DNA from: Longimicrobiales bacterium
GTDB taxonomy: Bacteria > Gemmatimonadota > Gemmatimonadetes > Longimicrobiales > Gaopeijiaceae
Direction of reading: 5' to 3'
Assembly (NCBI GenBank): GCA_965237965.1
Contig: CBDEGT010000002.1
Span: 77,496 to 141,495 of the forward strand
Length of the DNA: 64,000 nt
The translations under genes and the position numbers were made by a program. Numbering within the stretch: position 1 is the first letter of the stretch; every line of letters starts with the position of its first letter. Shown piece after piece: positions 1 through 64,000 of this stretch. The notes beneath the pieces are model-generated. The model was not told where the DNA came from. It saw only the letters and a program-made list of their open reading frames with translations, and made no database searches.

Positions 1-753
1 GAGCGCCGGCTGGATGCGTGGGACCTCCTGGTGATCTACCTGGACGGGATCCAGATGGGCTCGCACCACGTGCTTGCTGCGGTAGGCGTGGACTCAGACG
101 GAAAGAAGCACGTGCTGGGCGTGAGGGAAGGAGCGAGTGAGAACGCCGAGGTGACCAGCGCGCTCCTAGAGGATCTGGTCGAGCGCGGCCTGGACCCGGG
201 CAGGCGGCGGCTGTTCGTGATCGATGGCTCGAAAGCGCTCAGGAAGGCGATCGAGAAGGTGTTCGGCCAACGTCACCCCATCCAGCGCTGCCGCAACCAC
301 AAGCTCCGCAACGTGCTGGGTCATCTGCCGAAGGATCAGCATCCTCAGGTGAAGGCGGCGTTCCGGGCGGCGATGAAGCTGGACGCGAAGCAGGGCGAGC
401 AGAAGCTCGAGCAGCTCGCCCGATGGCTCGAGCGCGACCACCCCTCGGCCTCGGCCAGCCTACGCGAAGGCCTCAGCGAGATGTTCACGATCAACCGGCT
501 CGGCCTCCCGCCGCGGCTGAGGAAGTGCCTGGGCTCGACCAACCTGATCGACAGCACCCACTCGGGCGTAAGACGGAAGACCCGCAGGGTGACCAACTGG
601 AAGAACGGAGCGATGGCCTTGCGCTGGGCTGCGGCCTCGTTCGTGGAGACCGAGAAGAGCTACCGGAGGATCATCGGCTACGACCAGATCTGGATGCTCA
701 GGGCCCACCTCGACGACCATGAACCGGTTGCCGAAATGAGAAAGGCAGGCTAA
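1..753 (+). CDS. IS256 family (Mutator-type) transposase, C-terminal ~240 aa; 5' end lies outside the window
   Basis: ORF 31..753 reads ..HVLAAVGVDSDGKKHVLG..FVIDGSKALRKAIEKVF..RCRNHKLRNVL.., the conserved IS256 DDE core. The frame is open to the window edge. Confidence 0.8.
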   Translation, partial: ERRLDAWDLLVIYLDGIQMGSHHVLAAVGVDSDGKKHVLGVREGASENAEVTSALLEDLVERGLDPGRRRLFVIDGSKALRKAIEKVFGQRHPIQRCRNHKLRNVLGHLPKDQHPQVKAAFRAAMKLDAKQGEQKLEQLARWLERDHPSASASLREGLSEMFTINRLGLPPRLRKCLGSTNLIDSTHSGVRRKTRRVTNWKNGAMALRWAAASFVETEKSYRRIIGYDQIWMLRAHLDDHEPVAEMRKAG

Positions 754-799
754 CAAGGAGACTCTCCGGAGCCACCACCTTCAACTGTCAGCGGGACAC

Positions 800-940
800 C
801 ATCCGAGCTGGCACTCGATGCGGTAGCGCCCCTCAAGGGCCGCGTTCAGGCGGGAGACAGGATCGGGGCCATTCACCCGCTCAAGATGGGCATGGGACCC
901 ATGAACCGCGAGCAAATACCTCTCGTGGGCAGACGGGTGC
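800..940 (-). repeat. kinase-5' module, copy A (kinase promoter/SD/N-terminal codons; orphan)
   Basis: Contains ctcgatgcggtagcg..cgcgttcaggcgg, whose reverse complement encodes [13 protein letters not shown]. About 90% identical to six other copies. Confidence 0.6.
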
Positions 941-965
941 AGTTCTCGGCCCTCGGGCTTCGCGC

Positions 966-1562
966 TCAGGGTTCCCCGGGCAAGTATCGTCGGGCGATTT
1001 CGAACAGCTCGTTCAACCCGAGCGTCGCGAGCCAGCCCTGCAGGGTCGCGACGTCCAACGTGTCGCCGCTGATCCGAAGCATCACGGCGATGTCGCGCAG
1101 ATGCCGGTCCGACTCGGAGGTTCGGTAGTACTCGAGCTTGCGCAGAATTACATACTCGAGCGGCGCCACCCAGATGCCCAGGTCGCCGATCTGCATGCGC
1201 CTGCGGTGACCGAAGGCCCAGGCGTGCAGTGGGGTGTCTCCGGCCAAATAGACGTCCGCCCTCAGGGCCGTATCGCGATGGATGATGTTGAAGTGGCCAC
1301 CCTCGGGTCGAGCGGCCTCCTCCCGCATCACATCGAGCGGCGGCACATAGAACGCCTCACCGTCGAACAATGATGCTAGCCGGGCAGCATCCGGCGGATC
1401 CAGCACGAGCACGATGTCGATGTCACGCGTGAAGCGGGGCTCTCCGTAGATCACCGAAGCGACCCCTCCGGTGATCATGTAGGGGATCGCCGTGCTCTCG
1501 AGGGGCCGGATGAAGAGCCCGGTCAGGTCAGGGGCAATCACCGCCCACCAGGACCCGCGCAC
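966..1562 (-). CDS. Pol-beta-superfamily nucleotidyltransferase, AbiEii-like (putative toxin/abortive-infection NTase)
   Basis: Motif TGGVASVIYGEPRFTRDIDIVLV matches the G[GS]..R.S.D[IL]D signature of the AbiEii/DUF1814 NTase. 198 aa. Overlaps the upstream small ORF by 35 bp. Confidence 0.5.
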   Translation of the reverse strand: MRGSWWAVIAPDLTGLFIRPLESTAIPYMITGGVASVIYGEPRFTRDIDIVLVLDPPDAARLASLFDGEAFYVPPLDVMREEAARPEGGHFNIIHRDTALRADVYLAGDTPLHAWAFGHRRRMQIGDLGIWVAPLEYVILRKLEYYRTSESDRHLRDIAVMLRISGDTLDVATLQGWLATLGLNELFEIARRYLPGEP

Positions 1563-1767
1563 GGGCTCGTACCTCGTCCTCCGATAGATCTGGCCAACGA
1601 GCCCGCAGGCCGGCCGCTTTGAGCTCGTACGCCTGACGGATCAAGGAGCCCATCACCGCCAGTTTCTGCGCCGGCTTCATCCGCCGCAGGAGTTCGGTCT
1701 CCTTGTCCGTCATGGTCATGGACCGACTCTCCGGAAAGGGACCGTCTTGGGCAAGGCCCGTTCGCAC
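1528..1767 (-). CDS. small helical protein upstream of and overlapping the NTase gene; candidate cognate antitoxin-like partner (likely start MTMTDKE.. at ~1719)
   Basis: 64-79 aa ORF, same strand, 3' end overlaps the NTase start. No recognisable domain. Confidence 0.35.
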   Translation of the reverse strand: MRTGLAQDGPFPESRSMTMTDKETELLRRMKPAQKLAVMGSLIRQAYELKAAGLRARWPDLSEDEVRARARVLVGGDCP

Positions 1768-1986
1768 GTGCGGCTCGGTGGTGCAGTGGGCCGGGTGACG
1801 AGGTCGGGCACGGCACCTGGCTCAGAACGGGGCCAGCCGGCCGACGATCAGTATCCCGTGTCCAGGGGAGCACCCGCAATGGCCGGGGGGGCGGCTGGGC
1901 TGCAAGAGGTCTCCTCGCTAAGATGTTCACAGAGGACCTCAAGATCGGGACCCGAAGCCCCCCATGGCCGGCTATGTAGATGCTAG

Positions 1987-3189
1987 GGAAGCTCTGAGCA
2001 AGGCCCTTCTGGGGGCGGTGCGAGACGGAGGGAGCCGGTTTCAGCGGTCTTGGGGGCGATGACGGGCTGAAAACGCGCCCAACCGGCATGTTCTGGCCGA
2101 TGATCCCCTCGTTGCGCCCCGCGTGGGCGGATGTTTCCCGCGCCGGCCGCTCACGCCGTCGAATAGCGGCCCGCCACAAGCAGGTTCGCGAAGCCCAGGA
2201 GCAGCGCGATCCGTTCCATGTTCTTGGCCAGCCCGCGGTAGCGAACCTTCCGGTAACCGAAGCGGCGCTTCACATACAGGAACGGGTGCTCCACCTTTGC
2301 CCGCACCGAGGCCTTGTCCCGCTCGCGCAGCCACCGCGCCCCGCCCTGCTCCAGGAGCCGCCGCCGCCCCGGTCTCATCGCCACATGCCACTGCACCGGA
2401 CGGCCTCCCGTGTCCACCCACTTCTCGATCCCCCGGTAGCCCGCGTCCGCCCACACCTCCTCCTCGCCGCCGTGAAGCAACGCCCCCGCCTCCCGAAGAT
2501 CGTGCGTGTTCGCCGGCGTCGCCCGCACGCCATGCACCAGTCCCGTCTCCGCGTCCACCCCGATGTGCGCCTTCATCCCGAAGTGCCACTCGTTGCCCTT
2601 CCTCGTCTGATGCATCTCCGGATCCCGCGCCCCCTCCCGGTTCTTCGTCGATGACGGCGCCGCGATGATGCTCGCGTCCACGATCGTCCCCGCCCGCACC
2701 CGGTAGCCCCGCTCCGCCAGGTGCGCGTTGATCTCCTCGAACAAACCACGCCCCAGCCTGTGCCGCTCCAGCAGGTGCCGAAAGTTCAGAATCGTCGTCT
2801 CGTCCGGCAGCGGACCCGTCAAACGCAGCCCCGCGAACCGCCGCACCGACTCGATCTCGTACAGCATGTCCTCCATCCCCGGGTCGCTCAGGTTGTAGAA
2901 CAGCTGCACGCAGTGAATCCTCAGCATCGCCGCCAACGGGTACGGCTGCCGCCCCCGCCCCGCCTTCGGATACAACGGCCGAATCCGCGCCTCCAGACGC
3001 TCCCACGGAATCAGCGCCTCCATCCGCTCCAGAAACAGCTCCCGCCGCGTCCGCCGCTTCTTCCCCTCGTACTCCACATCCGCGAACGTCACCTGCTCCA
3101 TCGTCCGCCTCCCCGATCGTCCCGCTCAGCCCTTGAACTCCCGCCCCGTAAATCTAATGTCCCAGGGACCGACTTATTCAGAGTATTCC
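1987..3189 (-). mobile_element. IS5-family insertion sequence 'IS5-A' copy 1 (~1.2 kb). Imperfect terminal IRs GGAAGCTCTGAGCAAG / GGAATACTCTGAATAAG, flanked by TAG
   Basis: Terminal inverted repeats found at both ends. An identical copy lies at 25361..27774. Flanks are ..gcTAG|IS|TAGgcg. Confidence 0.8.
2151..3101 (-). CDS. IS5 family DDE transposase
   Basis: 316 aa, ..LAAMLRIHCVQLFYNLSDPGMEDMLYE..IVDASIIAAPSSTKN..KGNEWHFGMKAHIGVD.. is typical IS5/IS1182-clade transposase. Identical to ORF 26751..27686 except the last residues. Confidence 0.85.
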   Translation of the reverse strand: MEQVTFADVEYEGKKRRTRRELFLERMEALIPWERLEARIRPLYPKAGRGRQPYPLAAMLRIHCVQLFYNLSDPGMEDMLYEIESVRRFAGLRLTGPLPDETTILNFRHLLERHRLGRGLFEEINAHLAERGYRVRAGTIVDASIIAAPSSTKNREGARDPEMHQTRKGNEWHFGMKAHIGVDAETGLVHGVRATPANTHDLREAGALLHGGEEEVWADAGYRGIEKWVDTGGRPVQWHVAMRPGRRRLLEQGGARWLRERDKASVRAKVEHPFLYVKRRFGYRKVRYRGLAKNMERIALLLGFANLLVAGRYSTA

Positions 3190-3542
3190 TAGGCGAAGGT
3201 GATGGATTAACGCATGCATACGCTCGCGCGCCGGCTTCTCATCTCTCTCGTTCGCTCGCACCCTTCGGGAAACGGGGGGCGGCGTGGCGTCGACCGCCCG
3301 ACCTACCAGCCAGAACGTCGTAGCGCGCGCCCGCGAGGATATGCGGCCTCAGAGCCCCCCACGGACTTAGAAAGGCGGGCCGCGGCTTTGAGGCTGCACT
3401 AGATCGGCCTTCGCCGCGGCCGTCCCCTACGTAGCCTTCCCACCGCGAGTACGTAGCAGCGCGTAGATCACCCAGAAGGCCCACCCCGCATCTTCCCGTC
3501 TAGGTGGTCGATCGAGGATCGGAGCGAACCGAGGGGAGATCG

Positions 3543-4403
3543 ATGTCAAACTCAGTGGCGGGCGGCAGAGGCGGCTCGGGTCGCTCTTCCCCAGTCGCGA
3601 TCGTCACCGGAGCAGCCAGCGGCATTGGCCGACACTGGGCGCAAGTCCTGCGAGGTCGCGGATTCAGACTTGCTTTGGCAGATGTGAGCGGCGAAGGGCT
3701 GCGAGCAGCGTTCGACGACGAGGCGGGCGTCCGCCTCCACACCCTCGACACGCGCTCGGTGGAGGGATGGCAAAGGATGGTGGACGACACGCTCCACCAT
3801 TTCGGCGCCGTAGATTATCTGTTCAACATCGCTGGCAGTGGCAGACCGGGGTTCCTGCTCGACGTCCCGATGGACCTCGTGGACACGTCCATCGATGTGA
3901 ACCTGAAGGGCCACATCTACGGAATGAAGACCGTCGGACCGGTCATGGTTCGTCAGGGATCCGGCCACATCGTCAACATGTCCTCGCTGGCCGGGATCTC
4001 GCCTACGCCGGGCAACGAACTCTATTCGGCCGCCAAGAGTGGCCTCCGCGCCGTGTCCATCGCGACCGCTATTCGCCTGCGGCCCACGGGCGTCTTCATC
4101 ACCGTCGTCTGTCCCGATTTGGTGGACACGCCGACCCTCGCGAAGCACTTGATGTTAGATCCGAACGATGTCGCGCTCATCCACTCGGGTCGCCGCGCGC
4201 TCACGGTTGAGGAGGTAGAGGCCGCCCTCTTGCAGGCGCTTCGGGACCGGCCGTTGGAGATCACGGTGCCGGGTTCTCGAGGTTGGTTCGTGAAGATCGT
4301 CAACTGCTTCCCTCCCCTCATGTTCCACCTCTACGGCGTCCTCATGCGGCGAGGTCTCAGGCGTCTCGAGATGTTGAAGCGGGCACGTGTGAGGCCGGGG
4401 TGA
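3543..4403 (+). CDS. SDR family NAD(P)-dependent oxidoreductase
   Basis: TGAASGIG Rossmann motif and YSAAK catalytic motif. Start chosen at MSNSV. Confidence 0.8.
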   Translation: MSNSVAGGRGGSGRSSPVAIVTGAASGIGRHWAQVLRGRGFRLALADVSGEGLRAAFDDEAGVRLHTLDTRSVEGWQRMVDDTLHHFGAVDYLFNIAGSGRPGFLLDVPMDLVDTSIDVNLKGHIYGMKTVGPVMVRQGSGHIVNMSSLAGISPTPGNELYSAAKSGLRAVSIATAIRLRPTGVFITVVCPDLVDTPTLAKHLMLDPNDVALIHSGRRALTVEEVEAALLQALRDRPLEITVPGSRGWFVKIVNCFPPLMFHLYGVLMRRGLRRLEMLKRARVRPG

Positions 4404-5431
4404 ACTCCCACCCCGGCGGCTCTGCGTCACTCGTCCTCAGAGCGCTAGGCGTTGCCGTCCTAGCTCTCGCTACTTCGCGCGCTGCGTCCGGGCAGGAAAC
4501 GGAGCCCGTCAACCTCTACCGGTTCGTGCTCGACCTCGAGGTTCCAGAGTCTCCTGCGCTCGTCGCGCTCGGGCTCGCACCTTCACAGGCGCTGGCGGCG
4601 ACCGCGCCGAAGCCGCTCGGCATGAGCCTCGCAGCTGAATGGGACGGGGCGGGACGATCGCTTCCCGCGGCTGCGTTCGAGTTCTCGCCTTATTTTCTGG
4701 TGGGCGGCGGACGGCGCACCTTGCAGCGCTATCGTTCGAATTCGGTCCGGGGTCGACTCGGGCGCATCGGCGGCAGAACCGTTGTCTCACTGGGCGTCGC
4801 GGGCGATCCGGCGCACAGCGGTGCGGTGCGTATCGCGCTCGGTGTGCGCGCCACGCTGCACGATCCACACGATCCCGTCAACAACGCCGGCGGTCTTCCG
4901 GAGTTGGTGTCCGCGCTCCTGCCCGACAACGTCTCGGCCCGCGCGAGCAACATTCGTGGCTACTCGGACGCGATCGATCGGAGCCTCACGGAAGCTGCCC
5001 GGGCGATGAGAGCCCGGCCCCGATGGATCGTGTCAATGGGCTACGGAGTCGTGGGGTCGGTCCACGATCAGACGTCGGAGGGCGGGAAGATCGACTCCGG
5101 TAGCCACACGCTCTGGCTCGCGTGGCAACGTACCCTGGACGAAAACTTCGATCTCCTGTTCACGGGTCAGGCGCTACGCGTCTTCAACCCCGCAGCGGAC
5201 TTCAGGATCGCATCGGGTTTGCGTCGGAAGGCCGCGGCCGTGGATCTGCTCGCGGACGTATACTACGACACCCAAGACCGAAGACTGCACGGGGGTATGG
5301 CGTTCTCGGTCCATCTCGCACGCGGCATCCGGGCTGGGCTGTCGCTCGGCTCGGAGCCCGAAGCTGATGGTACGAGGGTTGTCCGCAAGCTCAGAGTGCG
5401 ATCGCTGTTGCGTTGGTCGTACGGAAACTGA
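4401..5431 (+). CDS. exported hypothetical protein, possible outer-membrane beta-barrel (GTG start)
   Basis: Signal-peptide-like SASLVLRALGVAVLALATSRAASGQ and C-terminal ..LLRWSYGN* (aromatic terminus). No recognisable domain. Confidence 0.4.
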
Positions 5432-5558
5432 ACGACCTCGGCGACTCCCACTACGTGGTTTCCTCCTGACGACTACGTAACCCGGCGTACACCCCGCCCA
5501 CCGCCGCAGACGTAACGTTCCATCACCTGGTACGGCTCTGCAGCAGGGAGAGGGTACG

Positions 5559-6533
5559 ATGTGGTCACTTCGAGGGCTGAGAGGCGCTGTCGCGGTCGTC
5601 GCCACACTGTGTGCAGCCGGGTGTTCGTGGGGCCTCATGCGCTTTCAGGCCGAAGGGCGATCCGACGTGCTGAGCGAGGCCGTCGGTCCCTACGAGGCCG
5701 TTCCAGGGATCACGCGGTTCGCATGGGACGATCTCGGCGGGCTGCACACAGATGCGATGGACACGCACGCCTTCCCGTTGAAGGTGCTCGTGGCAGCCCT
5801 TCTGCTGCGCCGCAGTGAACAGGGAGAGGCCGTTGCGTTTCGTGAAGAGGCGGTGCTCCCGATCCTCCAGGAGTTCGGGTTCATCATTCCGGACACCATC
5901 CTCAACATGCGGGACGCGCTGCAACCCAACCGGTATGCCAGGCCGCCCCCGTTTCCGGGAGCCGTCGATCTCGCGCTAACCAAAGCCGGGGAACGGCTCT
6001 TCACCGATCGGTGTGGATCGTGCCACGGCGAATACAGCTCCATCCCAAACGTGCGCCTCCAGCGGTACCCCAACGTCGTGGTGCCCGTTGAGAACGTGGG
6101 CACCGACCCCACGCGTTGGGAGGCCGCGGAGCCGGCGCTGGCCACCGCGATCCAGGAGAGCGCAGCGGGGAATCTTCTCGCCGTCGGTCCCACCCCTGGG
6201 TATGTGCCGCCGCCCCTGACCGGACTCTGGGCCACGGCTCCATACCTTCACAACGGGTCCGTCCCCACCCTCTGGCACATGATGCATCCCGAGCTCCGAC
6301 CCGATCGATTCCAGGTGGGGGGGCACCGACTGGATTTCGAGTGGCTGGGAATCGACGGGGAGACCGCCCGGGACGGGATCTATCGGTACCCGGACGGCTA
6401 CGAGCCGTGGTCGACGCCCCTCGTCTTCGACACGGCGCTCCCCGGTCAGAGCAATCGCGGTCACGAAAAGCCGTTCCAGGACCTCTCCGGAGCGGAGAAG
6501 CGGGCTCTTCTCGAGTACCTGAAGCTCCTCTGA
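5559..6533 (+). CDS. c-type cytochrome lipoprotein (single CxxCH; second-domain-like to di-haem cytochrome c peroxidase/MauG)
   Basis: Lipobox ..LCAAGCSW, haem motif CGSCHG, and PYLHNGSVPTL resembling the CCP-family distal motif. Confidence 0.6.
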   Translation: MWSLRGLRGAVAVVATLCAAGCSWGLMRFQAEGRSDVLSEAVGPYEAVPGITRFAWDDLGGLHTDAMDTHAFPLKVLVAALLLRRSEQGEAVAFREEAVLPILQEFGFIIPDTILNMRDALQPNRYARPPPFPGAVDLALTKAGERLFTDRCGSCHGEYSSIPNVRLQRYPNVVVPVENVGTDPTRWEAAEPALATAIQESAAGNLLAVGPTPGYVPPPLTGLWATAPYLHNGSVPTLWHMMHPELRPDRFQVGGHRLDFEWLGIDGETARDGIYRYPDGYEPWSTPLVFDTALPGQSNRGHEKPFQDLSGAEKRALLEYLKLL

Positions 6534-6678
6534 GGCCTCGCTCCCCATTCGGAGCGTGCCTCGCCATGATAGGCACCATAGGGACATGGCGTCCACGAGG
6601 GCTCGAGTCGGCCGTGGAGAGCGCGTAACACCGGTAGTTGGTGCTCGTCAGCGGCTCGACCTGCTCTTCCCACAGCCT

Positions 6679-7953
6679 CTACAAGGCCTCGGGCGGGCCC
6701 TCCAGCACGAACCGCCACCGCTCGTAACCGGAACCGCGGAGATCCCGGACAAGCAGGAGCATCTCGGTGGCAGGCTCGAGAAGACCCACCGCCACGATTC
6801 TGCCGTCGTATCGGTTCTCGATGGAGTTCACCGGGGTGTGGGCCACGACATGTAGCTCGGCCCCGTAGACGTTCAACGTCTGCTCGAGCGCCGACACAAG
6901 TGTATCGGTCTGAACATAGCCTCGAAACCACAGGATGCTTTCGTCCTCGAACAGGAGCCTACCCCTTCGGTCGAGCGCCGCGGGTTCCACGACGATCACC
7001 TCGGAGTATTGGCTTCGCACCGAGTCTGCGGTCTCCATGTCTAGCGCAATCGCCACCGTCGAATCGGCCCAACGGTAGAACAGGTCTTCAGCGATAAAGG
7101 TGCGTATTGAGTCGTTTACCGCCTCTACCGAACTCGGTGCAACCCCCGGGAGAATCCCGCCGTGGGCGAGGAGGGCGCCGTCCACCCGCATGACCCCAGG
7201 GCGCTCGGCCAGCCACTTGCCGAGGAGGGATGAGCGCACGTCGAAGAGCTCGGGATACGAGGCCCCGTGCATGCGCGCGATCAGCTGCTCCTTGGGTGCG
7301 ACGTAGCGGACGTCGTGAGTGAAGATCAGCGCCTCATGATTCCCGAGAACGACGTGGGAACCACCTCCAGCCGAACGGGCCTCCTGCTCCAGCCGGTAGA
7401 GGAGCCAAAGCGTCTTGGTGACGTCCGCGCCACGATCGAAAAGATCCCCTAGGAAGACCACGTGCCGGCGCCCTCCAGTCCACGTCCCCTCCGCGTCGGT
7501 CAGCCGCGCGTTCATGAGCAGCCGCAGAAGCCGCTCGTACTCGCCATGCACGTCCCCCACCACGAAAAGCGAGTCGACCCCCGTCCGAATGCCCGATTCG
7601 GGCGATCGGACTTCTCCTATGAAGAGTCGGGTCGAGTGCAATCGGCTAGAGCCGGCCACCCCGTACCGAAGGAGAACGTCCCGATCAAGGCGCGGAAGCG
7701 ATACCTCGTGAGATTCTGCCCGTGGTGTCTTGGTATCAAGAATAAGACCATCGTCCGTGAGCACCTGGAGGAACCCTTCCTGCGCCCCGGAGGTGAGCCA
7801 GTGGACCCCGAGCTCGACACCGTCATCCGTCACCCACAGCCCGTACTCCCCCTCCACTCGGGTCTGAGCCTGCGCAGGTCCCGAGCTGAGCGCCAGCAGG
7901 TGTGAGCAGAGCAGTAGAAGGGCGCTCCAACGCGGGAACGTGGAGCCGCTCAT
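6679..7953 (-). CDS. secreted metallophosphoesterase (calcineurin-like / PPP-family phosphatase)
   Basis: GDVHGEY..GDLFDRGAD..GNHE motif series, and N-terminal signal peptide MSGSTFPRWSALLLLCSHLLALSSGPAQA. Confidence 0.75.
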   Translation of the reverse strand: MSGSTFPRWSALLLLCSHLLALSSGPAQAQTRVEGEYGLWVTDDGVELGVHWLTSGAQEGFLQVLTDDGLILDTKTPRAESHEVSLPRLDRDVLLRYGVAGSSRLHSTRLFIGEVRSPESGIRTGVDSLFVVGDVHGEYERLLRLLMNARLTDAEGTWTGGRRHVVFLGDLFDRGADVTKTLWLLYRLEQEARSAGGGSHVVLGNHEALIFTHDVRYVAPKEQLIARMHGASYPELFDVRSSLLGKWLAERPGVMRVDGALLAHGGILPGVAPSSVEAVNDSIRTFIAEDLFYRWADSTVAIALDMETADSVRSQYSEVIVVEPAALDRRGRLLFEDESILWFRGYVQTDTLVSALEQTLNVYGAELHVVAHTPVNSIENRYDGRIVAVGLLEPATEMLLLVRDLRGSGYERWRFVLEGPPEAL

Positions 7954-8007
7954 GGGACCCACGGGGGAGGCCAACACGACTGTGAAGATCGAGGTCCGCC
8001 CAGCCGA

Positions 8008-8970
8008 TCAAAAAGCCATGTAGCGGCCTCGATCGACGTCGTCGAGGAAATCCTCAATCCGGTCCCAGACGTCATCGATCTCACCCTCCGTAAGACCGAT
8101 CTGAATTACCCCATCCTCCTCTCGTACCCCTCGCGTGTCCCACAGGTTTTCCGTTGGCTTCACCCTTACCAACTCGTCGTCGACTACCTCCCACTGTGCC
8201 AGCACCCCCAGCGTCTCATCTAACTCCTCCTCAGTGATGTCCCGAAGCCGCTCCACCGTGGCTGCAGGGAACTGATTCACTTGAAGAAATTTCCACTTCG
8301 TGCCGCGGTTGCTCTCCTCGCTTCGAAACGCCACGCCGTTGTCCACCGCGAAGACACGCGGGTTCGATGAGAACCTGGAGATGAGCAGGTTGCCGACGTT
8401 CGAGTCGCTGTGCCAAATGAGGTGCGTGAAGAGGTTCGCGTTCGCCCAGTGCCTGGCATAAGCAGGATCAGAACCGAATCGGTCCAGATCGAACACATCC
8501 TCATCTGTCACGAAAGTGAGGAAGGACTGCAGAACCACGAGCACCGACGCAGCCCCGCGGAATGTGGGATCCATGCGATCGTCCAGCGTCTGATACCAGT
8601 CGAGGGACACGGCACGCGGAACCGTCGGAGGAACGACGAAATCCGGCTCGTCCAAGAACAGCTTCTGGAGCTCGTAGGCCGCGATCTCGTAGCGCGGTGA
8701 GTTGTTGAAGTCGTCCCCACCTCGCGGGGCCGCTGCCCACTTAGTGAGAATCACCGTCCCGTCCTCGAACGACAACTCGGGACGCTGAGTTCGGTCTCGC
8801 TCGGTTCGCGTCCCGATCAGAGCGTCAGGAAGCTCGAACGGCGCGTAGGCCAGAAGGTATTCAATCGAGTCCACCGGAAGGGTGATATTCATGTCCTGAG
8901 CGCGCACAGACGACGTCGGCGCCGAGAACATCGCCACGCTCAGAGGCACGATCACATTGCGGGTTTTCAT
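8008..8970 (-). CDS. secreted protein with protein-kinase-like (PKL/APH-like) catalytic motifs
   Basis: Signal peptide. HSDSNVGNLL matches the HxDxxxxNLL catalytic loop of ePK/APH/choline kinases, and AVDNGVAF is a DFG-equivalent. Immediately upstream of the secreted phosphatase on the same strand. Confidence 0.4.
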   Translation of the reverse strand: MKTRNVIVPLSVAMFSAPTSSVRAQDMNITLPVDSIEYLLAYAPFELPDALIGTRTERDRTQRPELSFEDGTVILTKWAAAPRGGDDFNNSPRYEIAAYELQKLFLDEPDFVVPPTVPRAVSLDWYQTLDDRMDPTFRGAASVLVVLQSFLTFVTDEDVFDLDRFGSDPAYARHWANANLFTHLIWHSDSNVGNLLISRFSSNPRVFAVDNGVAFRSEESNRGTKWKFLQVNQFPAATVERLRDITEEELDETLGVLAQWEVVDDELVRVKPTENLWDTRGVREEDGVIQIGLTEGEIDDVWDRIEDFLDDVDRGRYMAF

Positions 8971-9000
8971 CCCATCCTCCGTTGGCCTATCGGAATGCGG

Positions 9001-9768
9001 CTAGTCGGACTCTTCCCTCTTCGGTCGCCGGTCCTCAGGAAGCACCACGGGCAAGGACACGCTGAAGGTCGTGCCTACGCCCGCTTCACTCTCTACCGAG
9101 ACCTCACCGCCGTGCCGGTCAACGATCTCCCTACAGATCATGAGCCCGAGCCCCATGCCCACTCGCTCCCCTTTTGTGGTGAACCCCGGCTCGAAGATCC
9201 TCTCCAGGTTCTCCCGAGTGATGCCGGTCCCGTTGTCCGCGACCTCTACGACTACCCGGTCGCCGGACGGCTGGGCCCGGAGGGTGAGCGTTCCTCTGCC
9301 CCGCACGGCTTGAATCGCGTTCATCATGAGGTTCATGAACACCTGATTCACCTGCTGGGCATAACACTCCACCCGGGGTAGGGTCTCAAACTGCTCTTCG
9401 ACTGTGATCCTGTCGCCCAACTCGTGCCTGAGAAGGTCGAGGGTCCCGTGCAACGCCTCAACCAGGTCGATGTTGTCCACCTCGGAGCGATCGGGTCTGC
9501 CGAAAGTACGAAGCGAAGAGACCACGTGCTTCATCCGCTCCACCGCCATCACATTGGTCTCCTCTACGTTAGTGATGACATGGATGATCCTGCGAACCTC
9601 CCCCAGCTCGTCCTCGGTCACCTTCTCGTCCTCGAGGATCATCTGCAACCGGCCGAGCGCACGCTTGGTAACTTCATGATTGCTCGCCAACGCTCCCAGT
9701 GGTGTGTTTACCTCATGCGCGACCCCGCGAACCAGGTTCCCCAGGGTGGCAAGTTGAGCGGCACGCAC
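9001..9768 (-). CDS. cytoplasmic sensor histidine kinase (HisKA + HATPase_c); coding-looking coiled coil continues upstream without a start codon
   Basis: H-box VAHEVNTPL, N-box MNLMMNAIQA, G-boxes DNGTGI / GMGLGL. GTG start only 10 aa before the H-box. Confidence 0.8.
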   Translation of the reverse strand: MRAAQLATLGNLVRGVAHEVNTPLGALASNHEVTKRALGRLQMILEDEKVTEDELGEVRRIIHVITNVEETNVMAVERMKHVVSSLRTFGRPDRSEVDNIDLVEALHGTLDLLRHELGDRITVEEQFETLPRVECYAQQVNQVFMNLMMNAIQAVRGRGTLTLRAQPSGDRVVVEVADNGTGITRENLERIFEPGFTTKGERVGMGLGLMICREIVDRHGGEVSVESEAGVGTTFSVSLPVVLPEDRRPKREESD

Positions 9769-9899
9769 CAGATCGGCGCGTACCTCGAGCTCGCGGGCTT
9801 GGACCTCGTCTAATTCTCTCTGGACCGATTCCAGCTTCCGGTTCGCCTCTGCGAGCCGGCGGGCCAGCGTCTCACTGTCGAGGGTATCGGGGCGGGAGC

Positions 9900-10382
9900 T
9901 CAGAAAAACGCCTTGACGAGCTTCTCGCGAAAACCAGCCAACTCCTCATGCGCCGCCTCGAGGGCACCGACCCGCGAGGCCAGCTCGTTGAAGAGTGACG
10001 AGCGCTCGAACCCATTTCGTACGATGAGCTTGAAGTGCTCTACGTTCCAAGGTTTCTCCAGGTAGTAGTAGAGGCCGACTTCGTTGATGGCCTCAATCGC
10101 GTTCTCCGTGTCCGCGTATCCGGTTAGAAGTATCCGTGTCGCCTCAGGGTGAAGTCTACGCGTTTCCTTCAAAAACGAGATTCCGTCCATCTCCGGCATC
10201 ATGAAGTCCGCGACGACCACGCCGATCGAAGGCTCCTCTTCGACCACCCGCAATGCCTCCGACGGAGTGCAGGACGTGAGGACTCGGTAGGAGGTCTCAA
10301 GAACCAGGAGGGACTCGAGCGAGCGCACGACCATCTCTTCGTCGTCGACGATCAGGATGGTGTCTTTGCCCCCTTCGGACAT
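9900..10382 (-). CDS. response regulator receiver protein (REC + C-terminal coiled coil)
   Basis: ILIVDDEEMVV..VVADFMMPEMDG..ILLTGYAD receiver motifs. Stop overlaps the downstream HK region. Confidence 0.8.
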   Translation of the reverse strand: MSEGGKDTILIVDDEEMVVRSLESLLVLETSYRVLTSCTPSEALRVVEEEPSIGVVVADFMMPEMDGISFLKETRRLHPEATRILLTGYADTENAIEAINEVGLYYYLEKPWNVEHFKLIVRNGFERSSLFNELASRVGALEAAHEELAGFREKLVKAFF

Positions 10383-10445
10383 CGGCGGTCTCCGTTATTG
10401 GGGCGGCGTGCGGCGGCGACTGGTGCGCGACCAAGCGTCGCCTAT

Positions 10446-10856
10446 TCAACCTACGAGTGATCGGACCCTTCGCGCCAAGCCTTGAAGTATGCCTGTCGCC
10501 AGCTCGGGGTGATCGGCTAGAAGCTCGTGGAAGTCCGTCCGGGTGATGCACATCAGCCGGGTGGGCTCGAGGGTTCGGGCCCCGACCACGCTCGGGTCCG
10601 AGTCGATCAGAGACCACGTCCCGAAAGGCGTGTCCTCGCGGGCAACGTGCTTCTGGTCACCGACACCACTCAGCTCCACCGCACCCCGTACGATCACATA
10701 CAAGGAATCACTGGACTTCCCGGCCTCGATCAGCACCTCCCCTGCCTCAACATCGAAAACCTCGGCGATGGAGGCCAGAAGCCCAAGATGAGAGCTTCGC
10801 GCGCCCTGCAGCAGGTCGACCTTCTGGAGCAGGAACACCTTCTCGATCAGATCCAA
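10446..10856 (-). CDS. cyclic-nucleotide-binding (cNMP/CAP effector) domain protein
   Basis: ..GEVLIEAGKSSDSLYVIVRGAVEL..GTWSLID..RTLEPTRLMCITRTDFHELL matches the cNMP-binding beta-roll pattern. First gene of a cNMP-RR-HK operon. Confidence 0.65.
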   Translation of the reverse strand: MDLIEKVFLLQKVDLLQGARSSHLGLLASIAEVFDVEAGEVLIEAGKSSDSLYVIVRGAVELSGVGDQKHVAREDTPFGTWSLIDSDPSVVGARTLEPTRLMCITRTDFHELLADHPELATGILQGLARRVRSLVG

Positions 10857-11004
10857 TCGCCCCCTCTCTCGGGCGTCGTTCGTCGCCGTCTTCGCCGCCG
10901 CCCTTCCCTTCGTGTGGACGGGGTATCCTCCGGTGCGGCCGATCGGGCGAAAGACCGGGAGTCGGCCAAGGCACGCACGTACTCCAGCATCGGTACGCCG
11001 AATC

Positions 11005-13432
<2,428 letters not shown>

Positions 13433-13761
13433 GACCCCATCCTCTCAAGAGGTGGAGTCTCCGGCAATCCCGGGGCGATTCAGTCCAAGCGCCTAAGATG
13501 CGCGCTAGACCACTATATCGCGAATAAATCCTTCTAGGGATGGACTAGGAGGACGATCACCACGCCTCTAGGCAGCTCCTTCCTTGGACGGCGCAAGTCT
13601 ACGCCATGCTCCGAGGTCTACCGATCCGTTCCCCACAGTAGGTGGCTCGTGCTCACCGGACTCCTGCAGTTCAATGAAGTTGCGGAGGGCCGACTCACGA
13701 ATACGCCACGAGCGAGCACACGCGAGAAGAGCCCGTGCCAGGTCAAGGGGCCTGTCCGAGA

Positions 13762-15789
13762 TTAGAACGAACTGCGGCACTCCGTACCAGTGAGCTCCAC
13801 AACCTTTGTCCTCCGCAAGTCTTTCAGAACATAGCCAACGGCTACTATGACCCCTAAACCTCCCACGAGGAAGGAAGGGTGAAAGGCTGAAGCCGCCGCC
13901 ACAAACAGCAGGAGCCGGCCACTACCCGAAAGGGGACGAAGCGCATGCCCCTCCAGCGCCGCAGCGAACGCGGAAAGGGCCACCATAGCCATGACTCCCT
14001 TTCCGATCACCAGAAATGCCGGGCCACCAAGTACGATCTCCGGATGCACGACCATCAGCAAGGGAATCAGATAGAGACCCTTCGCATACTTCCATGCGTG
14101 AAGACCGGTTCTCATGGGATCGGATCCAGCCACACCGGCAGCCGCGTAAGCGGCTAAACAGACAGGAGGAGTCACGTTTGAGTCCTGAGAGAACCAGAAG
14201 ACAACCAGGTGAGCAGTGAGGACTGGGAGTCCGAACTCATTCACAAGAGCTGGACCGGCGAGGACGATCAGGACGATATAGCTGGCAGTAACCGGAAGCC
14301 CCATCCCCAGCACCAGGCTGGCAAGGAGGAGAAGAATGAGGGCCAGGAGTAGGTTGCCCTGAGAAAAAGAGAGCATGACGGCAGAGAAATTGAGGCCCAA
14401 GCCGGTCAGTCCAACGATACCGACGATGATGCCTGCGACCGCACATGCCAAGCTGACAGGGAGGGCATTTCGGCAAGCAAGCACGAACCCGTCCACAACC
14501 CGCACGATCCCACCCTTGAGCCACTCGTACGGGGACTGTAGCCTTAGTCTGCCCGGTCCCTGTTCCAGATCCTCCACCCGCATGATCCGGTCCCAAGTGG
14601 CGCGCCCACCAGCCAGCGCGACAATGGCCAGGCAAGATAGGAATCCGACTCGGGCCACAGATAGGTCCATGAGGAGGGCTCCGATGAGCACTACCAGGGA
14701 AAAAAAGTAGTGCCATCCCTTCGCCATCGTGGCTCTGAAACTGGGGAGCTCCGAGGCGGGAATCCCCTGAAGACCTCTCGCTACCGCTACCAGATGCACG
14801 AAGACGAACACCGTCCCCATGTAAAGAATGGCGGGAAGCAAACCTGCCCTGATGATCTCCAGGTAGGGTAGCCCGGTGTATTCAGCAATGAGGAAGGCTC
14901 CAGCTCCCATGATGGGTGGGAGGATTTGACCTCCAGTGCTTGCAGCTGCCTCGATCCCCCCAGCCTCCTCTGGACGATACCCAACCCTCTTCATGAGTGG
15001 GATAGTGAAGGCCCCGCTGGTCACTACATTCGCGATCGCGCTTCCGGAGACAGAACCCATGGCGGCAGAGGCCACAACCGCCGCTTTAGCGGGCCCCCCC
15101 GACTGCCTCCCCGTCAGGGCATAGGCTAAATCCATGAAAAATTGCCCAGCCCCCGTGACCTCCAGGAGCGCACCGAAGAGGATGAAGATGAAGACGAATG
15201 TGGCAGCGACTCCCAAGGGGATCCCGTAGATACCTTCCTGACCCAAGTAGAGTTGGCCCACAATCCGGCCGGTTCCATACCCCCCATGCCGGAGAACACC
15301 TGGAAGGAAGGGGCCTAGGTACGCGTAGCAGACAAAGAGAACGGCGATGGATGAAATCGCCCAACCCAGCACTCGGCGCGTCGCCTCCAATAGGGTGATT
15401 ACTGCCGCTCCACCGACGACGACATCGAGGGTGCTGGGAGTGCCAGCTCTACCCACGATGGCGTCCAGATTTAGGGTAAGATAGAAGGCAGTGGCAGCGG
15501 CGGTGGCGATGAGGACCACGTCCATGGACCAGGCCAGACCACGTCGGAGGCCCCTCTCATGGCCGCTCCTCCACGGGAAGAGGAGGAACGCCAGGATCTC
15601 GACTAGCGCGAGATGAAACCCCCTCTGATAGAAGAGTCCGACCGGTCGGATTCCGGCCGCAGACAGTTGGAATAGGGCAAGCGCAATCGCGAGGATGACG
15701 AAAGCCCCGGCGGCGAAGGCGGGCAGGCCCAGCTCCCGTTGCGGAATCCTACTGACGGAGGCTGGATACAATGGCCGACTGGCCTTCAA
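13762..15789 (-). CDS. TRAP transporter fused permease (TAXI-type, DctQM-like fusion)
   Basis: 675-aa polytopic membrane protein with the TRAP fused-permease pattern, directly downstream of the TAXI solute-binding-protein gene. Confidence 0.8.
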   Translation of the reverse strand: MKASRPLYPASVSRIPQRELGLPAFAAGAFVILAIALALFQLSAAGIRPVGLFYQRGFHLALVEILAFLLFPWRSGHERGLRRGLAWSMDVVLIATAAATAFYLTLNLDAIVGRAGTPSTLDVVVGGAAVITLLEATRRVLGWAISSIAVLFVCYAYLGPFLPGVLRHGGYGTGRIVGQLYLGQEGIYGIPLGVAATFVFIFILFGALLEVTGAGQFFMDLAYALTGRQSGGPAKAAVVASAAMGSVSGSAIANVVTSGAFTIPLMKRVGYRPEEAGGIEAAASTGGQILPPIMGAGAFLIAEYTGLPYLEIIRAGLLPAILYMGTVFVFVHLVAVARGLQGIPASELPSFRATMAKGWHYFFSLVVLIGALLMDLSVARVGFLSCLAIVALAGGRATWDRIMRVEDLEQGPGRLRLQSPYEWLKGGIVRVVDGFVLACRNALPVSLACAVAGIIVGIVGLTGLGLNFSAVMLSFSQGNLLLALILLLLASLVLGMGLPVTASYIVLIVLAGPALVNEFGLPVLTAHLVVFWFSQDSNVTPPVCLAAYAAAGVAGSDPMRTGLHAWKYAKGLYLIPLLMVVHPEIVLGGPAFLVIGKGVMAMVALSAFAAALEGHALRPLSGSGRLLLFVAAASAFHPSFLVGGLGVIVAVGYVLKDLRRTKVVELTGTECRSSF

Positions 15790-15808
15790 CTCCAGATCCT
15801 CAGAGTCC

Positions 15809-16864
15809 TCACTGGGAGACGATCAGACGCTCTGGCACGTCGTGGCCACTGTCCCGCAGGTACCTAACGGCGCCAGGATGCAATGGGATGGGTGACGCTG
15901 AGAGCGTGTACTCCGCCGAGATCTGACGCGCCACTGGGTGCACGCCTTCGAGCTCCTCAAGCGCCTCCAGTAACTCCTGGATCAACGAGTACGCAAGCTC
16001 CTCGGGCATGTCGGCCGATACCACAAGGAGATTCGGAGTGCTCAGCGTATGAACTTGCTGCTCCTGTCCACGGTACGCCCCGGCAGGGACCACGTCCGGA
16101 CGAACAGTCGGATCGACCGCTTCGGTGCGCTCCACCTCTTCCGCTCCGAGAGGAACAAGGTGGACCGTACGCGCTGTGGCAAGATCCATCAGGGAGCTTG
16201 TTGGAGGGCCGGCGCTCCAGAATCCGGCATCCACATTCCCATCGCGGATCGCGTTCGCGGTCTCATTGAAGTTGAGGCGCTGAGGCTCGAAGTCATCGTA
16301 TCCGATCCCGTTCGCCTCCAGGAGAGTCCGAGCGGCAACCTCCGTCCCACTACCCGGGGCTCCCACGGAAACCCTTCGACCTACGAGGTCATAGAGCGTG
16401 CGGACACCGGTTTCCTCTAGGGTCGCCAAATGAAGGATGTTCGGGTAAAGGGCAACCAGAGCAAGAATTTGTCCGGACTGCCCTCCTTCAAAAGAACCCC
16501 TGGCGGTATGAGCCTCAAGGGCATTAGTACCCATGGAGAACGCCACCTCCACTTGCCCCGCCATCAGGAGGCTCAAGTTTTCGACCGAGCCTCCCGTAAC
16601 TTCCGCCACCACGACCTGGTCCGGCAGGCCTCGGCTCCAGATCTCAGCAATGGAACCCCCCAGAACGTAGTAGACTCCTCCTGTTCCTGCGGTGGCTAGG
16701 GCCAGGATTTCAGGGCCGTCTCCAGGTGAGCAACGAACGAGGCTGAAGACCGAAACGAGCACGGCACCCAGCATCGCCACTGCTCTTCCCCAACCACCGC
16801 TCAGGCTTCCTTGCGTCTTCGGGTGAGCCACTTCTTCCACTGTCCTTGAAACTCCTCTGCCCAT
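15809..16864 (-). CDS. TAXI family TRAP transporter solute-binding subunit
   Basis: ..LATAGTGGVYYVLGGSIAEIW.. is the TAXI hallmark. Signal peptide present. SD taggaggtgggg upstream. Confidence 0.85.
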   Translation of the reverse strand: MGRGVSRTVEEVAHPKTQGSLSGGWGRAVAMLGAVLVSVFSLVRCSPGDGPEILALATAGTGGVYYVLGGSIAEIWSRGLPDQVVVAEVTGGSVENLSLLMAGQVEVAFSMGTNALEAHTARGSFEGGQSGQILALVALYPNILHLATLEETGVRTLYDLVGRRVSVGAPGSGTEVAARTLLEANGIGYDDFEPQRLNFNETANAIRDGNVDAGFWSAGPPTSSLMDLATARTVHLVPLGAEEVERTEAVDPTVRPDVVPAGAYRGQEQQVHTLSTPNLLVVSADMPEELAYSLIQELLEALEELEGVHPVARQISAEYTLSASPIPLHPGAVRYLRDSGHDVPERLIVSQ

Positions 16865-16914
16865 ATCACCCCACCTCCTACCGGACCTGTGCCAGTGACC
16901 GGCCCCCCCCCGAT

Positions 16915-16985
16915 CTTACGCTCGATGCGGTAGCGGCCTACAAGGGCTGCGTTCAGGCGGGTGACGGGATCGGTCACCAGTTGCC
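16915..16985 (-). repeat. kinase-5' module, copy B (truncated; directly upstream of TAXI gene start)
   Basis: Reverse strand encodes [23 protein letters not shown], followed by a G9 run and the TAXI SD/ATG. Confidence 0.6.
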
Positions 16986-17014
16986 CACCGCGTCGGCTGG
17001 GTCGACAGCCTCCC

Positions 17015-17490
17015 CTACGGCGCTACCACTGGCGTCGGCGCCACGAGGCTCATCCTGATCCTCCACGAACCGTCCGCGTCTTTCGTCAACGCGTTCATGT
17101 AGTTCCCGGACGCCTTCACCGGCTCACCGTCCGGGGGCGTCACGTCGACCTCGTACGTTCCCGACGCCACTGCTGATTTTCCATCCTCGGCAATGAACGT
17201 CTCATCAGGTTGAATGGCGAGAGACTGGCTCCCACCGTCGAAACCCGCCTGGATTGCTATCGCGATGGCGTCCCTGTCGCGGTCGGGAGCTTGTCCAGGG
17301 AACATGCGGACCGCCTCCATCGTGTATAGCTCGGCGAGTCCTCCTGAGTCCTTGTTCCCGAAGAGTTGAACGTAGGTATCACCCAGAGCGGTGATCGCCG
17401 TCCTTTCGGCGTTAAGGTCGACCTGAGGCCCCGATGGAGCGCAGGTCGCGAGCAGCACTGAAAGGGACAGGGCCAGGACACGGATGCTCA
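17015..17490 (-). CDS. lipoprotein with SnoaL/NTF2-like (DUF4440-like) fold
   Basis: GTG start VSIRVLALSLSVLLATCAPS lipobox. Small alpha+beta protein pattern. Low-confidence domain call. Confidence 0.45.
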
Positions 17491-17739
17491 CGGAATCCCT
17501 CCTGTGGTCGGCAGGGTCACGCAGCGCGTCGGCTGTGGCTGAGCGAGTATAGCGCGCGGATCTCGTCGCCGCATGCTGGAGTCTGGGGCCTGCGCCGGGC
17601 GGGCGGGATGGCAAGGCCAGGCGGCGGATGCCATCAGGCCCCCGCCGGCTCGTGGGAGGACCTCAGGTGTTGGGCGACGGAGACCTCGCCGGGACCCGAG
17701 GTGGTCGCCGGGCGTGGGGGGTTGGCGGCTGGTTGGGAG

Positions 17740-17890
17740 GGCGCTCGATGCGGTAGCGGCCTTCTAGGGCCGCGTTCAGGCGGGTGACGGGATCGGGCTT
17801 GTTCACCTGCCCAAGATGCCGGTCAGGGCGGTAAACCGCGAGAAAGCTCCGATACACGAGGGCGAGCGAAGGATCACGGCCAGCAAGGTG
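17740..17890 (-). repeat. kinase-5' module, copy C (includes ~80 bp of conserved upstream promoter-like sequence)
   Basis: Encodes ..[20 protein letters not shown]. Upstream part ..caagatgccggtcagggcggtaaaccgcgagaaagc..ggatcacggccagca is shared with copies E and F. Confidence 0.6.
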
Positions 17891-18050
17891 GGCAGTGAGC
17901 CGGACGGCTTGGCTTTACGGAGCTGGAAACAGAGTGTACTTGGGGTCCTAGCCCGCCAAAAAAGAACAGCGCCCCCCAGCACCGAGCGCCCTACTCCTCT
18001 CGGATGATCAACTGAGTCGTCGGCTTGGTCACTTCCCCACCCTCCGTTCC

Positions 18051-18716
18051 CTAGTCGACACTTGGCTGCGGGACGATTCGGATATACGGCAGAGGCTGCC
18101 CCCAGCCGTCGGGGAACCGTTCACGCGCCTGTTCATCGGACACAGACGGAGCGATGATCACATCACCTCCCTGTACCCAGTTTGCCGGCGTAGCAAGCTG
18201 CTGCTTCGCGGTTAGCTGGCAAGAATCAAGCAGCCGAAGGATCTCCACGAAATTACGTCCTGTGCTCATCGGGTACGTGAGGGTAGCCTTGATCCTCTTG
18301 TCAGGCCCGATGATGAAGACAGAACGTGCAGTGGCATTGTCCCCAGCGGTTCGACCTTCGGAGGAGTCACCGGAATCGGCTGGGAGCATGTCATAGGCCT
18401 TCACGACGGCGAGGGTCGGATCACCGATCAACGGGTACGTCACAGCATGACCCTGTGAGGCCTGGATGTCCTTTGACCACGCCTCATGGTCAGCGACGCC
18501 GTCGACGCTGATCCCGATCACCTTACAACCTCTCGCAGCAAACTCGTCTTGGAGAGTGGCGACAGCACCGAGCTCCGTAGTGCACACTGGTGTGAAATCC
18601 TTGGGGTGCGAAAACAAGATCGCCCAGCCGTTACCGATCCAGTCATGGAAGGTGACCGTGCCCTGCGTCGTAGCGGCAGTGAAATCTGGCGCTGAGTCGT
18701 TGATGCGGAGTGACAT
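18051..18716 (-). CDS. peroxiredoxin (Prx6/1-Cys-type)
   Basis: ..FSHPKDFTPVCTTELG.. peroxidatic-Cys motif. 221 aa. Confidence 0.85.
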   Translation of the reverse strand: MSLRINDSAPDFTAATTQGTVTFHDWIGNGWAILFSHPKDFTPVCTTELGAVATLQDEFAARGCKVIGISVDGVADHEAWSKDIQASQGHAVTYPLIGDPTLAVVKAYDMLPADSGDSSEGRTAGDNATARSVFIIGPDKRIKATLTYPMSTGRNFVEILRLLDSCQLTAKQQLATPANWVQGGDVIIAPSVSDEQARERFPDGWGQPLPYIRIVPQPSVD

Positions 18717-18841
18717 GGGTCCTCCTCAGGAGTGGGAAGGTTCGGGGTGTGATGCACCCAACGATCCGTTGCGCGGAGGATGCGCACCTACTGAATCGCC
18801 CCGGGATTGCCGGAGACTCCACCTCTTGAGAGGATGGGGTC

Positions 18842-21310
<2,469 letters not shown>

Positions 21311-21625
21311 ACCACCCAATACCTCTCTATACGGTATACGGAGCGGCTGGCTGACGCGGGCATCGAGCCGTCCGTGGGAAGCAAAGGAGATTCCTACGAC
21401 AACGCGTTGGCCGAATCGATCATCGGCCTGTTCAAGACGGAGATGATCCGACGGAACGGGCCCTGGCGTAACCTGGAAGACGTCGAATTCGCCACGCTCG
21501 AGTGGGTCTGGTGGTTCAATCACCACCGTCTGCTCGAACCCATTGGGTACGTTCCCCCAGTGGAGAGGGAGCAGGAGTATTACCGGAACCTGAGCGCCCC
21601 GGCCAGGCTGGTGGCACTCAACTAA
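21311..21625 (+). pseudogene. IS3 orfB C-terminal part (integrase core C-terminus) displaced by the IS30 insertion
   Basis: ..SVGSKGDSYDNALAESIIGLFKTE..WWFNHHRLLEPIGYVPPVEREQEY is the conserved IS3 orfB C-terminus. Confidence 0.7.
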
Positions 21626-23560
21626 ACAAGTCTCCGGAGAAGCCGGGGCGATTCACGTTGACGCTGTAACGCTCTCGCCCTTCCACGGTCCGGGTGACGT
21701 TCATGCCACCCACCGCGGTCATGATCGTCTTCTGGACGTCGGCCATGCTGAGCCCGTAACGGGCCGCCGCCTGCCGGTCCACATCCACCTCTACGTACTT
21801 CCCTCCGATGGCTCGCTCGGCGAAGACGGAGGCCGTACCCTCCACCATGGGGAGGAGGCCCTCGATCTCTTTGCCGATCGCTTCGAGTGTGGCGAGATCT
21901 GGGCCGAAGAGCTTGATGCCGACCGGGGTCTTCAGATCAGGAGACGGTGCCTGAGCATGAAGCCCAGGGTCGGGCGGTAGAACCTCAGCGCCGCTCGGTT
22001 GATCGGGTTCTCCTCCTCCGACCTGATCTTCCCCCGGATGAACGCCCCCATCGCCACCGGCACAAGCGTGATGGCCAGCAGCGCCGACGCGGCCATGGCC
22101 AGAGTCTTGGTCAGCGCCAGGGGCTTGAACAGGCGCCCCTCCTGCGCGACCAGGGAGAAGATGGGTAGGAAGCTCAGCGTAATGATGAGCAGCGAGAGGA
22201 ACAGCGCCGGCCCCACCTCCTTGGACGCATCCAACGAAAGCTGCCAGGAGGAGCGGGTGCCGCCGTCTCGCTCGTTGCGCTCCATGTGCTTGTGCATGTT
22301 TTCGATCATGACGATCGCGCCGTCCACCATGGCCCCGAGCGCGATGGCGATGCCGCCCAGGCTCATGATGTTTGCGTTGACGCCGAGCCAGCGCATGACG
22401 AGGAAGGACATGAGCACGCCCACCGGCAGCGTGACGATGGCGACCAGGGCACTGCGGGCGTGCATGAGGAAGACGATCGCCACCATCGCCACGATCAGGC
22501 TTTCTTCCAAAAGCTTCTCCCTGAGCGTCTCGATGGCGCGGTGGATGAGGTCGCTCCGGTCGTAGCCGACCACGATCTCCACGCCCTCAGGTAGGGAGCG
22601 CTGGATCGCGGCCATCCTCTCCTTGACCCGCTCGATCACCTGGAGGGGATTCTCGCCGAACCGCATGATCACGACCCCGCTGGTCACCTCTCCCTGGCGT
22701 ATGCGCCCGTCCTCTGCTCGCCACGCCAGGTCCGCCATACCCCGCCGGATCTCGGGGCCCACGTGAACGCGGGCCACGTCGCCCACGGTGACGGGCGTGC
22801 CGCCGGGCCCTAATCCAATGGCAACAGACTCCACGTCCTCGATCGAGCCCAGGTAGCCGAGGCCGCGGACCATGTACTCGCTCCCGCCCAGCTCCAGGAC
22901 CCGTCCGCCCACATCCAGGTTCGATTCGCGGAGCGCTCTCAGGACCCGGGAGAGCGGGATCTCGTATGCCAGCAGCCGCTCCGGCTCGAGTTCCACTTGG
23001 TACTGCTTCTCGAGCCCGCCCAAGGTCGCGACCTCGCTCACCCCCGGGACCGCGGTGAGCTGATAGCGCACGTACCAGTCCTGGAGGCTCCGGAGCTCCG
23101 CGTTGTCGAGCTTCCCGCTCCGGTCCAGCAGGACGTACTGCATGACCCAGCCGACCCCCGTCGCGTCGGGGCCGAGCTGCGGCTGCACCTCCTCAGGTAC
23201 CTTGTCGCCGATCCCGTTCAGGTACTCGAGCACGCGGGAGCGTGCCCAGTACAGGTCCACGTCGTCCTCGAACACCACGTACACGAAGGAGCGCCCGAAC
23301 TGGCTAATGCCCCGCACGTACTTCGTGCTCGGAACCTTGAGCAGCTCCGTCGAGAGCGGATAGGTGACCTGGTCTTCGACGACCTGGGGCGCCTGCCCCC
23401 TCCATTCCGTCTGCACGATGACCTGTACATCGGAAAGGTCGGGGATGGCGTCCACCGGGGTCGTGAGCATCGCCCAGCCACCGAAGCCCACGATCGCCAC
23501 GGTACCCAGAACGACGAAGAACTTGTTGTCGAAGGACCACTCGATGATGCGCCGCAGCAT
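21618..23560 (-). pseudogene. CusA/CzcA-family RND heavy-metal efflux pump. Only N-terminal half (542 aa) plus a ~75-aa internal fragment in another frame; 3' half removed by IS3 insertion
   Basis: MLRRIIEWSFDNKFFVVLGTVAIVGFGGWAM.. is the CzcA N-terminus. Second fragment ..YVEVDVDRQAAARYGLSMADVQ.. Ends at the IS3 right IR (21655). Confidence 0.75.
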
Positions 23561-23562
23561 GA

Positions 23563-24141
23563 TTAGCGCCCTCCCGTGGAGTCGGGACGGGCCATTCCGC
23601 CGGCATCCATGTCCATGCTGTCCATCCCTTGCATGCCGCCCATGTCCGTTCCCTCCATGCCGGACATCTCCATCTGCTGCATGCCCCCCATGTCCATTCC
23701 TGCCATGTCGGACATGTTCATCTGCGCCATCATCGCCTTGATCACCTCGGCGAGGTTCGACTCGGAGTCGAGGAGGAATTGCGCCGAGGTGACCACGCGC
23801 TGGCCGGGCTCCACGCCGTCGACGACCTGCACGAGTCCCTCACCGCGCACGCCGAGCACCAGTTCGTGCGGCATGATCTCGCCAGCGCCCATGTCCACAA
23901 AAGCAACCGCACGCTCACCCGAATACAGTACGGCGGAGACCGGAACGGTCAGCGCCTCGCCCAGGTCGGAGGCGAAGCGCACAGTGGCGTACATCCCCGG
24001 CTTGAGCTGTCTGCCGGGGTTGGCCAGCGCGATCCTCGCACGCATGGAGCGGGTACGGTCCGCCAGCGTCGGGTAGACGTACTCGATGGTGCCTGAGAAC
24101 GTTCGGCCGGGGAGCGCAGCCACTTCGACCTCTGCGGGCAT
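23563..24141 (-). pseudogene. RND efflux membrane-fusion protein (CusB-like) C-terminal part with Met-rich metal-binding tail; N-terminus deleted
   Basis: MFP beta-barrel/MP-domain sequence, then ..MNMSDMAGMDMGGMQQMEMSGMEGTDMGGMQGMDSMDMD (MxM repeats typical of Cu/Ag systems). Confidence 0.65.
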
Positions 24142-24163
24142 GCCTTCGCGGACAAGGCCAATG

Positions 24164-24796
24164 TCAGCCTCGAAGACCTCGGCGCTGCGCGGCAGTCCCC
24201 ACCCCGTACTTCGCAGACGTGAGCTCGGCGAAGTCCCCCACCAGCGTCTCGTTACGGCCCGTGACCGCGATGGCCTGATTCACGAAGTAGACCTGGTAGT
24301 AGGTCGACTTCACGTCGGCGAGGACCTGATCCCGCACGCGCTCCACCTCCCACTCCGAGGTCTCGGCTTGGAGCCGCGCCACCTCCTCCCTGAGTCCAAG
24401 CTTGCCCGGCCAGGGGAGCATGGCACTCAATTGCACTTGGGCCATCGTCATCATGTTCCCGCTCAGACGGGGCCGCGCCACCGGCACGTTCATGAGGCCG
24501 ATCCCGACCATCGGGTCGGGCAAGGCCCCTGCCTGGGGCACGCGGGCGGCCGCTGCCTCCGCCGCCCGCTTTGCGGCCGCGATCCGCGGGTTGACGGAAT
24601 CGGCCTCGGCCAGCAGTGCCGGGAGCGCCACGTCCTGGGCGGAGAGCGACTCGGTGCAGGCCATCAGCCATGCGCCTAGACGCGTTGAGATCCTGATCGT
24701 TCTCATTCCCTTCGTGCGAATCATGCTCTCGAGTCCTCTCATAGTCCGTTTCCGATTCCCGCCCCAACCACACACGAGGGCGTCCGGATGGGACAC
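24164..24796 (-). pseudogene. TolC-like outer-membrane efflux factor (CusC/CzcC) N-terminal ~200 aa, fused by deletion to the MFP fragment
   Basis: Signal peptide plus the ..EVERVRDQVLADVKSTYYQVYFVNQAIAV.. OMF repeat pattern. Only about 45% of expected length. Confidence 0.6.
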
Positions 24797-24896
24797 CCGA
24801 GGTAGTCTGGGGCTGCTCCGACGCCGCTCATGCGGTGCCGGTGGCGTTGCTGGGTTTGGAAGGGCGGGGACCGGAAGGAACTCCGGCCCTCGTGGA

Positions 24897-25283
24897 CTAC
24901 GCCCGAGGGGGGTGGAAGAGGGTGTGCGTCAGCAGGAGGTAGGGCGGGACCTCATCGAGGAGGATCCAGGCCGTCGGCAGGGGCGAGATCATGATCTCCA
25001 CTGAGACCACGGCAGGCAGGGAGACGCTGGGGACCCAGCACTGGCCCATCACCGAACAGAAGGGACAGTTGCCACCCTCGTGATCGGCATCATCCCCGTG
25101 GTGTTGCACGGCCATGAACATGCGGGTGGCAACAGCTCCGTCGGACTCGACCTCGCCTAAGGCCGCCGCGCTCCTCGCCGGCATGGGTGCGCACGTCGAC
25201 GCCACGACCGCTTCCGTGAAGGAGAGGGCCATCGCTGCGGAGGCGAGAGTGCCGGCCAGAATGCGCGTACGTCGCTTGATCAT
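24897..25283 (-). CDS. small exported His/Cys-rich protein, possible metal-binding accessory protein of the efflux operon
   Basis: Signal peptide MIKRRTRILAGTLASAAMALS, then ..MAVQHHGDDADHEGGNCPFCSVMGQCW. Confidence 0.35.
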   Translation of the reverse strand: MIKRRTRILAGTLASAAMALSFTEAVVASTCAPMPARSAAALGEVESDGAVATRMFMAVQHHGDDADHEGGNCPFCSVMGQCWVPSVSLPAVVSVEIMISPLPTAWILLDEVPPYLLLTHTLFHPPRA

Positions 25284-25554
25284 GGATCCGGAAGAAGGAT
25301 ACGACTTACGGTACACTCGAGGGTCCGAAAGGGATTCGGGCCCCCGGGCTGCTCGCTAGGGGAAGCTCTGAGCAAGGCCCTTCTGGGGGCGGTGCGAGAC
25401 GGAGGGAGCCGGTTTCAGCGGTCTTGGGGGCGATGACGGGCTGAAAACGCGCCCAACCGGCATGTTCTGGCCGATGATCCCCTCGTTGCGCCCCGCGTGG
25501 GCGGATGTTTCCCGCGCCGGCCGCTCACGCCGTCGAATAGCGGCCCGCCACAAG

Positions 25555-26762
25555 GGAAGGTCTGAACAACCCCATTTTGGGAGGAACGCGATCGGTTGCG
25601 GTTCGAAGATCCGGTTACGAAGGCCTATCGGAGCGATGAAGTGTTGGCTGGCGCGCCGGATAAACGGTCCGAACCGTCAGGAAGTCGCTTCGATGTGTCC
25701 GGCTCCCGCCCTCGCGCGGCCCATGGGCGCATGGGCCCCGCGTTATCCGGTCGCGTAGCGGCCAGCGATGAGCAGATTCGAGAACCCGAGCAGCAACGCG
25801 ATGCGCTGCGTGTTCTTCGCCAGTCCCCGGTAGCGCACCTTACCGTACCCGAAGCGCCGCTTCACATACAAGAACGGATGCTCCACCTTCGCCCGCACCG
25901 ATGCCTTGCGCTTCTCGGCCGCCGCCTCGGCGCCGTCCCGATCGAGCAGGCGACGCTTGCCCGGCTTCATCGCCACCTGCCAGGCGACGCCGCAACCCCT
26001 GTTCTCCGGGCGCTTGTCCACACCCTGGTAGCCCGCGTCGCCCCATGCCTCCGTCTCGTCACCATGCAGCAGCACGCACGCCTGCGTCACGTCCGCCGCG
26101 TTGGCGGCCGTCGTCGCCAAGCTGTGCGCCAGACCCGATTCGGCGTCCACCCCGATATGCGCCTTCATCCCGAAGTACCACTGGTTTCCCTTCTTCGTCT
26201 GGTGCATCTCCGGATCCCGTTCTCCCCTGCGGTTCTTCGTCGACGACGGCGCGTCAATGATGCTCGCATCCACGATCGTCCCCGTCTTCAACCGATGCCC
26301 GAGAGACGCCAGATGCACATTGATCTCCTCGAACAACCCCATCCCCAAGCCCTGCGTCTCCAGCAGGTGGCGGAAGTTCAGGATCGTCGTCTCGTCCGGC
26401 AAAGGACCGCTCAGGCGCAGACCCGCAAAGCGGCGCACCGACTCCACCTCGTAGAGCAGATCCTCCATGCCCGGATCGCTCAAGTTGTAGAACAGCTGCA
26501 CACAATGAACCCGCAGCATCACCCCAAGCGGATAGGGGCGGCGGCCACGGCCAGCCTTCGCATAGAACGGCTCGATCCGATCCTCCAGCTGTTGCCAGGG
26601 AATCAGCCCCTCCATCTTCTCCAGGAAGATCTCCCGGCGCGTCCGCCGCTTCTTCGAATCGTACTCCAGTTCCGCAAAAGTCATCTGAAGCTCCATGGCC
26701 CGCTCACAGCTCCCCGGTCGTTTCATACCACGAAACTACACCCGTCTTGTTCAGAGCTTCCC
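25555..26762 (-). mobile_element. IS5-family insertion sequence 'IS5-B' copy 1 (1208 bp). IRs GGAAGGTCTGAACAAC / GGAAGCTCTGAACAAG, 4-bp TSD CAAG
   Basis: CAAG at 25551..25554 and 26763..26766. Identical inverted copy at 28480..29686. Confidence 0.8.
25743..26696 (-). CDS. IS5 family transposase (IS5-B; ~70% aa identity to the IS5-A transposase)
   Basis: MELQMTFAELEYDSKKRRTRREIFLEKMEGLIPW..KGNQWYFGMKAHIGVDAESGL.. Confidence 0.85.
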   Translation of the reverse strand: MELQMTFAELEYDSKKRRTRREIFLEKMEGLIPWQQLEDRIEPFYAKAGRGRRPYPLGVMLRVHCVQLFYNLSDPGMEDLLYEVESVRRFAGLRLSGPLPDETTILNFRHLLETQGLGMGLFEEINVHLASLGHRLKTGTIVDASIIDAPSSTKNRRGERDPEMHQTKKGNQWYFGMKAHIGVDAESGLAHSLATTAANAADVTQACVLLHGDETEAWGDAGYQGVDKRPENRGCGVAWQVAMKPGKRRLLDRDGAEAAAEKRKASVRAKVEHPFLYVKRRFGYGKVRYRGLAKNTQRIALLLGFSNLLIAGRYATG

Positions 26763-27686
26763 AAGCAGGTTCGCGAAGCCCAGGAGCAGCGCGATCCGTT
26801 CCATGTTCTTGGCCAGCCCGCGGTAGCGAACCTTCCGGTAACCGAAGCGGCGCTTCACATACAGGAACGGGTGCTCCACCTTTGCCCGCACCGAGGCCTT
26901 GTCCCGCTCGCGCAGCCACCGCGCCCCGCCCTGCTCCAGGAGCCGCCGCCGCCCCGGTCTCATCGCCACATGCCACTGCACCGGACGGCCTCCCGTGTCC
27001 ACCCACTTCTCGATCCCCCGGTAGCCCGCGTCCGCCCACACCTCCTCCTCGCCGCCGTGAAGCAACGCCCCCGCCTCCCGAAGATCGTGCGTGTTCGCCG
27101 GCGTCGCCCGCACGCCATGCACCAGTCCCGTCTCCGCGTCCACCCCGATGTGCGCCTTCATCCCGAAGTGCCACTCGTTGCCCTTCCTCGTCTGATGCAT
27201 CTCCGGATCCCGCGCCCCCTCCCGGTTCTTCGTCGATGACGGCGCCGCGATGATGCTCGCGTCCACGATCGTCCCCGCCCGCACCCGGTAGCCCCGCTCC
27301 GCCAGGTGCGCGTTGATCTCCTCGAACAAACCACGCCCCAGCCTGTGCCGCTCCAGCAGGTGCCGAAAGTTCAGAATCGTCGTCTCGTCCGGCAGCGGAC
27401 CCGTCAAACGCAGCCCCGCGAACCGCCGCACCGACTCGATCTCGTACAGCATGTCCTCCATCCCCGGGTCGCTCAGGTTGTAGAACAGCTGCACGCAGTG
27501 AATCCTCAGCATCGCCGCCAACGGGTACGGCTGCCGCCCCCGCCCCGCCTTCGGATACAACGGCCGAATCCGCGCCTCCAGACGCTCCCACGGAATCAGC
27601 GCCTCCATCCGCTCCAGAAACAGCTCCCGCCGCGTCCGCCGCTTCTTCCCCTCGTACTCCACATCCGCGAACGTCACCTGCTCCAT
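26751..27686 (-). CDS. IS5 family transposase (IS5-A copy 2); last ~7 codons altered by the IS5-B insertion
   Basis: Identical to 2151..3101 up to ..FANLL, then GKL* instead of VAGRYSTA*. Confidence 0.8.
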   Translation of the reverse strand: MEQVTFADVEYEGKKRRTRRELFLERMEALIPWERLEARIRPLYPKAGRGRQPYPLAAMLRIHCVQLFYNLSDPGMEDMLYEIESVRRFAGLRLTGPLPDETTILNFRHLLERHRLGRGLFEEINAHLAERGYRVRAGTIVDASIIAAPSSTKNREGARDPEMHQTRKGNEWHFGMKAHIGVDAETGLVHGVRATPANTHDLREAGALLHGGEEEVWADAGYRGIEKWVDTGGRPVQWHVAMRPGRRRLLEQGGARWLRERDKASVRAKVEHPFLYVKRRFGYRKVRYRGLAKNMERIALLLGFANLLGKL

Positions 27687-27948
27687 CGTCCGCCTCCCCG
27701 ATCGTCCCGCTCAGCCCTTGAACTCCCGCCCCGTAAATCTAATGTCCCAGGGACCGACTTATTCAGAGTATTCCTAGCTCTAAAGACCGTCTACGCGGGG
27801 GATCAGACTCCCGGCACTCTATACATATGCTTGACTGGCCCGCGGGTCCCTCGCGGCTCGCGAAAGGGACCCACCAGCGGGACGGGTCCTCCTCCAGGGC
27901 GGGGCTGTTCAGCCAGCCCGAAGCCTCAATGACTAGGACGCCGCACTG

Positions 27949-28242
27949 TCAGTGCGGCGCGAACGCGCTCAGGACGGGGTCTTGAGCTGGATTGTTGGGA
28001 TAGTTGTGCAGCGGCAGGATGTGCGGGTGCTGCAGGTTCGCGGTCGTCTTGATCTCGGCCAGGAACCGCTCGGCCCCGACTACAGCGGCTAGCTCAGGTT
28101 TCAGAACCTTGAGCGCGACCTTGCGCTCGTGCCGGAGGTCGTCGGCCAGGTAGACCGTCGCCATCCCGCCCTCGCCGAGCTGGCGCTCGATGCGGTAGCG
28201 GCCTTCGAGAGCCGCGTTCAGGCGGTCAGGCACATCGCTCAT
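27949..28242 (-). pseudogene. Ser/Thr protein kinase N-terminal fragment (97 codons; kinase-5' module copy D plus ~60 further kinase codons)
   Basis: [74 protein letters not shown] then divergence and stop. Contains the kinase Gly-loop and VAIK Lys. Confidence 0.7.
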
Positions 28243-28479
28243 GCTGACTCCCAGGGAGAACGGAGTCCTAGGCCATGCAGCGATCTATTATCTATAGGGA
28301 GGCGGCTACAGTTTGGGATGAGAAGGGGGGGATGGCCAGCCTCCCGGCCACGGAGTCGCAAGACTTCAAGCGCTCCAGAACGCAAACGGGCTCAATGGCC
28401 CCAATCGACCGTGGGAGACTGGCCAAATGGACACTACCCCCAAGCAGGTGACCGGTGTCGACGTAAGCGATCGCTTTAG

Positions 28480-29686
28480 GGAAGCTCTGAACAAGACGGG
28501 TGTAGTTTCGTGGTATGAAACGACCGGGGAGCTGTGAGCGGGCCATGGAGCTTCAGATGACTTTTGCGGAACTGGAGTACGATTCGAAGAAGCGGCGGAC
28601 GCGCCGGGAGATCTTCCTGGAGAAGATGGAGGGGCTGATTCCCTGGCAACAGCTGGAGGATCGGATCGAGCCGTTCTATGCGAAGGCTGGCCGTGGCCGC
28701 CGCCCCTATCCGCTTGGGGTGATGCTGCGGGTTCATTGTGTGCAGCTGTTCTACAACTTGAGCGATCCGGGCATGGAGGATCTGCTCTACGAGGTGGAGT
28801 CGGTGCGCCGCTTTGCGGGTCTGCGCCTGAGCGGTCCTTTGCCGGACGAGACGACGATCCTGAACTTCCGCCACCTGCTGGAGACGCAGGGCTTGGGGAT
28901 GGGGTTGTTCGAGGAGATCAATGTGCATCTGGCGTCTCTCGGGCATCGGTTGAAGACGGGGACGATCGTGGATGCGAGCATCATTGACGCGCCGTCGTCG
29001 ACGAAGAACCGCAGGGGAGAACGGGATCCGGAGATGCACCAGACGAAGAAGGGAAACCAGTGGTACTTCGGGATGAAGGCGCATATCGGGGTGGACGCCG
29101 AATCGGGTCTGGCGCACAGCTTGGCGACGACGGCCGCCAACGCGGCGGACGTGACGCAGGCGTGCGTGCTGCTGCATGGTGACGAGACGGAGGCATGGGG
29201 CGACGCGGGCTACCAGGGTGTGGACAAGCGCCCGGAGAACAGGGGTTGCGGCGTCGCCTGGCAGGTGGCGATGAAGCCGGGCAAGCGTCGCCTGCTCGAT
29301 CGGGACGGCGCCGAGGCGGCGGCCGAGAAGCGCAAGGCATCGGTGCGGGCGAAGGTGGAGCATCCGTTCTTGTATGTGAAGCGGCGCTTCGGGTACGGTA
29401 AGGTGCGCTACCGGGGACTGGCGAAGAACACGCAGCGCATCGCGTTGCTGCTCGGGTTCTCGAATCTGCTCATCGCTGGCCGCTACGCGACCGGATAACG
29501 CGGGGCCCATGCGCCCATGGGCCGCGCGAGGGCGGGAGCCGGACACATCGAAGCGACTTCCTGACGGTTCGGACCGTTTATCCGGCGCGCCAGCCAACAC
29601 TTCATCGCTCCGATAGGCCTTCGTAACCGGATCTTCGAACCGCAACCGATCGCGTTCCTCCCAAAATGGGGTTGTTCAGACCTTCC
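28480..29686 (+). mobile_element. IS5-B copy 2 (1207 bp), 4-bp TSD TTAG, inserted in the 5' end of the IS110 transposase gene
   Basis: TTAG at 28476..28479 and 29687..29690. IRs as in copy 1. Confidence 0.85.
28545..29498 (+). CDS. IS5 family transposase (IS5-B copy 2)
   Basis: Identical protein to 25743..26696. Confidence 0.85.
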   Translation: MELQMTFAELEYDSKKRRTRREIFLEKMEGLIPWQQLEDRIEPFYAKAGRGRRPYPLGVMLRVHCVQLFYNLSDPGMEDLLYEVESVRRFAGLRLSGPLPDETTILNFRHLLETQGLGMGLFEEINVHLASLGHRLKTGTIVDASIIDAPSSTKNRRGERDPEMHQTKKGNQWYFGMKAHIGVDAESGLAHSLATTAANAADVTQACVLLHGDETEAWGDAGYQGVDKRPENRGCGVAWQVAMKPGKRRLLDRDGAEAAAEKRKASVRAKVEHPFLYVKRRFGYGKVRYRGLAKNTQRIALLLGFSNLLIAGRYATG

Positions 29687-29739
29687 TTAGCACGTTCTGC
29701 ACGGTCGATGAGGCCGGTGAGATCGAAGAGGAAGGTCGC

Positions 29740-30687
29740 GTGCGGACGAGCCCACAAGCGTTCCGAACCCATTTCCAGAAGTCGCCTCGCCGCGTCGTGA
29801 TCGAGGTCGGAACGCATTCGCCCTGGATGAGCCGGCTGCTCGCAAAATGCGGTCACGAGGTGATCGTCGCAAATGCTCGCATGGTCTCACTCATCTACAG
29901 GAACGAACGGAAAACGGACCGCATCGACGCCGAAAGCTTGGCACGCCTCGGTCGCCTGGATCCCAAGCTCCTCCATCCGATCCAGCACCGCGCGGAGGAA
30001 ACCCAGGTCCACCTCGGGCTCGTCCGGACGCGCGCGACCGTGGTGCGGGCCCGCACCGCGCTCATCAATCACGTCCGCGGTGCCGTCAAAACACTGGGTG
30101 GCCGAATCCCGCGGTGTTCGACCGATGGCTTCGCACGTAAGGCCGTCGAGCACATCCCCGAGTCGCTCCAGCCGGCGCTTCAGCCCGTGCTCGAGAGCAT
30201 TACCCAGCTGTCACGACAAATCCGTTTCTTCGACAAGCAGATCCAGGGGCTCTGCGAAAAGCGCTATCCCGAGACCGCCCTGCTACGCGAAATCGTCGGC
30301 GTCGGCCCTACGACAGCGCTCACCTACCGCCTCGTCATTGATGACCCCGTCCGTTTCCGTGACAGCCGTTCGGTCGGTGCCTACATCGGACTCACGCGCC
30401 GCCATGCCGATTCCGGAGAATCCGCGCCAGAGCTCCGCATCACGAAGAGCGGAGATTCCTTGCTCCGCTCGCTCCTGATCCAAGCCGCCCACTACATCCT
30501 TGGCCCCTTCGGACCCGAGAGTGACCTCAGGAACTGGGGCCTTGCCTACTGGCGTCGAGGTGGAGCGACACCCAAAGCCAAGAAGAAGGCAGCGGTTGCG
30601 GTGGCCAGGAAGCTGGCCGTGCTACTGCATCGATTGTGGCTGAGCGGTCAGCCCTATCAGCCGCTACGCAAACCGAAGGTTGCCTAA
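29740..30687 (+). CDS. IS110 family transposase, residues ~20 to end (N-terminus separated by IS5-B)
   Basis: ..RRVVIEVGTHSPWMSRLL..GVGPTTALTYRLVIDDPVRF..KKKAAVAVARKLAVLLHRLW.. are the IS110 DEDD and C-terminal motifs. Confidence 0.8.
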   Translation: MRTSPQAFRTHFQKSPRRVVIEVGTHSPWMSRLLAKCGHEVIVANARMVSLIYRNERKTDRIDAESLARLGRLDPKLLHPIQHRAEETQVHLGLVRTRATVVRARTALINHVRGAVKTLGGRIPRCSTDGFARKAVEHIPESLQPALQPVLESITQLSRQIRFFDKQIQGLCEKRYPETALLREIVGVGPTTALTYRLVIDDPVRFRDSRSVGAYIGLTRRHADSGESAPELRITKSGDSLLRSLLIQAAHYILGPFGPESDLRNWGLAYWRRGGATPKAKKKAAVAVARKLAVLLHRLWLSGQPYQPLRKPKVA

Positions 30688-31149
30688 CGACCAACTTCAA
30701 CAACGCCGAGGAGGAAGCACTCCGGCGTCCGTTGCCGATCGACAACCTAACCGCCCGGTCGCAGGCGACTGCGTCCCACATCTCGGGACCTCGAGTCCGT
30801 GCTACAGTTTGCAGCGCCTCGATCGGTAGGACCCCAAGCTGCACCGGCCCAAGTTTACCGGCCAACACGAGTGCGTATGGGAGATTCGCGGACGGTTGGT
30901 CGCCTTCGGCAACCGGCCGCCAAGTCGGCCTTGACTTTAACCCCTTCTCATGGGAGATGTGGGGGAGGAACAGCGGGATGGCAAGCCCAGGGGGGACCCC
31001 CGAGCGCGACACCCGATCTCATGCTATCAGGCGCTTGATCGCGTCAGCACGACAAAGATGGGCGCACTTTGGGCGCACTCGCCCCTTCGCGCACCCGACG
31101 AGCTGAGATCGCATACCGATGTAAGTCATTGTCCGAAAAGCAGTGCCGA

Positions 31150-31245
31150 GGGCGGGAGTCGAACCCGCAAGGGCCGAAGCCCGGGGGATTTTGAGTCTCA
31201 CTCCATCCACCTTCCACTGCCTCTAACGGCAGCACCGGCGAGCGC
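31150..31245 (-). other. tRNA-like 3' end (T-arm GCGGG-TTCGACT-CCCGC plus acceptor 3' strand); full cloverleaf not resolved by eye
   Basis: Reverse complement ..gggcttcggccc(ttg)gcgggttcgactcccgccctcggcA. 5' half gives only a 6/7 acceptor pairing and no clean anticodon arm. Confidence 0.25.
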
Positions 31246-31356
31246 TCTGACCCCAATCGCGCATCGGTGACAGCCTATGTAGCCGGAAGGTCTGCGGTGG
31301 AACATGGGCGCAAAATGGGATCACTTGTGGCGGTCGGTCACACCGTCATCGCCATC

Positions 31357-31440
31357 AGGTCGGCACCAGCCGCTTCAGCTCCTCGAAGAAGTTCTGGACG
31401 AGGATGACGGTGACGCGGTCTTCGGCCGATCCACATCAGC
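31357..31440 (-). repeat. kinase-3' module, copy 1 (last ~24 codons ..VILVQNFFEELKRLVPT* plus stop), immediately downstream of floA
   Basis: 45 of 47 bp identical to copy 2 at 40296..40385, including synonymous positions. Confidence 0.55.
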
Positions 31441-31546
31441 CAGGTATCCGAAACCGTTCATCCTAGAGGCTCCGATTGTTCTCCTCCTCACCGCCCGAGA
31501 TCGACTCACGCATGGAGGTGTCCGACTGGACGTCGCCGTAACGCAT

Positions 31547-32455
31547 TTAGTTCATCACCTCGAGGTTCCCGCCCCGGAAGGCCTCGGCGATCGCCAGCGG
31601 AACCTTGGCCTCGGCCTCGACCAGATCGGCCCGCTTCTCCTGTACCTTGGCGAGGTTCTCCTGCTCCAGCGCGACGGCCATCGCACGCCGCTCCTCGGCG
31701 CGCGCCTGGGCGACCCGCTTGTCGGCCTCGGCCTGATCGGTCTGCAGCTCGGCGCCGATGTTCTTGCCGACGTCGATGTCAGCGATGTCGATGGAGAGGA
31801 TCTCGAACGCCGTACCGGCGTCCAGACCGCGTGCGAGCACGGTCTTGGAGATGTTGTCGGGGTTCTCGAGGACGGCCTTGTGGGAATCCGCGGAGCCGAT
31901 GTTCGACACGATGCCCTCGCCCACCCGTGCCAGGACCGTCTCCTCGCCTGCGCCTCCCACCAGTCGATTGATGTTCACCCGCACCGTGACGCGCGCGATC
32001 GCGATCAGCTGGATGCCGTCGCGCGCCATGGCCGTTACGCGCGGAGTCGTGATCACCTTCGGGGTGACCGACACCTGGACGGCCTCGAACACATCGCGCC
32101 CGGCAAGGTCGATAGCGGCCGCCTGCTGGAAGGACAGCTCGATATTCGCCTTGTCCGCGCTGATCAGCGCGTGCACCACGCGATCGACCGCACCGCCGGC
32201 GAGGTAGTGCGCCTCGAGGTCCCCGATGTCGAGCACGATTCCCGCCTTGGTCGCCCAGATCAGGGGACGCACCACGGCGGGCGGGTTCACCTTGCGGAGC
32301 CGCATTCCCACCAGGTACCCAATGCCGACCTTCGCGCCGGCGGAGATCGCCTCGACCCACAAGCGCACCGGAATCGCCCAAAGGATCAGGCTTACGAGGA
32401 TGAAAGCGCCGACCAACGTGATCAGGCTGGTCGAAAAGAAGAGCTCGTCAGTCAT
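31547..32455 (-). CDS. floA: flotillin-like protein FloA (UPF0365/YqfA family)
   Basis: [56 protein letters not shown].. is the characteristic FloA N-terminus and SPFH body. Confidence 0.8.
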
Positions 32456-32582
32456 GGGCAGCCCTCGATGGAATCGTGGGTGATTGGGGAGCGTACACTC
32501 CGGCGGAGATCGGTCGTAGGGGACAGGCCCGGCCTCCACTATAACGCATCGCCGCGGCCACTGGAGCAGTACCGGCCAGGTA

Positions 32583-32712
32583 GACGGTCGCCATCCCACC
32601 CTCACCGAGCTGGCGCTCGATGCGGTAGCGACCTTCGAGGGCCGCGTTCAGGCGGGTGACGGGATCGGGCTGGTTCACCCGATCAAGATGCCGGTCAGGG
32701 CGGTAAACCTAT
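32583..32712 (-). repeat. kinase-5' module, copy E, directly upstream of floA (fragment ORF stop overlaps floA ATG: ATGACTGA)
   Basis: Encodes [36 protein letters not shown].. then out-of-family sequence. Confidence 0.6.
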
Positions 32713-32787
32713 GGCCATGTCTGGTGCCATGGGGGTCCTCCTCCTTGTGACAAGTGCAGGGTGTCTTGCAGTGGGGGGTCAGGTCCA

Positions 32788-33408
32788 TCACCGGCGGGCT
32801 CGTATCGGAATCAGAACCCGCGTGCCCGCCCATTCCACGACCAACTCCACGGCGTCCACGGCCAGACTCCTGAAGGAAAAGGTCAGCAACTCGACCGGCT
32901 CCTCCGTGGGCTCGACGGGCACGATCCCCGAGCCGATGTCCTGCTCCCGCACCAGGTCATCGATAGGGATGCCCCATCGCTCTACTTCCGCATTGACGAT
33001 GACCTGCCATTCCTCCCTCGACGGGATTACATAGAGCGAGTAGGAGCCGGACTCCAGCGGGACCCCGGCGATCTCCACCGGGACCGGAACGCTGATAGAG
33101 GTGGCTTCGTTGGCTCCGAGTCGCCACGGCTCTCCGTAGGGCACCACCCGGCCCATGATTGGTCGGCCAACCGTCCGGGGGCGGCTGTAGCATACCTTGA
33201 TCTCCTCACCGTCCAGTCGGACGGTGGCCGAATCGAAAGGGCTGATTCGGATGTCAAGATCAGAGGGATCGTCTCGAATCCAGCAGGCAATATCCACGGG
33301 GCCTACCACCTGCTGGCCTTCGGCTAGGCCGTGACCAGCAAGCTGCAGAACACAACCGAGGACAACGCCTCTGAGACGTGGCACACCCACAGTAAATCGC
33401 ATCTTCAA
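32788..33408 (-). CDS. DUF2911-like secreted protein
   Basis: Signal peptide. ..PWRLGANEATSISV..GSYSLYVIPSREEWQVIVNAEVERWG.. matches the DUF2911 pattern. Confidence 0.5.
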   Translation of the reverse strand: MKMRFTVGVPRLRGVVLGCVLQLAGHGLAEGQQVVGPVDIACWIRDDPSDLDIRISPFDSATVRLDGEEIKVCYSRPRTVGRPIMGRVVPYGEPWRLGANEATSISVPVPVEIAGVPLESGSYSLYVIPSREEWQVIVNAEVERWGIPIDDLVREQDIGSGIVPVEPTEEPVELLTFSFRSLAVDAVELVVEWAGTRVLIPIRARR

Positions 33409-33502
33409 ATCACTCTCAAGGGGCCGGGTGGCGCGTTTTGCGAGTCAAGCCGAGGTTCACGTCCGTGGCATCTGCAGCTCATCGAAGCACGCTGATCCAT
33501 AC

Positions 33503-33685
33503 CGTCGCCATCCCGCCCTCACCGAGCTGGCGCTCGATGCGGTAGCGACCTTCAAGGGCCGCGTTCAGGCGGGTGATGGGATCTGGGCGGTTCACCCGAT
33601 CAAGATGCAGGGCAGGACAGCGAACCGCGAGAAAGCCCCTATATACAGGGGGGTGAGCGGAGGATCACGGCCAGCAGGCAGGCAG
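33503..33685 (-). repeat. kinase-5' module, copy F (longest; includes conserved upstream region), upstream of DUF2911 gene
   Basis: ..ccatcccgccctcaccgagctggcgctcgatgcggtagcgacc..ggatcacggccagcaggc. Confidence 0.6.
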
Positions 33686-33989
33686 TCTCTCTCGCCCCGG
33701 ATCACCTACCCCGTGGTTCCGCGCGCGCGTTACGGTTTGGGTGTGTGGTTGGGTTGTTCGCAGCCTCATGGTTCTGGCCTCGGTCGTAATCACCGTCATA
33801 TTCGTCGTCGCATGGCTCTGGGGTTGGTACGCGTCACTCGCTTCGTAACCAACTCCGGATTGTGGGGCGTGCGCGGCCCCGAGACGCACGGTCATATATT
33901 GAATCTTCTGCCCATGTCGGGCTCGGCCCCGACCAGCACGGGATCTAGTCCCAGTGACGCACCGTCTTCAACGTGGAGCACACTGAGCC

Positions 33990-35925
33990 ATGTCGAGCTT
34001 CTTGGCGCATGAGATCCGCGTACTCGTCGCCGCCCTCGGCATCGTCCTCTGCACGTCCGACGCTGTCGCTGCGCAGACCAACGGACGGGACGGCAGCGCG
34101 CCCTCCGCGCCCGCCGTCCGGATCGGTGACGAGCCGGTCATCGACGGCTCCCTCTCGGACCCGGCCTGGGAGGGGCTTCCCGTACTGACCGACTTCGTCC
34201 AGCGCATCCCGCGGGACGGGGAACCGGCCACACTGAGAACTGAGGTGCGGATCGGGCACGACGAAGCGGCGCTCTACGTGGGCGTGCGCGCGCACGACGA
34301 CCAGCCGTCTCTGATCGTCCCGGGCGAGGCGATCCGAGATTACGACCTCGCCCAGTCCGACACGGTCATGCTGATCTTCGACACGTACAAGGATGGAGTG
34401 AACGGCTTCGCGTTCGGCACGAACCCGGCCGGAATCGAGTACGATGGCCAGGTGGTGGACCAGGGCTCAGGAACCGGCGGGCTCCGCGGCTCGCTCGGAA
34501 CCGGGGGCGGTGGTGGCGCTGGGCGCCAGCAGGGCGGCTCGGGCGGTGGCTTCAACCTGAATTGGGACGGCAACTGGGAGGTGGCGACCGGCCGCGACGC
34601 GCAGGGCTGGAGCGCCGAATTCCGGATCCCCTTTTCGACGCTGCGCTACCGCGCCGGTGGACGGCAGGACTGGGGCCTCAACGTGCTGCGACGAGTACGC
34701 CGGGTGAATGAGGAATCGTCTTGGTCGGCGATCCCGCGCGAGTTCGACTTCAACCGCGTGAGCGAGGCGGGCACCCTGACCGGCCTCGAGCCGCCGGCAG
34801 TCCGGTCGGTCCAGCTCACGCCGTACGTACTCGGCTCCTCCGCGCGGAACTATGCGCTCGACGACCCCGGGTTCGACGAGAACGGCGAGGTGGGCGGCGA
34901 CGCCAAGGTGCAGATCACGCAGGGCCTCACCCTCGACCTCACTTACAACACCGATTTCGCGCAGGTTGAGGTGGACGACGTCCAGACCAACCTGACACGC
35001 TTCAGCATCCAGTTCCCGGAGAAGCGCCCGTTCTTCCTCGAGAACTCCGGGATGTTCTCCTTGGGGGGCCGCGGGGCAGACCTCTTCTTCAGCCGCCGCA
35101 TCGGGATCGCGCGCAACCTGAACCGGGTGCCCATACAGGGGGGTGGCCGGCTCTCGGGCAAGACGGCCGGGCTCAACGTCGGCCTGCTCCACATCCGCAC
35201 CCAGGAGCTGGACAGCGTCCAGAGCGGGCAAGCCTACTCTGTGGTTCGGCTCGCGCGCGAGCTGGGCAATCGTACCAGCATCGGAGGCGCGTTCCTGCAG
35301 CGGGACGGGCTGGAGGAGACTGACGACTACAACCGCACCTACGCTGTGGACGGGCAGCTGGGGATCGGCACCGCGTGGAACCTCAACGCCCTCGTGGCCC
35401 GCACCGAGACGCCTGGAATGGAAGGCCGGGACTACATGTTCAATGCAGGCGGCAGCTACAGCAGCCGCAACCTGAATCTCAACGGCAGCTTCAGCGAAGT
35501 CGGTGAGGACTTCAATCCCGAGGTTGGCTTCCTTCAGCGCTCCGGCTATCGATCGTTTGGCGGACGCGCGGTGATCTTCATCCGTCCGACGGATCTGTTC
35601 GGGCTACGTGAGCTCAGGCCGCACGTCAGGTTCAGCACCACGCGCGATCTCGAGACCGGTTTCGAGGAAACCTCGCAGGTCCACCTCGACCACCACTTCG
35701 AGTGGGACTCGGGGATGTTCTTCAGCCCCGCCTTCAACTGGAATCGCGAGGGGCTCGAGGAAGCTTTCTCAATCTCCGACAGCGTGATCGTGGCGCCAGG
35801 CACCTACGACGGCTGGGAGATGAGTTGGCATTTCTACACGAACCCATCGGCACCAGTCTCATTCGAGGCCCGCTTCACCAACGGCGCCTTCCTCTCGGGA
35901 AACCGGCGCGGATACTCTCGTCCAG
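33990..35925 (+). pseudogene. DUF5916/CBM9-like exported protein (carbohydrate-binding family 9 N-domain + beta-barrel), C-terminus truncated by IS110-like remnant
   Basis: Signal peptide. ..DGSLSDPAWEGLPVLTDFVQRIPRDGEPAT..NWDGNWEVATGRDAQGWSAEFRIPFSTLRY.. ORF runs out of family into the IS110-like sequence at ~35925. Confidence 0.55.
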
Positions 35926-36180
35926 GCCGCCTGGCACTACAGGATGCGACCCGCCGTGGGCAAGCAGCTCGAGAAGCGACAGCGCGGCCAACCGCCCGCC
36001 GTCATCGCCCATGCCTGGAAGTCCCAGCACCGGCTCCACAAGCTCTACCACCGCATCGCGGTCCGGAAATCGGCCCAGGTCGCTGTCGTCGCCGTCGCCC
36101 GCGAACTCGTCGGCTTCATGTGGGCCGTCATGCGTGAGCTCGAAATCGAACAGGCGACCGCGCTCGACGCGGCCGCGTAA
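35922..36180 (+). mobile_element. IS110-family 3'-terminal remnant (encodes ..AHAWKSQHRLHKLYHRIAVRKSAQVAVVAVARELVGFMWAVMRELEIEQATALDAAA*)
   Basis: C-terminal IS110 transposase signature. About 90% nucleotide identity to 11030..11200. Confidence 0.55.
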
Positions 36181-36265
36181 CCCAGACCAAGAGGACCCGA
36201 GGCACGATAGGAGGACGCTCGACCTAACTATTGGGGATTATATACCCTAGTGCCCAAGCCTTTCC

Positions 36266-36409
36266 TTACTTAGAGGGCTTGGGCGGGCTGTAGTCGATGA
36301 CGGACCGCAGGAGTTTGTCCGGTGTGGTCGGAATACTCACGTCAGCTTCTAGCTCGACTTTCGTCGGCTGGTAGGTTGAGGGCTTTTCGGGTTTCTTGGA
36401 CTTCTTCAT
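36266..36409 (-). CDS. small Lys/Pro-rich hypothetical protein (passenger)
   Basis: MKKSKKPEKPSTYQPTKVELEADVSIPTTPDKLLRSVIDYSPPKPSK. No homology recognised. Confidence 0.3.
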   Translation of the reverse strand: MKKSKKPEKPSTYQPTKVELEADVSIPTTPDKLLRSVIDYSPPKPSK

Positions 36410-36455
36410 GAGCGTCTCTCTCCAGCTTAGAACGGCAGTGATGATTCGGCGACCC

Positions 36456-37201
36456 CTACCGCGACCAAACGTTGTTGTCGTACTGTCGTCTCGAGTCATC
36501 GTTCACCCATTGCACGTAGGGACTCGAGTTCCAGTAACCGGTGTCGAGTACCCGAGCTATTGGCATCACCATTATTGACTTAGCACCCATATTTGCTAGT
36601 GCTCCAGCGGCACTGATGGCGGTCCCACCCGTGACCCATGTGTCCTCAACCAGGAGGACTCGCTCCCCGTCCGCACTCTCGCCGTCGCTGACGAAGCACT
36701 GGGGGCAGTAGGAGCCGCGGGTAGCAACCATGTCATCGTGGGGTTGGTACTCCAGCAACGGGACGAGCTTTTCCCGTAACGGTACCATCATCGCGAGTGC
36801 CTGCCGAAGCGGTTGGTCCATGAAGCTCCTTCCGCGCTTTGATGGTACGGGCGTCACTACTGTCACTTCCCCGCCTAGAAGTGCTTCGATATCTTCCCTG
36901 TTGGAGGCCAAGAACATCCACAGGACAGACACGAGTTGAGCTCGGTACTCCGGATGTCCGGCCTTGTAGTTCGCCATCTTGTTGTACCAAGCGCCAGGCC
37001 GCAGCGCGATGCTCACCGGAACAACTGATTGTAGCGTGTCCGCGGTGCCCCAGTACCACACAATCGTGTACAGGCTGGACAGTAGTTGTATCTATCGCCC
37101 TTCGGTCCCAAGCAACCTGGGCAAACCCAAGATTCAGCAACTGGCGCTACTTGTCTAAGATCTTGGACCACCGCTTGGAAGAATTCACAGACACTAGCCA
37201 C
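36456..37201 (-). pseudogene. ComF/ShosT-like phosphoribosyltransferase-domain protein (N-terminal CxxC..CxxC zinc ribbon + type I PRTase), frameshifted between the two parts
   Basis: Frame 1 (37013..37201): ..WVCPGCLGPKGDRYNYCPACTRLCG. Frame 2 (36456..37061): ..VTVVTPVPSKRGRSF..ERVLLVEDTWVTGGTAISAAGAL (PRPP-binding loop). Confidence 0.6.
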
Positions 37202-37209
37202 CCAAGCTG

Positions 37210-38161
37210 CTACGCGGTCAGGCTCAGTTCTGGTTCATTCTGAGCCTCGAGTCTCTCAAGGATTTCATTTGTTGACCCGACCTCAATCGCCACCGCCCCG
37301 TATGCTCCGTCCTCGACGTACTCCCTCGCCCACTCATACGACTCCACAAGGGATTTGAGTAGAAAGACCGCCCGTCCATGCTGCATCGCGACTCGGGCCT
37401 GCATTCGGGCTCCAGAGGTTTTACTCGCCTCGACCACGACGGTTGTGAGTGAAAGCCCAGACATCACGACATTACGCATGGGGAACGTCCAACGACGCGG
37501 GGTTTGGTGGGGAAAAAACTGACTCAATAGCGCCCCACCAGCATCCACGATTCGCGTGGCGAGTTTCCTGTTTACGGACGGATAGCAATGATCCAGGCCG
37601 GTTCCCATGACGGCGACCGTCCGACCGCCGGCCTCAAGTGTACTAGTGTGAACAGCCGTGTCGATACCGGCGGCCAACCCCGAGTTGATCGTAAACCCCG
37701 CTTCGGCTAGTTCAGACGCGAGAAGAGTTGCCCTCTTCAGCCCCGCGTCGGTCGCGTTCCTCGTGCCGACGATCGCAATAGACCTCGAGTCCATCTGCTC
37801 CCTCCAACTACCCTGCAGAAAGACTATTGGGGGGCGATCGAAGATTGAGTGAAGGTTATGGGTAGCATGGGTCTAGCACTGACCGAACGTCGATTCCTCG
37901 CTCGAGCCAGTCGTCGACGGCTATACGAGCTTCGTCGAGCTCATCAGAGGAAACGGTTCCTGCCAACCCACAATTAACCTCCGGGGTGCTGAACAGCACG
38001 TCATCCAGCGTCAGTTGGATGAGTTCCACAGCTGAGCCCACAAGGTCTATCAGCGTCGCGAGCTGGTCAACCCTGACTGGCTTTATTGCGGCTCTAATTA
38101 GAGCCGCAATAGCAGTTAGCTCGTCGCGGCGGTCGCCAGGGCTCAGATCCTTGAGGTCCAA
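37210..38161 (-). pseudogene. DprA/Smf-family (DNA-processing protein A-like, Rossmann/SLOG) protein, split by a frameshift in the linker
   Basis: N-part ..AVDDWLERGIDVRSVLDPCYP*. C-part frame reads ..NLHSIFDRPPIVFLQGSWREQMDSRSIAIVGTRNATDAGL..NSGLAAGIDTAVH.. The two frames overlap at 37856..37875. Confidence 0.65.
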
Positions 38162-38215
38162 GGCCGTTTTTCCGTTGAGGGGGTTGAGCGGGTGGCGTAA
38201 AACTCGTCTGGTACA

Positions 38216-39187
38216 TCACGCAACCAAGTCCTGATAGCGGAGCCGCTTACCGTCCAGGCCCCGGACCATTGCGGTCATCTGGTCTAGTGTGTCCTGATTA
38301 CGCTGGTTGTGGCGACCAGCGAACTCACCCACATAGCGGTCCAAGTGGGCGGCGGACATCTGGTGGTAGGTGCCGTGGTAGCCACGCTTGAGCATCGACC
38401 AGAAGGATTCGATACCGTTGGTGTGGGCCATCCCGTTCACATACTGACCGACACCATGTTGGACAGTTTCGTGAAAAGTCAAGCCCGTATAGGCCCTGTA
38501 TTCGTCGGTGTAGACGGTCGCTTCTGGCCTAGAGTGTTTCCGGACAAAGCCTTGCAGGGTTGTTGCGTCGGTGGATTCGACCACCTGAGCAACGACGGTA
38601 TTGGTCTCCCGGTCCTTGGCTCCCACGACCGCCGTCTTGCCCACGGGGCCACGGCCAGCCCGTAGCTTCTTGCTTGAGTGCTTGTTCCGCTCCTTGCCTC
38701 CTACGTAGGTCTCGTCCACTTCCACCGGCCCGACGAACGCGCCGGTGGACTCCCACGCTTCACGGAGACGGTGCGCTAGGTACCACGCGGTCTTCTGCGT
38801 GACCTTCAGGTCGCGGTGGAGCTTCATGCTCGACACGCCCTTCAGGTTCGTGGCCAACAGGTAGATGGCGATCACCCACTTCTGGAACCCTATGTTTGAG
38901 CCCTGTAGCGCGGTTCCCGTGCGGGCGCTGAACCGCCTCCGGCAATCGCGGCACCGGTAGGGCATGGTCTTGTGTTTCGCGCCTACCTGGACGTTCAGGG
39001 AGCCGCAAGGTGAGGGGCAAGCGATCCCATCCGGCCAACGCGCTTTGACGAACCATACTTCGGCTGACTCATCGTCAGGAAACAGATCGAGCAAATCGAT
39101 AAGCGCGAGGCCTTCGCGGTAGTGCTTTCCAGGTGCTCTCCGTGCCATTGAATCCTCTCTCGTTGGGCTGATTAATAATAGTGCCAA
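38216..39187 (-). CDS. IS1595 family transposase (N-terminal zinc ribbon + DDE_Tnp_IS1595)
   Basis: ..WPDGIACPSPCGSLNVQ..YRCRDCRRRFSARTGT..VEVDETYVGG..YTDEYRAYTGL..HTNGIESFWSMLKRG.. Confidence 0.85.
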   Translation of the reverse strand: MALLLISPTREDSMARRAPGKHYREGLALIDLLDLFPDDESAEVWFVKARWPDGIACPSPCGSLNVQVGAKHKTMPYRCRDCRRRFSARTGTALQGSNIGFQKWVIAIYLLATNLKGVSSMKLHRDLKVTQKTAWYLAHRLREAWESTGAFVGPVEVDETYVGGKERNKHSSKKLRAGRGPVGKTAVVGAKDRETNTVVAQVVESTDATTLQGFVRKHSRPEATVYTDEYRAYTGLTFHETVQHGVGQYVNGMAHTNGIESFWSMLKRGYHGTYHQMSAAHLDRYVGEFAGRHNQRNQDTLDQMTAMVRGLDGKRLRYQDLVA

Positions 39188-39409
39188 TCGGAGATAAAGT
39201 CAAGGGCCAATTGAGGTTAAATGGCGTCGCGGTCAAGGATTTACTGGCGGATTTACTGGCGGCGCTTGGGCACTAGGGTATATAATCCCCTAACTATTGG
39301 GTACGGCCCTCACGGGCCTCAATCCCAATCCATTAGTATTGAGCCAGCTCCAGACGAATCTGACTTCGTGCCGCGCTGGGTAGATACCTACCTAATCGGC
39401 GAATATTAG

Positions 39410-40221
39410 GGCCTGTTAACACTAAAGGCCCATTTGTATTATATTGGGGCTATGAAAATCACAGAGTCCCAATATCGTCGGATAGAGGCTTGCTTTCCAC
39501 GTCAGCGCGGCAATGTGAGCTTCTCCAATCTCGAAGTGCTTAACGCGATCCTGTATGTGGCCGAGCACGGCTGCAAGTGGCGCGGGTTGCCTGCGCGCTT
39601 CGGTAACTGGCATACGATCTACACCCGAATGAATCGCTGGGCCAGGGCAGGTGTGCTGGATCGTGTCTTTGCGGCCCTGCAGGACGAGCAGATCATCCGG
39701 ATCAAGATCGAAGCGCTGTCGCTCGACAGTACGATCGTCAAAGTGCACCCTGATGGCACCGGCGCGCTAAAAAAAACGGCCCGCAGGCCATCGGGAAGTC
39801 GCGTGGAGGCTGGACCACCAAGATTCATATGGTTGCCGCAGATGCTCGAACCGCGATAACCTTCTCGCTATCGCCAGGCCACAACCACGACGCACCCGAA
39901 GGACGCGAACTGCTACGCATGTTGAAGCCGGTACACTCCACTGTGTCGATGATCATGGACCGGGCCTACGAGGGGGCCGAAACACGGCAATTGGTGTTGG
40001 AGCTGGGGTTTACGCCGGTCGTGCCACCCAAACAGGGCCGTGTTAGCCCGTGGCAGTACGATCGAATCATGTATCGCCGTCGCAACGAAATAGAGCGGTT
40101 ATTTCGGCGACTCAAAGGCTTCAGAAGAATCTTCTCCCGCTTTGACAAGCTCGACGCGATGTTCACGGCCTTCATCCACTTTGCGCTCATCGTCGAGGCT
40201 CTCAGATAGTGTTAACAGGCC
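39410..40221 (+). mobile_element. IS427-group (IS5 family) element. IRs GGCCTGTTAACACTA / TAGTGTTAACAGGCC; inserted at a TAG/CTAG site 118 bp from the transposon TSD
   Basis: 15-bp perfect IRs at 39410..39424 and 40207..40221. Flanks ..atTAG|IS|CTAGtagg. Confidence 0.8.
39452..40209 (+). CDS. IS5/IS427 family transposase, orfA-orfB with programmed -1 frameshift at an A8 slippery tract
   Basis: MKITESQYRRIEACFPRQRG..LPARFGNWHTIYTRMNRWARAG.. A8 run at 39769..39776. orfB ..MDRAYEGAETRQLVLELGFTPVVPPK..ERLFRRLKGFRRIFSRFDKL.. Confidence 0.8.
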
Positions 40222-40295
40222 CTAGTAGGATCATCGTCGAAGCTGTCCTCGGGTCCTCTTCGCTATTTGAAACCCTTGCGCCAGCCCTTTCATAT

Positions 40296-40385
40296 TAGTT
40301 CGGCACCAGCCGCTTCAGCTCCTCGAAGAAGTTCTGGACGAGGACGAGCGGCTGCTCTGGTTCCGAACCGCGGGCGTTCCACCCG
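40296..40385 (-). repeat. kinase-3' module, copy 2 (..EPEQPLVLVQNFFEELKRLVPN*), downstream of NHL lipoprotein gene
   Basis: 45 of 47 bp identical to copy 1. Confidence 0.55.
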
Positions 40386-40566
40386 ACAGACCTGCGCCTC
40401 CTGCTGGGTTACGAAAGCCCTCAGGTCCATCTCTGCCGCTGGGCGGATCTCCCATCTCTGACGACCAAACGCCAAGAATTGAGCGGTTCCATCAAGTTAC
40501 GGGTCGCGGCCGTCAGCGAGGACCCCGTCGCCGCAAGTCAGGACCGGTGTTGCGCTGATTGAATCT

Positions 40567-41775
40567 CTATCGGCTAATCGAGTAGCCCAGGCTCCGACCC
40601 ACGAGCTTACTCGGATCGGCATTGGGCTTGGGCACGAACTTGTCCACGTGCCCGGTATCGAAGTTGACCACGTATACGTTGCCATCTTGGTCCACATCCA
40701 TCTGGTGCGGTCGTGCCATGGCTCCGGGTGCTCGGGTCAACTCGGACGTTCGCCACGTCTCCAGAGCTCCCGTTGGTCCGTACCCACCCCCCGTAAATCC
40801 GTACGTGCCCCAGCCGTACTGATACTCCCCGCTCGTGTTGAACTTCATGATCCGATTCAGCACCGCAGAGGTCACCCAGACCGCGTCGTTCACGTCGATG
40901 CTGACGTCGACAGGGAAGAAGATCTCGGGCCATTCCTCGACGTATTCACCGTTGTCCGTGAAGACCTGGACGCGGCTGTTACCACGGTCAGCAACGTAGA
41001 CGCGACCGCTGCGGTCAACGTCGACGCCGTGGACGAGGTCGAACTGCCCGGGGCCGCTCCCGAGCTCGCCCCACTCCATCATGTACTCGCCGTCCGCATT
41101 GTACTTGACGATGCGCGAGTTCGTGTACCCGTCGGCGAGGAGAAAGCTACCGTCCGGGAGAAAGGCCAGTGACGCGTTCTGGCCAAAGTCGAACGGGCCC
41201 GGGTTCTTGTTCGCCCGCTGCTCTTCCCGGGTCTGGACAGGGTTCGGGTCCCTGAGCTGCATCACCAACTCGCTTCCGTCGTTCGTGAACTTCAGGACCT
41301 GCTCATGGACTCCGTTGCCCCCCCGCTCGACGACCCAGACGTGACGCTCCGGATCGTAGGGACTGATATAGATCGCATGCGGTCGGTTGAACAGCGAATC
41401 CCACTGCGACCACCGCTCGATGATGTTCCCGTCCCCATCGGCAACCACTACGTAGTTCGTGCCGCCAGGCCTTTCCGCCGACCCTCCGCTCGCGCCATAA
41501 ACAGGCGGAAACTCCCTGTCTCCCCACAACCCGATGATGATCCGGTCGGGGGTGTCCGCCGCAATAGCCGCCCCCTGTCCCCACGTCCAGGTCTCATCAT
41601 GATCCGGCGCCGCCTTCCACCAGCCCGGCACGGCGTCGTACTCCCCCGTCCTTTCGTCCCCACCCTTCTGGGCCACCCGCTGCGCCGTAGTACTCTCGCT
41701 CTCCATAGCGCAACTGGACAACACAACCACGCCACCGGTGACGAAAAGGGCCAGGACAACGGCTAACATTCGCAT
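40567..41775 (-). CDS. NHL-repeat (six-bladed beta-propeller) lipoprotein
   Basis: Lipoprotein signal MRMLAVVLALFVTGGVVVLSSC. Repeated ..DGNIYVADxGNxRVQ.. blades (NHL pattern). Confidence 0.7.
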   Translation of the reverse strand: MRMLAVVLALFVTGGVVVLSSCAMESESTTAQRVAQKGGDERTGEYDAVPGWWKAAPDHDETWTWGQGAAIAADTPDRIIIGLWGDREFPPVYGASGGSAERPGGTNYVVVADGDGNIIERWSQWDSLFNRPHAIYISPYDPERHVWVVERGGNGVHEQVLKFTNDGSELVMQLRDPNPVQTREEQRANKNPGPFDFGQNASLAFLPDGSFLLADGYTNSRIVKYNADGEYMMEWGELGSGPGQFDLVHGVDVDRSGRVYVADRGNSRVQVFTDNGEYVEEWPEIFFPVDVSIDVNDAVWVTSAVLNRIMKFNTSGEYQYGWGTYGFTGGGYGPTGALETWRTSELTRAPGAMARPHQMDVDQDGNVYVVNFDTGHVDKFVPKPNADPSKLVGRSLGYSISR

Positions 41776-42076
41776 GATGCCTTTCCTTCCTTAGCAGGGA
41801 GCCTCAATGGACAGCCCACATGTGAGCACGATCCGGTGTCACCTGGCGATGAGCCGGCCAGCCCTCCCCTTCCCGTGAGACGTTCGGTGTTCCCCGGGGG
41901 GGTGGGAACCAGGTTAGCAGAGGCGTTTCCTAGGTGTCAACAAGAGTTCCCCCAAAAAGTGCCAAGCGAGCTAAAGAGGGGGCGATTCCCCGCTAGTGTA
42001 TAACGGCTTCGCTGGTTCATCACCCTAAGCAGGTTCACTAGCTATGTGAAGAACCCCCCTAGATTCCGACACTTCA

Positions 42077-42140
42077 GCGAAACCCCGGAAGCGGCGCCTT
42101 CAGCTCCTCGAAGAAGTTCAGGACGACGATCATCCCCTTG
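42077..42140 (-). repeat. kinase-3' module, copy 3 (diverged: ..MIVVLNFFEELKAPLPGFR*), downstream of metalloprotease gene
   Basis: Core cttcagctcctcgaagaagttc is shared with copies 1 and 2. Confidence 0.5.
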
Positions 42141-42185
42141 GCGCCCCCAGCCCCCTTCTATCTATTGGACACGGGCTCGTGCGTG

Positions 42186-43865
42186 CTACGGTTCCTTACG
42201 GACACGCACACGATATCCCGTGCTGAGGTCCTCAAGCACCTCGACGGTCAGGCCGATCGCCGGATCCTGGAAGGTAGATACCCGTTCCTCTCCGACATTG
42301 AACGCGACTCGATTGGCCGGCTCACAATGGTTGACAATGTCAGGTTGAGCCTGCTGAATCCAAATCGGCACGTCACCGCTCTCTACGTTGCCGTCCACGG
42401 AATAGACCAACACGCCTTCTTGGCAGATCCGCGCGTCAAAGCCGATGCGCTTCCGCGCCTCTATCACGTAAGCTGTCGTTTCGCTCGTTGGGATCACAAT
42501 CGCCTGAAACTCGTCGGGTTGCTCGAACGTGAACACGGTCCTCTCGAACTCACCGAAGGTGATGCAATCGACGTCCTCGTCCAGCACCCATCCTATCTTC
42601 CACTTATGCCAGACCAAGAAGTGGGCAAGGGGGGTTGCAAATGGGAGGCTCATCGGGTCCCAGGCGCCGACTGGCGACATGTTCTCCCAAAAGTCTTCGG
42701 GGTTCGCGCCACCAAGGTCGGGGAGACCGAAGAGGTGCCCGATTTCGTGCACCAGGATGTTGTAGCTGTCAACATCGGTGGCGCCATGCCGGACTTCCAC
42801 TCCGTCGACGGACACGCCGGCGCCAGACTGCTCAGCGTATGAGCTGGTAAATGAGTTGGTAGCGTTCGCGAGTGAGTTCTTTGGGACGACGATGTGGACC
42901 AGGTCGAACTGCGTGAAGTCCACTGAGGCATCTGCCGCATGGATGGCGTCAATTACCCATTCCCAATGGGTACGCACTTCATAGTACTCCATGGGGTGAG
43001 GCAGACGAATCCAGTTCGGAGTTGATTCCGCGGTATTCACCATGCGGCCGTTCGAAGCTTCCGAAAACCACTCCTCGGCCAGCGTCCAAATCTCATCGAA
43101 GACCAGTTCCGTCGAATCAGTTCCCGGAAAGTCAGGGAAGTCCACGAAGAGAACGAGTGATCGCACCACGCCAACGGGACGGAAATACTTCTCCGGCCGA
43201 TGCACAAAGGCCTCCTGTTTGATCCCCTCGATCTTGCAGGTCTCGATGGGAACCGGGTCCGAGACGGCTATGAGGCGGGAACCGACCACACCATCCGTCG
43301 TGGCGAAAACGTCGGCGGCCCCGTAGGCAATCCCTGTTACAACACCCGTTGGGCTGACTTCGACGATCTGCCCATCCGAGGATTCCCATGTGATCGACTT
43401 GTCCTCAACCCGTGTTCCCCCTAGGTCCAACGCCTCAGCAGTTAGCTGGGCGGTTTGCCCTGGCGGGATCATGACCCCCGCGTTGGATCCGATGGATACG
43501 GAGGCGACCATCTGCTCGACCGTGATGGACGCGGACCCGCTCACCGGACCTGCGGTGGCAGTAATCGTGGTGGTCCCGTTTCCGATGGTCTTGACGAGGC
43601 CGCTTGAGGCATCCACGGTCGCAACGCCGACGTTCGATGACGACCAGGCGAATGACTGACCCGAGATCGGGGTCCCTGAAGCGTCTTTCGCGACCGCGCT
43701 GAATTGTTGATCGACGCCGACGGATGCCAAGGTCTGCTCAGACGGTGAAACTTCGATAGTGGCGACTACTGGCTGCGTTGGGCCGGACGGTCCTGCGGGT
43801 TCCTTATCGCCCCCACAGGCACCGACCAGGAGGACAGACAGAGAGACGGACAACACTGTCGCCAT
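42186..43865 (-). CDS. M6-like zinc metalloprotease lipoprotein with Big_2 (bacterial Ig-like) domains. Its ATG and the 26 in-frame codons upstream are supplied by kinase-5' module copy G
   Basis: MATVLSVSLSVLLVGACGG lipobox, Ig-like ..TATIEVSPSEQTLASVG..TITATAG.. repeats, and zincin motif ILVHEIGHLFGLPDLGG. Confidence 0.65.
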   Translation of the reverse strand: MATVLSVSLSVLLVGACGGDKEPAGPSGPTQPVVATIEVSPSEQTLASVGVDQQFSAVAKDASGTPISGQSFAWSSSNVGVATVDASSGLVKTIGNGTTTITATAGPVSGSASITVEQMVASVSIGSNAGVMIPPGQTAQLTAEALDLGGTRVEDKSITWESSDGQIVEVSPTGVVTGIAYGAADVFATTDGVVGSRLIAVSDPVPIETCKIEGIKQEAFVHRPEKYFRPVGVVRSLVLFVDFPDFPGTDSTELVFDEIWTLAEEWFSEASNGRMVNTAESTPNWIRLPHPMEYYEVRTHWEWVIDAIHAADASVDFTQFDLVHIVVPKNSLANATNSFTSSYAEQSGAGVSVDGVEVRHGATDVDSYNILVHEIGHLFGLPDLGGANPEDFWENMSPVGAWDPMSLPFATPLAHFLVWHKWKIGWVLDEDVDCITFGEFERTVFTFEQPDEFQAIVIPTSETTAYVIEARKRIGFDARICQEGVLVYSVDGNVESGDVPIWIQQAQPDIVNHCEPANRVAFNVGEERVSTFQDPAIGLTVEVLEDLSTGYRVRVRKEP

Positions 43866-43950
43866 CCCGCCCTCACCGAGCTGGCGCTCGATGCGGTAGC
43901 GGCCTGACAGGGCTGCGTTCAGGCGGGTGACGGAGTCAGGCATTAGTTGC
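43856..43950 (-). repeat. kinase-5' module, copy G (fused in frame to the metalloprotease gene)
   Basis: [30 protein letters not shown].. The kinase GGMATV supplies the lipoprotein start. Confidence 0.6.
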
Positions 43951-43994
43951 TGCCCTTACGTTGGCGAAGCTCCCCGAACGGCTTGCCCCGATCC

Positions 43995-44815
43995 TCAGTA
44001 GCGCAGCATCCGACGCCGTGGGACGAGGTTTGGCCGACCAAGAAACGCGTATTGGATGTTCTTGACGTAGTTGCTGAAGATACGTCGAACCTGGTAGCCC
44101 GCGACGCCGCGGAGATCCTGCACCCAATCGGTGACGGACTGGGGGCTTCCTCTGAGGAGTACGGATGACGCGAGGAAGTCAGCCTGCTGCGAGCTAGTCT
44201 GGTTGGACAGATAGTACTCCAGGCTTGAACGCCTGGCGTAGTTTCTGAGCTGGAATCGAGGGATCGTGCTTTCCCTGAACGTCGAGATGGCATCATTGAT
44301 GATCCTCATCGATTCATCGGGATCCACGGTGCTTACGTAGATCCCCCCTCCGCTAGCTGCTCGGTCTACTATTTGTGCCCCCGCTGCATAGGACAGTCCC
44401 CTCGCCCTGATTTCGTTGGAGACGGACCCGGCAAGGATTCTCACCGCGACCTGGAACGCAGGGTAGTGTTCATGTGTGCTCGTCGGCCCCCCGAAGTAGC
44501 CGAGGATGTAATTTGTCGGGAGATCGCGAGCCTCTACGGGTTGTAATTTGTCGGGAGATCGCGAGCCTCTACTCTGAGCCCCGGGTCCTCTTTCGCCCAG
44601 GGTTGTGGAAGCTGCCAAGAGTAGGAGCCGACCGGGAGCGCCCTAAGCGTACTCCTGATCGCGGATTCGACGGCGGATCGATCGATCGCGCCGACTACAG
44701 ACAGCAGCATCCTGGAGCGAATAAACTGCTCGCCGTGATAGGACCTACCACACGAATGCGTGGCGACACTTCGGGGTGCGGCCACCGACTGGAGATCCGC
44801 ACCCTGAACGAACAC
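43995..44815 (-). pseudogene. M16-family (insulinase-like) peptidase, C-terminal non-catalytic domain only; 5'-truncated and frameshifted by a ~35-bp tandem duplication
   Basis: ..LLSVVGAIDRSAVESAIRSTLRALPVG.. and ..FQVAVRILAGSVSNEIRARGLSYAAGAQI.. Direct repeat GTAATTTGTCGGGAGATCGCGAGCCTCTAC appears twice around 44510..44575. Confidence 0.6.
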
Positions 44816-45067
44816 GCTCGGAATACTGCGTTTATGACGCTGCGCACGGAGACTACCTCTACACCAGCGCCTGGGTCGAGAAGCTGGTCCGCGAGTTCAG
44901 CAGTGCGCAGCGATTTATCGAGATCACGAAGCAGTCACATACTGACTGATCTCGTAAGCGGAGTCCGCTCGACATCAACTTTGAAGTGCAACACGGGCTA
45001 GGTAATTGAGTTGTTTTCCTAACACTCCTTAGGGGTGAGGAAGCCGAGTCGTTTGCGAGGTCTGTTG

Positions 45068-45586
45068 TTAAGTGTTTGAGCGATACGAGAGCAGTGACGT
45101 TGGGTGATGCGGGTCATGCATCGGCCAGGTGCCCGTTTCGCGAGTGACTCGCGGAGGGAAGTAAGGAAGCGAACATGTCGCGGGCGGAGTCGGGTCGAGG
45201 CGCTGGTGAGGCTGCTCTTCGCCGATTCTATGGAAGCAACATCTTCCGTCCTTGAAGGCCCTAGTCCGCGTGCCGGGGTCGTACCGACTACGTCGGACGG
45301 TTCGAGTGTGCTGAAAGAGCCTCGGCGCAGCCCGAACGGGGGCCAGCATCAAGAGTGCCCGCTCTATGGCGACCAGGTGGACGATGACCTCGACGGCCTC
45401 GGCTTCCGCGTAGTAGGTGTTGGCCCAGCGGGCGATCTGGTTGAGGTTGTTGCCGATGCGCGTGACCGGCCGGCGCACCAGATCCGACAGCGTCAACCCT
45501 GCGGAGCGCGCCTTCGCGTGCCACTCGGCACGCTCCGCCTCGCTGGCGCGAATCTTCAACCACACGTCGCGTCCAGCGCCCCTCAT
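45068..45586 (-). CDS. MobC-family mobilization (relaxosome accessory) protein
   Basis: ..WLKIRASEAERAEWHAKARSAGLTLSDLVRRPV.RIGNNLNQIARWAN.. The RIGNNLNQIAR motif is the MobC hallmark. Confidence 0.6.
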   Translation of the reverse strand: MRGAGRDVWLKIRASEAERAEWHAKARSAGLTLSDLVRRPVTRIGNNLNQIARWANTYYAEAEAVEVIVHLVAIERALLMLAPVRAAPRLFQHTRTVRRSRYDPGTRTRAFKDGRCCFHRIGEEQPHQRLDPTPPATCSLPYFPPRVTRETGTWPMHDPHHPTSLLSYRSNT

Positions 45587-45673
45587 GTGCCGTTGCCGTT
45601 GGGAGGGTCGAAGGGGGCACAGCCCCTCGCCAGCCCCTGCCGGGGACCCGCGAAGCGTGGCCCCAAAGGGTAG

Positions 45674-45708
45674 GCTGGCTCATGACAGGTAACGGGTCAT
45701 GAGCCAGC
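45674..45708. other. perfect 13-bp-stem hairpin GCTGGCTCATGAC-aggtaacgg-GTCATGAGCCAGC, 4 bp downstream of int1 stop
   Basis: Read directly. Candidate terminator or recombination (att core-type) site. Confidence 0.6.
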
Positions 45709-45711
45709 GTC

Positions 45712-46896
45712 TCAGCGGATCGGTTCGGCCTCCGGGTCTCGACGCTTGCCAGCGAGATACGCGGCCCAAGCCTGCATGACCTCGCGCCTCCGGTCCAGCA
45801 GGTCCGAACGGGCGTAGGCGGCCTCGGCCTGACTGCGGACCTTGTGTGCGAGCGCCGCCTCCGCCACCTCGCGCGCCACGCCCGTCTCCGAGCACCAGTC
45901 GCGGAACGAGGACCTCATCCCGTGGGGCGTTCCTGCGATGCCGAGACGCCGGAGCAACTTGCTGAACATCGAGGCGTGGATCCTTCCTCCCTTCGCGCCC
46001 CGGAACACGATCCCGCCGCCGCCGTGGAGCTTCCGGGCTTCCTCGAGGATCTCCAAGGCCCGCCCCGACAGGGGAACCCGGTGCTCGCGCTTCGCCTTCA
46101 TGCGGTCGGCGGGAATGGTCCAGACATCGAGCTCGACCTCGTCGCACGCCGCGCCCCGGACCTCGTTCGAGCGTGTCGCGGTCAGGACCATGAACTCGAA
46201 CGCCAGCCGGACACCGGCATGGGACTCCGAGTCGCGGACCTTGGCCAGAGCCGCCGCCACCTCGCCGTGCGGGAGCGCCTTGTGATGCCGGATGGCGTTG
46301 CCGTTACGCGGCAGCGCGGCGGCGATGGCGTCCCCCGCCGGGTTGTCCGGCCGGTAGCCCTTCGCGACGGCCCACTTCATCACCGCGCCGATCCGCTGGT
46401 GCACGGCCCTCGCGGTCGCGGGCTTGCTCGACCAGATGGGCTTGAGGATGGCGAGCACGTCGGCCGTCGCGACCTCGCTCACGCGCTTCCGGCCGATGCG
46501 CGGATGGGCGTAGTCCCGCAGCGTCTGCCGCCACTGCCCGGCCATGCGGGATGGGTTCTTCCAGGTCGGCGAGTGGATCGCCATCACCTTCTCGACGGCC
46601 GCCTCGAAGGTGGGAACCCCCGCGTCTCTCGGGTCGTGGCCCCAATGGACCGCCCGCCTGTACTCCAGCGCCTTCTCCCTCGCCTCCCTGAGCGTCACGA
46701 CCGGGTACGAGCCCAGTCCGAGATTGGTGGGCTTCCCCGCCACTCGAATGCGCTGGCCCCAAGACTTGGAGACGCGCCCGGACTTCATCCGGTGGACGCG
46801 GAGGTACAGGCCGAGCCCGCCGAGCCCGCCGTCGCCGTAGCGTCCCGGCGTCTTCACCCGCGCCACGAAGGCGGCCGTAAGGGGTCGTTTACGCAT
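45712..46896 (-). CDS. tyrosine-type site-specific integrase (P4-like, N-terminal DUF4102 arm-binding domain)
   Basis: ..RYGDGGLGGLGLYLRV.. (DUF4102) and C-terminal ..HGMRSSFRDWCSETG..LAHKVRSQAEAAYARSDL.. (R..H..R..Y catalytic region). Confidence 0.85.
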   Translation of the reverse strand: MRKRPLTAAFVARVKTPGRYGDGGLGGLGLYLRVHRMKSGRVSKSWGQRIRVAGKPTNLGLGSYPVVTLREAREKALEYRRAVHWGHDPRDAGVPTFEAAVEKVMAIHSPTWKNPSRMAGQWRQTLRDYAHPRIGRKRVSEVATADVLAILKPIWSSKPATARAVHQRIGAVMKWAVAKGYRPDNPAGDAIAAALPRNGNAIRHHKALPHGEVAAALAKVRDSESHAGVRLAFEFMVLTATRSNEVRGAACDEVELDVWTIPADRMKAKREHRVPLSGRALEILEEARKLHGGGGIVFRGAKGGRIHASMFSKLLRRLGIAGTPHGMRSSFRDWCSETGVAREVAEAALAHKVRSQAEAAYARSDLLDRRREVMQAWAAYLAGKRRDPEAEPIR

Positions 46897-47062
46897 GCGG
46901 TGTATCCTACCTGTGTATCACATATCGACGGATACACAATGGTACAATACGGTACGTACCGGCACAAGAGGGAGCCTGTAAACACGGCTCGGATACGCCG
47001 TATCACATTGTAATAACACACTTTACGGAACACTACGGGACCGCATGGGACGATGTTCGCGA

Positions 47063-47607
47063 TCATACTGTTGTACTTGTGACAGAAGTCGCCCTTGACC
47101 TCGAGCACGAGGGCGCTCGCCCGGCGGGCGGGACGGTCGGCCTGCCAGGAGAGGAGCTGCTCCGGACGAACCGGAGGGCCTGCCAGCGATCGATCCGGAG
47201 ATAGGCGGAGATCTGGGCGCGGGTGAACACGCCGCTGTGGAGACAAGCCAGGGCGATCCACTCGGCTTGGCGTCCCGTCCAGCCGAACGCTTCGAGCGCG
47301 TCTTCCCGTCCCCTGAGATGCGCGATCATCGCGGCGCTTCCGTGACCAGAGCCCGGTCGGCCTGCAGGTAGGTGATGAGGATGCCCATCGGGTTGTAGAC
47401 GACGAGCTCGGAGGGGATGACGGTGAGGAAGGTGAACCGGAGCGTGATCGACCACCGCTCCCTCAGGGTCTCCTGCCCCTGCCGGAGGTGGACCAGGTCG
47501 AAGTCGGCGGTCGCGCCGTGGGGTGCCTCCGGTGCGGGGTGGATGCGGAGCACGACCTGCTCGACCTGGAGTTCGGTGTCGGCGGTGCCGGCCGCCATGG
47601 CGGCCAC
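47063..47607 (-). CDS. hypothetical protein between the two integrase genes; two overlapping frames, possibly frameshifted. wHTH-like ..LACLHSGVFTRAQISAYLRIDRWQALRFVR
   Basis: ORFs 47326..47607 and 47063..47455. No family recognised. Confidence 0.3.
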
Positions 47608-47917
47608 CTCGGCGCCGTCACGCGTGAACGCGGCGTTCGCCAGCTCGGTCGAGAGGAAGCGGAGACTCCGGGTCCAGTGCTCCTCGACCGTGGCCCGGCG
47701 GCGCGAGTAGAAATCGGCATGAAGCGGTTCAGGAAGAACTTTGCCGATGACGTTCCAAGACGGCCCGTAACGACCCGTAGTAACCCTATAACCTCTTAAA
47801 CTACAGCGTGTTGCGTTACATAGGCTGAGTCGATTCGTCTATTGCCGTGCCGGGACACCTATTGTATTCTCCCTTGAATAGTGTACTATAAAGTGATCCG
47901 CAGCACGGGAGAATACG

Positions 47918-49072
47918 ATGGCACGGCGACCGGCAACCCTTACTGCCGCCTTCGTACGGACGGTGAGCAAGCCCGGCGTTTACGGCGACGGACGCGGCTC
48001 GCGCGGCCTGAGCTTGCGCGTTCACCGGATGAAGAGCGGCCGGCTATCGCGCACATGGAGGCAACGGTTGCGCGTCGCGGGGCGGCTGACGACGACCGGG
48101 CTCGGCCGGTATCCCGAAGTCTCGTTGGCGGAAGCCCGGCACAAGGCCATTGAGAACGCGCGGGCCATCGGCCAGGGTGTGGACCCGCGCGGCGGCGGCG
48201 TCCCGACGTTTCGCGAAGCCGCCGAAGAGACGATCCGGCTACACGCCGAATCGTGGAAAGCCGGCTCGCCGCTCCCCGGGGAATGGCACTCGACGTTCAG
48301 GCTGTACGCCACGCCGATCCGGGACAAGCCGGTGGACCGGATCACGTCGGGCGACGTGCTGGCGTGTCTCCGGCCGGTATGGAACGTGAAGCCAGCCGCC
48401 GCGCGGAAAGCCCGGAACCGGCTCCGCGTGGCATTTCGCTGGTGCGTCGGACAAGGCTACATCTCGACGAATCCCGTGGACCGCGCAGTGGCCGCGCTCC
48501 CGAAGGTCAACGGCAACGGCACGACGCACCATCGCGCGCTCCCGCACGGTGAGGTTCCAGACGCGCTCCGGCGCATTCGGTCGGCCGACGCCCCGGAATC
48601 CGCGCGGCTCGCCGTCGAGCTGATCGTCTTGACGGCGGCGCGCTCCGGCGAAGCGCGCGCCGCGACGTGGGACGAAATCGACACGGCGGTGAAGGTTTGG
48701 ACGATCCCGCCGGCGAGAATGAAAGCCGGCCGGGAGCATCGCGTGCCGCTGTCCAGCGGCGCGCTCGACGTGCTGCTGCGCGCCAGCGAGCTTGCCGGCG
48801 ATTCGCCGTTCGTCTTCCCGACGCGGGCCGGCCGCGCGCTGTCCTCGAAATCCACTTACTGGGTGCTCCAGCTGGCCGGTGTCACCGGGACGACGCTGCA
48901 CGGTTTCCGAACGTCGATTCGTGTCTGGATGGCCGAAACCGGCGTGGACCGCGAGACGGCGGAAGCCGTGTTGGCTCACGTCGTGCGCGGCACCGAGGGC
49001 GCGTACATGAGATCGGACCTGCTGGCGCGCCGGTGCGAAGTCATGCAGGCATGGAGCGCCTATGTCGCATAG
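47918..49072 (+). CDS. tyrosine-type site-specific integrase, paralogue of int1 (~50% aa identity), divergently oriented
   Basis: ..VYGDGRGSRGLSLRV.. DUF4102, and ..LHGFRTSIRVWMAETG..LAHVVRGTEGAYMRSDL.. Confidence 0.85.
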   Translation: MARRPATLTAAFVRTVSKPGVYGDGRGSRGLSLRVHRMKSGRLSRTWRQRLRVAGRLTTTGLGRYPEVSLAEARHKAIENARAIGQGVDPRGGGVPTFREAAEETIRLHAESWKAGSPLPGEWHSTFRLYATPIRDKPVDRITSGDVLACLRPVWNVKPAAARKARNRLRVAFRWCVGQGYISTNPVDRAVAALPKVNGNGTTHHRALPHGEVPDALRRIRSADAPESARLAVELIVLTAARSGEARAATWDEIDTAVKVWTIPPARMKAGREHRVPLSSGALDVLLRASELAGDSPFVFPTRAGRALSSKSTYWVLQLAGVTGTTLHGFRTSIRVWMAETGVDRETAEAVLAHVVRGTEGAYMRSDLLARRCEVMQAWSAYVA

Positions 49073-49089
49073 TACGCGGAAGGATGGAC

Positions 49090-49642
49090 CAGGGTGGCGC
49101 TCAACGTAGACGAAGCCACGCAGCTCCTCCTTCGCATAGGCCGGTGAGCCGAACCCGTCGGCGATCCCTTGGGTGAGCGTGGCGCGGTTCATCCGCTCGG
49201 GATGGCCGGTGCTGTGCCCCAGCTCGTGCAGCGCGGTCTGGTAGTAGTGGTTCGCCGAGGGGAACTGCACCCGCTCGGGCAGCACGATCTCGTCGCGGTT
49301 CAGGTTGTAGAACGCCCGATCGCCGGCCACGTGACGGACGGGGACCCCGCTGTCTTCCAGCACCCTCTCGGCCTGCTGGTGCGCCTTCCAGAGCGGCTCG
49401 GCAGCGGGCGCGGGCCGGGCCGGCAGCCCGTCGGCCTGCTCGGCGTTGAAGACGGTGTACTGCCGGACGACAGGCGCGCGCATCCGCTCGTGGCGGTAGA
49501 CGCGCTTGCCCTCGGCGTCCCTCCTGGGCCGTCCGCGCTCGTCGGTGACGGTGATCCGCCGGTGGTCCTGGTGCCGTTGGCGCTGATTCTCTAGCCACAA
49601 CGCGACCGGAGTGCTGCGGCGCCCCCCCCCCCCGAAAAACAC
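49090..49642 (-). pseudogene. ArdC-like protein (ssDNA-binding N-domain remnant + zincin-like metallopeptidase domain), 5'-truncated at a C12/G12 tract
   Basis: ..RVYRHERMRAPVVRQYTVFNAEQADGL.. (ArdC N-domain end) and ..HYYQTALHELGHSTGHPERMNR..FGSPAYAKEELRGF.. (HExxH). The long ORF continuing to 48239 is a spurious antisense of int2. Confidence 0.6.
49622..49633. repeat. homopolymeric C12 (G12 on reverse strand) tract at the 5' junction of the ArdC-like gene
   Basis: gcggcgCCCCCCCCCCCCgaaaaac read directly. Confidence 0.7.
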
Positions 49643-49722
49643 GTTTTCGTTGACGCAGCGGCCTCAGCGGCCGAGTTTGAACGTCCCCTCAACGTCCCGT
49701 TCCCCCAGCAGGATGGTCTCAC

Positions 49723-52422
49723 ATGGCCCTGTTCGGTATCCGGAAATCGCTCCGCCCATCTGCCGCCGAGCTTCCGCTTGCACTCCAGGAACTGCTGGGT
49801 GAAGTAAAAGAGGAGAAGGCGGAGCTCGAGGTTGTCCTCGAGCGGGTGCGCAGGGCCGCCAAGTCCATGAGCAAGGTGGACAAGCAGCTCGTCGATGTGG
49901 CGAGGCGCCAAGAGGCGTTCGGCGAGGTGCTAGCATCGGCTGAGAGCCGCGCTGACAGCGTCTCCGAGCTTTCTGACGAGGTTGCCCGAGCTCGTGACTG
50001 CGCGGCTGAGCTGGAGCAAGGCCAGGGCGAGGCTGGGGAGGGACTCGCTCAGATACGCGAAGAGATGGGGTCTTTCGAAGGGGAGATTACCGGGATCAAG
50101 GCTGCCCTCATGGAGGCGCGCAAGGTGCGCGCCGACGTGGAGGGGTTGGCCGGGCCGGCGGGCACGGTGGACCAGCTCAAGCAGAAGTCGGAAGAAGTGG
50201 GCGAGCGGCTCAAGGACGTGCGGGAAGGTCTCCATGCCGTAGAGGAGACTCAGGAGACGCTGCGGAAGGGGCAGGCGGTGGAGCAGGGCGAGCTCGAGGA
50301 GCTACGCTCTCTATCGCAGCGCCTGGGACGCGAGGTGGAGGAGGCTTCCGCACGGCTGGCTCGTATGGAGGCTGCAACCTCCAAGGTGACCAAGGTAGGG
50401 GAGGTGGCGTCCCGGGTGGAGCAGCAGCTTCAGAACCTTAATGCGCTTGCCGAGCACGTCAGCCGCAAGACCGGGTCTCTCGAGGAGCAGCGCGAAGTCG
50501 TTGACCGGGCGGCCGCCCAGGCCGCCCGCCTGGACGATCTCGTGTGGGACGTGGACAAGAAGCTCAAGAAGGTCACCGAGGATTCCAAGGTGATCCAGAA
50601 GACGCAGAAGCGGATTCTCGGAGTACAGGAGCTGGTGCAACGGGTGGAGGAGCAGCTAGGCACCCTGAGGACGCGCGAAGAGAACGTGGCCCGGGAGGGC
50701 AGGGGTCTGGAGAAGCGGCTGGGCGAAATTCGTGACGAAATCGACGCCGGGCTCCAACGCTTCGAGATGGAGCGTAGTGGCCTGGATACGGTGAACACAC
50801 AGGTCCTCAGCCTGAGGAGCACACTCGGAGAGTTCGAGGGCCGGCGCTCAGACATGGAGAAAGCCACTCGCGATATGGCTGGGGCCACGGCGCGGGCGGA
50901 CGATTTGACCGCACGGCTGGCCACCCTCATGACAGACATGGGACGGGTGGACGAGCAGGCGGAGCGCGCACACGCCATGCGTTCCGTTTTGGAGCGGGCC
51001 GAGGCGTCCGCTGCGCGGGTGCGGGAGCAGGTTCAGAGCCTAGAGGACTCGCAACCGTCCCTGGACACGATGGCAGCTGACATCGTCGAGCTGAGCAAGG
51101 CGCACGACGGGGTCAACGATACGCTGGAACAGCTCAAGGAAGCCCGCGCCGAGGTGGAGCGGAGTCACGCCGCACAAGCGGACACCCGCTCCTGGCTGAC
51201 CCAAACGCAGACCCAACTCGATGAGTTGAGGACTCAGGTCGCGGACATGGACCTTGCCGGCGCGCGCATCGACGAGACGCGCACGGCGTTGGATGATCTC
51301 GCTGCGCGCAATGACCTGATCGAAGAGCGCAAGCGCTTGCTGACGTCCGTGGAAGAGAGGTTGAACGACCTCGGCATGCTGTCGAATAGCCTGGACGAGC
51401 GCATGAGCGTGATGGAATCGCATCGGGCTGCCATGACCGAACTCGAGGAACACGCTCGCGGGCTGAACGACCGACTCGATGATGCCGACCGTCGTTTCAA
51501 GCAGGTGGCCCAACGCGCCGAAGAAGCTGGACAGGTGGAGGGGCGTTTTGACGCCTTGGCGAAGCGCGTGGAAGGCACGGAGGACCGGATCCGGGAGGTC
51601 GATGCGACGGTTAGGTCAGCCGGCCTCCGTGCGGCCGACGTGGAGTCGCTCGGGGTCAAGATCGAGGCCGTAGGTCAGGAGCTGGAGACGCGCGAGAAGG
51701 CTCTACAGAGAGCGATGGCCGATCTGGGGCGTGCCACCGCCCTGCACAAGGACCTCTCGAAAGGGATCCGGGATCTGGAGGAACAGCAGCGGCGCGTGTC
51801 CCATGCGGCTGCTGCGGCGGGCGAACAGGCCTCCCTCATGGCAGAGCTGGCTGACCAGGTCGAGGGCAGGGTGGGCAACCTGCGCTTCGCGGAAAAGCGC
51901 ATCACCCAGTTCGAGGAGAAGCTTGCTGGCTTTTCGGCGGCCGAGCAGAGTCTGGAGCAAACGCTCCAGAACCTGGCCACACGGCAGGAAGGAGTGGACG
52001 CAGTGCGTGGAGAGCTGGATCAGTTATTCACCGCGGTGGAGGGCACGGTGAGCGACGTGAGGAGCATCACAGACGCGCGCCAGGAAATCCAGCGTTCTCG
52101 GGCCGTGCTCGACGATGTCCTCGAACGAGCGGCTCGTGTAGACGAGCTCGCGCTTGCAGTCGACAAGAAAAAAATGGAGATCGGCGACGCCGAGGAGCGC
52201 ATGGCGCGACTGGACACGCTCCTCAACGACATCCAGGGCAGTCTCGAGACGGTCCACAGCCAGAAGGCGGTGGTGGACGCGGTGCTCGAGAAAGCGGGGC
52301 AGCTGTCGTTCCAAGCGAAGGAGGCCGAGGCTCTGATCACTGCGCTCCGCGAAGAGCGCGACGTGGCGGCGCGCGTGCTGGAGGCGGTGCGCGAGGCGCG
52401 CGCGGAGAAGCGGGTCAGCTGA
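49723..52422 (+). CDS. 899-aa all-alpha coiled-coil protein (E/A/R/L-rich), no NTPase or other catalytic motifs
   Basis: Continuous heptad-like sequence across 2.7 kb. No Walker A and no MCP signature. Antisense frames have only short ORFs, so this frame is the coding one. Confidence 0.7.
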   Translation: MALFGIRKSLRPSAAELPLALQELLGEVKEEKAELEVVLERVRRAAKSMSKVDKQLVDVARRQEAFGEVLASAESRADSVSELSDEVARARDCAAELEQGQGEAGEGLAQIREEMGSFEGEITGIKAALMEARKVRADVEGLAGPAGTVDQLKQKSEEVGERLKDVREGLHAVEETQETLRKGQAVEQGELEELRSLSQRLGREVEEASARLARMEAATSKVTKVGEVASRVEQQLQNLNALAEHVSRKTGSLEEQREVVDRAAAQAARLDDLVWDVDKKLKKVTEDSKVIQKTQKRILGVQELVQRVEEQLGTLRTREENVAREGRGLEKRLGEIRDEIDAGLQRFEMERSGLDTVNTQVLSLRSTLGEFEGRRSDMEKATRDMAGATARADDLTARLATLMTDMGRVDEQAERAHAMRSVLERAEASAARVREQVQSLEDSQPSLDTMAADIVELSKAHDGVNDTLEQLKEARAEVERSHAAQADTRSWLTQTQTQLDELRTQVADMDLAGARIDETRTALDDLAARNDLIEERKRLLTSVEERLNDLGMLSNSLDERMSVMESHRAAMTELEEHARGLNDRLDDADRRFKQVAQRAEEAGQVEGRFDALAKRVEGTEDRIREVDATVRSAGLRAADVESLGVKIEAVGQELETREKALQRAMADLGRATALHKDLSKGIRDLEEQQRRVSHAAAAAGEQASLMAELADQVEGRVGNLRFAEKRITQFEEKLAGFSAAEQSLEQTLQNLATRQEGVDAVRGELDQLFTAVEGTVSDVRSITDARQEIQRSRAVLDDVLERAARVDELALAVDKKKMEIGDAEERMARLDTLLNDIQGSLETVHSQKAVVDAVLEKAGQLSFQAKEAEALITALREERDVAARVLEAVREARAEKRVS

Positions 52423-52537
52423 TCTAGCCGACGCGCACGACGTTGCAGTAGGCTCTAGCCCGCCGCAGCCACCAGACCTGTGCGTCTACGAGGCGTGCGG
52501 TCGTCTCCTCTGTGCAGCCCTTACGGGACTGCCTGAT

Positions 52538-53434
52538 TCACATCTCAGGAGGGAGACGGTATGATCTGGCCAGCTCTGATGGCCTTGGCAGGCAGCCCCT
52601 GCCGCCCATCGCCTCGTGTGCTGTGTTCCTCGCCTGCGTGACGCTTTCGTCGTGCGCTGGCGGCGCTCCCGCTCCCTCTGTCCGCCCGGCTAGGGCATCG
52701 CTCACTCGGTTCACCACCTCGGTGACGGAGCTTCGGCAGCGGATGGAAGAACGCCCGTCGTGCGTCCTCGAGGCCACGAAGTCGTACGACCAGACGTGGC
52801 CCCGATACAGCGGCCTCAGCCGGATGCACGATCCGTCGTTGAGCCACAGCCGACCTCGCTTCGGCTGCCGCTCCGGGACCTTCAGCCCCTCCTGTCTCCA
52901 GATCCGCTCCACCCGCTTGTGGTTCACGGCCCAGCCCTCCGTCCTCAGCATCCCGGTCACCATCCGGTACCCGTAGCGCCCGAACCTGCGAGCCACCTTC
53001 ACCACGTCCTCTCTCAGCGCCTCCTCATCTTCGCTTCGCTTCGGTATCCGACGCTGCGTCGAGCGTGCCTGGCCCAACACCCGGCACGCCCTGCGCTCAC
53101 TCACCCCAAGCCGCTGGCGTACTTGCACCACGCAGCGTCTGCGCCGCTCGGGGCTTAGAAGTTTCCCTCGGAGGCTTCCTTCAAGATCAGCTTGTCCAGC
53201 GTCAGCTCTGCCACCGCCCGCTTCAGCTGTTGGTTCTCCTTCTCGAGCTCCTTGAGACGCTTCGCCTGGCTCAGCTTCATTCCCCCCCGTACTCCCGCCT
53301 CCATCGGTAGTACGTTTGCTCGCTCACCCCCAGGTCTCGGCACACCTCTTTGGTCGTATTGCCGTTCGCCAGGGCCACCTCTGCCTTGCGTAGCCGGTTG
53401 ATGATCTGTGCCGGACTCAGCCTCTTTGGTGCGG
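52538..53434 (-). pseudogene. second IS3-family (IS407-like) element remnant: orfA with frameshift at a G7 tract, plus orfB HTH/N-terminal half only
   Basis: orfA MAAPKRLSPAQIINRLRKAEVALANGNTTKEVCRDLGVSEQTYYRWRREYGG | MKLSQAKRLKELEKENQQLKRAVAELTLDKLILKEASEGNF. orfB ..GYRMVTGMLRTEGWAVNHKRVERIWRQEGLKV..SCIRLRPLYRGHVWSYDFV.. then loss of homology. Confidence 0.6.
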
Positions 53435-53649
53435 CCATTGTGCCCTCCCCTTTCGTGTCTTGACCCCGTCCAGATTCTAAAACTGGACGGGGTTGTTAGC
53501 GGCGGCCCAAAATTGCACAGATGTGGCGGCCGAAAATTGCGCACTTGGCGACTTCGTGGCTGCGAAGCGCCGGGCATGACACGACAGGGCCGAGCGACCT
53601 CGTAGCCGATCGTTCACGTTGGCGTCTCCTCGAGAGCGGTGGGGGCGCG

Positions 53650-54690
53650 ATGATCGGATGGGAGAAGCGAGTGTTGCTGAGGCATTATCTCGAGCAAGGC
53701 CTAACGAAGGCCGCGGTAGCTGAGCAGCTAGGCGTGAGTCGGCGCACGGTTCACTACTGGATCGAGACGGGGCAGCTGGACCGGGACATAAGCGAGGAGA
53801 CGACGCGGTACGGGCCTCGACCACCGGTGCCGACGAAGCTGGACGCGTACAAGGGCATTGTACTGAGCCGGTTGGCCGAGTACCCGGAGCTCACGGCGGT
53901 CCGGCTCTTCGAAGAGATCAAGGCAGCCGGCTACTCAGGCGGCTACACGCAGGTGAAGGAGTACGTGCGGCGGGTCAGGCTCCGGCCACCCGAGGAGCCC
54001 TTGGTACGCTTCGAGACTGCGCCGGGCCATCAGGGCCAGGTAGACTTCGCGGACTTCCGGCTACCGTGGGGCAAGCGCTACGCGCTTCTCGTGGTCCTGG
54101 GCTACTCGCGCCAGCTGTGGCTGCGGTACTTCACTCGCAAGACGATGGCTCATGTCTTTGAGGGCCTGGAGGCCGCATTCGCCTCGTTCGGTGGCGTACC
54201 GTCCGAGCTACTGTTCGATCAGATGAAGGCGGTCATCATTGATGATGAGCGCGACGCAGGTGGCCGGGTCACTGAGAACGCCGAGTTCCTGCGCTTCGCG
54301 TATCACTGGGACTTCCGGGTCCGAGCGTGTCGGCCGTATCGGGCGAAGACCAAGGGCAAGGTCGAGCGACCGGTGAGTTACGTGCGCTCGAGCTTCTTCT
54401 ACGGCCGCACGTTCACATCCGACTCTGATCTCAACGCTCAGGCCCAGCACTGGCTCGATACGGTGGCTAATGTGCGCAACCACGGCACACTCAAGGAGCG
54501 ACCGGTCGACCGCCTCGAGCGGGAGCTGAGCGACCTGAAGCCGCTCGCTCTACGTCCATACCGCTCCTACGTGCTGCCGCCCATGGTGAAGAAGCAGCCA
54601 GCGCAGACTCAGGTGAACAAGGTGCCACGCATCGACGTTCAGCGTCGACCGCTCGAGACGTATGCTCAGGTCGTGGGAGGCGCCCGGTGA
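53650..54690 (+). CDS. istA: IS21 family transposase IstA
   Basis: HTH ..LTKAAVAEQLGVSRRTVHYWIE.. and DDE core ..HQGQVDFADFRLPWGKRYALLVVLGYSRQLWL.. Confidence 0.85.
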   Translation: MIGWEKRVLLRHYLEQGLTKAAVAEQLGVSRRTVHYWIETGQLDRDISEETTRYGPRPPVPTKLDAYKGIVLSRLAEYPELTAVRLFEEIKAAGYSGGYTQVKEYVRRVRLRPPEEPLVRFETAPGHQGQVDFADFRLPWGKRYALLVVLGYSRQLWLRYFTRKTMAHVFEGLEAAFASFGGVPSELLFDQMKAVIIDDERDAGGRVTENAEFLRFAYHWDFRVRACRPYRAKTKGKVERPVSYVRSSFFYGRTFTSDSDLNAQAQHWLDTVANVRNHGTLKERPVDRLERELSDLKPLALRPYRSYVLPPMVKKQPAQTQVNKVPRIDVQRRPLETYAQVVGGAR

Positions 54691-55511
54691 AGGCCGCTGT
54701 GCGCTCGCGTCGTGACCGGATCCGGGGCCAGCTCGCTGACCTCAAGATGCCCGGTGCGCTCGAGTCGCTCCACGACGTGCTCGCGGGTGTCGACGGCGGA
54801 GGCGTCACGGCATCGGAAGCCATCGAACAACTGCTCGGGGCTCAGATCACGCTGCGCAACAACCGAAGACTCCAGGCCGCGATGCGTTCGTCTCGGCTCC
54901 CTGCCATCAAGCTGCTCGCCGACTTCGACTTCAGCTTCCAGCCCTCCATCAAGCGCGAGCAGATCGACTCCCTGCACGAGCTCGGCTTCTTGGAGCACAA
55001 GGAGAACGTGATCTTCCTCGGCCCACCCGGTGTCGGTAAGACCCATCTCGCGATCAGCCTCGCCATCGAGGCCGCCCAGAGCGGGCGCAGGGTCTACTAC
55101 GGCACGCTCGCCGACCTCATCACCTCGCTCGAGGAGGCCAAGGCCGCCGGCAAGTTCGGGCACCGCCTCAAGACGCTGACCTACCCCGCGCTCCTCGTCG
55201 TCGACGAGATCGGCTACCTGCCTGTCTCTCAGACCGGCGCCATGCTCTTCTTCCAGCTCATCAACCGCCGCTACGAGCGAGCATCGACCGTGCTGACTTC
55301 GAACAAGGGCTTCGAGGAGTGGGGCCAAGTCTTCGGCGACGAGGTCATGGCTGCCGCGCTGATCGACCGGCTCCTGCACCACTGTCACATCGTTAACATC
55401 CGGGGCAACAGCTACCGGATGCGCCATCACACCGAGCTCTCCAGGTCCCTCCACTCCGCTCCTTCGGAGCCGAACTCTTCACTCCATCGGCCTAGGAGAT
55501 CAAGAACATAA
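54687..55511 (+). CDS. istB: IS21 family helper ATPase IstB
   Basis: Walker A GPPGVGKTHLA and Walker B LLVVDEIGYLP. Stop overlaps the istA end. Confidence 0.9.
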   Translation: MKAAVRSRRDRIRGQLADLKMPGALESLHDVLAGVDGGGVTASEAIEQLLGAQITLRNNRRLQAAMRSSRLPAIKLLADFDFSFQPSIKREQIDSLHELGFLEHKENVIFLGPPGVGKTHLAISLAIEAAQSGRRVYYGTLADLITSLEEAKAAGKFGHRLKTLTYPALLVVDEIGYLPVSQTGAMLFFQLINRRYERASTVLTSNKGFEEWGQVFGDEVMAAALIDRLLHHCHIVNIRGNSYRMRHHTELSRSLHSAPSEPNSSLHRPRRSRT

Positions 55512-55934
55512 GGAGCAGAAGACGACCTAGAGGCTCGTCACCTCCGTCGGGTGTAACCTTTTCACCCGCCACGAATGAGCAATTTTCGTCCGGCGTTGAC
55601 AGGGGTCTCGTTTTAGGGGGGCAGATCAGGAACGCGGGTGCTTCCGAGACGCTTGTTGAGCCATTTGTCGATGACATTTCGGTTGGGGCGTGAGCGGCCT
55701 CTGCAATGTGCAGCAGCCAAGTGTACGAGGGTCTCCAATCGAATTGTATTAGCCTGGAGAGCGGGCACAGTGAGGAGTCCGGCAAGCATAGGGACAGTAG
55801 ACTTCGGATCGCGCCTGCCCATGCAACGGGCGAGACGTCTCAACTCAGGAGCATTTAGCGGAATCACTTCGAACCGGATGACGGCGAAATCGATAAGACA
55901 GGCCTGCTTCGGGATACGATCCAAGCAGGTGGTT

Positions 55935-56989
55935 GGTCAAGCCTAAGGCGTTCCGCCGGAACGTCGGAGCCGATGAAGTCCGGGATCTCATGGCCTTCTA
56001 CGAGGAGGGCGCGGCCGCGGGCGGCTTCGAGGAGGGGGTCCGCACCGCGCTCGAGGCGATCCTGGCGAGCCCGCGCTTCGTTTTCCGCTTCGAGCCCCCG
56101 CCCCGGGACGTGCGCCCGGGCGAGAGGTATGCGGTCGGAGAGGATCAACCCGGATGTACGCTCTTACCCGGACTTCCATCAGCAGCTGAAGGACGCCATG
56201 CTCCGCGAGACGGAGCTGTTCTTCCACGGCCTGGTGAGGGAGGACCGGTCCGTGCTCGAGCTGTTCACGGCCGACTACACGTTCGTCAACGAGCGGCTGG
56301 CTCGGCACTACGGCATTGCGGGCGTCACGGGCGAGGAGTTCGTGCGCGTGACCTACCCCGACGGTCGGCGTAGGGGGCTACTCGGACACGGGAGCGTCTT
56401 GACGGCCACGTCGCTCGCGGGTCGCACCTCGCCGGTGCTCAGGGGCAAGTGGGTGATGGAGGTGATCCTGGGCACGCCGCCACCGCCTCCTCCGCCCGGC
56501 ATTCCCGACCTCGACCAAACCGACGCCACGAGGGAAGGTCGTACGCTGAGCACGCGCGAGCGCATGGAGGTGCATCGCGCGAGCCCGGTCTGCGGGTCTT
56601 GCCACAGCGTGATCGACCCGATCGGGCTGGCGTTGGACAACTTCGACGTGACCGGTCGGTGGCGCACACGCGAGAATGGAGCGGCCCTCGATACGCGCGG
56701 AGTGCTCTTCGACGGAACGCCCGTGGAGAGCCCCGCCGACCTGCGGCGGGCGCTGCTCGATCGGCCGATCTCGATCGTGCGCAATTTCACCGCAAACCTG
56801 CTCACGTATGCGCTCGGCCGCCGCATCGAGTACTTCGACATGCCCGAAGTGCGACGGATCGCGCGTCGCGCCGAGGCCGAGCAGTTCCGCATCTCCGCCT
56901 TCGTCAAGGGCATAGTGGAGAGCGACGTCTTCCGGATGCAGCGGGCTGATCCGGCCACGGCGAGCACCGGGTCCACCGGCCTACCGTGA
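55935..56989 (+). pseudogene. DUF1595/DUF1588/DUF1585-family protein (partner of DUF1552), 5'-truncated at the IS21 end and with an internal frameshift
   Basis: Frame 1 ..ILASPRFVFRFE.. (DUF1595). Frame 2 ..ELFTADYTFVNERLARHYGI..SPVCGSCHSVIDPIGLALDNFD.. (DUF1588/1585). Confidence 0.6.
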
Positions 56990-58395
56990 CCTTCCTGACC
57001 GGTCGCCACGTCTCGCGCCGCACCTTCCTCCGTGGCGCCGGAGCCGCGGTGGGGCTGCCCTTCCTCGAAGCCATGGTTCCGGCGGGGCGGAGACAGATCG
57101 TAAACCCCGATCCGACGCGTCTGATCGTGATCGAGATCGTGCATGGAGCGGCGGGGGCCAGCGAGTGGGGCACGCGGCAGAATCTCTGGTCCCCTGCGGC
57201 GATGGGCCGAGACTTCGACCTCAGCCGGGGCGCGCTACGCCCGCTCGAACCGTTCCGGGACCATCTGACCATCGTCAGCAACACCGACGTGCGCATGGCC
57301 GAGGCCTACGATCCGACGGAAGTCGGGGGCGATCATTTCCGCTCGAGCGCGGTCTTCCTGACGCAGGAGCACCCCGCCCAGACGGAAAGCTCCAACGTCC
57401 GCGTCGGAACCTCGCTCGACCAGCTCTACGCCCAACGCTTCGGGCAAGACACGCCCATCCCGTCCATGCAGCTATGCATCGAGAACGTAGACCAGGCGGG
57501 TGGGTGCGGGTACGGATACGCGTGCGTCTACACGGACGCGCTCAGTTGGGCCTCGCCCACCACGCCGCTTCCGATGATCCGCGATCCGGGCGTTGCGTTC
57601 GAACAGCTGTTCGGGGCAGGAGGGACCCCCGAGGCACGCGCACGGCGGCGAAGGACACAGCAGAGCATCCTCGATTGGATCGCGGCGGACGTGGCCAGCC
57701 TGAAGTCGGAACTGCAATCGGCCGACCGGCTTTGACTCGACGAGTACCTCGAGAACATCCGCGAGCTCGAGCGCCGGATCGGGAGGGTCGAAGCACAGAA
57801 TTCCTCCGGAGAGCCCCGGCAGCTCCCCGCAGCGCCGAAGGGCGTGCCCGACTCGTTCACGGAGCACGTCCATCTGATGATGGACCTGCAGGTTCTCGCG
57901 TTCCAGTCGGACGTGACCCGAGTGTTCTCGCTCAAGCTCTCCCGCGACGCGTCGGGACGGGTGTACTCCGAGAGTGGCACCGACGCCGCGTTCCATCCGG
58001 CCTCGCACCACGGAGGCAGGGAGGAGGCCATCCTCGATTTCTCCACCATCAATCGGTACCACGTGAGCATGCTTCCGTACCTGATGGAGAGGCTGGCAGC
58101 GGCGACCGAGGGCAACCGCAATCTGCTCGAGAAGTCGATGATCCTGTACGGGTCTCCCATGGCCGATGGAAACCTTCACAACCACCGCCGCTGTCCGCTG
58201 CTCGTGATGGGGGGCGCAAACGGGCAACTCCAGGGAGGCGTTCACCTGAAGGAGCCCGACGGTACGCCCATGGCCAACGCGATGCTTACGCTGCTCCACA
58301 AGCTCGGCATGGACGATCTGGAGGCCTTGGGAGACAGCACCGGAGCGATGTCGCTGGATCCTTCACCGCGCGCCCTCGATGATGCGCTGCCCTGA
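56986..58395 (+). pseudogene. DUF1552 family protein (Tat signal RRTFLRGAGAAVGLPFLEAM) containing an in-frame TGA at 57733..57735
   Basis: ORFs 56986..57735 and 57844..58395 share one frame. Sequence across the TGA (..SADRL*LDEYLENIRELERRIG..) is the conserved DUF1552 core. Confidence 0.7.
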
Positions 58396-58677
58396 CCCCG
58401 GACGCACCGCGGATCCGGTACGTCCGGTGAAGTGGACCCTGCGTGCCGACGCGTTCGGCCCGGTTGCCCTTGGTCTCTTGCTGTGGGTGGTGACGCCGTC
58501 CGCTCCGGTCGCGGACAGCGCGATGAAGGGAGACGTCGCCGGCGTGCGCGCACTGCTCGCGCGAGGAGCCGACGTGAACGCCGCTCAGGGGGACGGCATG
58601 ACCGCGCTCCACTGGGCGGCCATGAACGGGGGCTTCGAGATCGCGCAGGTCGTGATCGACGCTGGAGCAGACACCGA
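58379..58677 (+). pseudogene. ankyrin-repeat protein, 5' part (interrupted by IS1595-family element)
   Basis: ..MKGDVAGVRALLARGADVNAAQGDGMTALHWAAMNGGFEIAQVVIDAGADTE then the IS IR. Confidence 0.65.
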
Positions 58678-58875
58678 GGTGATTGTATACTTGACACCGG
58701 TGCTAAAGTCCATTAACTTGTTGGTATGGAATCGTCTTTGCTGCTCTCAGTATCGCGCTCGGCCACCTTGTCCAGCTCGGCCATAGCCCGTTTGCCGAAT
58801 AGGCGGACCATGATCTCGCGGTCGGTTGTCTCGCCGATGTTCCGGGGCAGCTTTCGCTTCTTAGGAGTCTGAGCC

Positions 58876-59763
58876 ATGAAGGACATTAACCTCATTTCGT
58901 TGTTTGACAGGTTCGGATCGGACGAGAAGTGCAGAGAGCTGTTGGAGTCCATCCGCTGGCCACATGGCGTGGCGTGCGTGCGCTGCGGCGACATGGCCGT
59001 CGATCAACTCCAGCGCAGGAGCCAATGGGAATGCCGGGGCTGCGGCTACCAGTTCAGCGTGACCTCGGGCACGATCATGCACGACACCCACCTGCCGCTG
59101 CGCAAGTGGTTCGTTGCCATCTACCTCATGTGCGATTCCCGTAAGGGGGTCAGCGCCAATCAACTCAAGCGGCAACTGAACGTCGCCTACAAGACCGCCT
59201 GGTACCTCTGTCACCGCATCCGCGAGGCCATGGGCAACGATCCGCTCAGCGGCCCCACGTTGGTCGGCGTGGTCGAAGTGGACGAGACGATGGTCGGCGG
59301 CAAGCGCAGGGGCGAGGACTGGCGCGAGAACAAGCACTGGGTGGCCGGCGCCATCGAGCGCGGTGGCCGCGTCCGCATCGAACGCATCCCCGACATCAAG
59401 AGACGCACGCTGCATGACTTCATCCGCCGTGCCGTGAAGGACGAAGCCGAGGCGATCTACACCGACGACCTCCGGTCCTACATCGGTATCGGAGATGAGG
59501 ACACGCGTCATGAGACCGTCAACCACTCCGCTGAGGAGTGGGTCATAGGGGACGTCCACACCAACAGCATCGAAGGTGTGTGGAGCCTTTTCAAGCGCTC
59601 CATCGTCGGCACCTTCCACAAGATGAGCGTCAAGCATCTTGACCGTTACCTAGAAGAGCTCGAATGGCGGCACAACAACCGCGACAACCCGTACATCTTC
59701 CGCGACACGCTTCGCCGGATCATGCGCACCGAGAACCTCACTTATCGGGAGCTGGTGGCCTAG
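58876..59763 (+). CDS. IS1595 family transposase (ISXO2-like)
   Basis: Zn ribbon ..CVRCGDMAVDQL..CRGCGYQFSVTSGT.. and DDE ..VEVDETMVGG..YTDDLRSYIGI..HTNSIEGVWSLFKRS.. Confidence 0.85.
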   Translation: MKDINLISLFDRFGSDEKCRELLESIRWPHGVACVRCGDMAVDQLQRRSQWECRGCGYQFSVTSGTIMHDTHLPLRKWFVAIYLMCDSRKGVSANQLKRQLNVAYKTAWYLCHRIREAMGNDPLSGPTLVGVVEVDETMVGGKRRGEDWRENKHWVAGAIERGGRVRIERIPDIKRRTLHDFIRRAVKDEAEAIYTDDLRSYIGIGDEDTRHETVNHSAEEWVIGDVHTNSIEGVWSLFKRSIVGTFHKMSVKHLDRYLEELEWRHNNRDNPYIFRDTLRRIMRTENLTYRELVA

Positions 59764-59771
59764 ATGTCCAA

Positions 59772-60122
59772 TCACAGTCTCATCCGCACCCTTCCAAAGT
59801 GACGGAACCATAGGCGTAAACTCGCTTCCTCTGTGCTGCACTCTTCGGCCGGACCGTAAAAGCCGACTTTCTCTAGTGGTCGCACAAGAAGATTGACTTC
59901 ATCTCGTGCCTCAGATCTCATAAAACTCTGGTTTCCGGGATCTGCCGGATTCATTGTTTCGGGCTCGCACACCTGCCTCAACTTGAGGTATGCTTTTTCT
60001 AAGGGTTTCTTGAGTTGCCTTCGCCTCAAGAATCCGGGTAGCCAGATGATCAGCATGCCCGCTCCCAGCGTGACAGAGTGGGACAGGGCTTCTTCCCTGA
60101 TGAACTGTATGATGGTATCCAT
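59772..60122 (-). CDS. small hypothetical protein inside the IS1595 element (one predicted TM helix LGAGMLIIWLPGFL)
   Basis: 116-aa ORF between the transposase stop and the right IR. No homology recognised. Confidence 0.3.
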   Translation of the reverse strand: MDTIIQFIREEALSHSVTLGAGMLIIWLPGFLRRRQLKKPLEKAYLKLRQVCEPETMNPADPGNQSFMRSEARDEVNLLVRPLEKVGFYGPAEECSTEEASLRLWFRHFGRVRMRL

Positions 60123-60170
60123 GCCCCCACGCTAGCCACGGGGTAATCCGGTGTCAAGTATACAATCACC

Positions 60171-61408
60171 CTCGAGACACAGTGGGGCCAGACCCCCCTC
60201 ATGTTCGCGGCCGCGGCAGACCGTACCTCCGCCGTGCGGGCGCTGCTGGCTCGCGGTGCTGACCCCTCGATCACCGCGAGCGTAATCGACATCTCGGCCA
60301 GGGCCCGAGAAGACGCGAGGCTCGAGCGCCTCCGTGACCGGCTTCTGGGGCGCTTCGAGCGCGGTCGGATCGAGCGCGCGGATCTGGTCGCGGCGGGCTA
60401 CCGCAAGAAACCCTCTAACGCCGTCCGCAGCGCGAGCGCCAATCCGGCCCGAGGCGGAGACGAAACCCCGCGGGTCTCGCACGAAGAGCTCGTGGGACGC
60501 TACGGTGGGCTCACCGCGCTCCTCCTGGCCACGCGCGACGGACGCAACGGTAGCGCCCTCGCGCTGCTCGAGGCCGGGGCGGACGTCGACCAACAAAGCG
60601 CCGGGGACCGGACCTCACCCCTGCTCATGGCCGTCATCAACGGGCACTTCGATCTGGCGCTCGAGCTACTCGCGCGAGGCGCCGATCCGAACCTGGCGAG
60701 CGACGCGAACAACGCCATCCGCAGCCCGTGGACTACATGCGGCAGCAGACGACCTATCTCGAGCTCTTGCAGGCCCTGCTCGAGGCCGGGGCGGATCCGA
60801 ACGCTCGTCTCGCCCACCGACTCTGGTTCACGGAGTACGGACGTGAGTACCTGGGCGTCGACTGGGCCGGCGCGACCCCGTTCCTGCGCGCAGCGCATGC
60901 GCTCGACCTCGACGCGATGCGGCTGCTCCTGAAGCACGGAGCCGACCCGGACATCCCGACCTTCAGACCGACGATCTCAGGCCAGCCGGGATTGGCCGAC
61001 GATCCGTCGGGCCTCCCGCCCGTTCCTGCAGGAGGGCCCGGGGTCCACTCCATCCACGCGGCTAGCGGGGCAGGCTACATCTACGACTCTGCCGGCAACA
61101 CGCACCGGTACGTAGAGAGCGGCTGGCTGCCGGCCGTCCGGTTCTTCGTCGAGGAGCTGGGTGTGGACGTGAACCTGCGGGACTTCGATGGTTTCACGCC
61201 GCTCCACAACGCAGCGGCCCGCGGCGACAACGCATTGATCCTGTACCTGCTGGAGCAGGGTGCCGATCCCCACCTGGTCGCGCGCACCGGCCAGTCCACA
61301 CTCGATGCTGCCAACGGTCCGCATCAACGCCTGGTTCCGTTCGTCGAGACCGTGAAGCTGCTGGAGGAGTTGGGCGTCACCAACAACCACCGCTGCGTGT
61401 CCTGCTGA
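60171..61408 (+). pseudogene. ankyrin-repeat protein, 3' part (with an additional frameshift near 60720)
   Basis: ..LETQWGQTPLMFAAAADRTSAVRALLARGADP.. continues the repeat phase exactly (GADTE|LETQWGQTPL). Frame switch between ORFs 60201..60932 and 60728..61408. Confidence 0.65.
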
Positions 61409-61425
61409 CGCCACGCCCCCTCTCT

Positions 61426-61690
61426 TCAGGGTCGCGGCAACCGCGGCACCGTGAGAGGGCCAGCCTCCAGCACCCTTCCCCAGATCCTACGCCCCACCGA
61501 GTCAGCCTCCCTGATGATGCGTTCTTCGTCCATCGTGAGGACGCGGTGGCCGCGCATCACGAATTGTCCGTCGATCATGACCGACTCGATGTCACCCGGG
61601 TGCCCGCTGTGGACCAACGCCGACACGATGCGGCCCGCCGGGACCAAGTGGGCGCGCAGGGTGTCGACGATGAGGATGTCCGAGCTGTTC
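61426..61690 (-). pseudogene. amidohydrolase-family (MtaD/AtzA-like deaminase) C-terminal ~90-aa remnant
   Basis: ..[61 protein letters not shown].. Confidence 0.5.
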
Positions 61691-63571
61691 GGCGACGACG
61701 TCGAGGGCGAGTGTTTTTGGGACCTCTGCCCCGATTTCTCCGCTTCCGCCCGGGAGCGCGTTCTCCAGGGAGGACAGACGGTCCGCGAGGACGTGAGGCA
61801 TGGCAAGGCCTGGCTTCGGCTTACCGTGGCTCACGTAGCCGACACGGAGCACATCTTCGTCTTCGGCAGTGATGTCACGAACGAAAAGGCGGCCGAGCGC
61901 GAATTGGCCGAGCGCGCCCGCTTCCCGGCGATGAACCCCGGCGCCGTAGTCCGGCTCGCCGCCGAGGGGACAGTCATCCGCGCGAACCCTGCAGCCAGCC
62001 GCCTGTTTGGTCGGGACAGCATTCAAGGTCTCTCGTGGGTGGACCTGTCACCCGGCATGGACGGCGGGCTACTTGCTCGGGTGCGTGGTGGTGCTGACCT
62101 CGTTCAGTACGAGGCAGACATCGATGGTCGCTGCTTCTCCTTTACGCTCCGCCACGAACCACTCGCCGATCAGGTCTTCGTGTACGGCTCGGACGTCACG
62201 GAGCTAAAGAGCGCCGAGCGAGCGTTGGCCGAGTTGGCGCGCTTCCCTGACATGAACCCTGGCCCCGTCTGCCGGCTGTCGCGCGAGGGGGAGGTACTCC
62301 TGGCCAACCCCGCGGCACGCACCGTGTTCGGACCTGGAGACCCGACCGGTCGCAACTGGCTCGATCTCGTGCCCGCCGCCGGGGGAGACTTCTGGCAATC
62401 GCTTTTGTCGTCCGGCAAGACCGCGGCTATGGAAGCGACCATCGGCGACCGCCATTTCGTACTCACGCACGCCCCTGGAACCGAGGGTGTTTTCGTGTTC
62501 GTGTACGGCTCCGACGTCACGCGCGAGAAAGAGGCCGAGCGGGCGCTGCGTCAGAGCGAAAAGATGGCTACGCTGGGTACGCTAGCCGCGGGCGTGGCGC
62601 ATGAACTCAACAACCCGGCCGCCGCTGCCCAGCGTGCCTCTGAGCAGCTCGAGCAGGCATTCGGGGCGTTGCAGGCCGCACGGATGGCACTCGGGGCCTC
62701 GATTGCCAGCGAGGATGTCGACCGGATCGTCCAGGAACTAGACGGGAAGGCACGCGAGGCGTCTGCCTGTCCGTGCGATTTGGATCCACTGGAGCGTAGC
62801 GACCTCGAGGCTCGATTGGAGGACTGGTTGGACGAGCGCCGAGTCGATTCTCCTTGGGAGGTGGCACCGTCGCTCGTCGAGGCGGGCGTCGACATCGCCG
62901 CATTGAACGACTTCGCCAAGGACGTGGGCCCGGAGAACCTGGGCGTGATCGCGGCGTGGTACGCGCACACGCACGGGGTCTACCGACTTCTCGAGGAGAT
63001 CCGTCAGGGGGCCTCCCGCCTCGTCGAGATCGTAGGGGCCATGAAGGCCTATTCGTACTTGGGACAGGCACCGATCCAGAACGTCGACGTGAACGAGGGG
63101 ATCCGGAACACGCTGGTGATACTGCGGAGCAAGCTCAAGGCGGGCGTCGTGGTGCGGCAGGAGCTGGCGCAGGACCTTCCACGGATCGAAGCCCTCGGCA
63201 GTGAGCTTAACCAGGTGTGGACCAATCTCATCGACAACGCGGCGGACGCGATGGAAGGGAAGGGTGAAATCCACCTGAAGACCTCGTTGGTGGACGACCG
63301 AGTGAGGATCGAAGTGCAGGACGACGGTCCCGGGATTCCCGTGGATATCCAATCCAGGGTCTTCGACGCCTTCTTCACCACGAAGCCCCCGGGCAAGGGC
63401 ACCGGCCTGGGCCTGAATACCAGCTATAAGATTGTGGAAAAGCACGCCGGATCGATCCGCATAGACTCCGAACCGGGCCGGACGCGCTTCACCGTCGAGC
63501 TACCGATCCGGCGCCCGACGCCTAAAGAGGGAGCCGAGCGAGTCGAGGAAACGATGGAGGAAGAGGCCTGA
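61672..63571 (+). CDS. multi-PAS sensor histidine kinase (three tandem PAS-like modules + HisKA + HATPase_c)
   Basis: Repeated ..F(V/Y)GSDVTxxKxAERxLAExARFPxMNPG.. modules. H-box [14 protein letters not shown] boxes ..[24 protein letters not shown].. Confidence 0.75.
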
Positions 63572-64000
63572 TGGCGTCAGCACAAAGGGCGGTCATCTTG
63601 ACCGTGGACGACGAACCGCAGGTTCTCAACGCGATCGCACGGGACCTGCGCGGTCACTTTCGCTCGGACTACAGCGTCGTCAAGGCGAGCTCGGGCGCCC
63701 AGGCGCTCGAAACCGTGAAGCAGCTCAAAGATCGTGAGACGGCGATTGCGCTCTTCCTCGTAGACGAGCGCATGCCTCAGATGAGCGGCACGGAGTTCCT
63801 TGCACAGGTGCGGACCCTCTACCCCGACGCTCGAAAGGTGCTCCTGACTGCGTATGCAGACACGGAGGCGGCGATCTCCGGCATCAACGACGTAGGGCTG
63901 GATTACTACCTGATGAAGCCGTGGGATCCGCCCGAGGAGCGCCTATTCCCGGTCCTGGATGACCTCCTCGACGATTGGTCGGCAGGCTTCCGTCCTCCGT
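63571..64000 (+). CDS. response regulator receiver protein (partial; continues past window end). Start overlaps HK stop (ATGA)
   Basis: [55 protein letters not shown].. Confidence 0.75.
   Translation, partial: MASAQRAVILTVDDEPQVLNAIARDLRGHFRSDYSVVKASSGAQALETVKQLKDRETAIALFLVDERMPQMSGTEFLAQVRTLYPDARKVLLTAYADTEAAISGINDVGLDYYLMKPWDPPEERLFPVLDDLLDDWSAGFRPP

What the first reader, a model, noticed from the sequence alone, without database searches (positions are those of the whole stretch)
45068..49642. Remnant of integrative mobilizable element(s): mobC - int1 - hypothetical - int2 (divergent paralogue) - truncated ardC
A MobC-family gene, two P4-like tyrosine integrases (~50% identical, DUF4102 N-domains) transcribed divergently, and a 5'-truncated ArdC-like antirestriction gene. 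All are hallmarks of ICE/IME. The ~1-kb inter-integrase region has locally lower GC and operator-like inverted repeats just upstream of each int (TGTGTATC..GATACACA and CGGTACGTACCG before int1; GTATTCTCCC..GGGAGAATAC before int2). Head-to-head paralogous integrases suggest two elements integrated back-to-back at the same target, or an integrase duplication within one element. Conjugation and relaxase genes are absent, so only remnants remain.
Basis: partly seen in the sequence, partly recalled or inferred. Interest (0 to 1): 0.55.

Follow-up and report, generated by a model that had tools for sequence, protein, structure and literature searches.

The report
Decayed conjugative element with nested integrase
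This stretch is the broken, no longer transferable leftover of a conjugative element common in Longimicrobiales (Gemmatimonadota) genomes, with a second, unrelated integrase module sitting inside its mating-pore gene virB8; this is ordinary mobile-element wreckage, not a new system.

Summary
These are a MobC-like gene, two intact P4-type tyrosine integrases (51% identical, divergent) and an ArdC fragment. The named inverted repeats are present too.

The "hypothetical" between the integrases is the 3' half of the T4SS gene virB8, plus stubs of two backbone ORFs.

Related Longimicrobiales loci carry the intact element, assembled here from several loci: virB4…trbL-virB8-h310-h218-int1-(h241)-mobC-MbeA-like relaxase, with T4CP-virB11-ardC further along.

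The window keeps only about 2.4 kb of this backbone plus 0.46 kb of ardC. It holds no relaxase, T4CP or VirB4, and no tRNA or att repeat in 64 kb.

int2 belongs to a separate 1.39-kb unit (47727-49113). That unit is 93-98% identical in at least 8 other loci with other neighbours. Here it sits between ardC codon ~247 and virB8 codon ~92, where the rest of ardC and the upstream T4SS genes would be expected.

Its left end joins virB8 at a short shared core (TTCCTGAACC). Two other loci have different islands inserted within about 60 bp of that point.

Verdict: a nested, then deleted, ICE remnant in an IS-ridden region. New member of a known kind; low to moderate interest.

The parts
45068..45586 (-). 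MobC/MbeC-like relaxase accessory gene, degenerate. Only 45335-45586 is homologous to relatives. It has a 21-codon in-frame deletion, and 45068-45334 is a foreign read-through tail.
   Evidence: Pfam MobC and NikA-like. tblastn to L001 MobC aa 1-105. Pairwise alignment. blastn homology ends at 45331.
45589..45681 (-). Last 31 codons of backbone ORF h241; the rest of the gene is deleted. This stretch is part of a repeat unit of about 80-120 bp (about 45561-45684) that recurs in both orientations in relatives.
   Evidence: tblastn h241 aa 210-240 at 90%. Repeat copies listed.
45674..45708 (.). Perfect 13-bp inverted repeat with a 9-nt spacer (GCTGGCTCATGAC-N9-GTCATGAGCCAGC), immediately after the int1 stop codon. 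It could be a terminator or a recombinase site; function untested.
   Evidence: Sequence. RNA fold of 45590-45715: -62.2 kcal/mol, z = -3.2. In the 20-locus alignment it is kept in most relatives; some of them differ in arm and spacer bases yet still form a stem.
45712..46896 (-). int1: intact P4-type tyrosine integrase, 394 aa, the integrase of the ICE backbone.
   Evidence: Pfam. 100% identical cluster P0001. 85-98% identical copies next to T4SS genes in relatives. Catalytic motifs.
46897..47092 (-). int1 upstream region. It is AT-rich (GC 0.49) and carries the GTGTATC repeats and the CGGTACGTACCG palindrome. It overlaps the 3' stub of h218 (46962-47159).
   Evidence: The region, including TGATACA, is conserved across 12 loci. 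h218 aa 153-218.
47198..47329 (-). First 44 codons of backbone ORF h310; the rest is deleted.
   Evidence: tblastn, 77%.
47341..47715 (-). virB8/trbF 3' fragment (aa 94-218 of 222), with a 1-nt deletion near its 5' break. This is the only T4SS remnant.
   Evidence: tblastn 82% to L002 VirB8. Translation. Alignment.
47727..49113 (+). int2 unit: about 190 bp of AT-rich leader, int2 CDS 47918-49072 (384 aa, intact), and 41 bp beyond. The first 17 bp (the reverse complement of AAAGTTCTTCCTGAACC) resemble the virB8 site.
   Evidence: 93-98% identical over exactly these coordinates in L003, L005, L085, L086/87 and L088, with other flanks (in L004 only to 49076). Pfam. Core alignment.
49109..49570 (-). 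ardC fragment, cut at both ends (aa 94-247 of 352). It includes the HELGH zincin motif.
   Evidence: Pfam MPTase-PolyVal positions 2-81/126. tblastn 73% to L020 ArdC. blastn 80-88% to L020/L032 ardC.

Best explanation
The region is the non-transferable wreck of one VirB/Trb-type integrative conjugative element (ICE) of a family that is multi-copy in Longimicrobiales genomes.

**What is left.** The backbone gene order, assembled from several related loci, is ardC ... virB4-...-trbL-virB8-h310-h218-int1-h241-mobC-relaxase. Only four pieces survive here:
- ardC codons ~94-247
- virB8 codons ~94-218
- stubs of h310, h218 and h241
- an intact int1 and a damaged mobC

**What int2 is.** A second, unrelated integrase module (int2) sits exactly where the rest of ardC and the upstream T4SS genes would be expected. 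In other loci this module lies beside variable cargo such as restriction and abortive-infection genes.

**Most likely history (inferred).**
1. An int2-borne island integrated by site-specific recombination into virB8, at a core resembling its own end (TTCCTGAACC). This inactivated the T4SS.
2. Later deletions or rearrangements in this IS-rich region removed the island's cargo, the T4SS genes up to ardC, and the relaxase/T4CP side.

**Present state.** Both integrases are still intact, each with an AT-rich upstream region carrying inverted repeats (conserved across relatives for int1). They may therefore still be expressed and act in trans on sister elements. The locus itself cannot excise as a unit or conjugate.
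For: **Shown**
- Domain content and integrity of the genes.
- Piece-by-piece homology to intact relatives.
- ardC, virB8, int1 and mobC all lie on the minus strand in the order ardC > virB8 > int1 > mobC. ardC being upstream of the T4SS block is not seen contiguously in any fetched locus.
- No VirB4, TrbL, T4CP, VirB11 or relaxase homologue in the 64-kb window. No tRNA or tmRNA.
- int1-type integrase lies next to T4SS genes in L002/L026, L017, L020, L025, L032 and L067, and there are 8 copies in one MAG.
- The int2 unit is found at 93-98% identity in at least 8 other loci with unrelated flanks.
- The break at 47727 is shared with L003, where the flank is an ABC-2 permease.
- The unit's end AAAGTTCTTCCTGAACC compares with intact virB8 CAAGTATTTCCTGAACC.
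- Independent islands are inserted in the same ~60 bp of virB8. L001 has an AIPR/DUF6946/integrase island with a 17-bp direct repeat. L077 has the virB8 5' half ending at AAGTA..GCCTGAACCGG, followed by hsdM/hsdS.
- The surrounding window is full of IS copies and truncated genes.
Against: - No direct repeat or reciprocal junction of the int2 unit exists in the window, so integration into virB8 cannot be proven here.
- Five to six other copies of the int2 unit extend ~50 nt further left than 47727 and lie next to different ICE fragments: a 5'-cut mobC in L088/89, and integrase fragments in L004/5. int2 placement may therefore reflect general recombination among multi-copy elements rather than a dedicated att site.
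- The integration site and ends of the int1 ICE itself were not found. int1 lies between the T4SS genes and the mobC/relaxase or T4CP genes, not at an element end.
- The order ardC > T4SS is inferred from several partial loci, not from one complete element.
Confidence: 0.72

Rival explanations
1. int2 reached its position without integrase-mediated insertion into virB8. Instead, homologous or illegitimate recombination (or IS-mediated deletion) between scattered copies of ICE remnants and int2 units juxtaposed the pieces.
For: The window and relatives are extremely mosaic and IS-rich. The right joint to ardC at 49113 is unique to the window. int2 units lie beside several different ICE fragments in other loci. 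There are no flanking repeats.
Against: The left break falls at the same base of the unit in two unrelated contexts, the window and L003. It lies in a 10-bp identity with the virB8 target, and two further islands interrupt virB8 within ~60 bp.
Confidence: 0.22
2. One reading: two integrative elements inserted back-to-back at one chromosomal attachment site, or int1/int2 arose by duplication within one element.
For: The arrangement is head-to-head, and both are P4-type integrases with the same domain order.
Against: There is no tRNA, tmRNA or repeated att in 64 kb. The DNA between and beyond the integrases is ICE backbone (virB8, ardC), not a chromosomal target. The two share only 51% identity, and each has its own near-identical copies in different contexts.
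Confidence: 0.04
3. The locus is still a working unit. One possibility is a small element mobilisable in trans by intact sister ICEs, using an oriT near mobC and one of the intact integrases. Another is a recombinase-driven switch.
For: Both integrases are intact, and the int1 upstream region is conserved across relatives. A conserved hairpin and a ~110-bp repeat unit lie between int1 and mobC, and the unit flanks the mobC-relaxase module in inverted copies in L001. That module occurs in both orientations in relatives.
Against: mobC is damaged. There is no relaxase, no att pair and only one copy of the repeat unit in the window. The neighbouring genes are fragments.
Confidence: 0.08

Closest known systems
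VirB/Trb-type (MPF_T) integrative conjugative elements with a P4-type tyrosine integrase (for example the Tn4371 or ICEMlSym R7A kind; comparison from general knowledge)
   Same: Relatives carry trbC-virB3-virB4-virB9-virB10-virB6-virB8, a T4CP, VirB11, a relaxase and a tyrosine integrase with a DUF4102 arm-binding domain.
   Different: In this family int1 lies between the T4SS and mobilisation modules and is not next to a tRNA gene. The window copy has lost every transfer gene except half of virB8.
ColE1-type mobilisation module (MbeA relaxase with MbeC/MobC accessory protein)
   Same: The window MobC has the RHH (NikA-like) and MobC motifs. In relatives it overlaps a 506-aa relaxase whose best NCBIfam match is MbeA.
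   Different: The MbeA match is far below the curated cut-off (87 versus 500 bits). The relaxase is absent from the window and mobC is damaged.
ArdC antirestriction protein of conjugative plasmids (IncW type; ArdcN ssDNA-binding domain plus zincin protease domain)
   Same: The relative L020 has both domains, and the window fragment keeps the HExxH protease motif.
   Different: The window copy is a 154-codon internal fragment without start or end.
Nested and accreted ICE/IME composites ('Matryoshka' structures) described in Firmicutes (PMC9585547; site-specific nesting of Tn1806 in ICESa2603-family ICEs, judged from the abstract of PMC12942858)
   Same: One integrase-borne element lies inside another, fragmenting a conjugation gene. 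Degraded derivatives are common there too.
   Different: The phylum is different (Gemmatimonadota). The nested element here is reduced to its integrase, and neither element can be delimited by att sites.

Membership tests
P4-type (DUF4102) tyrosine integrases | N-terminal arm-DNA-binding domain, SAM-like central domain and C-terminal catalytic domain | tested here: met
   All three Pfam domains lie above the gathering score in both int1 and int2.
P4-type (DUF4102) tyrosine integrases | Catalytic R-K-H-R-H-Y residues | tested here: met
   The motifs TATRSNE/TAARSGE, RMKA(K/G)REH, HG(M/F)R, LAH and AY(A/M)RSD were located in both proteins. Assignment of the residues rests on general knowledge of the family.
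P4-type (DUF4102) tyrosine integrases | Gene adjacent to its attachment site, usually the 3' end of a tRNA or tmRNA gene | tested here: not met
   There is no tRNA or tmRNA in the window. None lies next to int1-type genes in about 30 close relatives. A 56%-identical relative (L044) does sit beside tRNA-Pro.
   The only NCBIfam hit is the generic integrase domain PRK09692. An arm-binding domain is present.
Integrative conjugative element (functional) | Relaxase, coupling protein and VirB4-containing T4SS | tested here: not met
   tblastn with the family's own relaxase, T4CP, VirB11, VirB4 and TrbL found nothing in the window. Only virB8 aa 94-218 is present.
Integrative conjugative element (functional) | Flanking att direct repeats | tested here: not met
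   No repeat of the junction sequences occurs anywhere in 64 kb.
Integrative mobilisable element | Integrase plus own relaxase/oriT, bounded by att sites | tested here: not met
   Only a damaged accessory gene (mobC) is present. There is no relaxase and no att. oriT was not identifiable.
ArdC | ArdcN domain plus complete MPTase-PolyVal domain | tested here: not met
   Only MPTase positions 2-81/126 were detected and no ArdcN hit. The full architecture is present in relative L020.
VirB8/TrbF | Full-length protein of about 220 aa with N-terminal TM segment and VirB8 domain | tested here: not met
   The window holds aa 94-218 only, with a frameshift. Full-length relatives are listed with the precomputed Pfam domain PF04335.

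The most novel reading that the evidence does not exclude
Codons ~78-95 of virB8 in this ICE family may be a dedicated landing pad for a guild of small integrase-borne islands. Their cargo includes type I restriction-modification and AIPR, and int2 here may be the stripped remnant of one. Such islands would parasitise and at the same time disarm the ICE, a route to ICE domestication in Longimicrobiales, many of whose related MAGs appear from their bin names to be sponge-derived.
Probability: 0.3. Interest if true: 0.5.

Novelty: new member of a known kind. Interest (0 to 1): 0.3.

Why it matters
The finding documents an uncharacterised VirB/Trb-type ICE family in Gemmatimonadota (Longimicrobiales). 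The family is multi-copy within genomes and heavily decayed.

It also shows that integrase-borne islands repeatedly interrupt the family's virB8 gene. This is useful for annotating these MAGs and for studies of mobile-element turnover in IS-rich genomes of this kind. It does not reveal a new mechanism.

Tried and rejected
- **Exact-protein look-ups** of int1 and int2 found nothing.
- **att sites.** No second copy of any junction sequence, of the int2 end core, or of the ~50-nt arm seen in other int2 copies occurs in the window. No second core copy lies within the fetched flanks of the first three related int2 loci (L003-L005).
- **tRNA/tmRNA target.** None in the window or beside close int1 relatives.
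- **int1 'block' with sharp ends (45602-47092) as an independent mini-element.** Rejected. The upstream boundary reflects deletion variants of h310/h218. The downstream region stays alignable past the hairpin in most loci.
- **int2 unit as an IS-like element with fixed ends.** Rejected. The right break at 49113 is unique to the window, and other copies diverge at other points.
- **The 899-aa coiled-coil gene as ICE cargo.** It has no ICE linkage in relatives.
- **VirB8 database search for truncated copies.** It returned only full-length proteins among the 120 listed, so it gave no extra junctions.
- **Sigma-70 promoter scan of the region.** No sites found.
- **Rfam.** Only IS3 frameshift pseudoknots elsewhere in the window.
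Full report
**1. Check of the observation**

The minus-strand ORF 45068-45586 matches Pfam MobC (5.8e-11) and NikA-like (1.1e-8).

int1 (45712-46896, minus strand) and int2 (47918-49072, plus strand) each carry Arm-DNA-bind_3 (DUF4102), Phage_int_M and Phage_integrase domains. They are 51% identical and transcribed divergently. Both are as long as their closest database homologues (100% and 98% identity) and keep the tyrosine-recombinase catalytic motifs.

The minus-strand stretch right of int2 matches the ArdC zincin domain (MPTase-PolyVal, 2.1e-21) and contains HELGH.

The quoted inverted repeats exist. The int1 upstream region, including the TGATACA element, is conserved in 12 related loci.

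Four corrections are needed:
- The ArdC piece is cut at both ends. It covers profile positions 2-81 of 126, or aa 94-247 of a 352-aa relative.
- mobC has a 21-codon in-frame deletion. Its last ~8 codons are replaced by an 86-codon tail with no homology to relatives.
- Low GC (0.49) is limited to about 200 bp upstream of each integrase.
- The 'hypothetical' between the integrases is not anonymous (section 2).

**2. What the pieces are**

Integrase homologues led to loci in Longimicrobiales (Gemmatimonadota) metagenome-assembled genomes. Some related MAGs carry bin names that look like sponge-metagenome labels. The source was not checked.

In L002/L026 and L020 the int1 orthologue (87-88% identity) ends an intact T4SS operon: trbC-virB3-virB4-cagX(virB9)-trbI(virB10)-h264-trbL(virB6)-virB8-h310-h218-int1. 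L017, L025, L032 and L067 show the same virB4/trbL-virB8 block, with a shortened h310-h218 region.

Downstream of int1, L001 and L032 have h241, mobC and a 506-aa relaxase. The relaxase's best NCBIfam match is MbeA, well below the curated cut-off. L020 has T4CP, VirB11 and a complete ArdC with ArdcN and MPTase domains.

Mapped on this template, the window holds the following:

| Piece | Residues kept | Window coordinates |
|---|---|---|
| mobC | aa 1-105 | 45335-45586 |
| h241 | last 31 codons | 45589-45681 |
| int1 | complete | 45712-46896 |
| h218 | aa 153-218 | 46962-47159 |
| h310 | aa 1-44 | 47198-47329 |
| virB8 | aa 94-218 | 47341-47715 |
| ardC | aa 94-247 | 49109-49570 |

All of these lie on the minus strand in the order ardC > virB8 > int1 > mobC.

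tblastn with the family's own VirB4, TrbL, T4CP, VirB11 and relaxase finds nothing else in the 64 kb. There is no tRNA or tmRNA.

The locus is therefore a small central fragment of a T4SS-bearing ICE, not an IME.

**3. The ICE family**

int1-type integrases occur up to 8 times in a single MAG (CBDCNQ01 contigs 2 and 5). Many copies are surrounded by partial backbones. The family's VirB8 has over a thousand database relatives, and the 120 listed are 77-91% identical.

Close int1 relatives are never next to a tRNA gene. int1 lies between the T4SS genes and the mobC/relaxase or T4CP genes. I could not define the att site or the ends of the element.

A perfect 13-9-13 palindrome follows the int1 stop codon. 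It is kept in most relatives, and some differ in arm and spacer bases yet still form a stem. Whether it is a terminator or a recombinase site is open.

**4. The int2 unit**

Window 47727-49113 recurs at 93-98% identity in L003, L005, L085, L086/87 and L088, and to 49076 in L004. Its first 123 bp also occur in L089, where the unit is interrupted by an IS256-family (Transposase_mut) transposase gene. In every case both flanks are different.

Neighbouring genes in those loci include:
- a type ISP restriction enzyme (L004)
- KilA-N/BstA (L085)
- type I hsdS/hsdR (L088)
- IS elements

None of these neighbourhoods contains a T4SS. int2 is thus the integrase of a different, smaller kind of island.

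The right break at 49113 is unique to the window. L003, L005, L085, L086/87 and L088 continue with the same 41 nt.

The left break at 47727 is shared with L003, where the flank is an ABC-2 permease gene. The other copies continue for ~50 nt and then abut different sequences. Among these are a 5'-cut mobC (L088/89) and integrase fragments (L004/5).

**5. The virB8 joint**

Read in the virB8 direction, the sequences compare as follows:

| Source | Sequence |
|---|---|
| int2 unit end in the window | ...GGCAAAGTTCTTCCTGAACC\|GCTTCATGCCGATTTC |
| Intact virB8 (L017) | ...GACCAAGTATTTCCTGAACCGGTTCATCTCCGAC |
| L003 | the same AAAGTTCTTCCTGAACC, followed by unrelated DNA |

The unit's end and the virB8 site therefore share a 10-bp identity (TTCCTGAACC). 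The break lies within it, as expected for a tyrosine-recombinase crossover.

Two further loci interrupt virB8 close by:
- **L001** has a 5.1-kb island (DUF6946, AIPR, a 410-aa integrase) about 40 bp upstream. It is bounded by a 17-bp direct repeat, GCCTACGAGGCCGC(G/A)AC.
- **L077** keeps only the 5' half of virB8, ending ...AAGTA--GCCTGAACCGG. This is followed by hsdM/hsdS.

That makes three breaks within ~60 bp among eleven virB8 loci, which points to a hot spot. The sample was selected through int1, and the islands are not all of the same type.

**6. Context**

The window is a chromosomal region crowded with mobile DNA:
- four DDE_Tnp_1/DUF772 transposase copies
- two HTH_38/rve transposase copies (IS30-like by my reading)
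- two IS3-family copies
- single IS110-family, IS1595-family and IS21 (istA/istB) elements, and a fragment matching a Transposase_mut (IS256-family) gene of L002

It also holds truncated genes: half of an acrB, and fragments of HlyD and OEP genes. Large deletions and rearrangements are therefore expected here.

**7. Most likely history and present function**

The gene identities, the truncation points, the absence of transfer genes, the independent distribution of the int2 unit, and the shared core at the joint are shown directly.

The following steps are inferred:
1. An int2-borne island integrated into virB8 of a resident ICE copy, or of a tandem pair.
2. Deletions then removed the island cargo together with the DNA between ardC codon ~247 and the island.
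3. The relaxase/T4CP side was lost beyond mobC codon ~105.

The locus cannot conjugate or excise as a unit. The two integrases are intact, and each keeps an AT-rich upstream region with inverted repeats (conserved across relatives for int1). They may still act on sister elements.

The main rival is that int2 was placed by general recombination among the many ICE and int2 copies rather than by integration. I give it about 0.2.

**8. Comparison with what is known**

Function and parts match four known kinds:
- MPF_T-type ICEs with a P4-type integrase
- a ColE1-like MobC/MbeA mobilisation module
- plasmid-type ArdC
- the nested or accreted ICE/IME composites well described in Firmicutes (PMC9585547)

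Membership as a functional ICE or IME fails on relaxase, T4CP, T4SS and att sites. Membership in the P4-type integrase family is met on architecture and catalytic residues, but not on tRNA adjacency. The integrases gave no XerC/XerD hit.

**9. Verdict**

This is an ordinary, well-explained mobile-element remnant, and a new member of known kinds in an under-studied phylum.

The one feature worth a follow-up is the apparent recurrent targeting of virB8 by integrase-borne islands, some carrying restriction-modification or abortive-infection-type (AIPR) genes.

Interest 0.3.

Noticed in passing
window 11222-13484 and 18790-20971 (with 13762-17614 between): Inverted pairs of HTH_38/rve (IS30-like by my reading) elements (85% identical) and IS3-like elements (903 bp, 100% identical, each with an ALIL frameshift pseudoknot). 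They bracket TRAP (DctM), NMT1_3-family binding-protein and SnoaL-like genes. The arrangement looks like a composite transposon.
   Followed up: partly
window 782-907, 16889-17014, 17712-17837, 28154-28279, 32584-32709, 33501-33626, 43855-43980: Seven copies of a 126-nt repeat with an invariant core. On the minus strand it encodes ..[13 protein letters not shown](E/Q)[12 protein letters not shown], which by my reading is the N-terminus of Ser/Thr protein kinases. They appear to be scattered 5' stubs of kinase paralogues, several of them just upstream of unrelated genes.
   Followed up: partly
window 25555-26762 and 28479-29686; also 2177-2720 / 26762-27305: Two 1208-bp IS copies (DDE_Tnp_1/DUF772 transposase), 100% identical and in inverted orientation 1.7 kb apart. 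There are also further identical and 76%-identical copies. This indicates recent IS activity.
   Followed up: no
window 36456-37794 (-): Adjacent DprA/SLOG-like (DNA_processg_A, 194 aa) and phosphoribosyltransferase-like genes in the low-GC stretch beside an IS1595 transposase. Possibly a small conflict or defence pair.
   Followed up: no
window 966-1562 (-): AbiEii-type nucleotidyltransferase toxin fragment next to a fragment matching a Transposase_mut (IS256-family) gene of L002.
   Followed up: no
window 49723-52422 (+): 899-aa all-coiled-coil protein whose best NCBIfam match is the SpiroCoCo family. It is not linked to the ICE in related loci.
   Followed up: partly
L001 11958-12078 and 13979-14088; L005, L007, L019 versus L001, L032: In relatives the mobC-relaxase module occurs in both orientations relative to int1. 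In L001 it is flanked by inverted copies of the ~110-bp unit that lies between int1 and mobC in the window (45571-45681). This may be an invertible segment or an oriT-containing repeat.
   Followed up: partly
L088 5495-7197, L089 4041-7029, L086/L087 7727-11046: The int2 unit also sits directly against a 5'-truncated mobC (L088/89) and in tandem after an int1 copy (L086/87). int1-backbone and int2 units are therefore repeatedly juxtaposed in different permutations.
   Followed up: partly
window 44504-44572: A 34-35-bp tandem duplication (97% identical) in the low-GC DNA just left of the mobC tail. Origin unknown.
   Followed up: no
L032 16354-18777; L033 4165-9250; L006 7908-9074: Further integrase genes are embedded in or beside T4SS or mobilisation genes of this ICE family. 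Examples are a convergent pair after the relaxase (L032), one after a truncated trbL (L033), and one replacing virB8-h310 (L006).
   Followed up: no
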